IMG/VR virus record: IMGVR_UViG_3300030107_006047
Coordinates: 1 to 64,000 of that record
From: a virus
Length of the DNA stretch: 64,000 nucleotides
Direction: 5' to 3' (one strand)
The translations under genes were made by a program, and so were the position numbers. The notes below the pieces were generated by a model that did no database searches, was not told where the DNA came from, and saw nothing but the letters and a program-made list of their open reading frames with translations. Positions 1 through 64,000 of this stretch are shown piece after piece (positions within the stretch are counted from its first letter, which is position 1; each line of letters opens with the position of its first letter).

Positions 1-8
1 GAGAAGAG

Positions 9-3000
9 ATGCTTGAGATGGGTCTTGTTCTAAGTGAAGACGGCAAGACCTTGTTTATGAACGACCCTGACAAGGCGATGGAATACCTCGACGGTATGTA
101 CAGAGATGTGATGTCGTACTCAGACGTTGCGACTCAAGCGACCTCTCTCGATGATGGAATCTGGGCCCTTCCAAGGTCTTTTCAATATCCTGAGCAAGAC
201 TTTTTAGCGATAGATGCCTCGCCGGGTCGGGAGTTTTCAGAGCAAGAACTTCGAGCCCTCAGCACCAACCCCTACACTGAAGGCGGTCAGCCTTCTACTG
301 ACGTAGACAAGGCGTTTGAGCGCATCAGGCAGGCAATCGAGAACCGAGAGGCCCTGGGCGGGGAGCTTCCTGAAGAAGTTCAAGACCTAAAGAAAGAGCT
401 TCCAACATCTGAGGAGATTGATGATCTCATCACTACGGGACAGTTAGGCCCAACTGGTGAGCCAATTGCGCCTGGCGAGCCAGAAGCACGGCTGTGGGCC
501 GATTGGGTTGCCGGTGAGCTTGGCACAGAGAGCAGCCGGGTTCTAGAAGACGTTGAGTTTGAGTCAGGAAAGATAGCCCCCAGGATGTTCACTGGGGAGT
601 CCGTTGAGGGCGAGGGCGTTGTTTTGTTTCAAGGAGAAAGCCCAAGACCGAAAGGCAGGCTTCTTTTGTCTCCGCTCACGGATGACGACTACTTTGTCAC
701 CGCCGTCTCCTCTAAAGGAGAGAAGGCAAGGACACCGATGCGGTCTGTTCAGGATGTTCATCTTGACGAAAGCCTTCGAGGAAAGGGCCTTGGCGTAAGG
801 ATGTACGAGGAAGCGATTGCCTACTTAGGCAAACAACACCCGCAAGGATTTTTGTTTGTTCCGTCGAGTCTGACCGGCTCTGGCGCAACAACAGAAGAAG
901 CAGAGCGCGTGTGGAATTCTCTTAGGAAAAGATACATGACCAACGGAGAGTCTCTTTACGTTGGTCCAAAAAGAAACGCCCCCGTCAACTTTGAGGTTGG
1001 GAAAACCCCTGCTGGCCTTGAGCTTGGAGAAACCATCAAGACCCTTGGGGTAGAGCCTGGCGCACCACAAGTGGTCGTTGAGGGTCAGAATGTGACTCCT
1101 CGCCACGAGGCCCAGCGCCTTGTTGCGAACTTTCGAAAAAGCGAGCAATCCGTTAAGGATTTCGATGCTCTTCAAGAAGGTTTCCGGCGTCTTCTTGGCG
1201 CTACGGAAGACGAGATCGTACTGTTTCGTGGAATTGAGTCTGAAGGGTTTCGGATGCCCGAGTGGGAAGACTCTTACTGGGACGAGCTTGATGCCCTGAG
1301 GGACGAAGGCTATGGCTCACTCTCCTCCAAGGACGCAAAAAAGGTCCGAATGGAAGGAGACCCCGTAAAAGCCAGAAGGTACAATCAGCTTTTATGGGTC
1401 GCAAGAAGCTCCGGGTCTCAGTTTTTTTCCGATCAAATAGCCGTCGCCCTTTCCTACGCTGGGTCAGAGGGGACGGTTTATGCGATTAAGGTCCCAAAAG
1501 ATAAGGCCATCGATCATTGGGCTCATGACAATACGACCCCAAACCGTGGTCCGGGTGGTGGTCTGCACTACGGTTCTAACTTCGTGTTTTCTCCTGAGGA
1601 TATAAAACAAATCAATGCGGCGGGAGGCTTCGCTGGAACAGGAACCGTTCAGCTTGATGTGCCGCATGATGACTTTCTTCCTGAAGGATTTGGGAGTAGT
1701 TATTTTGGTCAAGTCGGTACAGGGTCCATGGTCCCCACTGAAGAAATGGAATCCCTGATGCCTTGGCAGAAAACGTCTGCTGAGTTTCAAACCTTGGATG
1801 GCGGCACTGCAGTAGAGCACAAAGCGCAGGTTCGCAGGGCTGTCTCTCAAGGGTTCCGGGTTCCGGCTCTTATCCTTGAAGAGTACCCTGATCTTCAACA
1901 AGCATACGGTGGGCGAATCGCCCTAAGGCCAGATGCACCTTTATCGCCCCAGGCTGACCCTGTTTTTCTCAAGCCGCCCACGGCTCTTGCGTTTCCCACT
2001 GGGGCAAGCCAGGCTGAGCAACTTGGTGAGACGATACAGATGGTCGCCAGTCCTCGCTTTGGTCGCCAGCCAGCGGGCGGCCCCACGGCATTTCGACCAC
2101 AAACACCAGTTGATCGGCTTGTTGACACGCTACACAGCGTAGAAGGGGTTCGAGGAAAAGGCATTCTTCCGGCTGGTGCTGAAGGAAGATCTGCGGCGTT
2201 GCTCTCCCACGTCCAAGAAGTAGCGCCTGAGTTGCTGCAGGACCGAAGAGGAATGGCTCTTGTAGACGACATTACTCAGAAGTTTTCAGAGGCCACCCAG
2301 CTTTCTATTGACGGAAAAGAAACCGAAGCCCTCAGGCTTCGAAAAGAAGCGCAAAGAAGCACTGAGGCTTTGAACAGTCGAATCGGATGGAGAACCGCTG
2401 GTCGTGTTCTTTCAGGCGCTGCTCTTGGAGCAGACATCCTCCACCTTGGCTACCGCATTACGGATGAGGGGCTTGTTGAGGGATACCAGTCTTATGGTGC
2501 CGACGTTCTACAGGGAATCACTGGACTAATGAAAGCGCCAAGGGCTCTTTCAAACTTTCTTACTAACAGATGGGGGCCTGAAGCTTCAAGCATTGCCCCT
2601 GATTGGTACAGCCCCGCACCCGGTGTACCACCCATTGGCGGCCCTTTGAATGCTCTTGCTGAAACCGGCGAGCTTATAGAAGACGTTGCCTTGGGTGCAA
2701 GGCGGCGCGAGAAACAAAGGAAAAAAAGACGGGCAGAATGGCAGAAATGGCACGATTTTGCTGTTGATCTTGGAATCGAAGAAAGGATCGCGGAGGGGGT
2801 TGGTATAGGCACAGGAGTCGCCGAATGGAGCCGAAGCGTCGCCCTTGGAGAAGTTGATCCGTACAGATCCCCCGAGTACCAACAGGCAATGCTGGACAAA
2901 GAGACCGCCCGCTATGCGCTTTTGCGCAAAGGCGAAGAGGCTATGGAAACAGTAGCCGAAGACCACCCAGATATTTTCACCGAAGAAGGAATAGACTACA

Positions 3001-3215
3001 AAAAGGCCGCGAAGAAGGCGGCAAGCGCTCTCGGAGAGAGTATTGGTATCAGGCCCGCCACAGAAGAGCAGAGAGAAGAGTCACGCGCAAAGCGCGAAGA
3101 GTTTCGGTCTCGCAGAGAAGAGGCCAAGGAGTCCGGTGCCGGTGAAATCGGATCTTTCCTGGCAGGGATTGGCCTTATTCCATCGAGCCCACCGAATCAG
3201 TCGGGCTCGGAGTAG
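9..3215 (+). CDS. Large multi-domain (polyvalent-type) protein, probably virion-associated; GNAT-like and ADP-ribosyltransferase-like domains; may be 5'-truncated by the window edge
   Basis: 1068-aa ORF whose frame is open to the window start. GNAT acetyl-CoA motif VHLDESLRGKGLGVRMY...EEAERVWNSL. ART-like LFRG...FFSDQ..VALSYAG...VYAIKVP. Also PWQKT...H...V...G..VP..ILEEYPDL. Confidence 0.6.
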   Translation: MLEMGLVLSEDGKTLFMNDPDKAMEYLDGMYRDVMSYSDVATQATSLDDGIWALPRSFQYPEQDFLAIDASPGREFSEQELRALSTNPYTEGGQPSTDVDKAFERIRQAIENREALGGELPEEVQDLKKELPTSEEIDDLITTGQLGPTGEPIAPGEPEARLWADWVAGELGTESSRVLEDVEFESGKIAPRMFTGESVEGEGVVLFQGESPRPKGRLLLSPLTDDDYFVTAVSSKGEKARTPMRSVQDVHLDESLRGKGLGVRMYEEAIAYLGKQHPQGFLFVPSSLTGSGATTEEAERVWNSLRKRYMTNGESLYVGPKRNAPVNFEVGKTPAGLELGETIKTLGVEPGAPQVVVEGQNVTPRHEAQRLVANFRKSEQSVKDFDALQEGFRRLLGATEDEIVLFRGIESEGFRMPEWEDSYWDELDALRDEGYGSLSSKDAKKVRMEGDPVKARRYNQLLWVARSSGSQFFSDQIAVALSYAGSEGTVYAIKVPKDKAIDHWAHDNTTPNRGPGGGLHYGSNFVFSPEDIKQINAAGGFAGTGTVQLDVPHDDFLPEGFGSSYFGQVGTGSMVPTEEMESLMPWQKTSAEFQTLDGGTAVEHKAQVRRAVSQGFRVPALILEEYPDLQQAYGGRIALRPDAPLSPQADPVFLKPPTALAFPTGASQAEQLGETIQMVASPRFGRQPAGGPTAFRPQTPVDRLVDTLHSVEGVRGKGILPAGAEGRSAALLSHVQEVAPELLQDRRGMALVDDITQKFSEATQLSIDGKETEALRLRKEAQRSTEALNSRIGWRTAGRVLSGAALGADILHLGYRITDEGLVEGYQSYGADVLQGITGLMKAPRALSNFLTNRWGPEASSIAPDWYSPAPGVPPIGGPLNALAETGELIEDVALGARRREKQRKKRRAEWQKWHDFAVDLGIEERIAEGVGIGTGVAEWSRSVALGEVDPYRSPEYQQAMLDKETARYALLRKGEEAMETVAEDHPDIFTEEGIDYKKAAKKAASALGESIGIRPATEEQREESRAKREEFRSRREEAKESGAGEIGSFLAGIGLIPSSPPNQSGSE

Positions 3216-3219
3216 TGTT

Positions 3220-3399
3220 TTACTTCTTTTCTTTTTGGTAGTGATCTGAGAATAAGTTGGTGATTTTTATCATGTGTTCGGTCTTGTTTTCGGGAACAAC
3301 AAAGTTTAAATCAATACCTAAATCGTTAATTTTTCTTACGACATCACTCTCGTGAATCCACATAGGTTCTTGTTCGGTCTTGTTCTCATTGTGTTTCAT
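3220..3399 (-). CDS. Small hypothetical protein (59 aa, MKHNENKTEQEPMWIHESDVV...QKEKK), below the ORF-track cut-off
   Basis: Hand translation. It fills the gap between ORF1 and terS almost exactly. No SD, but CATACT lies 4 nt before the ATG. Confidence 0.4.
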   Translation of the reverse strand: MKHNENKTEQEPMWIHESDVVRKINDLGIDLNFVVPENKTEHMIKITNLFSDHYQKEKK

Positions 3400-3429
3400 G
3401 CTTAGTATGGTATCAGATGGAGGTTACTC

Positions 3430-3960
3430 ATGCCCAACAATAATGATGGCTCAAACGGCAGCAACGGGAATGGGCAAAACGAGTTTGGGGAACTCGTTCA
3501 GTGGATCAACCCAGAAGCATTAGAGTTTAAGAGCACTGATCGTCAGAAGGCATTTCGACGACTTGCCCGCAGAATGGCGGACAACGGCGACGTTTTTAAG
3601 AAGCAATGGTATCGGGCATCTGGAAAGTCAGAGTCAACAAGCCTCAAAGATCACGCGGTTACTCCGAGTGAGTGGAAGAGGTGGTGCAAGAACCCAAGGT
3701 TTATTGGTTGGTTTTACGAAGACTTCCCAGAAGTGGAGCCCATCTCTGAAGAGGAGCTTTGCCTTTTAGACAATGTTTGGTGGAGCGGCGTCTATGAGGG
3801 AATGCGCAACGGCGAGTCGTGGGCGTTTGATCGTTACTCGAAGGCCCGGTTCTCTAAAACAGAGCAGGCCCAAGGCTCTGCAGACCTCAAAGAACTTCGA
3901 GAGTATCTCGGTGGAAATTCATCTGGAAACAACTGGCGATTGCCTTCTGCTGAGGCGTAG
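3430..3960 (+). CDS. terS: Probable terminase small subunit
   Basis: Directly upstream of terL with a 1-nt overlap. GGAGG SD. HTH-like segment VTPSEWKRWCKNPRFIGWF. Confidence 0.6.
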   Translation: MPNNNDGSNGSNGNGQNEFGELVQWINPEALEFKSTDRQKAFRRLARRMADNGDVFKKQWYRASGKSESTSLKDHAVTPSEWKRWCKNPRFIGWFYEDFPEVEPISEEELCLLDNVWWSGVYEGMRNGESWAFDRYSKARFSKTEQAQGSADLKELREYLGGNSSGNNWRLPSAEA

Positions 3961-5528
3961 TGTCTGTCAATATAGATGAAAAACTAAAAGGCATTGCCGG
4001 AGACCCGAGAGAGTTTATTTCGCGGCTTCGCCTTGTTGACGAGAAAGGCATCGACAGGAGATTTGATTCTCCGTTTGCAGAACAAAGGCTTGCGCTTCAG
4101 GACTTCATGTCTGATGCAACAACGATTGTTCACTATAAGCCCCGGCAGATTGGTGATACCACCGTGGCTAGCGCGTACAACTTTGACTATTCTTATTGGA
4201 CAAACGACCCCGTCAGAACTCTTGTTGTTGCTCATACTTACGATGCGACTGACTCCATCTTTGACAAGCTGCAATATTTCCATCGAACCCTTCCGTCTGC
4301 GCTGCACCGCGACACGCTGCGCTCTTCTCGCAAAGAGCTAATCTTTGGTGACACTAGTGCCGGTTTCCGCTGCATGACTGCTGGCGGTAAGAGTGGTGGA
4401 CGAGCCTGGACATACCAAAGGCTTCATGCGGATGAGCTTGCTTACTGGCCAAACGCTGCCGAAATGTGGGCATCTGTCACGTCAACCATGCATGATGGTC
4501 CACACAAGAAGATCATTATTCTTTCAACCGCAAACGGGCCCGGAAACCTATTTCATGAAAAGGTTTTAGCGGCACAGGAAGCGGCGCGGGCCGGAGACTC
4601 TTCTGTTCGGTTTCGCTTCTTCAAGTGGTCGGATCACCTTGCTTACCAAAGGGAGCCGCCAAAGGGCTGGGAGCCAGATCAGGAGGAGTGGGATCTGGCA
4701 CAGCTTCATGGTCTAACCCTGCCTCAGTTGTACTGGCGACACGATAAGGTCAATGGCGTCAACGGAATCGGCTTAAGTCAGTTTCGTCGTGAGTATCCGC
4801 TCACTCTTGAAGACGGATTTGCGGTATTCGATGGAGCTTGGTTTGACCCAGACTATCTAAACGAGGTTCTTTCGAGCGTGAAGCCAGCTACTGGAGAGAT
4901 GCGCATATTCGAGCGACCGTACCCAGGTGCAGTCTATGCGGTTGGTATTGACCCCTCCTGGTGTAACGGGGGAGATTATGCGGTTGCACAAGTTCTCTCG
5001 GAAGATGGAAGACAAGTCGCCACCTTTTCAACAAACAAGGGTGGAGAGTTGTTGTTTGCAACAAAAGCGGCGGAACTGGCGAACCATTACAACAAAGCGA
5101 GGACTCTTATTGAGTCCAATCCAGGCGGCGCTGGGCCCGTTGTTATTCGAGAGTTTAATAAGGCTGGACTGCCCCTTTGGCACCAACCGCCAGAGCCGGG
5201 TAAAAAGAGAAGCAAGAACCACAACTACTGGACAACGACCAGAGGAAACAAAGAACAGGCATACGCGCACCTTAGGCAGGTTGTAAATGGTGACGCCCTA
5301 ACGCTTAACGATGAGCCTACGGTTCAAGAGTTGATGCACATTCGAGAGCAATCTGGCAAGATTGAGGGGCAAGACGGTTATCATGATGACCATGCAGACG
5401 CGCTAATGTTAGCAGAATGGAATAGAAGAACACTACCAGCGGCAAAGATGCCCGCAGAGTACCGACCAAAACGCCGGTATAAAGCACATCGGAACCCATT
5501 TATGGCAGCTCAAGACACACGTCGGTAA
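3960..5528 (+). CDS. terL: Terminase large subunit
   Basis: Walker A-like KPRQIGDTT, Walker B LHADELAYW, coupling motif LSTANG, nuclease motifs VGIDPS..GGDY and HDDHADALML. Confidence 0.95.
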   Translation: MSVNIDEKLKGIAGDPREFISRLRLVDEKGIDRRFDSPFAEQRLALQDFMSDATTIVHYKPRQIGDTTVASAYNFDYSYWTNDPVRTLVVAHTYDATDSIFDKLQYFHRTLPSALHRDTLRSSRKELIFGDTSAGFRCMTAGGKSGGRAWTYQRLHADELAYWPNAAEMWASVTSTMHDGPHKKIIILSTANGPGNLFHEKVLAAQEAARAGDSSVRFRFFKWSDHLAYQREPPKGWEPDQEEWDLAQLHGLTLPQLYWRHDKVNGVNGIGLSQFRREYPLTLEDGFAVFDGAWFDPDYLNEVLSSVKPATGEMRIFERPYPGAVYAVGIDPSWCNGGDYAVAQVLSEDGRQVATFSTNKGGELLFATKAAELANHYNKARTLIESNPGGAGPVVIREFNKAGLPLWHQPPEPGKKRSKNHNYWTTTRGNKEQAYAHLRQVVNGDALTLNDEPTVQELMHIREQSGKIEGQDGYHDDHADALMLAEWNRRTLPAAKMPAEYRPKRRYKAHRNPFMAAQDTRR

Positions 5529-5531
5529 ATC

Positions 5532-7736
5532 ATGGCTAATGAAGAAACAGAGAACGAAAACAGTCAACTGACACCCTCTATTGTGCAGGAGCATCTGCAA
5601 TCACATGACAAACGGATGCGTGAGGGTCGCGAGCAGTGGGCGCTTGCGAAAGCTTGCTACACAACTCAATACTGGAAGCACATCCAGGGGGCCAAAACAA
5701 CAACGGATAGCTCAAAGCTTACCGATGTAAATGTAGAGGTCAACCGAATCTGGGGTGTGCTGACATCCTATCTTGGGGCCCTTTACCCTCGGGCGAATCG
5801 AACTGTTATTGGGCCAGATCCTGCCGGTCAGGGAGACCCAGCCAAGGCAGAGCTTGCTGCCAATCGCTGGATTTCATCAAGAAAGATTCACCATCGAATC
5901 ATGTCGGGCCTGCGCCAGTCTCTTCTGTACCCAGGGTGTGGAGCCAAGATTGGTTTTCACCCTGGTCATGGCAACCCTCTTGACCGTGTCTGGCTAAGGG
6001 TCATCCCTTGGTGGGAGATGGTTCTTGACCATGACGTTGGAGATGCGGAAGATGAAAGGTTTCGTGGTCATGTTTACTTTCGACCAAAGGCTGAGGTTGA
6101 AGCAGAATACGGCCTTGAAAACCTAGCTGGCGTCTCTCGTGGCGACTTCTTGGATCCTTCTGCTCAAACAGATCACACTCGAGCGAGCGCTAAAAAAAGA
6201 AAGAACATCGCACCAAGCGATGAGGGTGCTTTCGTCCGTGTTCTTGAAATCTGTAATCTAAAGGACACCATCAAGGATGAGGACGATCCGAGCATTGTTT
6301 ATAAAGGGCGGCTTGAGATCTACATTCTCGGGCAGGGCAGGGAGTATGACGAACCAGTTTGGGTTGGCCCAATGCCCTTTGCGTCCACAGATGGCCAGCC
6401 ACTGCCACATATTATCCCGCTTATCTTCAACCACGAACCAGAGTTTCCTTTGAGAGGAATCTCCCACGCTGCCCGCATTCTTCCGCAGGTTGTGGAGTTG
6501 AATGCCTACCGTTCCTTTATGGCCATGGCGACCAGGAAGGACACCAGACAGTACATCACAAGAAAGGGTACGTTTAGCTCGGACGAGCTTACCAACCTGA
6601 CTGAAGGTCATGATGGTCTTGTTTTAGAGGTTGGTGATTATGACGGGCCTCTTGATGACGCGATTCGCCCTATTATTAACGCACCGCTGAGCGGAAACAT
6701 ACAGAACTACCTTGCAACAGTTGAGACAGATCTTGAGCGAGGAATCGGCGCATCTCCACAAGCCCGTGGAATCGTAACGAAGGCCACCGCCTTTGAGGTT
6801 CAAACGGTCCAGCAATACACTGAGTCTGACTTCGGAATGCATGCGGCACTCAAGGATGAGTGGCTCGCCGGTATTATCCGATTGGTTCTTCGTGCAGTTA
6901 TTGCGGCCATGCATGACCGTGGTGACTCTGCGGGTGCATTTGATGACCAGAATGTTGCGCTCGCCGAGGTTGGTGCGATTGAAGAGGAACGGGAGGCTAC
7001 GCCAGAAGAGGAAGAGGAGCAGCTCGAGGCTTCTGGTTTAGCGGAAGACGCTGGTGAGCCCGCGCCGTTTGTTGATGAAGAAGCATACGACGAGATTGGT
7101 GAGCAAGAAATCAATGAAAACGTGACGGTCATTGAAGAGACTCCTCTCTTGCTCCGTGAAAGAAACGAAATCGTTCGCGTAGAGATGCAAGACCTCGATG
7201 CTGATTTTGAGATTTCATTTGTCGAGGGTGGCCGCACCCCGCTGTCAGACACAACAATGCAGCAGAACCTTGTTGGCCTCATGGAGCCCTACACACAACT
7301 TTGGATGGCTGTGCAGAAAGGCGGACCAATGGGTACGCTTGCGCTTAACTATATGAAAGTATTGGCAGAACGGTTCGACCTTCCTCGGGATCTGCATCCT
7401 GAAGAGCTTCAAACGAAGGCCGAGCAAGCGGCTGGGGTTGAGCCAGAAGCTTCAGGGGAGGAGCAGGCCCTTGCGGAGCAGATGGGAGAGGCTCCTCCGA
7501 GTGAGGCTCCTCCGGGTGGTCCTGAAGGCCCAGCCGTTCCCTCAGAGCAAAGCATGGGTCAGATTCTCCAACAGATTCAACAGATGCCGCCAGAAGAGCA
7601 GATTATGGCCCTAAAGGCCCTATTCCAAGACGATCCAGCCGTTCTTCAGGCGATTGAGAAGCTTGAAACACTTCCCCCAGAACAACAACAAGAGGCAATT
7701 CAAATGATGCTTGGAGGCGCAAATGCCCCTGTATGA
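5532..7736 (+). CDS. Portal protein
   Basis: 734 aa directly after terL. KATAFEVQ motif and Q/P/E-rich C-terminal tail typical of podovirus portals. Confidence 0.85.
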   Translation: MANEETENENSQLTPSIVQEHLQSHDKRMREGREQWALAKACYTTQYWKHIQGAKTTTDSSKLTDVNVEVNRIWGVLTSYLGALYPRANRTVIGPDPAGQGDPAKAELAANRWISSRKIHHRIMSGLRQSLLYPGCGAKIGFHPGHGNPLDRVWLRVIPWWEMVLDHDVGDAEDERFRGHVYFRPKAEVEAEYGLENLAGVSRGDFLDPSAQTDHTRASAKKRKNIAPSDEGAFVRVLEICNLKDTIKDEDDPSIVYKGRLEIYILGQGREYDEPVWVGPMPFASTDGQPLPHIIPLIFNHEPEFPLRGISHAARILPQVVELNAYRSFMAMATRKDTRQYITRKGTFSSDELTNLTEGHDGLVLEVGDYDGPLDDAIRPIINAPLSGNIQNYLATVETDLERGIGASPQARGIVTKATAFEVQTVQQYTESDFGMHAALKDEWLAGIIRLVLRAVIAAMHDRGDSAGAFDDQNVALAEVGAIEEEREATPEEEEEQLEASGLAEDAGEPAPFVDEEAYDEIGEQEINENVTVIEETPLLLRERNEIVRVEMQDLDADFEISFVEGGRTPLSDTTMQQNLVGLMEPYTQLWMAVQKGGPMGTLALNYMKVLAERFDLPRDLHPEELQTKAEQAAGVEPEASGEEQALAEQMGEAPPSEAPPGGPEGPAVPSEQSMGQILQQIQQMPPEEQIMALKALFQDDPAVLQAIEKLETLPPEQQQEAIQMMLGGANAPV

Positions 7737-8304
7737 TTACAAATGCACCGAATGCGAAGAAGTTACTGAAGTTCTTGCATTTATGAGCAGTAAGCCCGAT
7801 ACCGTTGACTGCCCTTCTTGCTCGTCGGTTGCTAAGTTTTGCTTCATTGCTCCGGTGAAGAAGAAAAAAGAAAAGAAGACCATGGAGTTTAAGCGCCCCC
7901 GCCTGACCACTCACAAGTTCTTTTGCTCTGAGTGCAATACCCAGTGGACTGAAGTTGTAGAGCGGGATGTGGATCCTGTTCCAGAGGGTGGCCGAGACTG
8001 CCCTAAGTGCAAAGCTCACGCGACATGGATGCCGTCTTGCAAAATCGATAGGTTTAGCGAGACCTTCCCTTATTATGACCGTGGTCTCGGGGTGATGTTA
8101 CAGAACAAGCAACACCGCAGAGACATCTGTAAGGAGAGGGGCCTTACTCCAGTTGAGGGTGACTGGGATGTTGAAAGCGAATATTCAAAGTGGGACAGTC
8201 GCGTTGATCAAGAAACCAAAGAGTATGAACAATACTGCGAAAGGCTTGACAAAGACCCCGCATTCAAAGATTTTAGAAAACAACAAGACTTAGGTCTTAT
8301 CTAA
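7723..8304 (+). CDS. FmdB-family zinc-ribbon protein with two CxxC...CxxC ribbons
   Basis: MPLYDYKCTEC...CPSC and FFCSEC...CPKC. GGAGG SD supports the ATG at 7723. Confidence 0.8.
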   Translation: MPLYDYKCTECEEVTEVLAFMSSKPDTVDCPSCSSVAKFCFIAPVKKKKEKKTMEFKRPRLTTHKFFCSECNTQWTEVVERDVDPVPEGGRDCPKCKAHATWMPSCKIDRFSETFPYYDRGLGVMLQNKQHRRDICKERGLTPVEGDWDVESEYSKWDSRVDQETKEYEQYCERLDKDPAFKDFRKQQDLGLI

Positions 8305-8314
8305 GGAGTATCAA

Positions 8315-8980
8315 ATGCCAGTAGATCCTAAAACCGGAGAGAACCTGCCATATCCAGGTGAACCCGGATACGATCCGAACGACCCACGACAGCAAGCGGC
8401 AATGGAGGCAGAAGCAATGCCTCCTGGTGGCGAAGCAATGCCTCCTGGTGGCGAAGAGATGCCGATGGAAGGTGAGGTAGAAGAAGTCGATCAGATGATG
8501 GCTGATGATGCAGCAATGCGTGCTGATGCAATTGCAGCCTCTGCCCCGGAGCCTTCTAAGCCGTACACTGTTCGGGCGATTCAGACTTTGGTTGATCAGT
8601 TTAACGATACTATTGATGCTCTTGGTGGCGAGGATCTTCCAGAGGTTGAGTTCATGTCCCCCGAGGGAGAGAAGCGCTGGGAGCAGCCCCTTCCCCCCTC
8701 TGTATTTGTACCACTTGTTGCTCTCACCGAATCTTTGAAGCTTATTGGTGGCGGCGAGTACCATGAGAAATACGGATTTGATCCAATGGAACTGACCGAT
8801 GACACGGCTCTTCGGAAGGCTTCAGGTCAGCTTGGCCGCATGGCTAAAGACAAGGATCTTTCTGATATGATGCAACAACCGATTGGTGGTGCTGAACAAG
8901 ACGCTGAGATGCCCGAGGAAATGCCCCCTCCCCCTGGTGGTTTTTCTGATGAAGACGACATGCTCGCAGCAGAGATGTGA
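8315..8980 (+). CDS. Acidic hypothetical protein in the head module
   Basis: AAGGAG SD. 221 aa, rich in E/D/M/P. Lies between portal and scaffold. Confidence 0.7.
   Translation: MPVDPKTGENLPYPGEPGYDPNDPRQQAAMEAEAMPPGGEAMPPGGEEMPMEGEVEEVDQMMADDAAMRADAIAASAPEPSKPYTVRAIQTLVDQFNDTIDALGGEDLPEVEFMSPEGEKRWEQPLPPSVFVPLVALTESLKLIGGGEYHEKYGFDPMELTDDTALRKASGQLGRMAKDKDLSDMMQQPIGGAEQDAEMPEEMPPPPGGFSDEDDMLAAEM
8411..8452 (+). repeat. 2 x 21-nt coding tandem repeat (EAMPPGG)
   Basis: gaagcaatgcctcctggtggc occurs twice in tandem. Confidence 0.9.
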
Positions 8981-9048
8981 TTGGTTGCTATAAATCGAAA
9001 CTAAGTGTTAGAGTCACTTTATGTTTGTGACAAATTTTGGAGAAAAAC

Positions 9049-9969
9049 ATGGATAATGCCGAAGTTGGGTCGGTTCCCGTTGAACCTGTAGCAGATCAGA
9101 CCGAGAACCTTGCGGACTTGGTTGATGTTGCTGCAGAGCCTGTTGATGTTAGTGCGAATGATTCAGTCGATACTGGTCAGCCCACATTTAAAGCCCTGGA
9201 TGCGCAGCTTGATTCAATCGATGAGCTTAAGCACGATGGCTTCTACAAGGACATTACAGAAGATCACATCAAAGAGCTTCCAACTGTTGCTCGCCGTATT
9301 CTTCACAACTTTCGCATTGATAAAAAGCTCCAAGAAAAGAACCACGCCTCTGAAATCAGTAAGATTAGCAGCAAGATTGAAGAGCGCGAGGCCCGCCTTG
9401 CAAAGATGGAGCGAGAGTTTGCTCGTCGCCAGGCGGAGTTTGCCGCAGTCGCAGAAGATCCAAAGCTAAAAGCTATCCTTGATCAGCCTTCAGATAAGAT
9501 GCCTGACATCTTTACCGAAGAAGGGATCAACGCAAGAATCCAAAGAGGTATCGCAGAGGGGGTTCGCAACATCCTCAAGCCGATGCAAGAGTCAGCACAA
9601 TCAAAAGCAAGAGAGACAGCCTATCTCGATTTTCTCGAGAAACATCCTGAGATGAGGAACACAGAGTTTAAGTCTGAAGTAGCCCGAATGGTTCGGACCA
9701 GACGAGACACTGGGGATCCAATCAAAACTCAGGATGCATATCAATTGGTAAAAGCCCGAAGAATCCTCGCTGAAAAGCAGGCAAAGGCATCCCGTGAAAC
9801 CAAGGCCCGTGCGCAATCAGCTCGGCGTATTGGTTCAAACACCTCCCGTGGTCGTCCAGGGGAAGAGGGAATCCCAAAAGACGTTATGAAGCGTGGCGCT
9901 AATGCTATCGCTAATTGGCTACAATCAAACCCTGAAGCTGCAAAGAAAATTTCAGCGACCTTCTCTTAA
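9049..9969 (+). CDS. Capsid scaffolding protein
   Basis: Immediately before the major capsid gene. Acidic N-terminus, coiled-coil centre, basic C-terminus. GGAG SD before ATG 9049. Confidence 0.7.
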   Translation: MDNAEVGSVPVEPVADQTENLADLVDVAAEPVDVSANDSVDTGQPTFKALDAQLDSIDELKHDGFYKDITEDHIKELPTVARRILHNFRIDKKLQEKNHASEISKISSKIEEREARLAKMEREFARRQAEFAAVAEDPKLKAILDQPSDKMPDIFTEEGINARIQRGIAEGVRNILKPMQESAQSKARETAYLDFLEKHPEMRNTEFKSEVARMVRTRRDTGDPIKTQDAYQLVKARRILAEKQAKASRETKARAQSARRIGSNTSRGRPGEEGIPKDVMKRGANAIANWLQSNPEAAKKISATFS

Positions 9970-9989
9970 TTCAAACTTGAGGCCCCAAA

Positions 9990-11033
9990 ATGGCAACTAC
10001 CGCCCTTACTATTGGTAATGAACTTCTTTCGACGACGATGCACGTCCTCATGAAGGAGTGGCGCGACGGTGTACACGAATCCGTTGCGTTTCTTGAAGCG
10101 CACGACCGTGTTCACGGCGCTGGCAACCCCACCCAAGCTGGCGGAACGCGAATCGTTGTTCCTCTTGGCTTTGGTGAGCACTCCACCACAACCCGCCTTC
10201 AGACTGGTTTCGAGCGCATTGACCTGAGTGTCTCCGATGTGTTCGTGCCTGCAGTCTACAACTGGGCTCATGTTGTGCGCCCTGTTGCGATTTCTTCTGA
10301 GGAAGAGTTCATCAACCAAGGCGACGCGGCTGTGCTCTCTATCCTTGAGTCTCGCGTGAAGATGACTGCAAACGCTCTCAAGCGTGAGTTTGTCAAGCAG
10401 ATCGTAGACGGAAGCCAAACCGGCTGGGAAGACTGGGGAACCTTAAACGGTGTCGATAACACTGCCGGATACCTCGAAGAGGGTGCTGTGGGAACGGGTC
10501 AAACCAACTCTGTTGGTGGCGTTGCCAAGAACACCTACTCGGACAAGACTGGTTGGAACAACCAGATCTTTGATGGTGCTGGTTCCTTCAACGCTAACGG
10601 CCTGGCTGGTCTTTATGACCTTCTTGTCGAGATTAACGCTGTGAGCCCCAATGGGCCCCCCAACGTGATTCTTGCTTCACGCGCAGGCTTTAAGAACTTG
10701 AAGCGTGCCCTGTCTGCTCAAGAGCGATACGTCGATCAGAGCAAGCTTGACGGTGGCCGGATGGTTCAGTTGTGGGACGGCATCCAAATCGATGTCGAGT
10801 ACAACATGCCTACGGCTGGTACGACCACTGGAACTGATCCAATCAGCTTCTACTTCCTGAACCTGAACGACCTTCACGTCATGTGGGATCCGAAAGGATA
10901 CTTCGACCTGTCCGACTTTGAGACTGTGTCTGGTGAGTACGATGTCCGCGCTGCGAAGCTTCGTTGCCGTGGTCAGCTTATCGCTAAGCACCTTGGCTCT
11001 AGCGGTATGGCATTTGACCTGGAAACGTTCTAA
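9990..11033 (+). CDS. Major capsid protein
   Basis: 347 aa after the scaffold. GGTRIVVPL and AVLSILESRVKMTANALKREF resemble phage capsid motifs. Followed by a terminator. Confidence 0.9.
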   Translation: MATTALTIGNELLSTTMHVLMKEWRDGVHESVAFLEAHDRVHGAGNPTQAGGTRIVVPLGFGEHSTTTRLQTGFERIDLSVSDVFVPAVYNWAHVVRPVAISSEEEFINQGDAAVLSILESRVKMTANALKREFVKQIVDGSQTGWEDWGTLNGVDNTAGYLEEGAVGTGQTNSVGGVAKNTYSDKTGWNNQIFDGAGSFNANGLAGLYDLLVEINAVSPNGPPNVILASRAGFKNLKRALSAQERYVDQSKLDGGRMVQLWDGIQIDVEYNMPTAGTTTGTDPISFYFLNLNDLHVMWDPKGYFDLSDFETVSGEYDVRAAKLRCRGQLIAKHLGSSGMAFDLETF

Positions 11034-11042
11034 TATACCTTT

Positions 11043-11071
11043 GACAGGGGCCATTCCGGCCCCTGTCTTTT
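11043..11071 (+). terminator. Rho-independent terminator after the capsid gene
   Basis: GACAGGGGCC-attcc-GGCCCCTGTC-TTTT. Confidence 0.85.
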
Positions 11072-11110
11072 CATCGCCATAAATATCGAAAGAGCGGAGG
11101 ATATTAAAAA

Positions 11111-11650
11111 ATGGCAATTCATAAGATTGATGGTGGCCCTGGTGGCGAAACCAATCATTTTCCAAAAAAGTTCGTAACTCTCTACACTGCAGCAGGCATC
11201 GCCATTGCTAAAGGTGACTGGGTTGCGATTGATCTTGACGACTCCACAAACGGTCTTGGTGCCTCTGTTGAGCAAAGCACAGTGGCGCTTCCTCAGTTGG
11301 TGTTTGGTGTTGCTACTGAGGCGAAAGCACTCAACGACAGTGGAAACATTCGAGTCCAGGTTGCTGGATACTACGGCCATGAGGATGGCTCTTCGGCAAC
11401 TCTCGCAGCAGGCGAGGGTGCAAACGTAGAGACCAGCGTGGCTGCAGGAGACTTTATCGTTGCATCCCTCACGACTGCAGGTCGGGCTCAAGAAGTCGAT
11501 AACAATGCAATCGTTGTCGGAAACAGCCAAGCAAATATCCAGACTGCAATGCGAATTGCTCGTGTTGGTATTGCTTTGGAAGCCGCTGGAGCTAACAACT
11601 ACGGCGCAAACGAGACCGGCGTTATGATCATTGACCAGGGTTACTTCTAG
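11111..11650 (+). CDS. Capsid decoration/cement-like protein
   Basis: Follows the capsid gene. A/G-rich, with IAKGDWV, FGVATEA and VGIALEAA motifs. Confidence 0.65.
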   Translation: MAIHKIDGGPGGETNHFPKKFVTLYTAAGIAIAKGDWVAIDLDDSTNGLGASVEQSTVALPQLVFGVATEAKALNDSGNIRVQVAGYYGHEDGSSATLAAGEGANVETSVAAGDFIVASLTTAGRAQEVDNNAIVVGNSQANIQTAMRIARVGIALEAAGANNYGANETGVMIIDQGYF

Positions 11651-11691
11651 TCATAGAACTCCCACCTCGGGGTTCCCTTAGCCCCACCCTT

Positions 11692-11735
11692 CCGGCGACT
11701 GGGGCTCCCAACTCCCAGTCGCCGGTTTTGTTTTT
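11692..11735 (+). terminator. Rho-independent terminator
   Basis: CCGGCGACTGGG...CCCAGTCGCCGG-TTTTGTTTTT. Confidence 0.85.
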
Positions 11736-11745
11736 GTGAGGGCTC

Positions 11746-13059
11746 ATGAACTTTAAAGAAATCAGGGAAGAAATAAACTCTGCCCTTGACTACAACCCAG
11801 ACCTTTCGGCCTATAAAGACCAAGCCTCTCGGGTAATTAATCGAAATTACCTGCAGATTAGCAGTCAGCATCAGTGGCTTTTCTTGCAAGATCTTAGGTC
11901 GTTTCAGCTAAAAGCTACGATTAGCGGAACAACAACGAGCATCAACGTCACCATTGATGCCAGTAATCTTAGGCTTGTGACGGCTGCTTCAGGCACCCCT
12001 TTCTCTGAGGAAATGGAAGGCCAGACCTTTGTTGCCCCTGATGGGACAGAGGTCGATATCGTAAGGGTAGCAACCGCAACAACTCTTTACCTTGCGGCTG
12101 AAGTCTCGGCGGCTGCTGCAAGCGCGAGTTGGACTATTCGCTTTGATAGATATGCTCTCCCAAGTGACTGTGTCGAGGTTCTTGGGGTGATGTCTCGAGA
12201 AGATGAGCGTGGTCGCCTTAGCTTTGTAAATATGCGAAAAGAAGAGGAGCAGTTTCTCGATAAGGACGTGACGGGCGATCCCCTTGTAATGATCGAGGAG
12301 GAATCGAATGAGTTTCAACGACCCCCAGATCAAAAGCCCTCGCTTACCGTAGACAATAGCGGAAGCACAAATGCTCTTGCCGGAGATGTAACCTATCAAT
12401 ATTGCTATACGATTGTGTCTCAGGGCCTTGAGAGTGCGCCATCGTTGGTTTCTGAGGCAACGACACAAAGCAGTACATCGTACCAAACCATCACTGTTAG
12501 CAACCTGGAGGACTTGAGGTGGTCATCTGACGGATCAACCTACAGGGAGTCTGGAAAGAGGAAATACCTTTACAGGCGAGACAAGACAAACGGCACTCGG
12601 TGGGTGTTGGTTGCCAAGATTGACGCGACAACAACAAGCTACACCGATGAGACCGTCTTGCCGTCATCAACGTCTGGAACGAGCACATACGATTACGATC
12701 AGGTGGTTAACTTTTATGACTCAGGTCCTCGTCAATACGTCCGATTTTGGTGGACGGCATCTTCCGACAAGACATTTGAGATCCGATACATGCAGAGACC
12801 ACGAAGAATGTCTGCCGACTACGATGTCCCAGCGTGGCCTGTTCAATATCACCACCTCCTTGTGTACAAGTCTTTAGAGGACATTTGTCTTCAGAACGGA
12901 ATGGCTACTCACAGCCAGCTTTATTCAAGAAGGGCGGATGAGCTGCTCCTTAGAATGAAACAGAAGTATTTGAGCCGTTCAGATAGAATGTTTGTGCGAA
13001 GAGGGTTCGACAAGGATCTTCTTGAGGCTGAGCGCTGGGGTATTCCTACAAAGGTTTAG
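11746..13059 (+). CDS. Head-tail adaptor (tail tubular A-like) with inserted beta domains
   Basis: MNFKEIREEI N-terminus, YALPSDC, and VPAWPVQYHHLLVYKSL C-terminal motif. Position fits. Confidence 0.7.
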   Translation: MNFKEIREEINSALDYNPDLSAYKDQASRVINRNYLQISSQHQWLFLQDLRSFQLKATISGTTTSINVTIDASNLRLVTAASGTPFSEEMEGQTFVAPDGTEVDIVRVATATTLYLAAEVSAAAASASWTIRFDRYALPSDCVEVLGVMSREDERGRLSFVNMRKEEEQFLDKDVTGDPLVMIEEESNEFQRPPDQKPSLTVDNSGSTNALAGDVTYQYCYTIVSQGLESAPSLVSEATTQSSTSYQTITVSNLEDLRWSSDGSTYRESGKRKYLYRRDKTNGTRWVLVAKIDATTTSYTDETVLPSSTSGTSTYDYDQVVNFYDSGPRQYVRFWWTASSDKTFEIRYMQRPRRMSADYDVPAWPVQYHHLLVYKSLEDICLQNGMATHSQLYSRRADELLLRMKQKYLSRSDRMFVRRGFDKDLLEAERWGIPTKV

Positions 13060-13061
13060 TA

Positions 13062-15458
13062 ATGAAAACTGCTACATTTCAAGTCGCCAAACTTCGGGGC
13101 ATCGAACAACGATGGCACCCAGAACCGGGTACTGCCGACCGCATCAGGGACATGACATGGGACCCAAAAGACGGTTGGAAGGATTGTGGTGGATCAATTG
13201 AAATTGCTACTACTTCATCAAGCAATGAGGCAGATAACTTGGCGGGGTCTGGTTCTGCTGCTTCCTACTCTTCTTCCCAAAAGAATCCGTTTGAAAACCA
13301 AGGGGAGATCATTAGTATTCACTGGTTTGCGCAGCACAATGGCGCAAGACAGTGGCTGATGTGGGAGGATGCAGACGGGCTGCTAAAGTATTTCAACGGT
13401 TCTCTTGCGGACAGAACAGGGACACAGAACCCTTGGACGACAGTGGTAGACATCTTCGGTAATGACTTGCCTGCTCGAAAAGTCTTGTCTACCCCGTATG
13501 CAAGAACACAGTCCCAGACATGGGGCGGAAGGATTTATTTTGCTAACGGCTACGACGAGGTCATTGTATTTAATGGAAATCATGTAGAAAAAGCAGGATA
13601 CACATCAAGACCAACACCGCCCTCCGCAACGGCTCTAAATGGAATGGGCTCTGACGGTGTGCATGCTACTGTTTTTTATTCGAATGGAAACGACGTTAAC
13701 CCCAAGGAGTACCATGACCTCGAGGGCGTTGGTCTTGGTGGCCAAAACATGGACGCAGACTCGGTAAAGGGATCCATCCTTGCCAGTAACACCAATGGCG
13801 TAGATTTTGGAAAAAGAAAGTGCGGCTATCGCTATAAGGTCACTTACCTAAACAGCCGTGGAGCAGAGTCTGCACCATCAGACGCCAGCGGTCTTTGTTT
13901 TTTTGAAAACGGAGGGGCTTTTTATAGCTTGGATAAGTGGTGGACCGATACCTTTTCTAGGGTCAACGAAGACGGAAGAACCTTTGTAAGCGTAGACATT
14001 CCAAAGGGCCCGCCAGGCACTGTTGCGAGGAGGATTTACCGTACAAGAAGTCTTTATAATTCTTCGAGCGAGCTAACCTCCAGGGGGCAGGGCGATGATT
14101 TTTATTTTTTAGATGAAATCCAAGACAACTACACAACGATTTTTGAAGACGGGAAGCCTGATCAATACCTTGGTCCACTTTTATTAGAAGATGACTTTGG
14201 CCCGATTCCTTCTGGAGTCACGATGATGGCCTCATTCAAGAACACCATGTTTATGGCTGGTCATTCTGGAAGCGAAGTCGTCTATAGCGCCCCGTTGCTT
14301 CCAGAGATTTTCCCTGTGGACAATGTCTTTTTTATTGGAGACTCAGACGAGGGGCCGATTACCGGCATGTACTCTACAAAAAATGCGCTCGTTGTGTTTA
14401 AGCAAAAGGGCGTTTATTTGATAAAAGGAGACCCGCTGAACGGATTTGACGCCGTAACCCTTACCAAGGACGTTGGGTGCGCCTCTCCTAAAAGCATCGC
14501 AGAGCTTCCCGGTATTGGTCTTGTCTTTCTTTCAGAAGACGGAATCTACCTTCTCAAAGGGGCCCTGGAAAACACAGGAACTCCCACCGGCATCGTCAAT
14601 ATCGGAACACCTATTCCAGACTTACTTAAGAAGCTCAATACGTCAGCACTGCTCAATGCGTGTGGGACCATTTACCATAAAGACAAAGAGTACTGGTTGG
14701 CGGTGCCGACGCTTGGATCGGAAAAGAATGATCTTGTTCTGGTCTACCATTACGAAGTGGGAGCATGGAGCTATAGAGAGAACTTTCCAATTGGATGCAT
14801 GGTGGAGTCTAGAGACCACAGAGGGTATTTGTTTTATGGAAGCAATGCGTCTGGCGCTGAAAGCGAAACAAATCCAGGCGTTACAGCGCAGGGGGTCTAC
14901 GCCTACAGTCGTGGGGCTAAAGCTCGAGGGCACTTTTACTCAGGCCCATACGCCACATCAGATATTCGCAAGGTTCGCCCGCTTTATGAGACCTCTTCGA
15001 TTGATTTCGGCAGCGTGTACACAAGTGTCCAACCGGCTCACGTTATCGTGTATGCCGTCGCATATGGCAACAACGATCTTCAGCTTAACTACCGTGTAAA
15101 CAGGGCCGTCTCTCAGCTTAGATCTTCAGAACAAAGCTCTGACCAGCAGGACCCAAATGATCGCCAGTCTATTTATGGGGCCGTGAGTGACGCAGAACGC
15201 TCAAACACATATCCTCCATCAATACCTGCAACATGGGGGCCCAATAATGCCAACGCTGGGTATTGGGCTAATGCCAGGCCGGTTCCAATTCGGTTTGACG
15301 TAAGCGCTGCTTCTTCTGGACCAGCCCGAGAAATGCAATTCACTTTTTCTCCCTACAGCCGACAGATTCAAATCGTTGGTTATGACATTGAAGTGAAGCT
15401 CGGAGAACAGAGAAATATCAAGCCCCTTAATGAGGCGCTTGCCACATCAAGGAGATGA
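13062..15458 (+). CDS. Tail nozzle / head-stabilisation protein (tail tubular B / P22 gp10-like)
   Basis: 798 aa, beta-rich. PITGM....LVVFKQKGVY and VGCASPKSI....LVFLSEDGIY propeller-type motifs. Confidence 0.75.
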   Translation: MKTATFQVAKLRGIEQRWHPEPGTADRIRDMTWDPKDGWKDCGGSIEIATTSSSNEADNLAGSGSAASYSSSQKNPFENQGEIISIHWFAQHNGARQWLMWEDADGLLKYFNGSLADRTGTQNPWTTVVDIFGNDLPARKVLSTPYARTQSQTWGGRIYFANGYDEVIVFNGNHVEKAGYTSRPTPPSATALNGMGSDGVHATVFYSNGNDVNPKEYHDLEGVGLGGQNMDADSVKGSILASNTNGVDFGKRKCGYRYKVTYLNSRGAESAPSDASGLCFFENGGAFYSLDKWWTDTFSRVNEDGRTFVSVDIPKGPPGTVARRIYRTRSLYNSSSELTSRGQGDDFYFLDEIQDNYTTIFEDGKPDQYLGPLLLEDDFGPIPSGVTMMASFKNTMFMAGHSGSEVVYSAPLLPEIFPVDNVFFIGDSDEGPITGMYSTKNALVVFKQKGVYLIKGDPLNGFDAVTLTKDVGCASPKSIAELPGIGLVFLSEDGIYLLKGALENTGTPTGIVNIGTPIPDLLKKLNTSALLNACGTIYHKDKEYWLAVPTLGSEKNDLVLVYHYEVGAWSYRENFPIGCMVESRDHRGYLFYGSNASGAESETNPGVTAQGVYAYSRGAKARGHFYSGPYATSDIRKVRPLYETSSIDFGSVYTSVQPAHVIVYAVAYGNNDLQLNYRVNRAVSQLRSSEQSSDQQDPNDRQSIYGAVSDAERSNTYPPSIPATWGPNNANAGYWANARPVPIRFDVSAASSGPAREMQFTFSPYSRQIQIVGYDIEVKLGEQRNIKPLNEALATSRR

Positions 15459-15459
15459 C

Positions 15460-16329
15460 ATGGCTTGGAAGTATAGGCAGGAGTTCCATGAAGAGGGTGA
15501 TGCCATTATCCCAGACGATTGGATTGAAAACCAAAACGAGTTTGTGTCCGAGTTCAATGGGTTTCTGGACAGGGATAACTTTAGAGACAACGGGTTTAGT
15601 AGGCACAATGGCGTAAGCACCTCGTCTGATCAAAACGCTCTGCCGGTTGTTGCCGCGAACACATTCAATGATTTTTATGTATACGCTAAATCGACATTTA
15701 CCGTGCTTGATCCGTCTGAAGAGTCGGTACAAATGCTGGATCTTGGAGGAGACAAGGAGTCTGTTGGGTGGAGTTCCAAGGGCGTCGCGTGGAGAACATC
15801 TGCACTATCGTACCCCTATGATGACGACGCAGAGACGCCGGAATTAGACATAACCCTGTCAGACGGTGGCCTCTTTATTGTGGAGTTTTCTGCCAACTTT
15901 AAGTGGTTTGGAAGGGATGAGTATCTTCAGAAAGACGTAAACGGAAACCCAGAAGCAGCCTGGGGCGGGATTCACAATCCATCATGGGGTGATGGTTCTG
16001 AAGGACACCTTTGGGATGTTTATGTTCCAGACGATGACCCAAATGACCGGGTGGGACCGAGGCGCATGTTCGCCTGCATAAAGTTTAGAGTTGTATGCAA
16101 CGGTGGAATTATTGCTGAGTCTGGTTGGTACGCGAATCATGTCCAGCGCAACTCTGTGTATCTTGTCGGAGCGGCCCCGGTAACGGCTGGAAACGCGCAA
16201 GTTAGGGTTGAATATAAGCTTGCGTATGTTGATAATCGTATTCCGGGTGAAAGCATAGAAAGAGCCGGGGTAATTCAGCCTGTTCGTATGTTCGAGCGTG
16301 AACTCATCGTCAACCATAGGAAGCGGTAG
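15460..16329 (+). CDS. Virion (tail-associated) protein, first of three related genes
   Basis: AAGGAG SD before ATG 15460. Ends RELIVNHRKR. Confidence 0.55.
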   Translation: MAWKYRQEFHEEGDAIIPDDWIENQNEFVSEFNGFLDRDNFRDNGFSRHNGVSTSSDQNALPVVAANTFNDFYVYAKSTFTVLDPSEESVQMLDLGGDKESVGWSSKGVAWRTSALSYPYDDDAETPELDITLSDGGLFIVEFSANFKWFGRDEYLQKDVNGNPEAAWGGIHNPSWGDGSEGHLWDVYVPDDDPNDRVGPRRMFACIKFRVVCNGGIIAESGWYANHVQRNSVYLVGAAPVTAGNAQVRVEYKLAYVDNRIPGESIERAGVIQPVRMFERELIVNHRKR

Positions 16330-16330
16330 C

Positions 16331-17323
16331 ATGTCGAGAGTAAACATTAAAGACATCAACCCCGGAAACGTTCTCGATGTAGCGGATGTTGGGGACACAA
16401 TAGATTCGTGGGTTTCAGCCACAACTCCAACAGGAAACGCCGCCGTTGATGGGGGTATTGGTTCAGACAACATTCGAGACGAGGGGATTGATCGGCGCAT
16501 GTTTTTGCTTAGAGACGTTGTCACTACTGGTGGCAGCACTGAAAGCAACGCCGGAACCAATACGAGCGGGCAGACCGAAAGCAGTGGCTGGGACTATATT
16601 GTCCAGGGTGGGCGGTGTGACGGTCAATGGGGGATATACAATCCAAATACCAGCACTTCTTCTACTGATACAATCATTGGGCCCCTGACGTATAGCTCTG
16701 CGGACAATCACATGATGATTATTCGGTATTCTTTAGATATCGCAGAGGCTCCGAGCTTTACCAAAGCTATTGGCGATTATTGGGGTTCTGGGGGATACTC
16801 TAAGTCGTGGAACATGAAGACTAAGATTCAGACCCGCCTGGTCTGGATTGAGTCCTCTTCGCGCCCAACAAACAGCTCTATCTGGAACGTAATGCCAGTA
16901 ACAAGAAGGGTTATCCAGATGGGGCCGTTTGGGTTTCAGGCACCTATTGCGGAAAGCGACGACCAACTTGGTCTTCCAAACCTGGATACGTCCACATACA
17001 ACCACTGGTTGAATAGCCCTGATGATGACAACTATTCCCAGGCTGCTGGCATATTTGCCGACAAAACTCGACTGCGCGGGAACATCTGCGCAAGCCACGT
17101 TTTTGATTCTGTGAACATGATGTCGAACGCTGGAAACTTTCCCTCAAGTGGTTCCGCTGGTACACACCGTCGCACCGGCTACCACACGTCGGGCTTTACT
17201 ACCACTAACACTACGACGCTTTGGATTGGCTTGCAGGTAAGGGTTGATGGTTGGGACGATAACGATTCGGCGAAGGTCGCAATAAACAATGCAAGCCTTA
17301 TCGCTAGAACCTTTGTGAGGTAA
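16331..17323 (+). CDS. Virion (tail-associated) protein, second of three related genes
   Basis: Starts 1 nt after the previous stop. S/T/G-rich. Ends ASLIARTFVR. Confidence 0.55.
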   Translation: MSRVNIKDINPGNVLDVADVGDTIDSWVSATTPTGNAAVDGGIGSDNIRDEGIDRRMFLLRDVVTTGGSTESNAGTNTSGQTESSGWDYIVQGGRCDGQWGIYNPNTSTSSTDTIIGPLTYSSADNHMMIIRYSLDIAEAPSFTKAIGDYWGSGGYSKSWNMKTKIQTRLVWIESSSRPTNSSIWNVMPVTRRVIQMGPFGFQAPIAESDDQLGLPNLDTSTYNHWLNSPDDDNYSQAAGIFADKTRLRGNICASHVFDSVNMMSNAGNFPSSGSAGTHRRTGYHTSGFTTTNTTTLWIGLQVRVDGWDDNDSAKVAINNASLIARTFVR

Positions 17324-17326
17324 AAC

Positions 17327-18217
17327 ATGCCAATTCAACCACCAGCAAAACCTGTAGATGGAGATGAAGTTCAAATTAGCTTCTTCAATGATGTTTACAC
17401 AGAGAGCGAGGTGTACCTCAACAAGGCTATTAAGCCATTTGCAGACTTTAAGAGTACCGCTACCGGCACAAGCCCGGTTGTCAAAACGCGCCACATTTAC
17501 AAGCCTGATTTTTATGGAAGCCCTTCTACTAGGTGTGAAGCGGTAAGTAGTGAAACCTACTGGAGGCAGTTGGGCCACGGTATCGAGTACACATCGTTTC
17601 ACCATCCAACAGCTAGCACCTCAAAAACAAAAAGATCGACGAATGGCTGGGTTCCGGTGAGGAACCTTGGGGCTACGATACACATTCAAGAAAACAACAC
17701 ACCCGTGACCATCCTTTCCAGTTTCTATGCATACGAAATGGGTGGCGCTTTGGAGGGGTGGGGAGACGGTGTTACCAATTCTACAGGAAGTGGAAGCTAC
17801 AGAGCGCTTGGCACGTCACTTGACGGAAAGCTTGAAATGGAGTGGTGCGCCGAGTTCGTTCTTTTTATTGATGGAGCCCGCGTAGACTACACCGACCGAT
17901 TCTTGTACGCATCTACGGCTTGGCAGCACATGCACTCCAGAAAACAGTTTTCTATTGTGTATTCAAAGACTCTAAGCGCAGGCATTCACCACATAAACAT
18001 TATGTGCAACGTGAGGTCCTTGAAGGGAGCGCCTGGAATGGGGGCGGACGATGAAGCCAGCTCAGGGTCTATCATAGCGCCTACTGGCATAGAAAATGTT
18101 GATGGACTTCGTGGCTACAGAAACACGGCGCAATCCCAAAAAAGGTTCCCTTCCGCAGCCTGGAAACACATCATGGTTGGCGGCAGGAGTCTTATTGTAG
18201 ATGTACACGCGCTATAG
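17327..18217 (+). CDS. Virion (tail-associated) protein, third of three related genes
   Basis: GAGG SD. Ends RSLIVDVHAL. Confidence 0.55.
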   Translation: MPIQPPAKPVDGDEVQISFFNDVYTESEVYLNKAIKPFADFKSTATGTSPVVKTRHIYKPDFYGSPSTRCEAVSSETYWRQLGHGIEYTSFHHPTASTSKTKRSTNGWVPVRNLGATIHIQENNTPVTILSSFYAYEMGGALEGWGDGVTNSTGSGSYRALGTSLDGKLEMEWCAEFVLFIDGARVDYTDRFLYASTAWQHMHSRKQFSIVYSKTLSAGIHHINIMCNVRSLKGAPGMGADDEASSGSIIAPTGIENVDGLRGYRNTAQSQKRFPSAAWKHIMVGGRSLIVDVHAL

Positions 18218-18260
18218 TTAGTATAAAAGCACTCATACTTCATAGGATAAAGAGAAAAAC

Positions 18261-18542
18261 ATGGGACTTCTCAGTAAAAAACGATTGAACAACATCCGCA
18301 AATTTTGGAACAGCAACTACAGAGGACAGAGCCTTGTTCCTCAACTTTTGAACCATATCGACGCGCTCGAGAAGCAGTTGAAAGACGGTGAGATTAAGGT
18401 TCGAGTTGGAGCAATCGAGGCAACTATCGATGCTGGTCCAGACGGTAAGTTCGGAACAAAGGACGATGAAGTTAAACTCAAGCGTGCCCCCCGAAAGAAG
18501 AAGCCAGCAGCTAAGAAGAAGCCAGCAGCTAAGAAGAAGTGA
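18261..18542 (+). CDS. Small basic protein with a histone-H1-like (KKKPAA)n tail
   Basis: C-terminus RKKKPAAKKKPAAKKK is encoded by an 18-nt repeat (18495-18539). Internal DAGPDGKFGTKDD motif. Confidence 0.7.
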   Translation: MGLLSKKRLNNIRKFWNSNYRGQSLVPQLLNHIDALEKQLKDGEIKVRVGAIEATIDAGPDGKFGTKDDEVKLKRAPRKKKPAAKKKPAAKKK

Positions 18543-18545
18543 TCT

Positions 18546-18947
18546 ATGGCTAAAGAAGCGCCAGAAATAGAGAGAGGTAAAGCAACAGCCGCAGGGGCCA
18601 CTATAGGTGCGCTGGAGGGGATTGGTCCAGCAGCCTCAACGCTTGCTGCTACTACAGCGGCCCTTCCTATACCTGGAGCCCGAATCGCAGCTGGCATGGT
18701 GCTCGTTGGCGCTGCTATCAAGGGCGGGATTGAAGGTTATCAGGATGCAGAGTCAAGGCGCTTGGCGAAGATTAGAACAAGCGCGATCAAAGAAGACAAC
18801 CAAGCTCTAAAAGCAGCAAAGTCTGCGTCCGCTAAGAGGTCTGGCGGAGAACCGAAACCAATTAAGTCCTCGGACGATCAGTTGTTGATGGAGTCGATTG
18901 GCGGAAACACGGCCTATGACGCCCACCAAAAGCAAGTGTACGGGTAG
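18546..18947 (+). CDS. Putative small internal (ejection) virion protein
   Basis: A/G-rich hydrophobic N-terminal half (glycine-zipper-like). First gene of the internal-protein block. Confidence 0.55.
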   Translation: MAKEAPEIERGKATAAGATIGALEGIGPAASTLAATTAALPIPGARIAAGMVLVGAAIKGGIEGYQDAESRRLAKIRTSAIKEDNQALKAAKSASAKRSGGEPKPIKSSDDQLLMESIGGNTAYDAHQKQVYG

Positions 18948-18955
18948 GAAGAAAA

Positions 18956-21457
18956 ATGGCTAGAAGAAACAGAAATAATGAGCTTACTATCTCCACTTTG
19001 GATGAAGATGACGACGACATCCTTGGGTCGCTCTACGACGATGATGATTACTCTAGCTCAGCCTACGCCAAGATCCTTGCCTCAAGGGATCCAACGATTG
19101 CGGCAGCGCAAGAACTGCAAGAGGCTAAGAAGAAGAAAGAGGTTGGCCGAACAACTGCCGTCCTTTCGGGGGTTGACGCCCTTGCGAAAGGTCTAAGCTT
19201 AGCCTTTAGCCCTAAGGCAACATATGCGCGTCAACGAAGAAGAGAGATCCTACAAGGAGAGGACACAACCTTCGAAAAAACATTCCGCCAAATGCAGCCA
19301 GCCCTTTCAGCATCCGATGCTGCCATCGAAGCCAAGCGTGGGCAGACGGAAGCGGCAGGAGGAGAGGGTGGAAGCCGAAACCTGAAACGACGGGTCATGC
19401 TTGACAGGGAAGCCGATAGGCGCTCACAAGCCTCAAGGGCAGAAGCGGCTAAGATCGCAAGCGAAGCATCCGAAAGAGCAAAGGCTGCAGCCCAGAAAGA
19501 ACTCGCTTCTATTGCTGCCTTCTTTGGTGACAGTTGGGGCTTGTTCCTTGATGGCCTAATGAAGTCTGGGGCCCAAATTATGTCGGCGGTTGGTGCGCAA
19601 AAGGCTTACCAAAGAACACAGGATCTGCCAGCTTTTCAGGCCCAAATGAAAGAAGCGTTTGGTGGCGAGATGTCTGAATCAGAACTTGCGTCACTTACTC
19701 GGGTCATGTCTGGAATGAGCCAGGATGAGGTTGATAAACTCGAATCCAGGTTGAAGGAAAGCGGCTTCGCTAACTATGAGCCGCCAGCCCCCGCTGCTGA
19801 TGCTGCCCCCGCTGAGACTCCTGCTGAGACTCCTACTGGGACTTCTGCTGAGGAGGCTGCCCCTGCTGAGGAGGCTGCCCCTGCTGAGGAGGCTGCCCCT
19901 GCTGAGGAGGCTGCCCCTGCTGGGCCAAAAGGGGCTCCAGCCAACACGATGGCACAATACCTCCCTAGCCGAACCGAGGGCAATGCGTTCCGAGCTTGGT
20001 TTAGGGAGAACCACCCAGATAAAGCGGACGAAATCGACCTGTCCAATACAGGCAGACATAACAACAGCTACATAAGAAAAGCCTGGGAATACGCGGGTCA
20101 GGATTACTTAGATCAACTGGAAGCTAAAACCCCTGCCGTCACTGAGGGCGGAACTGAAACCCCTGCCGTCACTGAGGGCGGAACTGAAACCCCTGCCGTC
20201 ACTGAGGGCGGAACTGGCGAAGGGGCCCCCGCAGGGGAAGCCGCTTTAGAGGTGTCTCCACAAGACGCGAACTCGCAAGAAGGCGCAGCGGTTATCGAGG
20301 CCGTCCAAAACGTTACCGAGGAGGAGGCTAAAGCAGCCAGGGATCTTCTCGACCAGCGACAAAGGGACTTGTCTGGAACCCCCGTTGAGGGTGAAGAGGA
20401 TGGTGGGTTTTTACGCAATGTCTCTGACAGGTTCTCTCAATGGAGAGAAGAAAGGCGTGCTCGTCGCGAGCGCTCAGATAGAGCTAATGAGCTTCTTGAT
20501 AAAGCAGAAAAAGAAGAGGCTCAATTAGAGCGCTACATGGACTCACAAGAAATGTCGGAAGATGAAAAGGAAAGCTTCCGAGAGTTTATGACCAGGCACC
20601 TACCCGATGATGACCCAAGAAAATATCGCAGAGAAGCTTCCGAAGAGCCGCCTGCTGAAGAGCCGCCTGCTGAAGACGCATTTGCTGGATTTCTGGGTGC
20701 CCACAAGACAGATACTACTGATTGGACGGGACGCCCTCTTACCAGGGAAGAGATTGCGCTCAAACAATTGGAGGCTTTTAGGAGGGGTACACCCACCCCG
20801 GAAGAGTTCCATGCAGACTGGGGCACTACTGACTACGACGATCTTGATGTTGAGCAGCCGCTCACCCAGGAACAAATAAAAGCGAAGCAGCTTGATGCGG
20901 CCATGAGGGGCAGCCGTGAGCGAGATCCTGATACCATAGATGCCGCTGAGCCCTCTTGGGCAAAGACGGACTACGAAGAACTTGATGTCGAACAGGGAAC
21001 AGCGCCTCCTGGTCCTGACAACAAGATTCTTTCAAGCCAGATTCCAAACCCAGAAGCCGCCTATGAGTACTTCAAGACTGGTGCCATCGAAGAGGAAAGC
21101 CCGGCGAGGTATCTTGATGCCCTTCGGATGGCCGGAATGGCTGCCGTGAGGCAGGGTGACATCGATACACACGGTCGAATCTTAGATGAGATTGCTCGAA
21201 TCGAGACCCCAGACCCAGCAAATCCGTGGCCTGCAAGTGAGATTCAAGAGCAGGGACAGGCTTACCAGTTCTACCGTGCTGGAGCTATCGCGAAGGACAG
21301 CCTTCCAAGGTATTTGGGAGTGCTTCAGTTGGCGGCAATGGAGTCCATGAAAGAGGACGACCTTGATACTCAAATGCGTATTTACGATGAGATTGATAAC
21401 GTTCAGGCTCAAATCCAGATGATTCAATCCATCATTCCAAGAATGCCGAGGCCGTAA
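18956..21457 (+). CDS. Putative internal virion protein with tandem repeats and duplicated modules
   Basis: 833 aa, helical and acidic, with low-complexity linkers. Confidence 0.6.
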   Translation: MARRNRNNELTISTLDEDDDDILGSLYDDDDYSSSAYAKILASRDPTIAAAQELQEAKKKKEVGRTTAVLSGVDALAKGLSLAFSPKATYARQRRREILQGEDTTFEKTFRQMQPALSASDAAIEAKRGQTEAAGGEGGSRNLKRRVMLDREADRRSQASRAEAAKIASEASERAKAAAQKELASIAAFFGDSWGLFLDGLMKSGAQIMSAVGAQKAYQRTQDLPAFQAQMKEAFGGEMSESELASLTRVMSGMSQDEVDKLESRLKESGFANYEPPAPAADAAPAETPAETPTGTSAEEAAPAEEAAPAEEAAPAEEAAPAGPKGAPANTMAQYLPSRTEGNAFRAWFRENHPDKADEIDLSNTGRHNNSYIRKAWEYAGQDYLDQLEAKTPAVTEGGTETPAVTEGGTETPAVTEGGTGEGAPAGEAALEVSPQDANSQEGAAVIEAVQNVTEEEAKAARDLLDQRQRDLSGTPVEGEEDGGFLRNVSDRFSQWREERRARRERSDRANELLDKAEKEEAQLERYMDSQEMSEDEKESFREFMTRHLPDDDPRKYRREASEEPPAEEPPAEDAFAGFLGAHKTDTTDWTGRPLTREEIALKQLEAFRRGTPTPEEFHADWGTTDYDDLDVEQPLTQEQIKAKQLDAAMRGSRERDPDTIDAAEPSWAKTDYEELDVEQGTAPPGPDNKILSSQIPNPEAAYEYFKTGAIEEESPARYLDALRMAGMAAVRQGDIDTHGRILDEIARIETPDPANPWPASEIQEQGQAYQFYRAGAIAKDSLPRYLGVLQLAAMESMKEDDLDTQMRIYDEIDNVQAQIQMIQSIIPRMPRP
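19845..19922 (+). repeat. 4+ x 18-nt coding tandem repeat (AEEAAP)
   Basis: ctgctgaggaggctgccc occurs four times plus a partial copy. Confidence 0.95.
20127..20216 (+). repeat. 3 x 30-nt coding tandem repeat (TPAVTEGGTE)
   Basis: aaacccctgccgtcactgagggcggaactg occurs three times, all perfect. Confidence 0.95.
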
Positions 21458-22167
21458 TGCCTCGCATTGGAAGCACACGAAGGCGGAGGGTTCAAGACTA
21501 CTCTTTAGACCAATTGTCTGACGAGATTCGTGATCGTGTTCTCACATCTGACTCTGTACGCGCTGAACATATTGAGGTTGGCAGTCTTCGTGGTCAGTTG
21601 CCTGGTTCGTCGATTTCGTCTTTAAGTGGAGAAAAGATTACGCCGGAGTCTATTTCAGAGTCGAGGCTTTCTCAGCTTCTTCAAGACAAGATCAACTTGG
21701 CAAAGGATCTGGCTACACAAGCTATTGGCTTGGCGTCCTTCAAGTTTCAGCAGCAAATCGATGACCTTGAGGGCGCTCTTGCCGCACGCATTGAACGCGC
21801 CGCTGCTCTTGCTTCCAGCGCCATTCAGCCGGGCGCTCGTGCTTTTTTGCATTCCTTGAAAGCAAATACCGCACAGTTTGGCTTCACCGTTATTGCTGCG
21901 GATACAACCATCACCTCAACCCAGGCGACTTTCTACAATGTCTCAACCGGCGGCGGCGATGTAACGATCACCCTTCCGAGCGCTACGACGTGCCAAGGCT
22001 TGATGTTAGGGTTCAATAAAACCTTGTCCGCAAACAGTATGATTCTCGATGGGGCGGCCTCTCAAACCATAAACGGAAGCACCACAAAGTCATACGGATC
22101 TCAATATGACGCGGTTGTAATCATATCAAACGGTAGCAACTGGAATATCATATCAAACAGATCTTGA
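21457..22167 (+). CDS. Fibre-like virion protein
   Basis: Coiled-coil centre. C-terminal ITLPSA...G...TING.......YDAVVIISNGSNW domain common in phage fibres. Confidence 0.6.
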   Translation: MPRIGSTRRRRVQDYSLDQLSDEIRDRVLTSDSVRAEHIEVGSLRGQLPGSSISSLSGEKITPESISESRLSQLLQDKINLAKDLATQAIGLASFKFQQQIDDLEGALAARIERAAALASSAIQPGARAFLHSLKANTAQFGFTVIAADTTITSTQATFYNVSTGGGDVTITLPSATTCQGLMLGFNKTLSANSMILDGAASQTINGSTTKSYGSQYDAVVIISNGSNWNIISNRS

Positions 22168-22216
22168 TGAGACATTACGGCTCTCGTCTTATAGAATCAG
22201 ACTGAACGAGGTTTCT

Positions 22217-24097
22217 ATGTCCTACGGTGTCTCGCCACTCTTTAGTCCAATTTACTTCCCCCAAGCTAGCCTGGCTTCTACATACATGGCCTCGTATTGG
22301 AAGGAAGCCCAAGAACAATACCGTGAAGAAAGGAAGGCGTTGCTCCGTGCCTTGGACACAAGAAGTCTTCGGATTGTTGCCGCTAAGGCTCAAGAGTCGC
22401 TGGATGAAACCCTTCGGTTTATGACCGAGCTTCAGCAAAAACAGGTAGAAGAAAGAGGGTTGGTCACCAGAACTTGGCTGGATCAGAATGCTCAAAACAT
22501 TCGAAACTATCAAGACGCACAAGCCTCGATTTCACAATCTCGGATTACACAGGTTGGGGGGATTGAAAAGCAAAGGCTTACTTCTCAAAGAGAGCTTCGA
22601 AGAGCTACGCAGCTTAGTGTCGAAGCAGAGACAGCTATAGCCCAAAATATTGCCAAGACGACGCCCCACAGGGGCCTTAGCAGACAGGGTTGGAGCGACC
22701 TGTGGGTAGATGAAGACAGGACACCTAGTCAAATGCCAGCGAAATGGACCGAGCAGGGCCTCAAATATGAAGCCTATTTGGCAGACATTGAGAACAAAGA
22801 GCGAACATCCGATCCCGTAAGAGAGCAGTATTTGGCTGTTCGTCTCTGGGAAGAGGCTGTGGAGAAAGGCGATCTCGCTGGGGCCTCTCGGGTTGCCGCG
22901 CTTGCGACTGGGCGAACAGTTGAAAACATTCCGGTTCTAAGGAATGGACAGGTTTACCTTCGAACAGATCTTAGGCGATGGTTTACTGATTTGTATGGCC
23001 CGATAACTACGGCAGACACGGCGGCGTCGAGAAGGGTTATTTCAAGAACAGGCGGTGTAAGTCGTGCCGATATGCCAGGTTTAGATGAAGTAATGACTAT
23101 GTCTGGCCTGGACAAAAACGTTGATTTGTCCCAGTACCGAACCAGAGCTGACGAGCTTAGGGAGCTAATCAGGGGCTACCAGCGGGACATAAAGGGGCAA
23201 GAGCAGGCCGCAATGATGGTTGTTTCTGGCACTGCCGGATTGAGTCCCTGGACATCGGGCCCAAAGTCAATGGTCCCGGCTACGCGGGTAATCGACACTC
23301 TTGGGGGTTTGCTGCGTAATGACCGGCCAACAGCCAAAAGAGTTCTGGACGAGGTAACTCGCGGTAACTTTGACGTTAACGTGCCTCTTGCTACATTTAC
23401 TACTTGGGCAGAAGATGCGATTCAAGCCAGGGTTTCTGGTACTGGAACCGCAAAACAGGGTCGTCTGGGAAACAACGTTTTAGATTACCTGTCCGCTGAG
23501 CTTTCAGCTATTGCTCAAGAGGCGAAGAGGGCGGCTGACGTTCAGCAGGTTGAAAATGTACGAAAAAGGTTTTTGAGTCTCGGAGAGTCTATCAACAGCC
23601 CCCTTGTCCAGGGCCAGCTTGTTGGAATTCAAACAGCAAAGGGGAGAAGCCTTAGTGATGTTTTCAGCGGAATCGAATCAAGCATAGGTGTTCAAGGAAT
23701 GGATGTGGCTCAAAACATCCGAATCGGCGCAAACGGAATGAGCCGCCTAATATCTAAATCCCAAACATCAATGCCTGAACAGCAGTCCGAGCTTGCCTGG
23801 CTTCCCTACCAATACGAAGACAGGCTTTCTTCTATGTCAGACGCAATGGCTTCGGGCGATACTCAGTCTTATGCCCAGCAAGCCGAGCAGTTTAAATTAG
23901 ATCTTGAGCCGCTGTCTGCGGATCTTGCTGGCGACGCCGGAGTTGCTATTCGAGATCAGATCGGTGTTGCAGAACAAAGCGGCGACTACGACACGCTAAA
24001 CAAACGGATGGAGGAGCTTAGATCTGTTATCCAAGACTGGATCAATGCTGCCGCCCAAGGCAATGCAGCTCTTACCCTGGAGGGTGACCTTGGCTGA
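22217..24097 (+). CDS. Putative internal virion protein
   Basis: 626 aa, helical, Q/R/A-rich, within the internal-protein block. Confidence 0.55.
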   Translation: MSYGVSPLFSPIYFPQASLASTYMASYWKEAQEQYREERKALLRALDTRSLRIVAAKAQESLDETLRFMTELQQKQVEERGLVTRTWLDQNAQNIRNYQDAQASISQSRITQVGGIEKQRLTSQRELRRATQLSVEAETAIAQNIAKTTPHRGLSRQGWSDLWVDEDRTPSQMPAKWTEQGLKYEAYLADIENKERTSDPVREQYLAVRLWEEAVEKGDLAGASRVAALATGRTVENIPVLRNGQVYLRTDLRRWFTDLYGPITTADTAASRRVISRTGGVSRADMPGLDEVMTMSGLDKNVDLSQYRTRADELRELIRGYQRDIKGQEQAAMMVVSGTAGLSPWTSGPKSMVPATRVIDTLGGLLRNDRPTAKRVLDEVTRGNFDVNVPLATFTTWAEDAIQARVSGTGTAKQGRLGNNVLDYLSAELSAIAQEAKRAADVQQVENVRKRFLSLGESINSPLVQGQLVGIQTAKGRSLSDVFSGIESSIGVQGMDVAQNIRIGANGMSRLISKSQTSMPEQQSELAWLPYQYEDRLSSMSDAMASGDTQSYAQQAEQFKLDLEPLSADLAGDAGVAIRDQIGVAEQSGDYDTLNKRMEELRSVIQDWINAAAQGNAALTLEGDLG

Positions 24098-26093
24098 TAC
24101 TGGTTTAGATTTAGACGCTTTAATGGATGCGTTAGACGAGGGCACCCCCCCTATTCCTCCCGCTGTAGATGTTCAACCTGCTGAGGTAGCTGATGCTAAA
24201 GACCCTGTTGAAGAAACTCCTACTGTCCCTGCTCCTGTCCCCGAGGGCGCTCCTTCTGTTAGTGGTCCTGCAGATGTTCCTTTAGGCACAGAAGTCCCCG
24301 CATGGTACACCCCTCCAGCAGGGCCGTTGGGGCCAGAGGTTCCCCCCTGGATGGAAGAGGAATACGCAGGGGAGGGGCCAGAAGAAGGCTGGGTTCCAAG
24401 CAAAGGCGGGTGGTCCGTATACAACGAAAACATCCTAAACAACCCAAATGCTTTGTCGGTGGTTAAGCAAGACGTTGGTCTTGCCGACTCGCTTCTTTCT
24501 GTTCAGACACAGTCTGAAATAGATTCTCTCAAGCCTCTGTTTCAGAGCTTTTATTCTCAGGTCTACGGCGGCAGTGCCCTGCAAGACTCTGATGGCCAGG
24601 CAACCCCAATGGGTTCCTTTCTTAGCTCTTATATGGATTTGCTTTGGGGTAGGGGGCATGTATATCACCCCGATTGGACCCCAGAGGGACAGACTGTTCA
24701 GCAGCCAGTTCCGAGAGGCACTACCGGCAGGACGGGAAAATGGGAAAGGGCTATTCGCCCATGGGACTGGTTTGATGCAGAGATTGGCGAGGTTAGTGCA
24801 GGGAAAAAGAAAGCACAGGCCGCCGAAATGCTTTCGTATATCAATGACGGAAACATGATGTCTGCAGGGCATGTGGGTTCAGGCTCTGAAGTCCAGTCTT
24901 GGTATAGCGACAAGCAAAGTGATCGTTTTTACACCTTTGCTTTTTGGCTTGAGGAGATGGATCGCAGGCTGACACATGACAACAAAACAGCCCTCTCAGA
25001 ATACGAAGACATCATGAAGATGACAGAGAGGGGTGTAGAGCCTTCTGGGGGAAGGGGTCAGGTTGATGAGCTTAGAAGTAACTACGAGCGAAACTATGCT
25101 GCGCTAAGCTCTTTCAATCTACTTAAAAAAGCCTTTATTAGGTATTTTAAAACCCCTGAAACAATCGGTATAAATATTCGTGCGCGTGTTCGTGGGGAGC
25201 CGATGGGGCATGATTACGACAGCGCGGACGCTAAAAGTAGTTTTCGAAGCAGTGAAGAGCCGTCTAACTTTACAGGCGTTCTTGAGGGTGATTCCTATAC
25301 GCTGTATCCGGTTTTTAAAGCACCTAAAACTCCGGGTCGGTTTCCAAACTACGAGGGCAGAATTCTGCCAGCCGGTGTGATGTCTGGGGGCGGCGGTCCT
25401 GGTGGTCTTTACCTTTCCCGATGGGGTATTGATGGCGCTCCGAAATTCGTTGCCGACCAGTACATGGAAGGAAGAAAAGCCCAGGTCGGCGCGGCTCTGC
25501 AGGACTTTTACGGGGAGCAATCGGGCTTTGACGAGTTCGCAAGAATTAACGAAATCGGCAATAAGATAGTAGGCTCTCTTCTCAAGGCGCAGCCCGAGTT
25601 TCATGATGTTGCTCTCGATGACTACCGAAGGAGTCTCGGCATTCTGGGAAGCAGCGCCGCATTGGGGCACTCGCTTTCCTTTGACCGCCGGGCTCTTGGC
25701 AGCGACGGGGAGTTGCGAAGATATGGCGCTTACAGGACTCCAGAGCTTGGAATGTATGGTGCCGCTGATGCTGAAGATGTAGCCGTTGGCGACTACACAT
25801 ACATTGGTGAACCGTGGGAAGCAGACGTGGATGCGATTCTTCCCGAGATAATGAACTTAACCGTTACTGAGGCTACCGTTCTTGTGCGAGGCATTAGGGC
25901 TGTTGCTCAGTCTTGGGAAAACCAGGGCGCTAGGCGAAGGTTAAATATTGACGGCCAACCGAATGCCCAGAAAGAAATCAACAAAATGTTCCAAAATGCT
26001 TATCTTTGGGATTCTGCTACACTTACCCACATTGCAGACATTATCGAACTTGAAAGAATGAATCATGTTCGGTTAGGTCACGTTCAGTATTAG
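24090..26093 (+). CDS. Putative internal virion protein
   Basis: GGAGG SD before TTG 24090. Pro/acidic N-terminus. Confidence 0.55.
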   Translation: MADTGLDLDALMDALDEGTPPIPPAVDVQPAEVADAKDPVEETPTVPAPVPEGAPSVSGPADVPLGTEVPAWYTPPAGPLGPEVPPWMEEEYAGEGPEEGWVPSKGGWSVYNENILNNPNALSVVKQDVGLADSLLSVQTQSEIDSLKPLFQSFYSQVYGGSALQDSDGQATPMGSFLSSYMDLLWGRGHVYHPDWTPEGQTVQQPVPRGTTGRTGKWERAIRPWDWFDAEIGEVSAGKKKAQAAEMLSYINDGNMMSAGHVGSGSEVQSWYSDKQSDRFYTFAFWLEEMDRRLTHDNKTALSEYEDIMKMTERGVEPSGGRGQVDELRSNYERNYAALSSFNLLKKAFIRYFKTPETIGINIRARVRGEPMGHDYDSADAKSSFRSSEEPSNFTGVLEGDSYTLYPVFKAPKTPGRFPNYEGRILPAGVMSGGGGPGGLYLSRWGIDGAPKFVADQYMEGRKAQVGAALQDFYGEQSGFDEFARINEIGNKIVGSLLKAQPEFHDVALDDYRRSLGILGSSAALGHSLSFDRRALGSDGELRRYGAYRTPELGMYGAADAEDVAVGDYTYIGEPWEADVDAILPEIMNLTVTEATVLVRGIRAVAQSWENQGARRRLNIDGQPNAQKEINKMFQNAYLWDSATLTHIADIIELERMNHVRLGHVQY

Positions 26094-26106
26094 TCTTGGA
26101 GAGATA

Positions 26107-29100
26107 GTGTCAAACGGGAACGACGACGACATTCTTCTGGAGGGAATGACTGGGTTTGCTGAAGAGCCTGTTCTTGGCGGCGGAGTTTACCGTGGAGAGC
26201 TTGATCTTACGGGTGAATTAGACACCTCTCCTGCAGAAATGTTCGAGGATGTTGATGTTGTCGGGTCTATTAGGGACTTTGAAGAAACTTACAGCAAAGC
26301 TGCAACACCCGTTACCTATATCGAACAAGAGCAAATAAACGATCAGCTTAGAGAAGCTATTGAAATGCAGCTAAGGTCTACCCGGCCTGGGCACGAAGAT
26401 GACTGGTACAAAGAGCGGGTCGAGAAAAGAATTCATGACCTAAGCTTCGTCCATGCCAACTATGCTCCTGATCCTCCTGAGCTTCCAAGTGTTAGCTTTC
26501 TAAAGAACCTATACCAACAATACCCAGAGCAACTCAGGTCAACGTATCGACCAGATAGCTCGGTTGGTCGTGTTGTTTCCGCTATCAGCACCGACAAAAC
26601 AGATGAACAAATCCAAGAACTGATTGACAAAACAACAGTCAGTGAATGGCCGAGCGAGTTTACCTGGGGTGGCGGTTTCGTCAACGCTATGCAGAGGGGC
26701 CTTAGCCGAAGGGTTATCGAGGTCGAGGCTGGCGCTGATAAGCCTGGAAGCGAGATGCGGTGGGAGCACGGTCGGAAAGTATCCAGAGAATACGAAGCCA
26801 TAATGGATGACCAGGGCTGGGGGGCCGGTGTAGCCAGGATGTGGGCAAACGGTCCCAGCATGGATGAAAACGACGCCTATCGTGCGGGCCTGTTTCTCGA
26901 TGAAGACGAGGCAACCGCACGAGAACTGGTTGTTTCGACGGGTCTTGGTATGACTTTTGGCGCTATGGTTAGGAGCAAGCTTGGGTACTTGCTTCCTAGG
27001 GCTGGCGTTTGGGGTAGACGCACTTTTGGCTTGAGGGGTGCCGTAAAAGGGGCGACAGCAGGATCTTCGGGCGGCCCTATCGGAATGACTATTGGCGCTG
27101 TTATTGGCGGTTTTGTTGGATACGGCGCTGGAAAGGTCTGGGGAAAAGTGGACGCTGAAGAGTTCTTCAAGCCCGTTCCTGCTTTCCCTCAAGACGAAGA
27201 TGATGACGGGTGGTTCTTTGCCCTTCCAAAAGGCCTGGTAGATCTGTCTACAAGAACTCTTGTATTGACCGGCTTGGCGGACTCCGCTGTTGTTCCGATT
27301 ATGGCCTCCAGCAATGAAGAGGCAGATCGCATGAGAGACATTATCGCGATGTCTCGGCCAAGCGAAGCATGGGAGTCTCTTGTTCATGAATATCGAACAG
27401 CCCGCGACTCTGGAAGGACAAGCGAGGAGCTAAGAGAAGAACTTAGGCCCCTCATGGGCGGCATGGTTAGAAACGTTGCGTGGGCCGATCTTCCCGACGC
27501 CGCACGCCATGCTGATAACCTCGACTTAGAAACCGCGATTGAATATGCGACAGCCAACAAAGACGTTGGAGATATCAACGCTCCTAAGTTTACCTTTCAA
27601 TACTTTGTTGGTTTAGCTAATGAAGGAAATACCGGCAAAAAGGGTCTTCAAAGGGTCCTCCACAGCCTTCCTATTGGTCAGATTCTAAACCATGTCCCGC
27701 AGATTATTGTTGGTGACGAAAGCCGTCCTGGTTCGATTCCTTCCGTTGATACCTTCATTGACGGCGTCATGGTTGCGGCAAGAGACACTGAAGAAGCTTA
27801 CGCGCTGACCGGAACGGACACAACTCGGGATCTTGCTACCGGCTTCGCCGAGTTGATGCTTGAAAGAAGAGAAGTGGGCGGCACGACTCGCTATGTGGAG
27901 AATACTCCTGGTAAGCTCTTTCGAGTTCTGTCTTCAGTCCCCGAGCTGTACATGGAGATGCGGCTTCCGTTCGACATCCCGCTAACGCCCGCGTCTCGTG
28001 ACGCAAGGTACAACCTTGGTATTCGAGATCCTGATGTCGGATATTGGGCCAATTTCTTTTCTAATGTTGAGACGGGGGAGATGGGGCTTGCTCGCCATGT
28101 GACCGACGAGATGATTTCTCGTGGTGTTGACAGGCAGTCTTGGCAATACAGGGGAATCGCTACCGGCGGTGTAATGGCCGACTGGCTGGTGTACTGGGAG
28201 CGCCCAATTATTTCTGGAATCGGGATGCCCACAAGGGCTGGATTGCGAGGGTATGGCGCTTGGAAGCAATACAAAGACAATCCTCTACGATTGCAAGCAG
28301 TTACCGCCGCCCTTTCTCCGAGGCTTTACGCCTTTAGGAACAAAGTAGATGTTCAAAACACTCAAGCCTGGGCTAATGTTTCCCGGTTTCTTGGTGAGGA
28401 CACGGGGCTCGAGGGCTTGCAGACCCTCAAGGGAGGGAAGGCTTCAGACGGCTCTGACGTTGTTCTTGGAGTTAGGGAATCCGGCATTGTAGACAGAATG
28501 ATTGAGGCGATGGAGCAGGGAAAAAGCTTCGAAGACGCAGAGGCTTCTCTCCCCACCTACAGAGACCATGATTGGTATACAGTCCAAAGCCACTTGTTAT
28601 CTGAAGGAGTGAAGAACGGAGTCATAAAGGGCGACGATGTCTGGGCTGTGGTTCCAAAGCCGATGAGAAGCCAAGTGATTCAGGTCATGGCTGCGGCTGG
28701 TATTGAGCCGTCTTCTGCCATTAGGGCTCTGAACCAGTACATCCTTAAGGCGAGAAAGATCAACCTTCATGCCATGGAGAAGCTCCTGACCGAAGGCACT
28801 CCAGAGATGATTGCTTTTCGGGGTAGCGATCAGTACAAGAACTTAAGGAATGTCTTGCTTGAAGCCGTTGGTAGCGCTGGCGGAGCAACAGACCATGTAA
28901 ATATCTCTATGCCAAAGCTCGAGCTTCAGGCTTGGATTGCGGCCCTTGATCCTCAAAGACCCAACATTAAGTCGATGGAGGACTATTTCGATGCTTTGCG
29001 TATTGAATTAGAAGGAGCCGGAGGCCCTCCCCCGACTAAAGGTCCCAAAGATCCACCAGTGGGCGGGCCCGAAGATCCACCAGTGGGCGGGCCAGGAAAA

Positions 29101-32100
29101 GACACATTCGACGATGTTGGCCCAACAGATTCTCCTCGAGATCTTTTGCCTGCTCCGAAATCTTTTGAAGATCAGTGGGAGTTTATTCAGGTTCTCGAAT
29201 CTCCCAATGGCGGGTATTGGAAAAGGAAGGGAGAGGGTCCTGCGGTCACCAGCCCTCTTTCTCACCCAGAGCTTGCTGGAGGAAAGGGCGCAGACGCGAT
29301 TACTGTGTTCAGGCATTCTCCAGTTCTTGGGGAAACACCTGCGGCTGCCGGTGACTGGGTGGGCGCAAGGATTAAGCCCACGGGAGTATGGGGAGATCAC
29401 TTTAATCCGATAATGCACGCATCCAGGGGTGCGGACCACCCGGCGCTAACCCTTTACAGCGCTATTGATGGAAATACTTACAAGTTCACCATTGCCGCTA
29501 CCAGCAGGGCGTCGCAGTCAAAGATAGGTGACGTTCCTGAGATGTATAGGACTTTGGTGGCAGAGTCTTTGGCTGAGTTCAAGCAGCATTTGGATTCTAA
29601 TCCAGATGCTGAGTACGTCTTTATTCCACAAAAATCCAAGATGAAGATTGCTTATAAGCCATCGGGACAAATAGCTTTTCGCGACCAGGGTTACCCTGAA
29701 AAGACCTTCTCGTTCTACAAGAAGTGGGCAAGAGATCTTGGTCTTGAAGAAACGACAGCCTGGTATTACCCGGAAAAAGGGAGCTACCGCGAAACTAAAG
29801 CGTTTCGTATTCCGTCCAAAAAGCTTGAGAAAATGCAGGAGCAGGCTGCGCTTGCAGCAAAAGATCCAAGCGTAATTCCTCCGTCTGCTGTTCTTGAGCA
29901 TCCAAAGCATTGGTCGAAAAAGAAAGTAGACTTCATTGAGTCTTGGAGGAAGTGGGCAAAAGAGAGCGGAATGGACCCGCTGATTTCGAAAGTTTCCGAA
30001 ACATTCATGCAGATCCTTCCGAATCGGGCGTTTGAATATCACAACCTTTATTTTCACCCGACCAGTAGACACCTTTATGGCTCACAAGCATCTGCCAGAG
30101 GAAGCGGTATAGACAGCGGCATCCCTTACGCAGTGAAGCTGTACTTTACGTCGAAAGCAATCAAATACGACCCAGAAACTTCTCCTTTGGCAAAGATGAC
30201 GAAAGAGGAGATCGCTGAGGATGCACGAAAGTCCTTCCAGGCTTGGAAAGACGACAAGCTAGCAAAACGGAGGAAAGAAAAAGGTCTTGATCCGCCAGGA
30301 TCAGATGACTATCTTGCTGCCAATTCAGATCTTAGGGCGATTGAGATTAATGAAATCATAGAAGTGCTCGGCCCTCATGTTGCCGAAATAAGCCGAAGAA
30401 TGTCGGAAAGGAGAGAATCTGGCGCGAGAGTGCCGGTTGAAGATGATCCTCATTGGCAGATTGACACTGACCACGCAAAATACTGGGGCGTATCAAATGC
30501 TGGAGAATGGGTTGAGAACCAAGTTCTCCAAACCGGCGTCGCCGCCAAAACGACTGATGTTGGCTATAATCCTACACTTATAAGAAGGGCTGTAAGGCGA
30601 GCAAGCGACGCAATTGCGCAGAGCGAATACAGCCTAATCAAGGTAGCGCATACGTTTGTACACGAGATGACGCATGTCCTTCACTACTCAGTTCTTTCAG
30701 AGAAGGAACTGAAGGCCCTCAGGAGAGCATACGTTCGTGAACGAGATGCGGGGTTTCCAAATTGGAGAAGAGCTAGAGATTTTAAGAAGGATTTGAAAAC
30801 AGAAAGCGCTTTCGGTGAATGGCTTGCAGACACTGTTTCAGATTATTGGATTACCGGAAACGCAAGCAGGCACGGTTTGTTTACCAAGGAAGAGGCGGGG
30901 CTTCTTCAATCAGCCATCAGAAGAATGGCTCACTGGTTCAAACAACTATTTGGTTGGAGGAGCCAGACCATTCGGGGAACGGCACCTCTCGATACGTTCC
31001 CAGAGGAGATCATCGATCTTCTTGAAAGGCTTACAAAACAGGCGCTTGAAGGCGAAGAAGCTAAAGCGGGATGGGTTGATGAAACGGTAGAAATTAGACC
31101 AAAATCAGAGCTTCGTAGCTGGTACTCAGAAGACCTTGGGCCTGTTGCGTCTACGCGCCGTACAGGCCCTCCGCGCCGTGGAAACGAGATTCCTCGTAAG
31201 GATTGGGACGAAAACTGGCAAGACAAGCCCGCGATAGAATCTGCGCGGTGGTTGAGAGATCAAGTAGATAACGATCTTCAAAAAGCAGTATTAGACAAAG
31301 TCATAGAAAGCCTGGACGAAACAGGCACAGATCCAAGAAGCACGTCCGTAAAGACGTACTTGTCAGACCTCCCTGGATTATCTGGTCGGTATCATCCCGA
31401 CAGGGGTTGGGTTTTGCTCGACCCGGCTCGGTCATCTTGGCAAGAAGGTGGCATGGTTCAGGTGGCAATCCATGAATTAGTGCATGCGGCTACTGTGGGT
31501 AAGATTGAAATCTACCCGGACTCGATCCAGGTGAAGAGGCTGGACCGTCTCTTTGATGAGGCTAGGTCACAGGTTTTTACTCCTGCTCACAAGACACGTT
31601 CTTATGGGTGGAATGACCGGCTGGAGTTTATTGCGGAGGGTCTTTCAAATCCTAAGTTTCAGGATGAGCTTCGCTCTATCAAAATCAGCGATGAGCTTGC
31701 TTCAGAGCTTGGGATTGCAGATCCAAATCTCTGGGAGGGCTTGGTCGCTATTATTAGACAACTCTTGGGTCTAGGCGAAAACGACCAGTCAGCACTCTCA
31801 GGTCTTCTGAAGGTCACAGACGACATCGCCCGTATGGACATTGAGCCGAAGCGCTCTATGAGCTGGATGGATAGGTCTAAATACGAGCCTCCGCCACCCG
31901 CAAGGATGGAAGAGATTCTTGACACGATCTTAGACGAAAAGTCAGCACAACAGGCGGCCACTGCTAACGCCCCTCTTTGGGTAAGATCTATTCAAGAAAT
32001 GCCAGAAGAGAGGGCGCTTGACGCAGCCGAAAGCATTGCTGCGAACTACGCTCCTGTTGGCTCAAAAGAGTACGAAGGCATTGTTTCATACATTGTGACA

Positions 32101-35100
32101 GGGGGACGAGAGGGAAGGCTGAACAGAAAAATCTTGGCTGACTTTGAACCAGGAACCCCAGCATCGACTCCATCAACAGGGCCGACTCCAAGGTGGCGAG
32201 TGTTTTACGACACAAAGGTTGAGGGTAAAGACGGAACTACCAAGCTTGTTTCTTCTGCAGAGGTTTGGAATAGCGCTGACGCAGACGCGCTGTACCACAT
32301 AATGAAGAGCGGCAACATCTTTATGATCTTCAACAACGGCGGAAAGCTTCTGCGCCGATTCCTTGGCTCAAGAGACTACCGTCACTTGGTTAGAGAGCTT
32401 GATACCAAGGGGGGCCGAGACAGGCTGTCTCCAGATGGAGAGCGTGCAGCCAAGAAAGCATTCAAGGCATACATTGAAACAGGCAAGGCAAGCGGCCCAC
32501 TACTGCCGCTGTTTGATCAGTTGTACCTGAATCTCCAATCGTACTGGCTACGCCTGTCTAAAGACAGGTCCATTATCGCATCCCCTGAAATTCGAGGATG
32601 GTTTGATGAATGGCTTGCCCCAGACTTAAACCTAAGACCCCTTGCTGCTGAGATTACGGAAAGAGTTTTGACCAGATTCAAGCAGGTCAGAATTGCAGAG
32701 CCCGAAGATCTTCTGAAAAGATTGGAAGAGGGCATGGTCGGCCTTATGGGCCGAAAAGAAGAGTTTTGGCGCGTTCCTTTAGATACGCCAACTGTCAGAA
32801 ACGCTCTTGGCATTACTGACTACACCAAAGAAATGGATGTCGTTGACGCCTTTTCTAGGGCTGTTGGGTATGTGGCTGGTGAGCACGCCAGGATTATGTC
32901 TGGCGCTGAGAAGATGTTTGACCTGACCACCCGAAGCCACGTTCCTGCAAGCCGGGTAAAGGCTATCCACAGGGATGCGAATCGTCGCGTTTACCAAGTA
33001 CTTAATGGAAAGGTCGAGCACGGAACAGGAACAGGAAAGCTTGAAGGAAAGGTGGTCGCAGTTCTTTCTCCGGCACAAGCTGCATCCTTTAGGGTCTTTC
33101 TAAGATCTCTTAGTGCTGAGGCTCTTGGTAATATCCTTCCAATCCACCTTCTTGATGAATCTACTGACCTTACCCAAATATCGCTTGCTGACATGAACAC
33201 CATCATGGAAGTCGTCATTGATATTGAGGCGGGTGTGGCGGCTTCAAGAACGCACTACTCTGAGCGCATTTCGCCAACCCTCGCTGTTGCGATGTGGAAC
33301 GGCCTTAAGCAAATGTCGATCAACTCTGAGAAATACTCCGACCTAATGAAGTCAGTATCAGGTGGAATCCGGTCTCGATTCTCAGAGGCTTCCGATCTTG
33401 AAGATCTTGGTCCGTTCCAGCGACAAGTAGTAGAGATGACAACCAGAGAGTTGGGCGGCATTCCAAACGAAATGCTCAGGTGGCTTATTGAGTTCAGGAA
33501 AGGGAACAAAGACGCTACTCTTCATGAAATGTATCTGGCAATGAAGAACCAGCTAGAAGCTCCAGTCAAAGTAGAGCTTGTTGAAAAGATTATGGGAAGG
33601 CCAGCCACGCCAACAGACAAGGGCTCTAAAGGCTGGCTTGTAGAACTGGAAAGGTTCCACGGCTCACTGGAGGCCGACCCAGAAGGGCCCCCTCTTGCGG
33701 CTAGCAGGCGAAGGGATGCTCTTTTAGGCAGGGTAGACGATGAGGTTCAGTATGAAGATCCTACTGGCGGCGACATAGCAGGGTCATTCTTGGACCATGT
33801 ATTGGAGAACCTTTCAGATCTTCAAAGCATGATGGAGCAAGAAAAGCTGTCTCACCCGGTATACGGGCGGCTTGCAGAGGAGGATCATCATTCCCTGCAG
33901 ATCCTTCAAACCTACAAAGACAAGCTTAAGAAGTTTAGAGAGGGTCAGGAGAAAGGCGCTCCGAGAGAATCCTTGGATAAGATCTTGTCCGAAGAAGACT
34001 TTTCTGCAGTCGAGGACGCCCTTTATTACGTTCTCGACAGAATCAGAAGGCAGAAAGACAGGATCAGCCAGAGGGCTGTAAAGATTGGTCGCGCTCTTTC
34101 TGGTGACACTGACTTTGCCGATTCTATCTTCATGAAGAGTTCTGATGTTCAGGGCGAGTACTACGTCATGTTTTATGAAGGCAGATGGCTTGAGATGTTC
34201 GAAGCCTTTGGCACAAGAACAGGCATGGCCACTGGCTTCGAAAAGACCAGAGGTAAGGCCCCAGAAATAGACCCCGGCACCGCGCTTGTTCATATGATTG
34301 CAACGCTTAGGGCTGATGAGATTCTCGAGGGCCTTGCCGGAGTGATGGCCAAGTATGGTATCGCGAAAGATGTTCGAGAGCTTACTTCTAACTACTCTGC
34401 TGCAAGAGCCATTGAAGGGCAGTACAGCGGAATAAACAGGGATCTGTTTCACGGTCGGATTCAGTATTACATCGACGGAATACTGTCTTTCCAAATGAGC
34501 GCCAAGAGATACCCCTATGCTCCAATGTACACTGCAAAGGCGGGGGATACCCTTGAGAGTATTGCTAAATCTCATGGTGTGACAGCTAAGCAGCTCGCCA
34601 TGTGGAACGGCCTTGCTGTTACGGATCCCTTGGTGGCCGGGCAAGCAATAAGAACAGCCGACCATAAGATGCTTTTAGAGCAGCCTCGCGCTCCTTTTAC
34701 CGAAAAGCTTGCCCCTGTTCTTCCCACAAGAGAAACAAGAAGAGCGAAAGAACGTGGAGCGCCGGAAGACTTTTACGGCAATGTCCACGATCTTGAGGCT
34801 TATACACAAGCGGTAGACATTATCCATAACTGGGGCTTTAAAACAGCTAAGGAAGGGTTTGAGCTAAGAACGTTGCCGGATGGCAGTAGGGTCTTTGCCC
34901 CGAATTCGGTTTGGAAGCATCTTGATAATGCGCTCGATAGGGCCACGGGCGCTGGCACTGCGCGTGGGGTTGTTGCTCACAGGGTTGATCCTGCTCCGCT
35001 TGGTGTGACCGACTACAAATGGTCACCTGATGCCGAACGAAAGATGGCTCTTGGTAGGGCTGTTGATTCGCTTCAAAATATGTTCCCCTCCACCTTTGCC

Positions 35101-36582
35101 AGAATCAAGATGGGAGTGACGACAGGAATCGTTCTTCCGAACCCCGCTTATTTCACTGGTGTTTTCTTGGGAGCAGGGTTTCAGGCAATGCAAGGCGTTG
35201 GTCCTGTTGGGTTCTTTAAGATGATGAGAAACCCAAAACAGACTGGTGCGGTGATTGCAAGGCTCTGGAAAGAGGGATCTTTTGCGCCAGATGCTCCCCC
35301 AATTGTTTCAAAGAACGGTCAGATTTACACCGTTGAAATGCTTGCGCAGCTTGCAGAAGCTCACGGGTTGAAATCCAGCTTCATTCATGCTGAGACGATG
35401 AAGGCGATTGCGTCGGATATTCGTGAGTTCCATCCTGGCTTTTGGAACAAGATGAGAGTTGGTCGGTGGGCAAAGAACTGGCAGAAGACACTTATCGAAA
35501 GCGCCACCGCACTGGATAACTATTGGCGTGTTTCAGTCTTTATTCATGAAATAAGAATGGGTAAGTCCCCTGCTGCTGCTGCCGAAAAAGCCCGGCTTGT
35601 TGGTTACGACTACGCGGCTCTCACCAAGTGGGAGAAGAAGTTCGCCAGAAATACGATCATGTTCTACTCGTACATGCGCAAGAACATGGATCTGTTCTGG
35701 GACACGCTTCTAACAAACCCGGAACGGCTGATCGGTCAAATGCGGCTCTTGAGAGGGATCCATACGGTCTGGTTGGATGACGACCCTCAGATTGTATTGA
35801 AGGACTATCTTCACGGAAGGCTGCCTACTTATTTCAAAGAGACCACAATAAATACGCATAAGTACAGCCAATGGATGTTCATCTCACCTCCCCTCCCCAT
35901 GATGGACGCGCTCAACATTTATATCGACATATACGATCTGATTGCGTTTAGAGACGAAGAGGCGATGCGAGGGCTTGCCACAAGATCCGCTCCTTGGGTG
36001 CAAGCACCATTTGTTATGGCAACAGGAAAAGACATTTTCTGGGACAAAGAGCTAAACGAATACAACAAGATTCCGTCATGGTTGATGGAGATGGATCTTG
36101 CTTTGACGGGCGGCGGCCTCATGTATGGAGTATTCGGCGCACAAAGAAGGCCCCATAGCGATCTTAGCAGGGCAGACATTTCGGGAGAATCTGAACGCGG
36201 CTGGTATCACGCAAGGAACGGTAGGGCCTGGTGGATCTGGCGAAACCTTCTGCAGTTTCCTGGCGCTGGCCGATCTATGGACACCATTTCATATATGGAC
36301 CGAGCGAACCTTGGGGCTGTCGAGGCTTCCGTCCGTACCGCCCGTTGGGCCAGGAGGACTGGGGCGGAAAGCGGTTGGTGGTCTGGGGTGCCAGAAATGG
36401 GCGAAGGAGACACCATGGGGCCAAGAACCGGCCTTGCGTGGAAAGACGAGTTGGCTGGTCTGTTTGGGTTCAAGCCTATTCATGTTCCTCAAAGATCACA
36501 CCAAACGGCTGTTGATAGTATTAGAATGCACAAAAGGAAAAAGCAGGTTTTGGCCCGAGAACGTCTATCAGAAGAAGACTAA
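26107..36582 (+). CDS. Giant internal virion/ejection protein with two zincin-like HExxH domains and a LysM domain
   Basis: 3491 aa. HEMTH...EWLAD at ~30661, HELVH...EFIAE at ~31471, and LysM YTAKAGDTLESIAKSHGVTAKQLAMWNGL at ~34528-34653. Confidence 0.75.
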   Translation: MSNGNDDDILLEGMTGFAEEPVLGGGVYRGELDLTGELDTSPAEMFEDVDVVGSIRDFEETYSKAATPVTYIEQEQINDQLREAIEMQLRSTRPGHEDDWYKERVEKRIHDLSFVHANYAPDPPELPSVSFLKNLYQQYPEQLRSTYRPDSSVGRVVSAISTDKTDEQIQELIDKTTVSEWPSEFTWGGGFVNAMQRGLSRRVIEVEAGADKPGSEMRWEHGRKVSREYEAIMDDQGWGAGVARMWANGPSMDENDAYRAGLFLDEDEATARELVVSTGLGMTFGAMVRSKLGYLLPRAGVWGRRTFGLRGAVKGATAGSSGGPIGMTIGAVIGGFVGYGAGKVWGKVDAEEFFKPVPAFPQDEDDDGWFFALPKGLVDLSTRTLVLTGLADSAVVPIMASSNEEADRMRDIIAMSRPSEAWESLVHEYRTARDSGRTSEELREELRPLMGGMVRNVAWADLPDAARHADNLDLETAIEYATANKDVGDINAPKFTFQYFVGLANEGNTGKKGLQRVLHSLPIGQILNHVPQIIVGDESRPGSIPSVDTFIDGVMVAARDTEEAYALTGTDTTRDLATGFAELMLERREVGGTTRYVENTPGKLFRVLSSVPELYMEMRLPFDIPLTPASRDARYNLGIRDPDVGYWANFFSNVETGEMGLARHVTDEMISRGVDRQSWQYRGIATGGVMADWLVYWERPIISGIGMPTRAGLRGYGAWKQYKDNPLRLQAVTAALSPRLYAFRNKVDVQNTQAWANVSRFLGEDTGLEGLQTLKGGKASDGSDVVLGVRESGIVDRMIEAMEQGKSFEDAEASLPTYRDHDWYTVQSHLLSEGVKNGVIKGDDVWAVVPKPMRSQVIQVMAAAGIEPSSAIRALNQYILKARKINLHAMEKLLTEGTPEMIAFRGSDQYKNLRNVLLEAVGSAGGATDHVNISMPKLELQAWIAALDPQRPNIKSMEDYFDALRIELEGAGGPPPTKGPKDPPVGGPEDPPVGGPGKDTFDDVGPTDSPRDLLPAPKSFEDQWEFIQVLESPNGGYWKRKGEGPAVTSPLSHPELAGGKGADAITVFRHSPVLGETPAAAGDWVGARIKPTGVWGDHFNPIMHASRGADHPALTLYSAIDGNTYKFTIAATSRASQSKIGDVPEMYRTLVAESLAEFKQHLDSNPDAEYVFIPQKSKMKIAYKPSGQIAFRDQGYPEKTFSFYKKWARDLGLEETTAWYYPEKGSYRETKAFRIPSKKLEKMQEQAALAAKDPSVIPPSAVLEHPKHWSKKKVDFIESWRKWAKESGMDPLISKVSETFMQILPNRAFEYHNLYFHPTSRHLYGSQASARGSGIDSGIPYAVKLYFTSKAIKYDPETSPLAKMTKEEIAEDARKSFQAWKDDKLAKRRKEKGLDPPGSDDYLAANSDLRAIEINEIIEVLGPHVAEISRRMSERRESGARVPVEDDPHWQIDTDHAKYWGVSNAGEWVENQVLQTGVAAKTTDVGYNPTLIRRAVRRASDAIAQSEYSLIKVAHTFVHEMTHVLHYSVLSEKELKALRRAYVRERDAGFPNWRRARDFKKDLKTESAFGEWLADTVSDYWITGNASRHGLFTKEEAGLLQSAIRRMAHWFKQLFGWRSQTIRGTAPLDTFPEEIIDLLERLTKQALEGEEAKAGWVDETVEIRPKSELRSWYSEDLGPVASTRRTGPPRRGNEIPRKDWDENWQDKPAIESARWLRDQVDNDLQKAVLDKVIESLDETGTDPRSTSVKTYLSDLPGLSGRYHPDRGWVLLDPARSSWQEGGMVQVAIHELVHAATVGKIEIYPDSIQVKRLDRLFDEARSQVFTPAHKTRSYGWNDRLEFIAEGLSNPKFQDELRSIKISDELASELGIADPNLWEGLVAIIRQLLGLGENDQSALSGLLKVTDDIARMDIEPKRSMSWMDRSKYEPPPPARMEEILDTILDEKSAQQAATANAPLWVRSIQEMPEERALDAAESIAANYAPVGSKEYEGIVSYIVTGGREGRLNRKILADFEPGTPASTPSTGPTPRWRVFYDTKVEGKDGTTKLVSSAEVWNSADADALYHIMKSGNIFMIFNNGGKLLRRFLGSRDYRHLVRELDTKGGRDRLSPDGERAAKKAFKAYIETGKASGPLLPLFDQLYLNLQSYWLRLSKDRSIIASPEIRGWFDEWLAPDLNLRPLAAEITERVLTRFKQVRIAEPEDLLKRLEEGMVGLMGRKEEFWRVPLDTPTVRNALGITDYTKEMDVVDAFSRAVGYVAGEHARIMSGAEKMFDLTTRSHVPASRVKAIHRDANRRVYQVLNGKVEHGTGTGKLEGKVVAVLSPAQAASFRVFLRSLSAEALGNILPIHLLDESTDLTQISLADMNTIMEVVIDIEAGVAASRTHYSERISPTLAVAMWNGLKQMSINSEKYSDLMKSVSGGIRSRFSEASDLEDLGPFQRQVVEMTTRELGGIPNEMLRWLIEFRKGNKDATLHEMYLAMKNQLEAPVKVELVEKIMGRPATPTDKGSKGWLVELERFHGSLEADPEGPPLAASRRRDALLGRVDDEVQYEDPTGGDIAGSFLDHVLENLSDLQSMMEQEKLSHPVYGRLAEEDHHSLQILQTYKDKLKKFREGQEKGAPRESLDKILSEEDFSAVEDALYYVLDRIRRQKDRISQRAVKIGRALSGDTDFADSIFMKSSDVQGEYYVMFYEGRWLEMFEAFGTRTGMATGFEKTRGKAPEIDPGTALVHMIATLRADEILEGLAGVMAKYGIAKDVRELTSNYSAARAIEGQYSGINRDLFHGRIQYYIDGILSFQMSAKRYPYAPMYTAKAGDTLESIAKSHGVTAKQLAMWNGLAVTDPLVAGQAIRTADHKMLLEQPRAPFTEKLAPVLPTRETRRAKERGAPEDFYGNVHDLEAYTQAVDIIHNWGFKTAKEGFELRTLPDGSRVFAPNSVWKHLDNALDRATGAGTARGVVAHRVDPAPLGVTDYKWSPDAERKMALGRAVDSLQNMFPSTFARIKMGVTTGIVLPNPAYFTGVFLGAGFQAMQGVGPVGFFKMMRNPKQTGAVIARLWKEGSFAPDAPPIVSKNGQIYTVEMLAQLAEAHGLKSSFIHAETMKAIASDIREFHPGFWNKMRVGRWAKNWQKTLIESATALDNYWRVSVFIHEIRMGKSPAAAAEKARLVGYDYAALTKWEKKFARNTIMFYSYMRKNMDLFWDTLLTNPERLIGQMRLLRGIHTVWLDDDPQIVLKDYLHGRLPTYFKETTINTHKYSQWMFISPPLPMMDALNIYIDIYDLIAFRDEEAMRGLATRSAPWVQAPFVMATGKDIFWDKELNEYNKIPSWLMEMDLALTGGGLMYGVFGAQRRPHSDLSRADISGESERGWYHARNGRAWWIWRNLLQFPGAGRSMDTISYMDRANLGAVEASVRTARWARRTGAESGWWSGVPEMGEGDTMGPRTGLAWKDELAGLFGFKPIHVPQRSHQTAVDSIRMHKRKKQVLARERLSEED

Positions 36583-36648
36583 TATGGAACATGGTCTGCA
36601 ACGTGCTATTATTTTTTCGATTTCTCATCCCACTTAGGAGATTCTTTC

Positions 36649-37119
36649 ATGTCCCAAATTCCAGAAATGATGGGTGGCCGCACCCTCACTCACGACATCC
36701 CCACCACAGGCGACCTTCAGATTGTGGCCGGAAAAGGCCTTAAGCTTTCCGGTCAGACTGCGATGCTGACGGCCCTGGCAGGGGCTACCAACCTTCTCTC
36801 ATTCAAGGGCGAAGGCATCACTATGGCTGCTACTCATACCTTGTTGGTTACGGGAACCGCTGCTGCAAACCAGACTGTCATCACATCTAACTTTTTGATT
36901 GTTGACCCTACTGACAACAGAAACCTGGACCTTCCGGCTGAGGCTCTTTGCACTGGACTTCTCCTGGTCATCTTTAGCGCTGCAACCCCAAGTTCTTCTG
37001 AGACAATTACACTTCGTAATGACGGTGGAGACACAATCGCTACGATTGAAGAAGCCGAAGCTTGCTTGGCTTATTGCGACGGAACCACTTGGCGTGGACT
37101 TGTTGGCGGCGCAACCTGA
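36649..37119 (+). CDS. Virion protein with a fibre-type C-terminal domain
   Basis: LDLPAEALCTG...CDGTTW resembles the C-terminus of 21457-22167. AGGAG SD. Confidence 0.55.
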   Translation: MSQIPEMMGGRTLTHDIPTTGDLQIVAGKGLKLSGQTAMLTALAGATNLLSFKGEGITMAATHTLLVTGTAAANQTVITSNFLIVDPTDNRNLDLPAEALCTGLLLVIFSAATPSSSETITLRNDGGDTIATIEEAEACLAYCDGTTWRGLVGGAT

Positions 37120-37151
37120 TTTGTGCTCATCACTCTCTTTAGGAGGCCGTG

Positions 37152-37586
37152 ATGGCTGATCAAGGCTTTATTGTAAACGACGCAGAAGTAACTGCAATCG
37201 GCACAGGCTACGCTTCAGGCAAGGCTATTCTTCTTCATGAAGACTCGGCTATGGACGCAAAGTCTAAAGCTATGCCTGGTGCCTGCTACTTGTCTCACAT
37301 TGAGCTTCAGCTTGATGAAACAAGTTCCACGGTTGCGGAAGTGTCGTGCTTTCTGACCTGGGATTCTTCTGGAGACGATCCAATTACTGCCGAGGCCGCA
37401 GGTCTTTCTGTTCATGCTGGCCTTACAGACACTAGCCTTAGGTTAGTGTCTGTGGCCATGGATGTTTGGATTACCGCGCCCGCGACACAAACGTCATCCG
37501 GCAAGGTTTATTTGTTTATGAAGTGCGACGCAGGAGCAGTAACTCTTAAAAAAGCCCGCTTATATTGGGTGATTCGGAAAGGTTAG
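37152..37586 (+). CDS. Hypothetical virion protein
   Basis: AGGAGG SD. Beta-rich, in the late operon. Confidence 0.55.
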   Translation: MADQGFIVNDAEVTAIGTGYASGKAILLHEDSAMDAKSKAMPGACYLSHIELQLDETSSTVAEVSCFLTWDSSGDDPITAEAAGLSVHAGLTDTSLRLVSVAMDVWITAPATQTSSGKVYLFMKCDAGAVTLKKARLYWVIRKG

Positions 37587-37589
37587 ACT

Positions 37590-38450
37590 ATGGGTGGGTT
37601 TTTCAATCGGTTTGATGCTACAAGTTCCAGTATTCGAGCAACAGACCTTGAGGTCGATGGAACTACTGTTGTTGTAGATGAGACCAACAATCGGGTTGGT
37701 ATTGGGACGGCTACTCCGGCAACACAACTGCATGTTTCTAAAGACACTGACGGAGAGTTTGTAGCTCTAAAGCTCACAAACGAGTCGGATGCTAACGATA
37801 CGACCGGAAAGGTCAGCCTTCAGTTTGATCTTGAAGATACAGGCGGAAATGCTGTTGATTCTGCAAAGCTCTTGGTTTCCAAAGAAGCCGCGTTCACCGC
37901 AACAGCTTCTACTCAAGACGCCAAGTTTGAGCTGCAGCTTTCAGAGAACGGAACCCTTGGAACCAAGTTTACTGTCGAGTCGAGCGGAGATGTTGTCATT
38001 CCTGGCGACATCGAAATGACGGACAGCAGTGCGATTGTTGACTCCAACAACTCCAAGCTTTTGAAGTTCTGTTCTGTTGGCAGCGCCGTCAACTACGTTG
38101 AGGTTGAAAACGCAGCAGACGGTACTGCTCCTGCAATCAGCGTGCTGGGAGACTCAACCAACATCACAATGTCCTTGAAACCCAAGGGAACTGGCGGTGT
38201 GAGGATCTTTGGGTCTACTGCCGCAGCAGCGTCTCTTCTTCTCAACGAGGATTCGGACAACGGTACGAACTTTATGAAGTTCCAGGCCGCTGCGAACATC
38301 GTGTCTAACCACACCTATACTTGGCCTGCCGCAACGCCTGCTGGGGATAGCATCCTAAAAACCAATAGTGGTGGCGACCTTTCATGGGTTGACGAGGCTC
38401 CGCCTCCAAACGACCTCAACTTAAATCTTCACATGCAAGTTTTTTCATAG
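37590..38450 (+). CDS. Tail fibre protein
   Basis: NRVGIGTATPATQLHV, LKPKGTGGVRI and YTWPAA..AGDSILKTNSGGDLSW fibre motifs. Confidence 0.75.
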   Translation: MGGFFNRFDATSSSIRATDLEVDGTTVVVDETNNRVGIGTATPATQLHVSKDTDGEFVALKLTNESDANDTTGKVSLQFDLEDTGGNAVDSAKLLVSKEAAFTATASTQDAKFELQLSENGTLGTKFTVESSGDVVIPGDIEMTDSSAIVDSNNSKLLKFCSVGSAVNYVEVENAADGTAPAISVLGDSTNITMSLKPKGTGGVRIFGSTAAAASLLLNEDSDNGTNFMKFQAAANIVSNHTYTWPAATPAGDSILKTNSGGDLSWVDEAPPPNDLNLNLHMQVFS

Positions 38451-38459
38451 GATCACGCA

Positions 38460-38813
38460 ATGGCTACAATCAGTAAGGAGCTTCTTAGCGGAAGCACCCA
38501 GGGCAAAGGAATCAAGGTTACGGGCACTAACACTGGTGCTGCTGTTACTGTTCACACGGCGGTGAGCGGTACAACCGACATTGATGAGGTTTGGCTGTGG
38601 TGCGCCAACCAGCATTCTGGTGCGGTTGAGCTAACTATTGAGTGGGGCGGGACAGCCGCTGACGATTTAATCGTTATCGATATCACTGAGGACGCCGGTC
38701 TTGTGCAGATCGCGCCGGGCATTCCCCTTCAGAACAGCCTCGTTATAAAGGCGTTTGCAGCCCAAGCGAACGTGATCAACATCTTTGGATTCGTAAACAG
38801 GATGGACATCTGA
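38460..38813 (+). CDS. Small virion protein (paralogue of 40729-41115)
   Basis: DEVWLWCAN...NVINIFGFVNR. Confidence 0.65.
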   Translation: MATISKELLSGSTQGKGIKVTGTNTGAAVTVHTAVSGTTDIDEVWLWCANQHSGAVELTIEWGGTAADDLIVIDITEDAGLVQIAPGIPLQNSLVIKAFAAQANVINIFGFVNRMDI

Positions 38814-39814
38814 TGAGTAGGCGTAGCCGATTTGATGTTGGGCTATACGCCCCAAGGGTTAGCCGGATCCCCACCTTTATTCCAAGACGTGGCCCCAAAA
38901 CCCCTGCTTCTGGCGGCGGGAACGCTTGGAAGGATTGGGTGGATTTTGATTTGTCCAAGATTGCTGACGTATCTGAATGGAAGAAGATTGAAGGCGATGG
39001 GATCGGTGATATTAACGTCACAGCCGCAATGTCTGGCGACCAACTACACATTACGCTTCCTGATATTGGGAGCAACTACAACCTAAGAAACCAGGGCAAC
39101 CAACAAAAGGGGCTTTGGTTTATCAAGAAGGTAAAGTTTGCTCCCTGGGCAAACCAGGCGACTCCAGCAGGGGAGGCTGCGAACAGCTATCAAAGTGAGA
39201 GCACCCTTTTCAAAATGGAGATGCAGTTCGATCATACCAACGGACCCATCAACGGAACTTCCGACCAAAGCTACGGCCACAATGTTCACGCTGCATGCGG
39301 TATTATCGCCTACAGTTCTGATCAAGGAACAGATCCTCCGTTGCCCGGCAGCAGCGCTGAGTACGCTGGCGTGTATGTTAGGAAGCACAGGGCGCAAGAT
39401 CCGAACACGTTTTCGCACGGCACCCAAAAGTTTAGCATGTATCAATCTGGCCTTTTTTCCCGTCTGGGAAAAGCCCCAGGGGATGGTCGTATTTGGAGGA
39501 ACCAGGACGGAGCAGACGCAACATCGCATGATGCTATCGTCTTTCAAGCGGGAATCTCCACCAACATTACCACCCATCCTATTGGATCTTACAATGAGAA
39601 CATGCCTTGCGGCTCTTACGCGACAACGACTCCTTTCGGCCCAATGGTAAAAGGAACGGCGCTTTCAAACAACTCTACTCGTTTTGGAGGAAAGCACCTC
39701 TATTTGGCATGCTGGTTCGGATTTGATACAACGAGCCAGAAAGGCGGGGTTATTCGCATCAAAAAACTGAGGTACTTGCTTCAGCCTCTTGCTGCACGCG
39801 CCGCACTGGAGTAG
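38813..39814 (+). CDS. Hypothetical virion protein, possibly receptor-binding
   Basis: 333 aa, beta-rich, 1-nt overlap with the previous gene. Confidence 0.5.
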   Translation: MSRRSRFDVGLYAPRVSRIPTFIPRRGPKTPASGGGNAWKDWVDFDLSKIADVSEWKKIEGDGIGDINVTAAMSGDQLHITLPDIGSNYNLRNQGNQQKGLWFIKKVKFAPWANQATPAGEAANSYQSESTLFKMEMQFDHTNGPINGTSDQSYGHNVHAACGIIAYSSDQGTDPPLPGSSAEYAGVYVRKHRAQDPNTFSHGTQKFSMYQSGLFSRLGKAPGDGRIWRNQDGADATSHDAIVFQAGISTNITTHPIGSYNENMPCGSYATTTPFGPMVKGTALSNNSTRFGGKHLYLACWFGFDTTSQKGGVIRIKKLRYLLQPLAARAALE

Positions 39815-39817
39815 TTC

Positions 39818-40105
39818 ATGGCTTCAATATGTTTGTTTGAGACAACTGGCACAAGCGCAGCCGACGATATCGTCGCCGCTGTAGAGGCCGGGGAGTTGTG
39901 GGGAGTAAACATGGGCTCCACATCTAAAAGTTCTTCCTATTCTAACTATGCTTTGGTTGAATGCACTTCCAACCGGGCTCTTCAAGTTACGGATTCGATT
40001 CCAGATGATGTCCTTCTTCGTATCGTTCAAGACGAAGTCCCCAGTTTTACAGATGCTGGCACCAACGAAAAAGCGTGGTATTTACTGGGGATGAATGGGG
40101 GCTAA
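39818..40105 (+). CDS. Hypothetical protein
   Basis: GGAG SD and tight packing. Confidence 0.55.
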   Translation: MASICLFETTGTSAADDIVAAVEAGELWGVNMGSTSKSSSYSNYALVECTSNRALQVTDSIPDDVLLRIVQDEVPSFTDAGTNEKAWYLLGMNGG

Positions 40106-40108
40106 TGA

Positions 40109-40300
40109 ATGGAACAACGTGTACGAAAGCTCGAAACTGATGTAGCAGTCCTTGGTCAGCGCGTTGACACCACGGAGGCTGAGGTGTCGGCTATTCGAGA
40201 AGACATTCAAGGCATTAAGAAAGAGATCCACAAGGCACAGGGGCTGATCCTTGCGACGGTGGTGATCATGCAATGCATCGCGATCTTTATGGAAGGGTGA
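40109..40300 (+). CDS. XhlA/holin-like peptide
   Basis: N-terminal coiled coil (EQRVRKLE...) and C-terminal hydrophobic helix LILATVVIMQCIAIF. Confidence 0.55.
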   Translation: MEQRVRKLETDVAVLGQRVDTTEAEVSAIREDIQGIKKEIHKAQGLILATVVIMQCIAIFMEG

Positions 40301-40301
40301 T

Positions 40302-40463
40302 GTGGAGGCGGATGTAGTAGCGAGCTACCTGGACTTAGGCATGACTTGCGGCTTCATTGCGTACCTCATCAACACAAATCGACGACAGGGCAAAGCCCTC
40401 ACGATGATGACCCGAAAGTATGAAGAGCTTTTCGAGCGGGTGCTAAAGAAGGAACGTGAGTGA
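40302..40463 (+). CDS. BhlA-like holin-type peptide (53 aa, not in the ORF track)
   Basis: Hand translation MEADVVASYLDLGMTCGFIAYLINTNRRQGKALTMMTRKYEELFERVLKKERE: hydrophobic N-terminus and charged C-terminus. Fills the gap between neighbours. Confidence 0.55.
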   Translation: MEADVVASYLDLGMTCGFIAYLINTNRRQGKALTMMTRKYEELFERVLKKERE

Positions 40464-40719
40464 AGGCTCGACCAATCCTTTGTCCAACATGCCCCCGTGG
40501 GGCTGGATATTAGTTTATCTTGCTGGCGGCTCTGCAATAGGTGTTGGCGGTCTTGAGCTTACTCACAGTTCTCATAGCCAAGAGAATGAATGCCCCGATC
40601 CAGGCTTTGCTCTTCACGAAGCGGAAAAAGAAATAGACGAACTAAGAAAGGCTCACGAGTCAATGGTCTCCAGTATTGGTATGATTTCTGGGTTATTGTC
40701 TCAATGCCAACAGCAATAG
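40456..40719 (+). CDS. Small membrane-anchored coiled-coil protein
   Basis: WGWILVYLAGGSAIGVGGL transmembrane segment followed by heptads. AAGGA SD. Confidence 0.55.
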   Translation: MSEGSTNPLSNMPPWGWILVYLAGGSAIGVGGLELTHSSHSQENECPDPGFALHEAEKEIDELRKAHESMVSSIGMISGLLSQCQQQ

Positions 40720-40728
40720 GAGGTTGAT

Positions 40729-41115
40729 TTGGCAACCTATACAAAGTTAAATCTGTCTCCAGGTGGCACTGAGGGTGATGGAAACCCAATCCCCATCACA
40801 GATACCAGCGGCAACGGTTCTTTTATCCATGACACATCCAACGATGAAACCAAACAGGATGAGGTTTGGCTTTGGGCTGCCAACATTCACACTGCGGATG
40901 TACAGGTGACTCTTCATGTTGGTTATCTCAACTCTGGCTCTGCTGCTGTCACTGAGCAAATGATTGTCACTCTGCCATCTAAGTCAGGGTGGACGCTGAT
41001 CTTACAAGGCATTCCCCTCCGGTCTAGCGGCTCAACACCTCGTCGTGTCGCCGCGATTGCTGGCACCGCTAACGTGGTAAATATTGTAGGTTACGTCAAC
41101 AGGATCTCTTCGTAA
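40729..41115 (+). CDS. Small virion protein (paralogue of 38460-38813)
   Basis: DEVWLWAAN...NVVNIVGYVNR. AGGAGG SD, TTG start. Confidence 0.65.
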   Translation: MATYTKLNLSPGGTEGDGNPIPITDTSGNGSFIHDTSNDETKQDEVWLWAANIHTADVQVTLHVGYLNSGSAAVTEQMIVTLPSKSGWTLILQGIPLRSSGSTPRRVAAIAGTANVVNIVGYVNRISS

Positions 41116-41351
41116 TGAAGTGGCAGGATGACAGAGCCTACACTGACTGGCTAGTAGAACAAGAATACGCTGTGGTAAAGGGCGATACGGTTTCTCCGTA
41201 TTTGAGCAATGGCGTAGTTCTTTATATGCATGAAGCATGGGCCGCTGGTCATCAAGAGGCAGTTCAGCCTAAACCGCTAATATGCCAATGCGAGACCTGC
41301 AGGAATATTAGAAATAGGAAGGAGGACGATGGCGCACTTCTCACTGGATGA
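41115..41351 (+). CDS. Hypothetical protein with a C-terminal CxCxxC motif
   Basis: TAATG overlap with the previous gene. Confidence 0.5.
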   Translation: MKWQDDRAYTDWLVEQEYAVVKGDTVSPYLSNGVVLYMHEAWAAGHQEAVQPKPLICQCETCRNIRNRKEDDGALLTG

Positions 41352-41817
41352 GTTTGTTGGGGCAATTCAAGAGGCAGTAGTCAGGTCTACGGACATCGCT
41401 GAAACGCATGAGCTGAATCACATTCAGCAAGAAGAGTACTGGATTGACACTGGCGAAAAGGCTGATGACGGTACTCCTATTTATAAGCCACGCATGGTGA
41501 CAGTCCGGCTACCTATGTGGGAAGACGGCAAGCAAACCGAAAGGGACATACAGGTCCCCATGCAGACCCTTGTCACAGGGCAGTCATTGGCTATTGAGGC
41601 CCTCACTGTAGAAATGGATGTAGAGCTTCAAGGTATGGAGGACGGGGCCGACATCGGATGTACCCACAGAAAGCTGAAGATAAATCCATCTATCGGTGGA
41701 AATGGGTGGTTTGCTAAAAAGCGGAATACTGCTAAGATTTCCATAACTTTTAAAGGGCAGGAACCTCCAGAAGGTTATGCTCGAATTGATAATCAACTCA
41801 TCAAACTGCTTCCATAG
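41329..41817 (+). CDS. DUF2589-like protein (short type)
   Basis: SLDEFVGAIQEAV...IQVPMQTLV..QSLAIEALTVEM...KISITFKGQEPPEGYARI. AGGAGG SD. Confidence 0.75.
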   Translation: MAHFSLDEFVGAIQEAVVRSTDIAETHELNHIQQEEYWIDTGEKADDGTPIYKPRMVTVRLPMWEDGKQTERDIQVPMQTLVTGQSLAIEALTVEMDVELQGMEDGADIGCTHRKLKINPSIGGNGWFAKKRNTAKISITFKGQEPPEGYARIDNQLIKLLP

Positions 41818-41826
41818 GAGAAAACA

Positions 41827-42465
41827 ATGGCAGATGGCCTTGTAAAAATGTCCGATCAGTTTGGCGGTTTGCCGATGGACCAACTGATTGGTGGTCCTTT
41901 GAAAGCAGCCTGTGACTCTCAGGTTCAGCTTGCCAAAGCAACCGCTGATTTTATCCAAAACGTTGGCCTTGAGACTGATGCCAACGGGGTGATGAAGGCT
42001 CGCACGGTGGACTTTACCTATTCCAAGCCTGTCAACGACGGCAATGGTGGGTATACCGAGGTCACGAATCAGCTCGACGTGCCCATTCTTGCGATTCTCA
42101 ACACTCCTTCTCTCCAAGTGAAAGAGGTTGAAGTAGACTTCACGATGGAAGTGAAGTCGAGCACGTCATCCAAATCAAGCCGGGACTACGAAGCTACTCT
42201 TGATACAGAAATCAAAGCAGGCTGGGGTCCGGTTAGTGTTGATGTAAAGATTCACGGATCGGTTTCTGCTAAGAGCGAGAATGCCCGGTCTTCTGACAAC
42301 TCAGCGAAGTACAACGTCAAGGTCATCGCTCGCGACGACGGTATGCCAGAAGGTCTGAAGCGTTGTTTGGACATCGTTCAACAGGCGATTGCAGAAAAGC
42401 CTCAAGCTGGGCCTCCTGTGAACCAGCCCGTGAACCCACCAGCACCCTCTGGGAGGAATGGATAG
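41827..42465 (+). CDS. DUF2589-like protein (long type)
   Basis: FGGLPMDQLIGGPLKAACDSQ..LAKATADFI..VG...VPILAILNTPSLQV..V.VDF.MEV...SAKYNVKV.A....MPEGLKRCLDI. Confidence 0.85.
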   Translation: MADGLVKMSDQFGGLPMDQLIGGPLKAACDSQVQLAKATADFIQNVGLETDANGVMKARTVDFTYSKPVNDGNGGYTEVTNQLDVPILAILNTPSLQVKEVEVDFTMEVKSSTSSKSSRDYEATLDTEIKAGWGPVSVDVKIHGSVSAKSENARSSDNSAKYNVKVIARDDGMPEGLKRCLDIVQQAIAEKPQAGPPVNQPVNPPAPSGRNG

Positions 42466-42822
42466 ATGGCTTTTTATACTGGTAAAAATTCAATCACCCA
42501 AACCGACTTCATCCTTACAGACAACGATGTTGACGAGAGCGCTGTTGATGACGTGTTTGGTGGCTCGGCTACGGTCTACAGCCTGTACATTGAAAACGCA
42601 AGCTCGTTAGCTCACCTGAAGATCTACGATACCGCCGACCCCGTGGTTGGAACCACGGCACCGGACATCGTTCTTCAGGCCGTGGCTTCGGAGGAACTCA
42701 TGTGGCAGATTGTTGACGGCCTTGCCTTTACAAACTTTAGCTATGCCTGCGTTCAAGAAGACGGAACGGGCGGTACTACCGCGCCGGCAGGAACTGTAAA
42801 ACTCCACGCGGTTGTGAGGTAA
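42466..42822 (+). CDS. Small virion protein (paralogue of 42825-43190)
   Basis: LKIYD...VVGTTAPD...GTGGTTAP. Confidence 0.6.
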   Translation: MAFYTGKNSITQTDFILTDNDVDESAVDDVFGGSATVYSLYIENASSLAHLKIYDTADPVVGTTAPDIVLQAVASEELMWQIVDGLAFTNFSYACVQEDGTGGTTAPAGTVKLHAVVR

Positions 42823-42824
42823 AC

Positions 42825-43190
42825 ATGGCCCTTTCTTTAATTGGTGTAATTGCAGATGCGGGCAGCACTCATGCAGTACAAACAGACGCTACCGCTGAGG
42901 TTGATACTTTGAAGGCGGGCAGCGGTACGCTTTACAAAGTAGAAATCGACAACAGTGCGAACAACGTTGCTGTGTATGTGAAGCTTTGGCTGCTTACAAG
43001 CACGGTTACTGTTGGGACGACCGATCCTCACTACATTTTTAAATGCCCTGCGTCGGTTACCCGCGTGTATTCATGCCCTAAGGGTGCGGCGTTTGCTACC
43101 GGACTTAAGGCCGCGTGCGTCACAACGGGTGGAACGGCTGGGACATCCAACCCAACCAATGATGTGATCTACAGGATTCTGTACACTTGA
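42825..43190 (+). CDS. Small virion protein (paralogue of 42466-42822)
   Basis: VKLW...TVGTTDPH...GGTAGTSNP. Confidence 0.6.
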   Translation: MALSLIGVIADAGSTHAVQTDATAEVDTLKAGSGTLYKVEIDNSANNVAVYVKLWLLTSTVTVGTTDPHYIFKCPASVTRVYSCPKGAAFATGLKAACVTTGGTAGTSNPTNDVIYRILYT

Positions 43191-43227
43191 TGTTACTGAA
43201 TCGGGAAATTGGGCTTAGAAGTAAAAC

Positions 43228-43434
43228 ATGAAGACCTATAAGAGCGAGTCGTACAGGATAAGGTCTTTTGAAACCAAGAAGATCAACAAGAAATCCGTGA
43301 CGATTGTTCGGACAAAAGTTAGCGGCACGACACGGCCTCCTGGTCAGGAGCCTACGAAAGGTTCGAGTCGCACGGAAAGATTCGCCTTGTTGCCTGGTCA
43401 GGAGGCCAACCATGCTGTTGAAGAAGGGAAGTAG
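43228..43434 (+). CDS. Small basic hypothetical protein
   Basis: Fills the gap and overlaps the endolysin start. No recognisable motif. Confidence 0.35.
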   Translation: MKTYKSESYRIRSFETKKINKKSVTIVRTKVSGTTRPPGQEPTKGSSRTERFALLPGQEANHAVEEGK

Positions 43435-44218
43435 GGGGCAAGAGGTAAAAGACGTACAGGCCCTGCTAAACGATAAAGGTTACGGACAAATCGGTGTCGA
43501 TGGAATCTTTGGACGAGGCACGGAGAAGGCCGTTAAACGCTTCCAGAAAGCGTCAGGTCTGTCTGCCGATGGAATCGTAGGGCCTAACACCCTCAAGGCT
43601 TTACAAGCCGCTGAAGAGCCAAAGCAGCCTGAAGTGTCTGATGAGCCACCACCTATCATTGGTGTGTTGAAAGAAAAGGGCTACGAGGTCTACACCGATG
43701 GCCAGATCAACACGATTGGTGTGCGCTCAAACAACCCGATCTCCAATAGCTTCGATGATGAGATGCACTTGGTGTGGGTGAAGAACGGATTGTGGCAGCA
43801 CAAGAAGTACAGAATTACCACGGACCCAGGCACTTATTGCTTAGAACATCCTGAGGTCTACGGTCGTGCCGCTGGCACGGCCATCATGGTGCCTGGTTCC
43901 TACCGCGCCTACAAGTGGGATATGCACCGTGGAAAGTATGAAACTCTGTGCCAGAGGGCATCGCCCATCCGCGTCTGGCGTGATGGAAACCGCGATAATA
44001 TACTTGATTTCGGACACGAAGATGACCTCGGAACCGAGGGGTGGTACGGCGTGAATTTGCATCACGCAGGGGCTAACTCTACGCGAGTAGACAAGTGGTC
44101 GGCGGGCTGCCAGGTGTTTGCCCGAATCGCAGACTGGGAGGAAGCGGTTAAGATCTGGAAGGCATCGGAGGCTGAGGTCTTTACTTATACCCTCATCACC
44201 GAAGATGACCTGTCTTAG
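43412..44218 (+). CDS. Endolysin: peptidoglycan-binding domain plus a His/Cys (YkuD-like) catalytic domain
   Basis: LKKGSRGQEVKDVQALL...DGIFGRGTEKAVKRFQ...DGIVGPNT, then GVNLHHAG...WSAGCQV. GGAGG SD before ATG 43412. Confidence 0.85.
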   Translation: MLLKKGSRGQEVKDVQALLNDKGYGQIGVDGIFGRGTEKAVKRFQKASGLSADGIVGPNTLKALQAAEEPKQPEVSDEPPPIIGVLKEKGYEVYTDGQINTIGVRSNNPISNSFDDEMHLVWVKNGLWQHKKYRITTDPGTYCLEHPEVYGRAAGTAIMVPGSYRAYKWDMHRGKYETLCQRASPIRVWRDGNRDNILDFGHEDDLGTEGWYGVNLHHAGANSTRVDKWSAGCQVFARIADWEEAVKIWKASEAEVFTYTLITEDDLS

Positions 44219-44226
44219 GAGACGTA

Positions 44227-44448
44227 ATGGAAAAGCTCAAAGAACTTTGGAAAAAGCTCAACCCTAAAGTGGCCCTGATTGGAGGAGTCGTGGTTATCTC
44301 GACCTCTCTTGGCACTTGTCATCTCATGGATTCAGAGGATAAACCAGAGGCCCCTGCCGCTGAAGAAGCTCCCGCTGAAGTTCCTGAAAAAGAAAATGAA
44401 GTTCCTCCTGCTGAAGAACAGGAAGGGGACGCTGCTCAACCAGCGTAA
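44227..44448 (+). CDS. Small membrane protein after the endolysin (possible lysis accessory)
   Basis: Basic N-terminus, hydrophobic stretch ending LGTC, acidic tail. AGGAG SD. Confidence 0.55.
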   Translation: MEKLKELWKKLNPKVALIGGVVVISTSLGTCHLMDSEDKPEAPAAEEAPAEVPEKENEVPPAEEQEGDAAQPA

Positions 44449-44465
44449 AGAAGAGAAAGAAAAAG

Positions 44466-44502
44466 AAGCCCCGCTGGCAAACACCAGCGGGGCTTTATTT
44501 TT
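44466..44502. terminator. Bidirectional terminator between the convergent late and early arms
   Basis: A-rich run, then AAGCCCCGCTGG-caaaca-CCAGCGGGGCTT, then TATTTTT. Confidence 0.9.
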
Positions 44503-44541
44503 AGCAAACAGCCTGGGAGGGACTGCTTGTAAAGCATATCA

Positions 44542-45192
44542 CTACAACGTGTCAGGCTTTGCCTTTTCTTTCCCGACATTTTCAAATGTATCGGTCGAGA
44601 CTTTCTCTTTAGCCATCACACCAATCAAGTCTTTCAGCAGCGACTTCAGCTCGGAATCGTTACTCGAGTCACCTTTTGCAGCGAGCGCATCAAGAACCTC
44701 AGTTGGGAGGGCCTGTGCCTTCACGTTGACGTTCATGGCTGGCGCTCCGTTGTGATACTGAAGATCATCCTTGTTCAAGGCATCAACCCACTTGCATGCA
44801 AGCATCACCGACTCCATATTGTTGGAGTCTTTTCGGATGTCCACTTCATATTCAGCAAGCTTCCATTGACCGTTTCCTTGGGAGTGAGAAATGTTCTTCT
44901 CCATATGCTCAAGGCAGAGCCCAATCTGGTTGGCAAACAGTGCTGCCGACACATTGCCGAGGGTATGCGCCAGTTCCCATTTAGCGGAGCGGAGCCGAGA
45001 GCGGTGGTGTTTCCAGGCTTTCCGGGTCTTGGCGTCGATTTGGTTTAAGTCCAACACCTGACGGACAATAGCTACAAGCTCAGATGACTGAAGCACCATG
45101 CTCTTTTTGTTGTCTTCATTATTGTGCTTTGGACCAACGGTTCCAAGCTTCCGCTTTTGGTTTTGATCTTTGATTTCTTCAAGAAGGCTCAC
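44542..45192 (-). CDS. Hypothetical protein
   Basis: 216 aa, 4-nt overlap with recT. Confidence 0.65.
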   Translation of the reverse strand: MSLLEEIKDQNQKRKLGTVGPKHNNEDNKKSMVLQSSELVAIVRQVLDLNQIDAKTRKAWKHHRSRLRSAKWELAHTLGNVSAALFANQIGLCLEHMEKNISHSQGNGQWKLAEYEVDIRKDSNNMESVMLACKWVDALNKDDLQYHNGAPAMNVNVKAQALPTEVLDALAAKGDSSNDSELKSLLKDLIGVMAKEKVSTDTFENVGKEKAKPDTL

Positions 45193-46109
45193 GGTTCATC
45201 TCCTAAATATTCTAATGCAAAGTCGTCTTCGACTGGTGGCGCGACATCTGGTTTAGCCAGCACCTCTGCTGCCTTGCTTTTCTTCTTCCGTCGCTTGGTT
45301 TTCTTATCTACTTCAACAGAATCTACATCGATTGGCTCCATTGTAGCAATGAGTTCTGTCTGACCTTCCTCTTTTAGGTCATCAAGGACAGGCTTTGGAA
45401 TGAACAGTTCTTGGTCTTTGCCGGTGATGTCGGCGCTCGTGTCGTGCTCAAGAACCGTCTTGGCCTCTGCAGTCAGTGGCAAGTACTTGCAGATGCGTCG
45501 AATAACTGTCTTGCGCCACATCTCTTCGGTGTGGCTTTTCCATGGGCCGCTTCCTCCGCTACGAGAGTTGTCTCGAATCTTTTCGATTTGATCCTTTCGC
45601 ATCACCTCGACCTGTCGTTGCCCGTCTTTGAAAAAGCACACGGCATAGGCAAGCTTTGGCTCACCGACCTCTCCGTCATAGCTGGGCTTGTGCCTCAGCA
45701 CTTCGCCCTCTTCAAGATCAAAGTAATGCTCAAAGGCTTCGCCTTCGTGTACAACCCTGGCTACAAAGTTAGCGATCTCGCCTGACCGGCGAACCAACTC
45801 CATCAGCCCGGTATAGTCAATCCACAACTCGGCATCGTGAGTCTTCTTTCGCGAGTTCCAGATGGGAACAAGGTGCGCCCTGTGTAGCACTCCACCAGCA
45901 ACAAGGTTGAGTTGGCAGGCTTTGGCAAGGGCCATGTAAATCGATTGCGGTGAGCAAGACAGAAGCCTCTCGTTCTTGGCGGCCTCAAACATTGCCAAAG
46001 AAACGATGCGATCTACGTCCGTGCCTTCGGGTGCAATCTTTCTTAGGACTCCCTTTTTTTGCTCAAGGTAGTTTCCTAAGTTCTTTCCAGGTGAAATCTC
46101 AGTACTCAT
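45189..46109 (-). CDS. recT: RecT-family single-strand annealing recombinase
   Basis: CSPQSI, AHLVP, IDYTGLMELVRRSG, GPW....EEMWRKTVIRRICKYLP. Confidence 0.95.
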   Translation of the reverse strand: MSTEISPGKNLGNYLEQKKGVLRKIAPEGTDVDRIVSLAMFEAAKNERLLSCSPQSIYMALAKACQLNLVAGGVLHRAHLVPIWNSRKKTHDAELWIDYTGLMELVRRSGEIANFVARVVHEGEAFEHYFDLEEGEVLRHKPSYDGEVGEPKLAYAVCFFKDGQRQVEVMRKDQIEKIRDNSRSGGSGPWKSHTEEMWRKTVIRRICKYLPLTAEAKTVLEHDTSADITGKDQELFIPKPVLDDLKEEGQTELIATMEPIDVDSVEVDKKTKRRKKKSKAAEVLAKPDVAPPVEDDFALEYLGDEP

Positions 46110-47065
46110 TTGTTTGTTCCTATAATTCGAAGCACCCTTGAACCGGGTTTTTCTTTAACGTATTTGTCGTACATCTCGGGGTTCTCTTCCCGAAACTTAT
46201 TCTTATCAAAGACCTTGCTTGGCTTGTTTGGCTTCCACGTTGCAACGCCTTCGATGCCTATTGCTTCACCGATGCTGAATCGGATCTCGTTCTCTATCTC
46301 TTTCTTTCTCGCTGCCAGTTCGTTGTATTGTTTCTTCACCTCGAGAAGCTCTTCGCGGAGCTGCTTGTCTTTCAACGAGGCTTCTTTCAGAAGCTCGACA
46401 TCGGGCTTGTTGTAAAGCACGCTGAGCAACCTCCTTGCGTCGTCGCTTCCATCGGGCGGCGGTGGCTTATGGCCGACAACATGCTCGTCCCACCACTCAG
46501 TGGCTATGTCGAGGATTCTCTTGCCGAGCGCCTTGTCTCTATCAATACGATAAACCCTAAAGTCATCAAGACCAAAGTACGTGGCAATATCCCAATACGG
46601 TGCGTCCGTGATCTCCATGTAGACACGCATTTGAATTTCGACATCAAGCGGTACATCTGTTCCCCCGTCGTCTCCCCAGCCTTTTCTAAATCGCCGGGTC
46701 TTGGCATCCATCCCAAAGGTTGTGCCGTTTAGTTTGACGAGCCTGTCTGGCGTCCCAAAGATCTTATCGTTCCCTGGGTGCCAGAGCAGACCACTGTCAA
46801 CAAGCTCAGCACCTTTGCCAAGCCTGTTTTCGTACATCTCAACGACGTACTTCTCCATGATTATGCCGCGCTCTGCGGCCTGCATGTCTCGGTTTTCAGA
46901 CGGTGCTTCAATCCCAACTTTGTCTGCCCATAACGAAAAAGCGCTCTTCTCAAAGCATCCCAACTTTTGAGACTTCTCCGCAGATGAACAGATGATGCAA
47001 GCAACGTCGGTTCCACCGAGACCCCGCTTCCTCTCCCTTAGCCATTCTTCTCTCGTATTATTCAT
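46106..47065 (-). CDS. YqaJ-like viral recombinase exonuclease
   Basis: REEWLRERKRGLGGTD, GTPDRL, DAKT, Q...YM. Paired with recT. Confidence 0.9.
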   Translation of the reverse strand: MNNTREEWLRERKRGLGGTDVACIICSSAEKSQKLGCFEKSAFSLWADKVGIEAPSENRDMQAAERGIIMEKYVVEMYENRLGKGAELVDSGLLWHPGNDKIFGTPDRLVKLNGTTFGMDAKTRRFRKGWGDDGGTDVPLDVEIQMRVYMEITDAPYWDIATYFGLDDFRVYRIDRDKALGKRILDIATEWWDEHVVGHKPPPPDGSDDARRLLSVLYNKPDVELLKEASLKDKQLREELLEVKKQYNELAARKKEIENEIRFSIGEAIGIEGVATWKPNKPSKVFDKNKFREENPEMYDKYVKEKPGSRVLRIIGTNK

Positions 47066-47072
47066 TGATTTG

Positions 47073-47101
47073 ATCCTATTCACTGATAGTATGTATGTCA
47101 A
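47073..47101 (-). promoter_or_regulatory. Sigma70-type promoter of the yqaJ-recT operon, probably leaderless
   Basis: Minus strand reads TTGACA-17 nt-TAGGAT-7 nt-ATG, with no SD. Confidence 0.7.
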
Positions 47102-47170
47102 TAGTTGACAGTCGATGAGCACCAGTTAATCGACAAACTATTGAAACTGTGATGTTTTTATTTTACAAAG

Positions 47171-47419
47171 GTGCTTCATATGGTGTGCGAAGATTACAGA
47201 AAGGGGCTTCCTAATGCGAGCACGAGGGCTCTGTTTGTTGATTATCTAAATCAAAAACTTGAAGAGCTTGACCTCAGCATCACGGTTTCTCACCTGAGAG
47301 AGCTTGAAAAAGGAAGAAGAATACCAAGCCTTGAGCTTGCGTTAGGCATCGAGAAGGCAACAGGGGGTGTTGTCTCCGCAAGAGAGTGGCCCGGCCTTAG
47401 CTCAAAGATACGGCGCTAA
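47171..47419 (+). CDS. XRE/Cro-like HTH regulator
   Basis: ITVSHLRELEKGRRIPSLELALGIEKATGGVVSAREW. Confidence 0.8.
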   Translation: MLHMVCEDYRKGLPNASTRALFVDYLNQKLEELDLSITVSHLRELEKGRRIPSLELALGIEKATGGVVSAREWPGLSSKIRR

Positions 47420-47638
47420 TCACCCCTCAGGTAAGTCTTGCTTCTTCTTGTAGGCTTCAAGCATTCTGTTTAGAGCCCACTTTGAACCAAGCTTATAGAA
47501 GACCCTGAGTTGCTCTCGAACATTCTCGTAGGTCTCTCCTCGAAGAACGGTGTCTCCTTCTTTGTCTTTTAGAACCCACCCTTTGTTTGTTTGCTCTAAT
47601 GTCCAGTCGCTTGGAATCCAGTTCCTCTGATCTGCCAT
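47420..47638 (-). CDS. Hypothetical protein
   Basis: GAGGA SD before MADQRNW. Confidence 0.55.
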   Translation of the reverse strand: MADQRNWIPSDWTLEQTNKGWVLKDKEGDTVLRGETYENVREQLRVFYKLGSKWALNRMLEAYKKKQDLPEG

Positions 47639-47639
47639 C

Positions 47640-48254
47640 TTAGTCCTCTTCAAAAGGGTTTGGGGTGAATGACAGCTCTCCTTGTTCAACCCTGGCAGCC
47701 GCAGTGTTTTTCCATTCTAAAACCATTTCTCTCCAGGCTTTAGACAGGTCTCGTTCCTCTTGGTGAGAGAAGCCGCGACCTGCGGCGATGCTTAGGGTGT
47801 TGTCGTTAATGAAGTCTTTTATTTTTTTATAAAGCTTGTTCTTCATTTCCCATAGAACGTAGGGAGAAACGGCAATCCATTCCTGAAGAACAAGAAGCTC
47901 CGACTCTTTAGGTAGGCTTAGCTTCTGTTCCTCAAGGTCCCCCAAGTAGGCAGCGACATCCAGCATGATGTGACACCTGTCTGTGTATTCGGTCTTGATG
48001 TTAATGAGTCTCCCCTCACATCCAAGAATGACCTCTGCACCTATTCCAACCAGCGTGTTTGCTTCTTGAGTTGATTCAAAAGATTCAAGCTCAATGGCCG
48101 CCTCCAGAAGTGCAGTTCGGTCACTTAGCGATAGCTCGGAAATGCTCTTCCATTCTGCAGGTCGAACCCTGGGTGGCGTGTGCTTGTTCAAAAACGCCAG
48201 CTGTTCTTGTTGGTTTAAAAATAAATCTATCAGTATCTCGTTGTTTGTTTCCAT
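47640..48254 (-). CDS. Hypothetical protein
   Basis: 204 aa, AGGAG SD, downstream of the helicase. Confidence 0.65.
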   Translation of the reverse strand: METNNEILIDLFLNQQEQLAFLNKHTPPRVRPAEWKSISELSLSDRTALLEAAIELESFESTQEANTLVGIGAEVILGCEGRLINIKTEYTDRCHIMLDVAAYLGDLEEQKLSLPKESELLVLQEWIAVSPYVLWEMKNKLYKKIKDFINDNTLSIAAGRGFSHQEERDLSKAWREMVLEWKNTAAARVEQGELSFTPNPFEED

Positions 48255-48263
48255 TGCTTTCTC

Positions 48264-49583
48264 CTAAAACTCATCATCGTCTGAGCGTGACTTTCCTGGG
48301 AACGAAAGAACTTCAGTTGGGCCCCATACATAGGCTCTCTTACCCATCATTGTTGTTCTTCTTCGCTTCCATCCAAGGTTTCTGAGCACATCCGACACTC
48401 GCATTTGCGCAAACTTTGTCATCTGATTTGAATCAAGACCAAGACCATCGGCGAGGATTTCAGAAACCATCAGGTCTCGTCGGCCCAGAAGCCACTTCTC
48501 TAAGATTGGTTGCCACGGGTCAACTTCTCTGAAGTCTTCTGAAACACTCTTAAGATCGATCTCGTTCTTGTTGTCCAGCCACCAAGGCTCGTTGTTGTTG
48601 AATGCGTTGACTGCCTCAGCCCACAACTGATCCCTGTTCGATGAGACCCAATCAAGGTCAACCTTTCCAATCTTGACTGGCCAGAATCGACGGCTACCAG
48701 TGTTATCAGAAATGAATGACTCTTCATTTGTGGTTCCACAGAACACACAGTGTCGCTTGATGGTCACCGAGTGGCGACCGTAGGCTGGTCGATAGTTATC
48801 AAACCCGGCTGACAGGAACGCTTTGGTTCTACTGTTGGCCCGCTTTCTAATAGAGTCCAGCTCAGCGATCTCGTAGATCCAGGCCCTGCGAATCTGGCTG
48901 TAGGCATTGGGTGATCCAATGTCCATTGGCGTATCGCAGAAGTATTCGTCACCGGCAAGAACCCTAAACGTCGTGCTCTTTCTTGCACCCTGTGGTCCGA
49001 ACAGAATCAGGCAACAGTCGGCCTTGCACCCAGGCTTTATCGCCCTGGCCACTGCGGAAATCATCCATCTTCTGCCCATGTCCCTATTCAACGAAACATC
49101 GTCAGCCCCGACACCTTTCACCAGCCAATAGTCGAGCCTCTTCACCCCGTCCCACTGGAGCCCGTTGAGCCAATCAACAAGAGGGTTGACCCCGTTCTCC
49201 TCGCCGACAAGCCTGGCCACCTCTGCGACGGCTGTAGTGGAGACTCTCATCCCATACACTGAGTCAATCCACATCTGTATCTTTGTGTCGTCAGTGTCCT
49301 TGTATTCTTTGTCGCCACGCATCATGACGCCCTTGAACTGATCTTCCCAGATCTTTCCCTTCACTCTGGTGTCGTGAGTAAGTATGAGGTGAATGTTGCG
49401 ACGGGTTGGTCGCACTACTAAATCACCATTCTTAGTTAGATATCCATCCAACATTGACGACACGTTGGGCTGTGGTTTAGTTTTCCGGTTTGCCTTCTTG
49501 TCAGCAGAACCAGATTTTATTGCGTCATCAACAAGCGACCGCAGCGTTTTTCCATTGGCAATTGCAGCATCTAAATCCGGCAC
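48264..49583 (-). CDS. vapE: VapE-family (virulence-associated E) helicase/ATPase
   Basis: PGCKAD..LILFGPQGARKST (Walker A), WIYEIAEL (Walker B), YRPAYGR, FCGTTN, TGSRRFWPV. Confidence 0.9.
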   Translation of the reverse strand: MPDLDAAIANGKTLRSLVDDAIKSGSADKKANRKTKPQPNVSSMLDGYLTKNGDLVVRPTRRNIHLILTHDTRVKGKIWEDQFKGVMMRGDKEYKDTDDTKIQMWIDSVYGMRVSTTAVAEVARLVGEENGVNPLVDWLNGLQWDGVKRLDYWLVKGVGADDVSLNRDMGRRWMISAVARAIKPGCKADCCLILFGPQGARKSTTFRVLAGDEYFCDTPMDIGSPNAYSQIRRAWIYEIAELDSIRKRANSRTKAFLSAGFDNYRPAYGRHSVTIKRHCVFCGTTNEESFISDNTGSRRFWPVKIGKVDLDWVSSNRDQLWAEAVNAFNNNEPWWLDNKNEIDLKSVSEDFREVDPWQPILEKWLLGRRDLMVSEILADGLGLDSNQMTKFAQMRVSDVLRNLGWKRRRTTMMGKRAYVWGPTEVLSFPGKSRSDDDEF

Positions 49584-49584
49584 T

Positions 49585-50580
49585 CTACTTCTCCAGCTTC
49601 ATTCTAAAAATTTCTCTTGGTGATAGGCTCTTAAAAATATCTTTGGCGTAGTTGTCTCCCGCCTCATCAGGATCGGTGCATACAATGACCGGAAGTCCCT
49701 TTGGAATCTTGGCGCTCGATAGTTTAGCAAAAGAGCCAGACGTACCAGACAGCACCGCAACATTCATATTCTCATGTATTGCCGCTGAAGAGGCTCGGAA
49801 AAGATCCGTAATCCCTTCGCAGATAAGCAACGCTTCTACCCCTTCATCAATAGACCCCCTCAACAACTTGATTCCGGCCTTGTTCCCAAGCAGCAAACCA
49901 GATGCCTCGCACCCTTTAGGCCACCGGCTCTTCGGTCTTGACTTGGTCTGGGTCACCGCTCTTGCGTGCAGGCTTGCGACCTTGCCTGTTATTTCGAAAG
50001 CAGGGGTTGCGAGCCGCCAAACAGGGGACCACACAGAAGGCCACCAGGCTGGCCACTGATACTCATTGCGTGTTGGAAGGGCTCTAACGATGCCGGTCTG
50101 AGACAACAGCTCAATGTCGAACTTTCTTTCCTTGAGGAAGAGCCTGACCATGTTGTCTTCCTTGCACCCGTTCATTTGGTTTAGCGGGGTGGATGCTCTC
50201 CACAAGCTTGCAACCTCGGAAAGCGACGGCCTCTTTGGTTCTGTCCTCTTGGGCTTGAAGTCTTTGTACCGTTCTGAAAGCCCGGTGCCCTCGAACCACT
50301 CGTAAACCTTTCTCTGCTTGTCTTTGTTGATGTCGCTTAGTTTTCCACCAGCTACCGCATAAGAGACAAGGTCAACCACATCCCCCTTCTTCTGACATCG
50401 ATGGCACTGCCAAGCGGTGTCCGATGCGTTCAGACCAACAGGCCCCCTCTTGTCTCCGCTCCCCCTGTTCTCTTCTCCACAGGCCGGGCAAGGCGACAGT
50501 GACCTCCCCTTCCTGATTGATATCTTTAGTCGTTCTGCAGCGACAGATATCGGCGTTCGCTTTGCTCTTTGAATCCACAT
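49585..50580 (-). CDS. DNA primase (zinc finger + TOPRIM)
   Basis: CPAC...WQCHRC..KGDVVDLV, LICEGITD, CTDPDEAG. GGGGAG SD before ATG 50580. Confidence 0.85.
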   Translation of the reverse strand: MWIQRAKRTPISVAAERLKISIRKGRSLSPCPACGEENRGSGDKRGPVGLNASDTAWQCHRCQKKGDVVDLVSYAVAGGKLSDINKDKQRKVYEWFEGTGLSERYKDFKPKRTEPKRPSLSEVASLWRASTPLNQMNGCKEDNMVRLFLKERKFDIELLSQTGIVRALPTRNEYQWPAWWPSVWSPVWRLATPAFEITGKVASLHARAVTQTKSRPKSRWPKGCEASGLLLGNKAGIKLLRGSIDEGVEALLICEGITDLFRASSAAIHENMNVAVLSGTSGSFAKLSSAKIPKGLPVIVCTDPDEAGDNYAKDIFKSLSPREIFRMKLEK

Positions 50581-50688
50581 GGTTGCTCCCCAACTTGTCA
50601 CCCCCGGTTTGACCCCCGGCTAATGCCGGGGGCCATGGGGAGCCCCACATGGGGCTGGGCTGATCAGGCCCGAGACAACTCAATAACT

Positions 50689-50940
50689 TTATTTTTTTGA
50701 AATGGTGAACTCAAGTTGTTCACCGGGTCTTACTGAAAACTCGAGGTGTATGCCGGTCTCTTCCTTTGCTCTGGATGCAAGCTTTGCAAGCGTATCCAGT
50801 GAGACTGGTGGCCTGTTCCTCGTGACCGTTCCCCACAGCGTGGTGTGGCTAATGCATAGGACATCTGCCGCGCCCCTGTACCCTCCTCCGATTTCTTCGT
50901 ACAGCGCTCTGACTGCTGGTGTCGTATCTATTCTCTCCAT
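50689..50940 (-). CDS. HTH DNA-binding protein
   Basis: YRGAADVLCISHTTLWG....PVSLDTLAKLA. Confidence 0.65.
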   Translation of the reverse strand: MERIDTTPAVRALYEEIGGGYRGAADVLCISHTTLWGTVTRNRPPVSLDTLAKLASRAKEETGIHLEFSVRPGEQLEFTISKK

Positions 50941-50943
50941 AAT

Positions 50944-51162
50944 TTATCCTTCAGGGAGGACGGCAACCCATCCTTCGGTTGCTGTGTCCGTTGCTGGTTT
51001 CTCTTCTTCATCTAAAACCATGTAGACTATGTCACCTTCTACTACATCGAGGTTTTGGCCACACGAGATCTTCTCTAAGACCCAGCTCAGCGCCTCATCC
51101 GCGTCCTTCCCAACTCCATTGAGATGGATTTCAAATCTGTAGCGTTTCATTCTGTCTGACAT
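50944..51162 (-). CDS. Hypothetical protein
   Basis: Tightly packed in the operon. Confidence 0.55.
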   Translation of the reverse strand: MSDRMKRYRFEIHLNGVGKDADEALSWVLEKISCGQNLDVVEGDIVYMVLDEEEKPATDTATEGWVAVLPEG

Positions 51163-51184
51163 GCTTTCTTCTTTTTGTTGTTGG

Positions 51185-51260
51185 TGGCTGGGGCAGCGGG
51201 ACTCGAACCTGCAACTTCCTGATTAACAGTCAGGCGTTCTGCCAATTGAACTACACCCCA
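51185..51260 (-). tRNA. trnN: tRNA-Asn (GTT)
   Basis: Reverse complement TGGGGTGTAGTTCAATTGGCAGAACGCCTGACT-GTT-AATCAGGAAGTTGCAGGTTCGAGTCCCGCTGCCCCAGCCA: 76 nt, D-loop GG, TTCGA T-loop, encoded CCA. Confidence 0.95.
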
Positions 51261-51266
51261 TTGATC

Positions 51267-51794
51267 TTACCTTGCATCCCAAGATACAACTCTCGGACCA
51301 CCGGGCCACCCATCATCAGGAGTATGTGGCCTGAAGATAATGATAGCGGAACCCTTAGGTGCTGCGGCAGCCTTGCTTCCGTCTGGTTTGAGAAAGCTTA
51401 CCCTTCCTCGCAATAGACGAATCTCGTCTGCCTTCCATGCGTGGTCATGCCACCAGGCCGTGTCGGTGCAAGCCATAACTAATGCAACTACTGGCTTCCC
51501 CGAAAGGTGGCACTGATGCCAGCACCGCTCAACCCAGCTGCTCACATTCCTACCGTATGGTGGGTTGCAGAAGATTGCGCCGCTGGAGATCCAGTCAGTA
51601 GACAGGGCGTCCTGCCATGTATGAATGCCATGATCTGGCCCCATGTACTCTTCGCAAAGCTTGCTTTCGAAGGTGGCCGCCGCGTCAAGCTTGAAGTCAA
51701 ACTCAAGGTCGAGCTTGTTGAAAAGCTTGGGCGGCGTCCTCCAGCAATCATCTTTGCTTGAGTGAATGACACTCCAAGGTGATTGCGTACTCAT
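51267..51794 (-). CDS. Phage DNA N6-adenine methyltransferase (Dam-like family)
   Basis: WRTPPKLF, FKLDAAA, FCNPPYG, TDTAWWH, IRLLRGRVSF. Confidence 0.9.
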   Translation of the reverse strand: MSTQSPWSVIHSSKDDCWRTPPKLFNKLDLEFDFKLDAAATFESKLCEEYMGPDHGIHTWQDALSTDWISSGAIFCNPPYGRNVSSWVERCWHQCHLSGKPVVALVMACTDTAWWHDHAWKADEIRLLRGRVSFLKPDGSKAAAAPKGSAIIIFRPHTPDDGWPGGPRVVSWDAR

Positions 51795-52198
51795 CAGACA
51801 ATGTGATCCATAAAGTCATCAACAGCCTGGTTGTGCTGGTTGACTGGGGCTCGGTGTGAGTTGCCCTGTCCCTGGCTGTTGTCCCGCATGAACTTCACCT
51901 GTTCGGCGACAACCTCTGTGGTGTACTTGTCGTTCCCTTCTTTGTCCTGCCACTTGCGGGTTTGCAGTCGCCCTTCGACGTATACCTGCTTGCCCTTCTG
52001 GCAGTACTTTGCGACGTTTTCTGCGGTCTTTCCCCAGGACACAATGTTGTGCCACTCGGTGTGATCTGTCCAGTTGCCGTCACGATCCTTGCGGCGCTCG
52101 TTGGTGGCGATGCTGAAGCTGCACACTGTGCTGTTCGCTGTTGGCCTGGCCTCCGGGTCTCGCCCAAGGTTGCCGATTAAAATTACTTTGTTGATCAT
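51794..52198 (-). CDS. ssb: Single-stranded DNA-binding protein
   Basis: MINKVILIGNLGRDPE...TEWHNIV.WGK.AE...KGKQVYVEGRLQTRKW. Confidence 0.95.
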   Translation of the reverse strand: MINKVILIGNLGRDPEARPTANSTVCSFSIATNERRKDRDGNWTDHTEWHNIVSWGKTAENVAKYCQKGKQVYVEGRLQTRKWQDKEGNDKYTTEVVAEQVKFMRDNSQGQGNSHRAPVNQHNQAVDDFMDHIV

Positions 52199-52272
52199 TA
52201 GTCTTCTCTCCAACCGTTTCCGATGATGTTTGCAAATACAAACGCGATTACTATCCAAGGCAAAATGCCCAT
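52198..52272 (-). CDS. 24-aa hydrophobic peptide MGILPWIVIAFVFANIIGNGWRED
   Basis: Hand translation. AAGGGAG SD. TAATG overlap with ssb. Confidence 0.5.
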   Translation of the reverse strand: MGILPWIVIAFVFANIIGNGWRED

Positions 52273-52299
52273 GCTTACTCCCTTTTAGGGCGGGGTGCC

Positions 52300-52491
52300 C
52301 TAACCTTTGTTGTTGTACCAAGTGTTCTGAGAATCCATCCACCTGATGGCGGTTCGAATATCATCACGGTCTTTCGCGCTGAGGTCGCCTGATTGATCAA
52401 GCACCGTCTTGTAGATTGCGTCGCGAACGGCAACAACCTTTCTCATTCCGCGATTGACCTTGTTTGTGTATGCTGGTTTTCTATTGGCCAT
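52300..52491 (-). CDS. Hypothetical protein
   Basis: AGGAG SD. Confidence 0.6.
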   Translation of the reverse strand: MANRKPAYTNKVNRGMRKVVAVRDAIYKTVLDQSGDLSAKDRDDIRTAIRWMDSQNTWYNNKG

Positions 52492-52499
52492 TTTTTCTC

Positions 52500-53924
52500 C
52501 TAAACCTCGCAGCCAAGCGAGCGATAAAGCTTGATTCTTTTACGAGCCATGCTGTTGAACACTGGCGAATCATCTACAACATCGAAGACAACAGGGGTCT
52601 GCTTGCCTTCTTTGACGCGCATGATTCTCCCGATGCGCTGTTGAATACGGCCCAACGCCTTGGTTGGTACTGTAAGAAATACTGTATCAAGTCCAGGCAA
52701 ATCCAGCCCTTCGTCGGCAATACAGGTGGCGAAGATGACATCGATTTCGCGCTTGTCTGCTGACTCAAGAAGCTCGGCGCGTTTCTTCTTGGACAGTGTT
52801 CCAACAAGCGCAACAGCCCTGAGCCCTTCGTTTGACAGCTCCTCCGCCATCTCTTTGCAGTGCTGTACCCGGTCAGACAACACAAGGACCTGCCTGCCTT
52901 CATTGCGCACCAAGATGTCAACCTTGTCGAGAATGAACTGTGTTCTTTCATTGTCGCTACACATATCACTAATCAGTCGAACCCAGTCCCTCTTCCTTCC
53001 TTCAGGAATCTTCCACCCAGTGTGAAGCTGTTCAATCCTCGGTCTGCACACAAGACCACGGTTCACTAAGTCCTCTGTCTTGATCTCATGCAGGACATCG
53101 CCGAGGTGCCAATGCAAGATGTCGCTTAGGCCGTCCTGTCTTTCAGGGGTTGCTGTCAGTCCTAACCTGTACCTCTGCGGCATCGTCATCAATGTCTCAC
53201 AGAAAGTGTTGGCTGGCACATGGTGGCACTCATCCACAATGAGTAATCCAAACTGCTTTCCGAAGTTGTACCTCTCTGTCCACAACCATCTCGATAGTGT
53301 TTGGAATGTCGCTACAACAATGCGCTTTGTCCCACCCTTTTCCAGCTCATTTGTTCCTCCTCCAACAATCGATGGCCGGAAGTTTAGCTGCTGCTCACAC
53401 CTGTCTGCCCACTGCTTGGCAAGGTCGAGGGTGTGTACAAGGACAAGGGCTGGAGTATCAAGGGCAGCTATGGTGCCAACACCAATGGTTGTTTTACCGG
53501 CACCACACGGCGCTACGACTACTCCCTCTTTGCTTGCCTTTAGGTTTCCAATCGCGTGGGTCTGGTAGTCCCTGAGCTTGATGTGCTCTGCAACACTGAG
53601 CTTCTCCGCATCAGGGAACGAGGTCTTGTCAACCACCCTAAGTGAAGAGGGCTCCACATACTTTGTGAGGTCGATGCATCGTGGAATCTGAATGCCGTTG
53701 CCCCACGGGTGAATGACGGGCAGTCGCTTGAATGCCTTCACCCACTCGTCTGGAAGCTCGATGTATCTCCCCTGATTGCGAAGCCTGTGAGCCTGGATCC
53801 ATTCAGGGTTCTTCAGTCTGTACTGGCTGCTGATCTCTCGAAGCACATCCTTGTGCTCTTTTATGAAGTCGGGGTGTATGTATTGAGCACCACCCCGCAC
53901 GATGATGTTCTGTAGTTTAGACAT
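52500..53924 (-). CDS. Superfamily 2 DExH-box helicase
   Basis: LRDYQ, APCGAGKT, IVDECHH, GLTATPER.DG, EGLDLP, QRIGRIMR. Confidence 0.95.
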   Translation of the reverse strand: MSKLQNIIVRGGAQYIHPDFIKEHKDVLREISSQYRLKNPEWIQAHRLRNQGRYIELPDEWVKAFKRLPVIHPWGNGIQIPRCIDLTKYVEPSSLRVVDKTSFPDAEKLSVAEHIKLRDYQTHAIGNLKASKEGVVVAPCGAGKTTIGVGTIAALDTPALVLVHTLDLAKQWADRCEQQLNFRPSIVGGGTNELEKGGTKRIVVATFQTLSRWLWTERYNFGKQFGLLIVDECHHVPANTFCETLMTMPQRYRLGLTATPERQDGLSDILHWHLGDVLHEIKTEDLVNRGLVCRPRIEQLHTGWKIPEGRKRDWVRLISDMCSDNERTQFILDKVDILVRNEGRQVLVLSDRVQHCKEMAEELSNEGLRAVALVGTLSKKKRAELLESADKREIDVIFATCIADEGLDLPGLDTVFLTVPTKALGRIQQRIGRIMRVKEGKQTPVVFDVVDDSPVFNSMARKRIKLYRSLGCEV

Positions 53925-53927
53925 TGA

Positions 53928-54155
53928 TTAACTCCAACTCCTCAAGATGTTTGCTAACTCTTCCTCGTGTGCGTCTCTGTCTGCCTTGTTTACAGCGTCG
54001 CTGTACTTCTCCGCAGCTTTCATTAGATCCTCGATGATCTCATCTCTCGGCTCATTGAGGTACTCCAACAAATATCCTCTAAAGCAAACCTCAAGATGGG
54101 CCTTGGCCTTGAGTCTTTCTTCTGAGTTTGGTCTCTTTGGCGGCAAAGATGTCAT
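53928..54155 (-). CDS. Hypothetical protein
   Basis: Packed in the operon with a 4-nt overlap. Confidence 0.55.
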   Translation of the reverse strand: MTSLPPKRPNSEERLKAKAHLEVCFRGYLLEYLNEPRDEIIEDLMKAAEKYSDAVNKADRDAHEEELANILRSWS

Positions 54156-54430
54156 GCTTCACCGGGAGGCGAGGCGACTGCTCTGAGGCTAATGCTCACC
54201 GCAGCCTCCGCCATGAGCCGGTCTACTTCTTCTCCACCGAAGTTGAACAGCTCCTTTGACAGCTTTTCAGATCTGCTGCTCAAGCTTTCGCAAGCATTGA
54301 TCAGGCTGGTCTTTCTTTGAATTGGAAGGTCCACGTCCTTTAGGATGAGCATGACAAACCTTGGAAAGATTTGCCCCTCAAGCAGGACTTCTTCCAGCTC
54401 TTCCTTTGATATTTCTTTTCCGTTTAGCAT
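54152..54430 (-). CDS. Hypothetical protein
   Basis: AAGGA SD and operon packing. Confidence 0.55.
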   Translation of the reverse strand: MLNGKEISKEELEEVLLEGQIFPRFVMLILKDVDLPIQRKTSLINACESLSSRSEKLSKELFNFGGEEVDRLMAEAAVSISLRAVASPPGEA

Positions 54431-54441
54431 TCTGTTTTTCC

Positions 54442-54747
54442 TTAATGAATAGGGTTGAAGGGGGTTTGATCGATAAAGATTGGCCTGCCACGTCCATCAC
54501 AGGCATCAAGAGTGTTGTACCGAAACCATTCCAAGGCTTCGTCTAAGGTCATGCCTTCTTCGACGTGTGAGTTGAGGATTCCCGGCATGCTGTAAACAAG
54601 GGCCGGGTCCTCTCCGCTTCGATGACAGACACCCACGATGTGTTTGTCATAGAATGAGCGGGGCTCAAGTCTGGACCAGCAGCCTCCGCTGCTTTCAATC
54701 CATTGGAGTATCTCTCCCGGCGTGTCTCTTGTTGTTTGTTTACTCAC
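54442..54747 (-). CDS. Conserved-looking phage hypothetical protein
   Basis: YDKHIVG...LVYS...GMTLDEALEWFRYNTL.A..G...PIFI, a pattern seen in small phage proteins. AAGGAG SD. Confidence 0.65.
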   Translation of the reverse strand: MSKQTTRDTPGEILQWIESSGGCWSRLEPRSFYDKHIVGVCHRSGEDPALVYSMPGILNSHVEEGMTLDEALEWFRYNTLDACDGRGRPIFIDQTPFNPIH

Positions 54748-54759
54748 TTGTTCTCCTTT

Positions 54760-55056
54760 TCAGAATGGGCAGATGTCTTCTCTGTCCAGTTCGCCATTGT
54801 CCACTTGTTCAATACAGTAGACACACAGGTTCTTCACTTCCTCGTGGTACGAGGTTCCGTCTTTGATTTCTTTCTTGACTGCCTTCTCATTGCAGGCATC
54901 ACAGACAATGCCGCAGTAGTTACACAACCTGGCATCGCCATCGTGATCCGTGTCTTCCTCGAACAGATTCTCGGAACACTTCTCACACCGGGGATGGTCG
55001 TGAGGTAGCTTCGGCTCGTAGTGAGCCTCCCATTTCGCCCAGTCATGCGCGTCCAT
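54760..55056 (-). CDS. Cys-rich zinc-finger protein
   Basis: Four CxxC pairs. Confidence 0.65.
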   Translation of the reverse strand: MDAHDWAKWEAHYEPKLPHDHPRCEKCSENLFEEDTDHDGDARLCNYCGIVCDACNEKAVKKEIKDGTSYHEEVKNLCVYCIEQVDNGELDREDICPF

Positions 55057-55068
55057 TGCTCTTCTCCT

Positions 55069-55419
55069 TCATCCTGTGTAGACAATCTCTGCGTTGGCAA
55101 TGGCTCCGGTGAGCCCGCCTGTGATGGGTCGGCATGCGCTGGCATGCATGGATAGAATCAGCCACACGTCTTGCTCAGGAAACCAGAAGATGCTGGAAGC
55201 TTTCTCGTAGTTGCAAGCCACCTCCCAGGATGGTCCTTCGAGGTACTTGTGTCGGTAGTCAGGGCTTCCCCACGGGTCAGTGTAGAACTCTCGAATGGCA
55301 CGCTTGTCCTTCTGTTCGTACTCTACAAGGCAGGAGTCTTCAGGCATGCCTGCCTCCTTGGCGTTGGCACGCCATGCCGCTGCTACTTTCTCGATCTCTT
55401 TAGGTACTTTCTCTTTCAT
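55069..55419 (-). CDS. Hypothetical protein
   Basis: GAGGA SD. Confidence 0.6.
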   Translation of the reverse strand: MKEKVPKEIEKVAAAWRANAKEAGMPEDSCLVEYEQKDKRAIREFYTDPWGSPDYRHKYLEGPSWEVACNYEKASSIFWFPEQDVWLILSMHASACRPITGGLTGAIANAEIVYTG

Positions 55420-55432
55420 TGCTTGTTCCTCG

Positions 55433-55747
55433 CTAAAGCTTTCTTGTTGATTTCCACAACAGCTGGTTGGCCTCTTCGCTCTTTCCCTCTTTCATTAGCT
55501 GGCTCATCTCTTTCTTTTTGATTGGCTCGGCGCAGATGATCTCCTCATGAGAGGGCCCAGCCCAAACGTCTTTCTGGATGGAAAGAACGTGGGAGTCCTC
55601 GTCATCGCTTGGCACCGATAAGCGTGACAGCTCGCACTCTAAGCCAGCCTCGGCTTCTGCCTTGGCTCTCTCCTCGTCCGGCGCTTCGACTGTGACAAGG
55701 AATGTGCGGCGCTGAACTACCGTGGCGTATACCTCAAACTCCATCAC
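55433..55747 (-). CDS. Hypothetical protein
   Basis: GGAGG SD. VTVEAPDEERA pattern common in small phage proteins. Confidence 0.6.
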   Translation of the reverse strand: MMEFEVYATVVQRRTFLVTVEAPDEERAKAEAEAGLECELSRLSVPSDDEDSHVLSIQKDVWAGPSHEEIICAEPIKKKEMSQLMKEGKSEEANQLLWKSTRKL

Positions 55748-55904
55748 TCACCTCCTCCGCGCACTGAGCGCTGCAATACATTCCTTCTTTCGTCTCGTGA
55801 GAGACGATCTTCTCATCGTTTGTCTTGGTCCCACATTCATCACAGATGATGCACTTGCACCAGTCGTCTGCTGTGTCGGCCTCGCCGCATACTTCGCACT
55901 TCAT
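55734..55904 (-). CDS. Cys-rich zinc-finger peptide (56 aa, not in the ORF track)
   Basis: Hand translation MKCEVCGE...WCKCIICDECG...YCSAQC. Fills the gap. Confidence 0.6.
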   Translation of the reverse strand: MKCEVCGEADTADDWCKCIICDECGTKTNDEKIVSHETKEGMYCSAQCAEEVSDGV

Positions 55905-56095
55905 CACTCACCCCCCTCGTCTGGCTTTTCTTCTTTCCTGGTCAGCGCAACATGCATGCCGCAGTCTTCGCACCAGTTGTTTTGCTCCGAGTCCCAAGGC
56001 CCAACGTCATCGAGGACCTTGTTTCCTTGGTTGGGGTCAACCCATGCCATGAGTTGAACGGCGCTTGATCCACACTCCTTACAGACAATCATCAC
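55904..56095 (-). CDS. Zinc-ribbon protein
   Basis: VCKECGS..VQLMAWVDPN...WCEDC. Confidence 0.65.
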   Translation of the reverse strand: MMIVCKECGSSAVQLMAWVDPNQGNKVLDDVGPWDSEQNNWCEDCGMHVALTRKEEKPDEGGE

Positions 56096-56847
56096 TTACC
56101 CCCAAGGAGCCTTGCTCCAGTCCTGGCCTTGAGACCTGGATTGATGTCGATGTTCTGTCCGTCGCGATAGCCTGCGCTTGATGCTCCAACTCCGCCACTG
56201 TAGCTGCCCGTGCTTGGGTTATCTTTCCTCATGCGATCCCGTGCTCGGTCGGCTCGGCTTTGGAGAGCGAGAGCTGTTTCTGTGCTCTGCTCCTGGCGTT
56301 CTGCCTGCTGCTTCATTTCTCTAAGCTTCTGACCAAGACCGGCTACGCACCCTTCACGATACGATGTGCCTTCGGTGCGGGTGACCCAACCGTCGCGCTC
56401 TTTGATGCGGTGGCGCTCTATCTTTGTGAGCCGTTGGATCTCTCGCTTGGCTACAGAGTAGAGGTATTCCCACACTTCGAGGTCCGAGCGGTGGCCGTAG
56501 GCTAAAGCAAACGTCCGACGCTTGAAGTCGCCTATCACTTTCTCTTCTGCGTAGGGGTTGACTATGGTCCCATGCCTGACGCTTCTAAGCACGGACAGGT
56601 TGCAGTGAGAGCCGAGAGACCATGCAAGACTCACAGCCCATGTCTGCTTTCCTATCTCAATGGCTCGCACCTCGACTGGGTCCTCTTCGAGCATGGCTTG
56701 CTCAGAGAGAGTAGACATATTGATCGCGTGTTCACGCATGAGCTTCTGGGCCATTGCCGCAGCGGTAGCTGCCTCGTTCTCGTTGGTGCTCTCGGCAAGC
56801 GCCAAGAGCTTTCGGATGCGTGAGGCCATCTTTGCTTTCTTTGTCAT
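56092..56847 (-). CDS. DUF2786-domain protein
   Basis: RIRKLLALAESTNENEAATAAAMAQKLMREHAI and C-terminal AGYRDGQNIDI. Confidence 0.85.
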   Translation of the reverse strand: MTKKAKMASRIRKLLALAESTNENEAATAAAMAQKLMREHAINMSTLSEQAMLEEDPVEVRAIEIGKQTWAVSLAWSLGSHCNLSVLRSVRHGTIVNPYAEEKVIGDFKRRTFALAYGHRSDLEVWEYLYSVAKREIQRLTKIERHRIKERDGWVTRTEGTSYREGCVAGLGQKLREMKQQAERQEQSTETALALQSRADRARDRMRKDNPSTGSYSGGVGASSAGYRDGQNIDINPGLKARTGARLLGGK

Positions 56848-57152
56848 TGCCCACCCCCAAGGATTTGGTCGGAGAGTTGTTTCATCTTGCTCATCATTTC
56901 CATGATGGACTCCTCCTCTTCTTCTTCCTCTTCTTCGATGGGCCAAGCACCAGCCTTCATGTCCTCGCGGAACTTCTGCTGGGCCTCGGCAAGCTCCTCA
57001 GCAGTGAACAAGCGGGCATCCTTCCCCTTGTAATGGTGAGAGATGTAGCCCAAGAACTCATCCGCCTCGTCGGCGTCGTCGAACAGTGGGCCAAAGACTA
57101 CGTTGGCGGTTGTGCAGACAAGCACTGCACCTTCTCTTGCTTCGACACCCAT
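56844..57152 (-). CDS. Acidic hypothetical protein
   Basis: LVCTTANVVFGPLF and a poly-Glu tract. GGAGG SD. Confidence 0.6.
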   Translation of the reverse strand: MGVEAREGAVLVCTTANVVFGPLFDDADEADEFLGYISHHYKGKDARLFTAEELAEAQQKFREDMKAGAWPIEEEEEEEEESIMEMMSKMKQLSDQILGGGQ

Positions 57153-57478
57153 TACTCACCTCCCTTATAGAAGTCCTTCTCGAACTCGGCGACAGCTTCC
57201 TCTGCCTGGGCTCTCATGTTCTCAATGCGGATCTCTTCTTGAGGAACGAACACATGGGTGTATTCTCCCCCGCCGAGATACCCGGATGTGTGGGCCAGCC
57301 CGTCAAGGCTCCGGTCCATTTTCCGCATCAGGGCTACTGCTGCTTTCCTGTGGTTGCCCGTAGCGTTGAGCGAGTGATCAAAGGGTGTGGCCTTGTACAC
57401 TCCGTCAGGTCCTGTCGCTACGATTCTGGAGCCACTGCTGTTTGTGGGTCCTCTATACTTTGTCTTAATTCCAAACAT
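57152..57478 (-). CDS. Conserved-looking early phage protein
   Basis: IKTKYRGPTNSSGSRIVA...NHRKAAVAL...YTHVF. Confidence 0.7.
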   Translation of the reverse strand: MFGIKTKYRGPTNSSGSRIVATGPDGVYKATPFDHSLNATGNHRKAAVALMRKMDRSLDGLAHTSGYLGGGEYTHVFVPQEEIRIENMRAQAEEAVAEFEKDFYKGGE

Positions 57479-57611
57479 TGTTCTCTCGGTGTTTGTTGTT
57501 TGTTGCTGGCTCTCTCAACCAACACTTAGTGTATACACCTGTTGTGTGTTGTCATTCAACAACAAAATGCACACACCCTCATCTCTTGACATCTCGTTGA
57601 CATTTACTTGC

Positions 57612-57731
57612 TCAGTCTCTCATCGAGATGGCGAAAGCGATCACAGCTACAATAAGAAAACCCCAAGCAATTACATCTACATAGATGTGCCCTTGGCTTG
57701 GTTGGTCAATGGTTTGGTACTGTATCTTCAT
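57612..57731 (-). CDS. 39-aa single-transmembrane peptide (not in the ORF track)
   Basis: Hand translation MKIQYQTIDQPSQGHIYVDVIAWGFLIVAVIAFAISMRD. SD is weak. Confidence 0.4.
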   Translation of the reverse strand: MKIQYQTIDQPSQGHIYVDVIAWGFLIVAVIAFAISMRD

Positions 57732-57867
57732 GTCATGCTCTATCGGGAAAGGTGCCCCCCTCCCCTTCAACGATCGAGAAAAAGGGGAGGAGGACTGGAG
57801 GTAACCACTCCTCCCTCATTGTGTATACGGGCAAAGGGTAAATTAATTTCCAGAAGGATAAAAGATT

Positions 57868-58011
57868 TTATCTCTCCAGCTCCTTTGCCATAAAGGCCCA
57901 GACCCTATCCAAGAACTCTTGGCTCGTGATTCCTATCGGAGGTGGGGTGTCGTCTTCACATTGTTGTGTAGTGCTGTCTTCTCTTCTCTCTTGTTTGCCT
58001 TCATTCATCAT
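57868..58011 (-). CDS. 47-aa hypothetical peptide (not in the ORF track)
   Basis: Hand translation MMNEGKQ...FLDRVWAFMAKELER. CA-rich leader plus AGAGG SD. Confidence 0.5.
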   Translation of the reverse strand: MMNEGKQERREDSTTQQCEDDTPPPIGITSQEFLDRVWAFMAKELER

Positions 58012-58171
58012 GACGACCTCTTTGTTTGTTGTTGTTTGTAGTCAAGGGATGACTCCCTCAACAGTAGTACTGGTGTAGTAGTCACCGAGCGTGACAAACT
58101 TTCTCAACTTTCTCTTCACTTACTACTACGATTGGCAACCAGAAAAGTTAACCTCCCGACTAAAAAAAGTT

Positions 58172-58861
58172 TTATTCTTCAGTGGTTTCAACAACTTGCA
58201 AGTGGCTCGCATCATCCAGGTGTTCTGGCACAGGCTCTTCATCATCGAAGAAGATGTCCTCCTCTTCTGCCCATGGGTCTTCACCGATAGCTTGTTCGAC
58301 ATCATCAGGGCTCGACGTGTCAAGCACAGTGATCTCCGCATCCTTTGCGAACTCCCATCCGGCTGGCGGATACCACCTGTAGCGTCGCACCCTTTGGATC
58401 ATAGAGCGTCGTCTCTTCCAGCCGAGAGACTCCATCACGGTTGCGAGCTTCATCTCTCCGGCTCTGCCTGACCAGTCAAGGCCCAACTCTTCTGACTCGT
58501 TGACCTCGGAGAGGATGTCTGCGCTTGAGATACCGATGTGTCTCTTGCGGAGCTTGGCTCGAAGCCTGTCTGCGAACTCTTCATCCACCTGTCGCACGTC
58601 TTGTACCATGTCCATCTGAGGCACAGCAGCCAACACACCGGAGTACAGCTCAAACTCGGACGGCGTGATGCCGTAGCGCCCAGTCAGGTAGACCAGCAGG
58701 GATGCCATCTCAGCTTTCCCGGCTTTGGTTGTGCCTGTGTAGATAGTCCCAGAAGGACTCGCGGTGTACTTCCCTGCCAGCTTCTCGTCATGGCGTAGCG
58801 CCAAGAAGACAGCGTGTGATCCGTTCCCTGCCTCAATAGCTTTTCTCGTTTGTTCTTTCAT
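58172..58861 (-). CDS. VapE paralogue lacking the ATPase domain (N-terminal domain + C-terminal winged-helix-like domain + acidic tail)
   Basis: Direct by-eye similarity to both ends of 48264-49583 (see findings). Confidence 0.7.
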   Translation of the reverse strand: MKEQTRKAIEAGNGSHAVFLALRHDEKLAGKYTASPSGTIYTGTTKAGKAEMASLLVYLTGRYGITPSEFELYSGVLAAVPQMDMVQDVRQVDEEFADRLRAKLRKRHIGISSADILSEVNESEELGLDWSGRAGEMKLATVMESLGWKRRRSMIQRVRRYRWYPPAGWEFAKDAEITVLDTSSPDDVEQAIGEDPWAEEEDIFFDDEEPVPEHLDDASHLQVVETTEE

Positions 58862-59059
58862 TGTCCTGGCCTCCTTGTGCCTGGTTGGGTGGTGTTAGGT
58901 GTGTTCAGGGTATCCGAAAGGATCCAGTTAGGCAACTGCCTCCACGGTGACACACCGTCATTAGCGGGTGACCAAGAGGTTACCATTGGGCAAGTATTGA
59001 TACTGTCAGTAGCACTTCTGCCCATATGGGTGGCAGCACTGCCTACACCTTGGATTGCA

Positions 59060-59255
59060 AAAACTTCTGTGGTTACAGGTACTTGGCGCAGCCGGTTAGC
59101 CTTCCTAACCTTATTCCTTATCTTTACTCCCCCCCCTATATAAAAAACCATAGAGAAAACAACAGGGGCAAATACCCCCCCTATATGTCTATAGGGTTTT
59201 AGGCGTGCCAGGTGGGGCAGAGGGTATAAAGTGCAGTGATTACAATACATTAGCT
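59060..59255. other. Candidate replication origin
   Basis: CCCCCCTATAT twice around an A-rich core, an imperfect inverted pair AAAACCATAG/CTATAGGGTTTT, and two flanking TTACAR-N4-TTR sites. Confidence 0.35.
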
Positions 59256-59265
59256 ACTGGATAAC

Positions 59266-59694
59266 CTATGGATTTCTCATCCAGGGTGTGGGTACAAGGG
59301 TTCCATTGGGAAACATGAGGATGATCACCTCAGGACCCTTTCTTTTCAGCCATCTACGGCTAATGCCAGAGGCCCAACGATGTGGAATAGATGCCGAGTA
59401 CTTGGGTGTGACGTGAAGGTCTAATAGGTACGATGCAACCACCGTCTGACTCTCTCCAACCGCCTTGCAGAAGGTGCCAAAGCGACCAGGCCAACCGTTG
59501 GTATCCTCGATGCGCTTGAACATCAGCCAAAGACGAACACAGCATGCATGCACCTCGTCTCCATTGCTCTCACGACAGCTGGAAGACTCGATCTCTTTGA
59601 TGTACGCTCGCAATTCACGTCGTGTCATCTTCACAGATGAGGACGGAAGGAGGTAGGATGTCTGAGATGCTGAGGCGATTTGATCGGACGACAT
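59266..59694 (-). CDS. Hypothetical protein
   Basis: 142-aa ORF on the early strand. No recognisable family. Confidence 0.5.
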   Translation of the reverse strand: MSSDQIASASQTSYLLPSSSVKMTRRELRAYIKEIESSSCRESNGDEVHACCVRLWLMFKRIEDTNGWPGRFGTFCKAVGESQTVVASYLLDLHVTPKYSASIPHRWASGISRRWLKRKGPEVIILMFPNGTLVPTPWMRNP

Positions 59695-60024
59695 GAGGCT
59701 TGAGTTATTTGGATTATTTGGATATTTTGGAGATAATAGGGTCGGTAAAGCCTCCCGCTTCGCAGGAAAGGATACCGTGGGTTGATGAGGTAAAAATGAA
59801 GCGTGGGTATTGGTGGCGGGCGGCCATCGAAAGGGTGTACCCCATATTGATAGACCAGCTGTACCTACAACGCCTCGGAAACACTAAGAAAAACAATAAG
59901 TTACGCATCCAGGCTCGTAAAAACCCAACCGGCAACCCGAAGTCAGACACCAAGGGCCCAAAGCTACCGAACGTTAGGTTACTCCGGCTCCGTGCGAGAG
60001 ACGAATAGCCCCCGAAAAACTGAA

Positions 60025-60170
60025 GGCGCGACTCGGTACGCTCCCCGACAAGTGCTTGTGATGTGTTGCCCATGCTCACCAGTATAACCTGGCGCGATCT
60101 GGTACGGCCCCGAACATTCAAGGGGGCGCGACTCGGTACGGCCCAAGACGTAAAGGCGCGATCTGGTTCG
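60025..60170 (+). repeat. Cluster A of a 16-bp dispersed repeat (4 copies)
   Basis: GGCGCGACTCGGTACG (60025, 60125), GGCGCGATCTGGTACG (60091), GGCGCGATCTGGTTCG (60155). Confidence 0.9.
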
Positions 60171-60289
60171 ACGATAGACATGGTGAGCTGTTCCCGCGTT
60201 TGAAGTTGGAAGGGGGGCATGACCGGAGACCAATCACAGCCATGCCCCGGAGTCCGGCGGGCATGATTCCACCGGACCCCTCAACCAAC

Positions 60290-60634
60290 TCAGTTGTTCT
60301 CGTCGTATTGCTTGGCAAAGCCACGGGCGATGCACAACAGTGCTTCCATGGGTGTCACTCTTTCGCTGAAGGGCTTCGTCTTGTCCCAATGCCAGTCGAT
60401 GTACGGGTTCTCTTGGTAGGCATCCCACTTCGCTTGGCTCAAGATGATGCACGACCACCCATCATACCCTGGCGCAGTGATTTGAAACTTCTCCTTGTGC
60501 GCTTTGGGAAAGGTGAACACCGCACCTGAGTCCTTGTAGGTGTAGCTGTTGCCGATGCGTGTCATCTGAAGCTTGGACTTCTTGAACCCGATCTTCTTGA
60601 ATGCTGCTGCCATCTGTCGATTAGTCATTTCCAT
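60290..60634 (-). CDS. Early hypothetical protein
   Basis: GGAG SD preceded by a GAAA hairpin. Confidence 0.65.
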   Translation of the reverse strand: MEMTNRQMAAAFKKIGFKKSKLQMTRIGNSYTYKDSGAVFTFPKAHKEKFQITAPGYDGWSCIILSQAKWDAYQENPYIDWHWDKTKPFSERVTPMEALLCIARGFAKQYDENN

Positions 60635-60647
60635 TTGTCTCTCCAGT

Positions 60648-60665
60648 GCCCCCCTTTCGGGGGGC
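60648..60665 (-). promoter_or_regulatory. GNRA-tetraloop hairpin upstream of the SD
   Basis: GCCCCCC-GAAA-GGGGGGC. Confidence 0.7.
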
Positions 60666-60686
60666 GGTTTGTTTGTTGCTCTCAGA

Positions 60687-61118
60687 CTACCCGTGGGAAT
60701 ACGTCTGCGTCTCAGTGTTGAAGCTCAGCTTCCGGTGCCGCTGGGCGTAGTCATCTTCCGCACGAATGATGGCCGGTGTGCCGTGGCGATGGTCGTCTCT
60801 CTTGTTGTGGTAGTTACCGCCACCGCATCCATTGTGATCTGCGTTGTACATCCAGGTGACATACTCATCACCGAACTTGGCCATCACAGTGAACAGGTAG
60901 TGGTCACCAGGGTGGAACGAGTACGCCTTGATAGCGTAAAGCGTTGCTCCGTTGCTCAGCTTCTCGCCGAACTTGGGAAGCTCCCACCGCGTTTGCTTCT
61001 TGGCCAGAATCTCGAGTGCTTTGCTCACTTGGGCTTGGCTAAGAGTCCCGGTCATCGTTGCGTGCAACTGGCCCTCCTGTCTGTTGATGTCGGCGATTGT
61101 CTCGTGTGTTGTCTTCAT
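60687..61118 (-). CDS. Early hypothetical protein
   Basis: AAGGAG SD before MKTTHE. YVTW...GGNYH...AEDDYAQR segment. Confidence 0.65.
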   Translation of the reverse strand: MKTTHETIADINRQEGQLHATMTGTLSQAQVSKALEILAKKQTRWELPKFGEKLSNGATLYAIKAYSFHPGDHYLFTVMAKFGDEYVTWMYNADHNGCGGGNYHNKRDDHRHGTPAIIRAEDDYAQRHRKLSFNTETQTYSHG

Positions 61119-61222
61119 GGTCTCTCCTTGGTTGAAGATGTGGTGGGCCGAATGCCTAACCACATAGGTCAGGTAACTGGTGGTAGGACATCCGGCCAGA
61201 AAATAGATGAGAAAGTTTTGGG

Positions 61223-61356
61223 GGCGCGATCTGGTCCGGGCCCAGACGCTACCCGGTTCGTGCCCCGACGCTATCAGGTACGCACCCAGACAGGCGCGAT
61301 CTGGTACGACGGCAGACGCTATCCGGTTCGTGTGCATACAGGCGCGACTCGGCACG
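61223..61356 (+). repeat. Cluster B of the 16-bp dispersed repeat (6 copies)
   Basis: Copies start at 61223, 61245, 61267, 61293, 61315 and 61341, with GGCGCGA- and GACGCTA- variants. Confidence 0.9.
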
Positions 61357-61368
61357 ACGGCAGACGGA

Positions 61369-61539
61369 TCACCAGATGGCGATCACGTCTATACCACTGT
61401 TGTGGAATCGGGCCGCCCGCTCTGCCCCCTTCCTGGTTTCCCAGCTACCCGGCATCTTATCGACCGGCTCGCCGGACTTGGGGTATCCCCACCCGATACC
61501 CCACGATCCGTCTTTCTTTTGGTATGCAAAGCACTCCAT
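61369..61539 (-). CDS. Small early protein (56 aa)
   Basis: AAGGAG SD before MECFAYQ. Confidence 0.6.
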   Translation of the reverse strand: MECFAYQKKDGSWGIGWGYPKSGEPVDKMPGSWETRKGAERAARFHNSGIDVIAIW

Positions 61540-61553
61540 GGTGCTCTCCTTTA

Positions 61554-61569
61554 GGGGGCTTGCGCCCCC
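61554..61569 (-). promoter_or_regulatory. GNRA-tetraloop hairpin upstream of the SD
   Basis: GGGGGC-GCAA-GCCCCC followed by TAAAGGAG. Confidence 0.7.
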
Positions 61570-61585
61570 GTCTGGTTTGGTTTGG

Positions 61586-61876
61586 TTAGGGTGTGTAGCG
61601 AAACATCCTACGGACATGGGATGTCCCATTGGTGTGGCTCTCTACCCACTGAGCGCGAAAGCCATACTTTTTTTCAAATGCATCTAAGAAAGTCCCCGCA
61701 TCCATGTCCCCTTCCAAGTAGGCAATGGTCTTGTGCTTGTTCGTGTAAGAGTAGGGGGTGATCTTCTCTTGAATGCCAAGGTCCTTCAGTGCATTGAAGG
61801 GTACCGCAAGCCATTCGTGGCCAGGGTCAGCATAGAAGATCAGCGCCATTGTGTGAGGGTCGAAAGGTTTAGCCAT
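61586..61876 (-). CDS. Conserved-looking early phage protein
   Basis: FYADPGHEWLAVP...ITPYSY...AYLEGDMDAGTFL. Confidence 0.7.
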   Translation of the reverse strand: MAKPFDPHTMALIFYADPGHEWLAVPFNALKDLGIQEKITPYSYTNKHKTIAYLEGDMDAGTFLDAFEKKYGFRAQWVESHTNGTSHVRRMFRYTP

Positions 61877-61890
61877 TGTCTTGTCCTTTA

Positions 61891-61906
61891 GGGGGCTTGC
61901 GCCCCC
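61891..61906 (-). promoter_or_regulatory. GNRA-tetraloop hairpin upstream of the SD
   Basis: Identical to the 61554 element over 25 nt. Confidence 0.7.
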
Positions 61907-61920
61907 GTTAGGTTTGTTTG

Positions 61921-62703
61921 TTAGATTGCGAGGCCCTGGTGCCAGTCGGTAGGCTCAGCGAGGCCAGCCCGCCATAGTCGGTACCGCTTCTCCAGTGACC
62001 CGTGAACGTTGATCGCTCTTGACGGACGACCCGATCCCTTTCGGGTACCGTCGCACTGTGCGCAGCGCTGACAGTCTAGGATCTTCCCCATTTCTTCCGA
62101 TGCAGGACAGCCCCGTTCGAATGGTAGAAGGGGCTCCTCTGCTAGCTTGACTCGAAAGGTACGCCATCCCAACGCATGCGCCCTGATCGTATCCCATGGG
62201 GTCTCTGTTGAGGCCATCACAAACGGGGCCCACATTGACGCGTCAAGGTCTCGCCACCTGTGATCGTATCCTGTGATCGTCTCAGCACCTTTTGTGTGGT
62301 GCCCCCAGATCCCAACGGGTACCGCTGAGGGATTACCATACGCACCTAGCCTGAGGTCTCTATCGATGGCGATAGGCTGTAACTGGTGATCGTATCCGCC
62401 CCGATGGTATGCCTTCCAGATAGCTAGCGGGGCTTGGTATCCGATGACATAGCATGCGCCACCTAGCGACGGTCTATGAATGCAACCGCCACAGACGGAC
62501 TCATCTGCTCCATTCTTGATCGCTACATGGGGCGCAATGTCTGTGCGCATGATCCAGGTTTGGATCATCCCCTTCCGATTCGAATCGGATAGCTTTTTGT
62601 TTTTCGTTTTGCGCTTGAGCCCGGTCGCGACGCACACAATAGGTGCCCCGTCGATCTGGCTTGCTCCTTCCCATAAAATTCTACCGTCTGCCATTTTTAT
62701 CAT
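61921..62703 (-). CDS. GP88-like Cys-rich protein (radical-SAM-related fold suspected)
   Basis: VCGGC.HR.....CYV, RLGAYGNP, TGY.H.W, MAST, CPAS.......CQRCAQC. Confidence 0.6.
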   Translation of the reverse strand: MIKMADGRILWEGASQIDGAPIVCVATGLKRKTKNKKLSDSNRKGMIQTWIMRTDIAPHVAIKNGADESVCGGCIHRPSLGGACYVIGYQAPLAIWKAYHRGGYDHQLQPIAIDRDLRLGAYGNPSAVPVGIWGHHTKGAETITGYDHRWRDLDASMWAPFVMASTETPWDTIRAHALGWRTFRVKLAEEPLLPFERGCPASEEMGKILDCQRCAQCDGTRKGSGRPSRAINVHGSLEKRYRLWRAGLAEPTDWHQGLAI

Positions 62704-62738
62704 GCTCCTAAGGGTCTCTAGTCGTTATGACTATCTTT

Positions 62739-62767
62739 ACCTTATAGAGGTTAGGCAGGCTAGGCAA
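62739..62767 (-). promoter_or_regulatory. Putative sigma70-type early promoter
   Basis: Minus strand reads TTGCCT-17 nt-TAAGGT, upstream of the AGGAG SD of 62703. Confidence 0.45.
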
Positions 62768-62803
62768 TAGGTAGACTGATCCCTTGACAAGCCCTTGACA
62801 TAT

Positions 62804-62882
62804 GGCGCGATCTGGTACGTGCCCACACAAGAACAGGCGCGATCTGGTTCGCACCCAAACAGACGGGGCGCGATCTGGTTCG
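62804..62882 (+). repeat. Cluster C of the 16-bp dispersed repeat (3 copies)
   Basis: GGCGCGATCTGGT(A/T)CG at 62804, 62836 and 62867. Confidence 0.9.
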
Positions 62883-63047
62883 CACCCGGACGATAGGTGA
62901 AAGGCTACATACACAAGTAAGCCCGGCCATCTGTGCACGATGACCGGGCCGCCTCTGTTGTTTGTTCCGTATCTTAGGTGACTGATAGCGTATTAGGGAG
63001 CGACCCCAATAGGTACCAGTCAAACCCGGTCAACACACAACAGCGCT

Positions 63048-63341
63048 TTACTTTTTGAACAGTTCGCGCCCGTCCACGATCTCTAACGTCAAGCCGTTAG
63101 GGGTCAAGACCTCAGCTTCGAACCGCACAAGGTCTGCCTTGTCGTAGCACTTGCTACAATAAAACGATACCTTCGCGGGTTCCTTTCCTTTCCAGATTGT
63201 GATCTCAACGGCCCGCTTACAGTCAAGAACAGCTCGACACTGGCCGACATAACAGAATGTTTGGTGTCCTACTGCGCTTTTGAACCATTCCTTTTTCATC
63301 TCTTTTTGGACGGCGTCTAACACTGGTTCGTTCTCTAACAT
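63048..63341 (-). CDS. Small Cys-containing early protein
   Basis: FCYVGQC..VLDC...YCSKC. AAGGGA SD. Confidence 0.6.
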   Translation of the reverse strand: MLENEPVLDAVQKEMKKEWFKSAVGHQTFCYVGQCRAVLDCKRAVEITIWKGKEPAKVSFYCSKCYDKADLVRFEAEVLTPNGLTLEIVDGRELFKK

Positions 63342-63405
63342 TGGTTCGTTCCCTTACACTAAGGCCGGGCCCCTTGCGAGACCCGGCCAGTGGAGTAGTC
63401 AAGCT

Positions 63406-63978
63406 TTACGCTTGACCTGACATGATGTGGATATCCTGCGGACGATAGACTTGTTTGTTGTAGACGAACCGATCCCATGTACCGGGTGCCATAGTGAACC
63501 GCCGGAAGTGTTTGATCCGGTCGCACTTGAATTCGATCCACTCTCGGATCTTAGTCTCTACTGCTTTAGTGCGTGGCTTGTATTCACCGGGTGTCACGAC
63601 CCACTTGTCAACGTGTAGCCCCGTGATGTACAGCTTGCCGCCTGTCTCTACCAGTCGGCCCTTATCATCCACCGGGACGAAGGGTGACTGTTGAGGTCCG
63701 GCTTGCCGCTTTGCATAGGCAGCCCGCACCCGATCCAATACGGCGGTCGCTTGTTCGATACTGGTACAGTCGGGGCAGTTCGCCAGAATAGTAGCCGGGT
63801 CGATCTGTTTAGCCGCTACGATAGCCCGGCCCAACAGATCCATATAGCTGAAGCCTACCTGGATCTTGCGGTTCGTTACCTCGCCGCTTGATTTAGAGAC
63901 GTGACCATATAGCCACGCGAACTGGCCGCCGCCCGATTGTGACAGCGCTTGAATGAATGAAGGAAAGTTACTTTGCAT
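63406..63978 (-). CDS. Early hypothetical protein
   Basis: AGGAG SD, 190 aa. Confidence 0.65.
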   Translation of the reverse strand: MQSNFPSFIQALSQSGGGQFAWLYGHVSKSSGEVTNRKIQVGFSYMDLLGRAIVAAKQIDPATILANCPDCTSIEQATAVLDRVRAAYAKRQAGPQQSPFVPVDDKGRLVETGGKLYITGLHVDKWVVTPGEYKPRTKAVETKIREWIEFKCDRIKHFRRFTMAPGTWDRFVYNKQVYRPQDIHIMSGQA

Positions 63979-64000
63979 GTCGCTTACTCCTAAGCATGTC

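Follow-up and report, generated by a model that had tools for sequence, protein, structure and literature searches.

To our knowledge, every phage lysis system characterized so far relies on helical holins or pinholins to open the inner membrane. Transmembrane helices are the defining feature of holins and i-spanins, and a lipoprotein signal is that of o-spanins. We describe here a locus from a 64,000-nucleotide stretch of viral DNA (positions 1 to 64,000 of IMG/VR record IMGVR_UViG_3300030107_006047; hereafter, the window) that resembles holin–endolysin–spanin cassettes in its late operon, its signal-less endolysin, its small membrane proteins, and a hydrolase type that is exchanged among relatives. 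It differs from them in a pair of genes, A and B, whose products have neither a transmembrane helix nor a lipoprotein signal.

β-hairpin pore formers offer a second comparison. In secreted toxins of the α-hemolysin and aerolysin type, the stem hairpins are amphipathic. A hairpin in B is like these stems in having about 11–12 residues per arm, a Ser/Thr/Gly-rich composition and an aromatic tip, whereas the rest of B matches no such toxin and B is not secreted. As a working model only, B can also be likened to Pepco (Trypco1/2) and the bacterial gasdermins, which are likewise small and soluble, lack an export signal, and would insert β-hairpins into the inner membrane from inside. Pepco is reported to have a variable Pro-rich C-terminal tail, as in B (bioRxiv 10.1101/2025.11.14.688446). 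The likeness is one of description, and no protease gene adjoins the pair in the window; moreover, Pepco and the gasdermins act in defense and not beside endolysins, unlike A and B.

Both genes belong to DUF2589, a large family (1786 representative clusters recovered for B at E ≤ 1e-3) that spans many phyla and is unstudied. The literature that we consulted mentions DUF2589 in two papers, both times in passing, with no occurrence of PF11655 and no paper treating the family, although supplementary files might hold further mentions. Bacterial DUF2589 cassettes comprise A, B, a protein here called p90, a third paralogue and, usually, a hydrolase. They share with the phage locus the pairing of hairpin-less and hairpin-bearing forms on one strand with a murein hydrolase nearby, while the phage lacks p90 and the third, hairpin-less paralogue.

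Gene A (41329..41817, plus strand; 162 aa) encodes the hairpin-less form, and gene B (41827..42465, plus strand; 212 aa) the hairpin-bearing form, which ends in a Pro-rich, variable C-terminal tail. Both are ATG-initiated open reading frames, and both matched Pfam PF11655 well above its gathering score of 23 bits: A with E 7.5e-18 and 65.8 bits (residues 6–159, profile positions 2–153 of 154), and B with E 9.3e-43 and 146.7 bits (residues 16–186, profile positions 1–153 of 154). The family assignment, which a first-pass annotation of the sequence had offered, is thereby confirmed. A six-frame PF11655 search of the whole record was concordant (64.2 bits for A, 146.9 bits for B) and returned these two matches only, with no third DUF2589 paralogue in the phage record. 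BLASTP detected no similarity between A and B (E 0.34); judged by profile-to-profile comparison, they are homologous at the profile level only (hhalign probability 95.9%, E 5.6e-9, 149 columns). The VP...SL and PEG..R motifs common to both fall in register in this alignment, and Shine–Dalgarno-like purine runs lie 5′ of both genes, that of B overlapping the TAG stop codon of A, with a spacer of 9 nt between the two genes. Coordinates, purine runs and motif register all agree with the initial description of two related genes at 41329–42465 with strong ribosome-binding sites. Over 57 sequences, the A alignment has 32 invariant columns, and A ends in an invariant tail, PPEGYARID.QLIKLLP.

No TM-like segment was found in either protein. 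The maximal 19-residue Kyte–Doolittle mean (KD19) reaches 0.98 in A and 0.86 in B, as compared to 2.13, 1.64 and 1.79 in neighboring small ORFs, and neither protein has the hydrophobic N-terminus of an i-spanin anchor. PHROGs gave no match to A or B, holin and spanin families included, and NCBIfam gave nothing beyond one chance-level row. PADLOC-DB 2.0.0, searched with A, B and four neighbors, returned no family at E ≤ 0.1. We rejected A and B as holins, for which at least one transmembrane helix is expected, because they have no such helix and match no PHROG holin family, and as spanins because they have no hydrophobic N-terminus and no PHROG match.

What sets B apart from A is an extra Ser/Thr/Gly/Ala-rich, amphipathic β-hairpin at about residues 111–158 of B (42157..42300, plus strand), delineated by low pLDDT, hydropathy alternation, length and composition. 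Its arms, at residues 121–131 and 136–147, flank a G-W-G-P tip at 132–135. Across 82 B sequences, mean hydropathy alternates strictly along both arms, and the tip consensus is G48 W42 G51 P37. Measured from the conserved MEVK strand to the R154 column, the stretch is 28–53 residues long (median 41) in these B-type sequences, while the equivalent stretch is 23–33 residues long (median 28) in 57 A-type proteins; the S/T-rich, hairpin-like addition first noticed in the longer protein is therefore real. Hairpin lengths have modes at 39 and 43 and take odd values from 35 to 43 in 68 of the 82 sequences, a predominance that is expected if both arms change together. The combined content of S, T, G and A reaches 49% in the hairpin versus 34% in the whole B protein. 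Hydropathy also alternates in the core strand of B at residues 96–110. Such alternation is widespread among β strands, and an amphipathic hairpin is not specific to pore formers.

The AF2 model of B (pLDDT 76.8, pTM 0.58) shows an extended helix plus long strands, with pLDDT below 50 at residues 115–155; this hairpin region is the sole low-confidence part of an otherwise confident model. The model of A has the same order of elements at low confidence (pLDDT 60.5). Foldseek found no PDB match to the B model at E ≤ 1e-3, a PDB sequence-profile search with the B alignment gave none, and VIA-align against 48,161 chains reached at best a Z of 3.9, on the helix only, with no match at 5 or above. Two matches in a BFVD fold search (E 3.7e-7 and 5.4e-3) are unnamed, probably family members, and gave no functional lead; ESM Atlas look-alikes of B outside PF11655 fall in unnamed clusters under the lead level (best score 0.78). 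Neither Foldseek, VIA-align nor BFVD matched the B model to a pore-former, tube, sheath or capsid fold. The earlier suggestion that the hairpin resembles the stems of β-pore formers stands for length, alternation and composition, and a barrel or ring is a candidate only. A predicted complex of A with B, computed from their alignments, scored 0.05 against a mark of 0.32 and is uninformative either way. As no solved fold matches B, any mechanism rests on sequence features and gene context.

That context is the last 3 kb of a rightward late operon, in which small membrane proteins precede the pair and a signal-less endolysin follows it. All genes described in this paragraph lie on the plus strand. 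Upstream is a 63-aa, XhlA-like coiled-coil protein with a C-terminal hydrophobic anchor (40109..40300; KD19 2.13 at residues 43–61), a candidate lysis membrane protein with weak matches to phrog_3556 (E 1.6e-6) and to the XhlA-type "hemolysin" phrog_1193 (E 2.7e-4). Two overlapping ORFs of 53 and 87 aa follow (40302–40463 and 40456–40719), each with an N-terminal hydrophobic segment (KD19 1.64 and 1.47); they matched no PHROG and no other family, and are holin- or spanin-like candidates. The last 23 nt of a 78-aa ORF (41115..41351), part of the same tight operon, run into the start of A; this ORF recurs in 13 of 80 related viral loci and has no Pfam match above cut-off. Two paralogous small proteins of 118 and 121 aa (42466..43190) separate B from the lysin, and the gene for the first begins at the base right after the stop codon of B. 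Without a match in Pfam, PHROG, PADLOC or NCBIfam, they group in a single cluster, which holds 100 ORFs and draws on 48 viral loci.

The endolysin (43409..44218, plus strand; 269 aa), on the same strand and 0.9 kb downstream of the pair, combines an N-terminal peptidoglycan-binding domain (PG_binding_1, E 1.5e-20) with a C-terminal phrog_3000 domain (E 3.6e-26), and it matches several endolysin PHROGs. Against PDB sequences, its endolysin matches were confined to the N-terminal domain. It has no export signal (maximal KD19 0.5) and is a likely functional partner of A and B. The operon's last gene (44227..44448, plus strand) encodes a 73-aa protein with one hydrophobic segment (KD19 1.79 at residues 15–33) and an acidic, Pro/Glu-rich tail, a homologue of which occurs in 20 of the 80 viral loci. 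Only after the lysin and this gene does a terminator appear, a bidirectional hairpin (44465..44496) whose 13-bp stem has 9 G-C pairs and which closes both the rightward late operon and a convergent leftward one. The first-pass annotation had placed the pair between holin-like peptides and the endolysin. Both kinds of gene are indeed nearby, but four other genes are interleaved, so that the pair is close to them and not directly flanked by them.

Across the 80 related viral loci, A lies upstream of B in 78, the remaining two being cut at the locus start, and the A–B linkage is thus obligatory in this set. A homologue of the window's lysin falls within the locus in 58; some of the 22 loci without one are short. 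The linkage to late and lysis genes anticipated for other phages was therefore found, in a survey that covers essentially one phage group with two lineages, since a second scan gave the same contigs and a third, for which the long Bacteroidota-type form served as seed, yielded one locus. In the second lineage (about 60% identity), the lysin is 2–3 kb off on the opposite strand. The group is an abundant one of marine phages, in which the pair is conserved. FmdB-type zinc ribbons were considered as a partner and rejected. Of the 80 viral loci, 30, which all belong to the ~60% lineage, have an FmdB-type ORF some 0.8 kb 5′ of B. The 78-aa ORF of the window is not of this type, and the window's sole FmdB-type match, the N-terminus of an ORF at 7711–8304, is 34 kb off and thus outside the A/B locus.

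DUF2589 had been described at first reading as a mainly bacterial family of linked paralogues, and this description holds. We kept 80 bacterial loci (491 relatives among 563 pattern matches, from several phyla), and in 78 of them B is accompanied by another same-strand DUF2589 paralogue. The ~90-aa p90 directly follows B in 78 of these loci, as compared to none of the 80 viral ones. At E ≤ 1 it matched nothing in the 72-kb phage record, and by sequence profile nothing in the PDB; the window's neighbors were rejected as its counterparts (hhalign probability 0.5% for the 118-aa protein and 0.07% for the 78-aa ORF).

A same-strand hydrolase is present in 51 bacterial loci, namely GH19 (22), GH108 plus PG_binding_3 (15), CHAP (8) or a PG_binding_1 lysin (6), where one representative of each group was named by Pfam. 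Strand agreement with the cassette is complete in each group (22/22, 15/15, 8/8 and 6/6). Locus L157 adds an N-acetylmuramidase, which brings the count to at least 52 of 80 loci and five unrelated families; the seeds used recognized no hydrolase in the other 28. Four hydrolase sequences scanned by KD19 have no TM-like segment. No hydrolase is fused to the family among the 46 longer B homologues: PF11655 is the sole Pfam family in each, and the added residues form either an insert within the protein or a C-terminal, coiled-coil-like extension that matches no Pfam family. Unrelated hydrolases swapped beside a constant cassette are the pattern of lysis cassettes, and the lysis-related role proposed at first reading gains support from this recurrent linkage.

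The pair probably represents a helper, so far undescribed, in breaching the cell envelope. More specifically, A and B may form a cytoplasmically made, membrane-active module of two paralogues that works with murein hydrolases, a reading toward which we lean tentatively. A and B would be made in the cytoplasm late in infection, with neither a signal peptide nor a transmembrane helix, and would act on a membrane to assist a murein hydrolase that has no signal in breaking through the envelope at lysis. B would assemble alone or with A, and its conserved amphipathic hairpin, which bears the G-W-G-P tip, would insert into the lipid bilayer. A, which appears to have the core fold of B without the long hairpin, could co-assemble as a regulator, nucleator or cap. 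The phage version is minimal, consisting of A and B only, without the p90 and third paralogue of the bacterial cassettes. From the sequences and their gene neighborhoods we infer a pore, membrane insertion, oligomerization, the membrane that is hit, and the role of A. As to the membrane, the family is found in both one-membrane Firmicutes and two-membrane Proteobacteria, which suggests that the cytoplasmic membrane is the one targeted.

A non-pore role as an endolysin accessory is unlikely, though less so than the other alternatives. A and B would then stay in the cytoplasm as a scaffold, chaperone or timer by which the hydrolase is held, activated or localized, while true holins open the membrane. 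The hydrolase linkage in viral and bacterial loci is equally explained by such a role, and so is the failure of any pore-former fold to match the B model. Separate TM proteins are also available: some TM-like ORF is nearby in 38 of 53 hydrolase-bearing cassettes, and seven of the eight CHAP loci have a 2-TM protein between the p90 gene and CHAP, which could be a true holin (one representative, from the Firmicutes cassettes, is DUF4231). Likewise, the phage's own small membrane proteins could be its holin and spanins, in which case there is no obvious need for another membrane-breaching device. However, the other 15 of the 53 cassettes have no same-strand TM-like ORF inside them or within 700 bp, which leaves the DUF2589 proteins there as the sole candidates for moving the enzyme across. 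Five unrelated hydrolase families would also hardly be expected to share one specific binding partner or chaperone, and it is not obvious what a soluble regulator would do with a conserved amphipathic hairpin that has an aromatic tip.

The first-pass annotation also raised a captured host conflict module, in which the pair would be acquired phage cargo for abortive infection, superinfection exclusion or toxicity, with membrane damage or suicide lysis as its output. Some features of the bacterial cassettes fit. They lie in chromosomal islands, and no phage structural family occurs among the 25 families listed from 148 flanking proteins, the commonest being response regulators/LuxR-type (10–11), integrases (8) and DUF6765 (6). 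Small cytoplasmic β-barrel pore formers do serve as defense death effectors, as reported for Pepco (bioRxiv 10.1101/2025.11.14.688446). Against this, neither A nor B matched PADLOC, no sensor, NTPase or protease gene adjoining the pair was seen in the window, and the pair holds a constant position within the late operon in both phage lineages (78 of 80 loci), unlike a variable moron. The pair behaves as a conserved gene set of its phage group, and we consider the captured-module proposal improbable and set it aside.

Least probable of all is a structural polymer of the two paralogues (virion, ejection-channel or cytoskeleton-like) unrelated to lysis, for although A and B could be paired subunits, the B model is extended with a moderate pTM, and the pair sits where the structural gene block ends, close to a tail-fibre-like gene, in a window that holds podovirus-type internal virion proteins, the cassette occurs widely in bacterial chromosomes with no virion genes, neither protein has a PHROG family, no tube, sheath or capsid fold matched, and among 50,697 deposited phage genomes one record matches B and none matches A.

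Returning to the membrane-active module, we put forward with some doubt a broader possibility: that DUF2589-B founds a new class of cytoplasmically made β-hairpin pore formers with an unsolved fold. Phages and bacteria would use B in place of or alongside helical holins, letting signal-less hydrolases reach the wall, A would be its built-in regulator or cap, and the phage pair would be the minimal unit of a widespread lysis/autolysis system. The phage pair, two genes that lie 0.9 kb from their own lysin, is the most compact version in nature and hence a practical starting point for experimental work. If this proposal is true, a soluble two-paralogue β-hairpin module would be a new lysis principle, one that gives bacteria and phages a counterpart to gasdermin-like killing. 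Even as no more than a regulator of hydrolases, the module would account for a component that recurs, without annotation, in bacterial autolysis islands.

Both genes of the tandem pair are DUF2589 members, as the first-pass annotation had proposed from sequence motifs. Against a Pfam cut-off of 23 bits, the shorter, hairpin-less paralogue A (162 aa; 41329-41817, + strand) scored 65.8 bits and the adjoining, longer, hairpin-bearing paralogue B (212 aa; 41827-42465, +) scored 146.7 bits, both matches spanning almost the entire profile and with a six-frame search in agreement. A shares 23 nt with the end of the 78-aa ORF upstream and stands 9 nt from B, whose ribosome-binding site spans A's stop codon, and the following ORF begins at the first base past B's stop. 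The proposed kinship of the two genes was also confirmed: BLASTP found no significant similarity between A and B, but a profile-profile comparison related them with 95.9% probability (E 5.6e-9, 149 columns), so they are old paralogues. Searches of PHROG, NCBIfam and PADLOC returned no family covering either protein. The locus is a further member of an already known family, itself uncharacterised.

The full virus record (72,060 bp) is rated complete in IMG/VR, and the window has the genes of a tailed phage: the large terminase at 3960-5528, the major head protein at 9990-11033 and internal virion proteins of podovirus type at 11746-15458. A single ORF (26107-36582, +) encodes a LysM-domain protein of 3491 aa. 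This ORF follows the tail or internal-virion genes of the podovirus-like phage; LysM (residues 2808-2849) is its sole Pfam match, the remainder having no family. Genes run rightward up to ~44.45 kb and leftward past that point, and a strong hairpin resembling a bidirectional terminator occupies 44465-44496. A tRNA-Asn (GTT; 51185-51260, - strand) is found among the leftward early genes.

Around the pair, hydrophobic segments were found in + strand ORFs of 63 aa (XhlA-like, starting at 40109), 53 aa (40302) and 73 aa (44227), with a borderline one in an 87-aa ORF (40456). A scan of mean Kyte-Doolittle hydropathy over 19 residues found none in A, B or the endolysin (43409-44218, +). Two paralogous small proteins of 118 and 121 aa (42466-42822 and 42825-43190, +) separate B from the lysin; they have no family in Pfam, PHROG, PADLOC or NCBIfam, and their relatives, a single cluster of 100 ORFs from 48 viral loci, accompany the lysin, opposite-strand cases included. 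Another paralogous pair of 117 and 128 aa (38460-38813 and 40729-41115, +), both matching phrog_30535, which has no assigned function (E 3.2e-29 and 1.7e-20), flanks a 333-aa ORF and small membrane-protein genes on either side.

Of 167 matches in a pattern scan of IMG/VR, 157 were relatives of B. We surveyed the best 80 loci, which form two lineages, 83-97% and ~60% identical to B. In 78 of the 80, A precedes B; the other two begin inside or just before B. Where both ORFs are complete, the gap between them is at most 60 bp in 57 of 74 loci, and in the remaining 17 an insert of 0.3-1.0 kb separates A from B, so the two need no translational coupling, and their junction is a hot spot for insertions. 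One such insert (L009, 4989-6000) encodes three or four very lysine-rich small proteins of 51-96 aa. The linkage to endolysins extends to other phages: 58 of the 80 loci have a homologue of the lysin in the window, on the same strand as the pair in the close lineage and on the opposite strand, 2-3 kb off, in the ~60% lineage. Of the 80, 30 have an FmdB-type zinc-ribbon ORF upstream, all of them from the second lineage. The only FmdB-type motif in the window is at the N-terminus of a 197-aa ORF in the head-gene block, 34 kb from the pair (7711-8304, +), which resembles the second-lineage ORFs (tblastn E 2.3e-4; local HMM E 1.9e-7). A search of 50,697 deposited phage genomes gave a single matching record for B and none for A.

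Scanning one bacterial genome per species gave 491 relatives among 563 matches, and the 80 loci surveyed come from Firmicutes, Myxococcota, Desulfobacterota, Beta- and Gammaproteobacteria, Bacteroidota and others. In 78 of the 80, the strand that encodes B also encodes a second, hairpin-less paralogue (the remaining two start at B), and a conserved protein of ~90 aa, with no Pfam family and no PDB relative by sequence, follows B in 78; many cassettes also have a third hairpin-less paralogue. The phage form shares the family and is reduced: this third paralogue is missing from the phage locus, and the ~90-aa partner is found in 0 of the 80 viral loci and has no match in the phage record. Flanking genes (148 proteins scanned) are mainly regulators, integrases (8) and DUF6765 (6), with no phage structural family among the 25 families listed. 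In a Eubacterium MAG (L084, 4216-9176) the order is DUF6765, A, B, the ~90-aa protein, DUF4231 (2 TM), CHAP and a tyrosine integrase, and it recurs in 6-7 similar Firmicutes loci; the DUF6765 and integrase genes suggest that these cassettes lie on a mobile island.

Local profile searches placed same-strand peptidoglycan hydrolases at 51 of the 80 bacterial loci, the families being named by Pfam on one representative each: GH19 (22 loci, immediately 3' of B in 20), GH108 plus PG_binding_3 (15, immediately 5' of A), CHAP (8, ~0.9 kb downstream) and PG_binding_1 lysins (6, ~2 kb downstream). An N-acetylmuramidase at L157 adds a further family, which a neighbour at L112 resembles by eye, and the flanking proteins include five more of wall-lytic families (SLT, two; VgrG3-like C-terminal, two; Muramidase, one). 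The strongest evidence on function is this constant cassette beside five unrelated, signal-less wall-hydrolase families, in one- and two-membrane bacteria and in phages, which ties DUF2589 to envelope breaching. The same hydropathy scan found no TM-like segment in four bacterial hydrolase sequences. Within 700 bp, 15 of 53 hydrolase-bearing cassettes lack any TM-like segment in their same-strand ORFs; the 38 with at least one such ORF are an upper bound, since false candidates arise when ORFs are called crudely in GC-rich DNA. A 2-TM protein, DUF4231 in one representative, sits between the ~90-aa gene and CHAP in 7 of 8 CHAP cassettes.

The extra stretch noted in B is real: the segment between two conserved anchor columns has a median of 41 residues in B-type and 28 in A-type proteins. 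Across an 82-sequence B alignment, mean hydropathy alternates strictly at 121-131 and 136-147, around a G-W-G-P tip at 132-135 (48, 42, 51 and 37 sequences, respectively). Insert lengths peak at 39 (26 sequences) and 43 (27), and 68 of 82 have an odd length between 35 and 43, the pattern that joint growth of both arms would give; Ser, Thr, Gly and Ala make up 49% of the insert and 34% of the whole protein. All these traits are typical of the membrane-inserting stems of beta-pore formers. Alternation alone is unspecific, because core strand 96-110 of B alternates too.

An AlphaFold2 model of B on this alignment (mean pLDDT 76.8, pTM 0.58) predicts a long helix at the N-terminal end (17-47), followed in order by a sheet composed of long strands (48-112), a segment of low confidence (115-155), an additional strand (157-169) and a C-terminal helix (175-188). 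The model of A is poor (pLDDT 60.5, from a shallower alignment) and keeps this order without the long insert. Foldseek gave no PDB match to the B model at E<=1e-3, with the hairpin barely probed; VIA-align against 48,161 chains reached a best Z of 3.9, covering the helix alone, and a sequence-profile search of the PDB returned nothing. The lack of a match to a predicted model does not prove a new fold. The first-pass reading of a two-component polymer or beta-pore is partly supported, in its late/lysis-gene linkage and not by any structural relative of B.

Given the conserved hairpin and the cassettes without any TM protein, the most economical mechanism, a tentative one, is that B would be membrane-active and act in envelope breaching alongside the signal-less wall hydrolases; that it would form a beta-barrel pore in the cytoplasmic membrane is a rather doubtful extension. 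Against membrane activity stand the missing structural relative, the phage's own holin-like genes, the opposite-strand lysin of the second lineage and the absence of hydrolase fusions, all 46 longer B homologues matching PF11655 only. Some of these (among P0002, P0006 and P0018) have an Ala/Thr/Gly-rich internal insert, 100-200 residues long, that separates the N-terminal helix from the VP..LA strand, and others, of about 360-420 aa, a coiled-coil-like C-terminal extension; neither addition has a Pfam family. That the pair is instead a soluble protein module regulating or scaffolding the hydrolase is unlikely, a conflict or exclusion module more unlikely still, and a structural polymer the least probable of all.

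A and B lack the defining features of holins and spanins. Pepco and bacterial gasdermins are described in a preprint as small proteins of the cytoplasm whose pores are beta-barrels (bioRxiv 10.1101/2025.11.14.688446); by analogy the phage locus may act in a similar way, although no protease adjoins the pair in the window. A literature search of main texts found no mention of 'PF11655' and only incidental ones of 'DUF2589', in two papers: Bacteroides fragilis BF9343_2744 is reported among genes altered under carbapenems in one, and Archaeoglobus fulgidus AF0414-AF0417 are reported to be induced on lactate in the other. For a family unstudied in print, the phage DUF2589 pair is a good minimal system for experiments.
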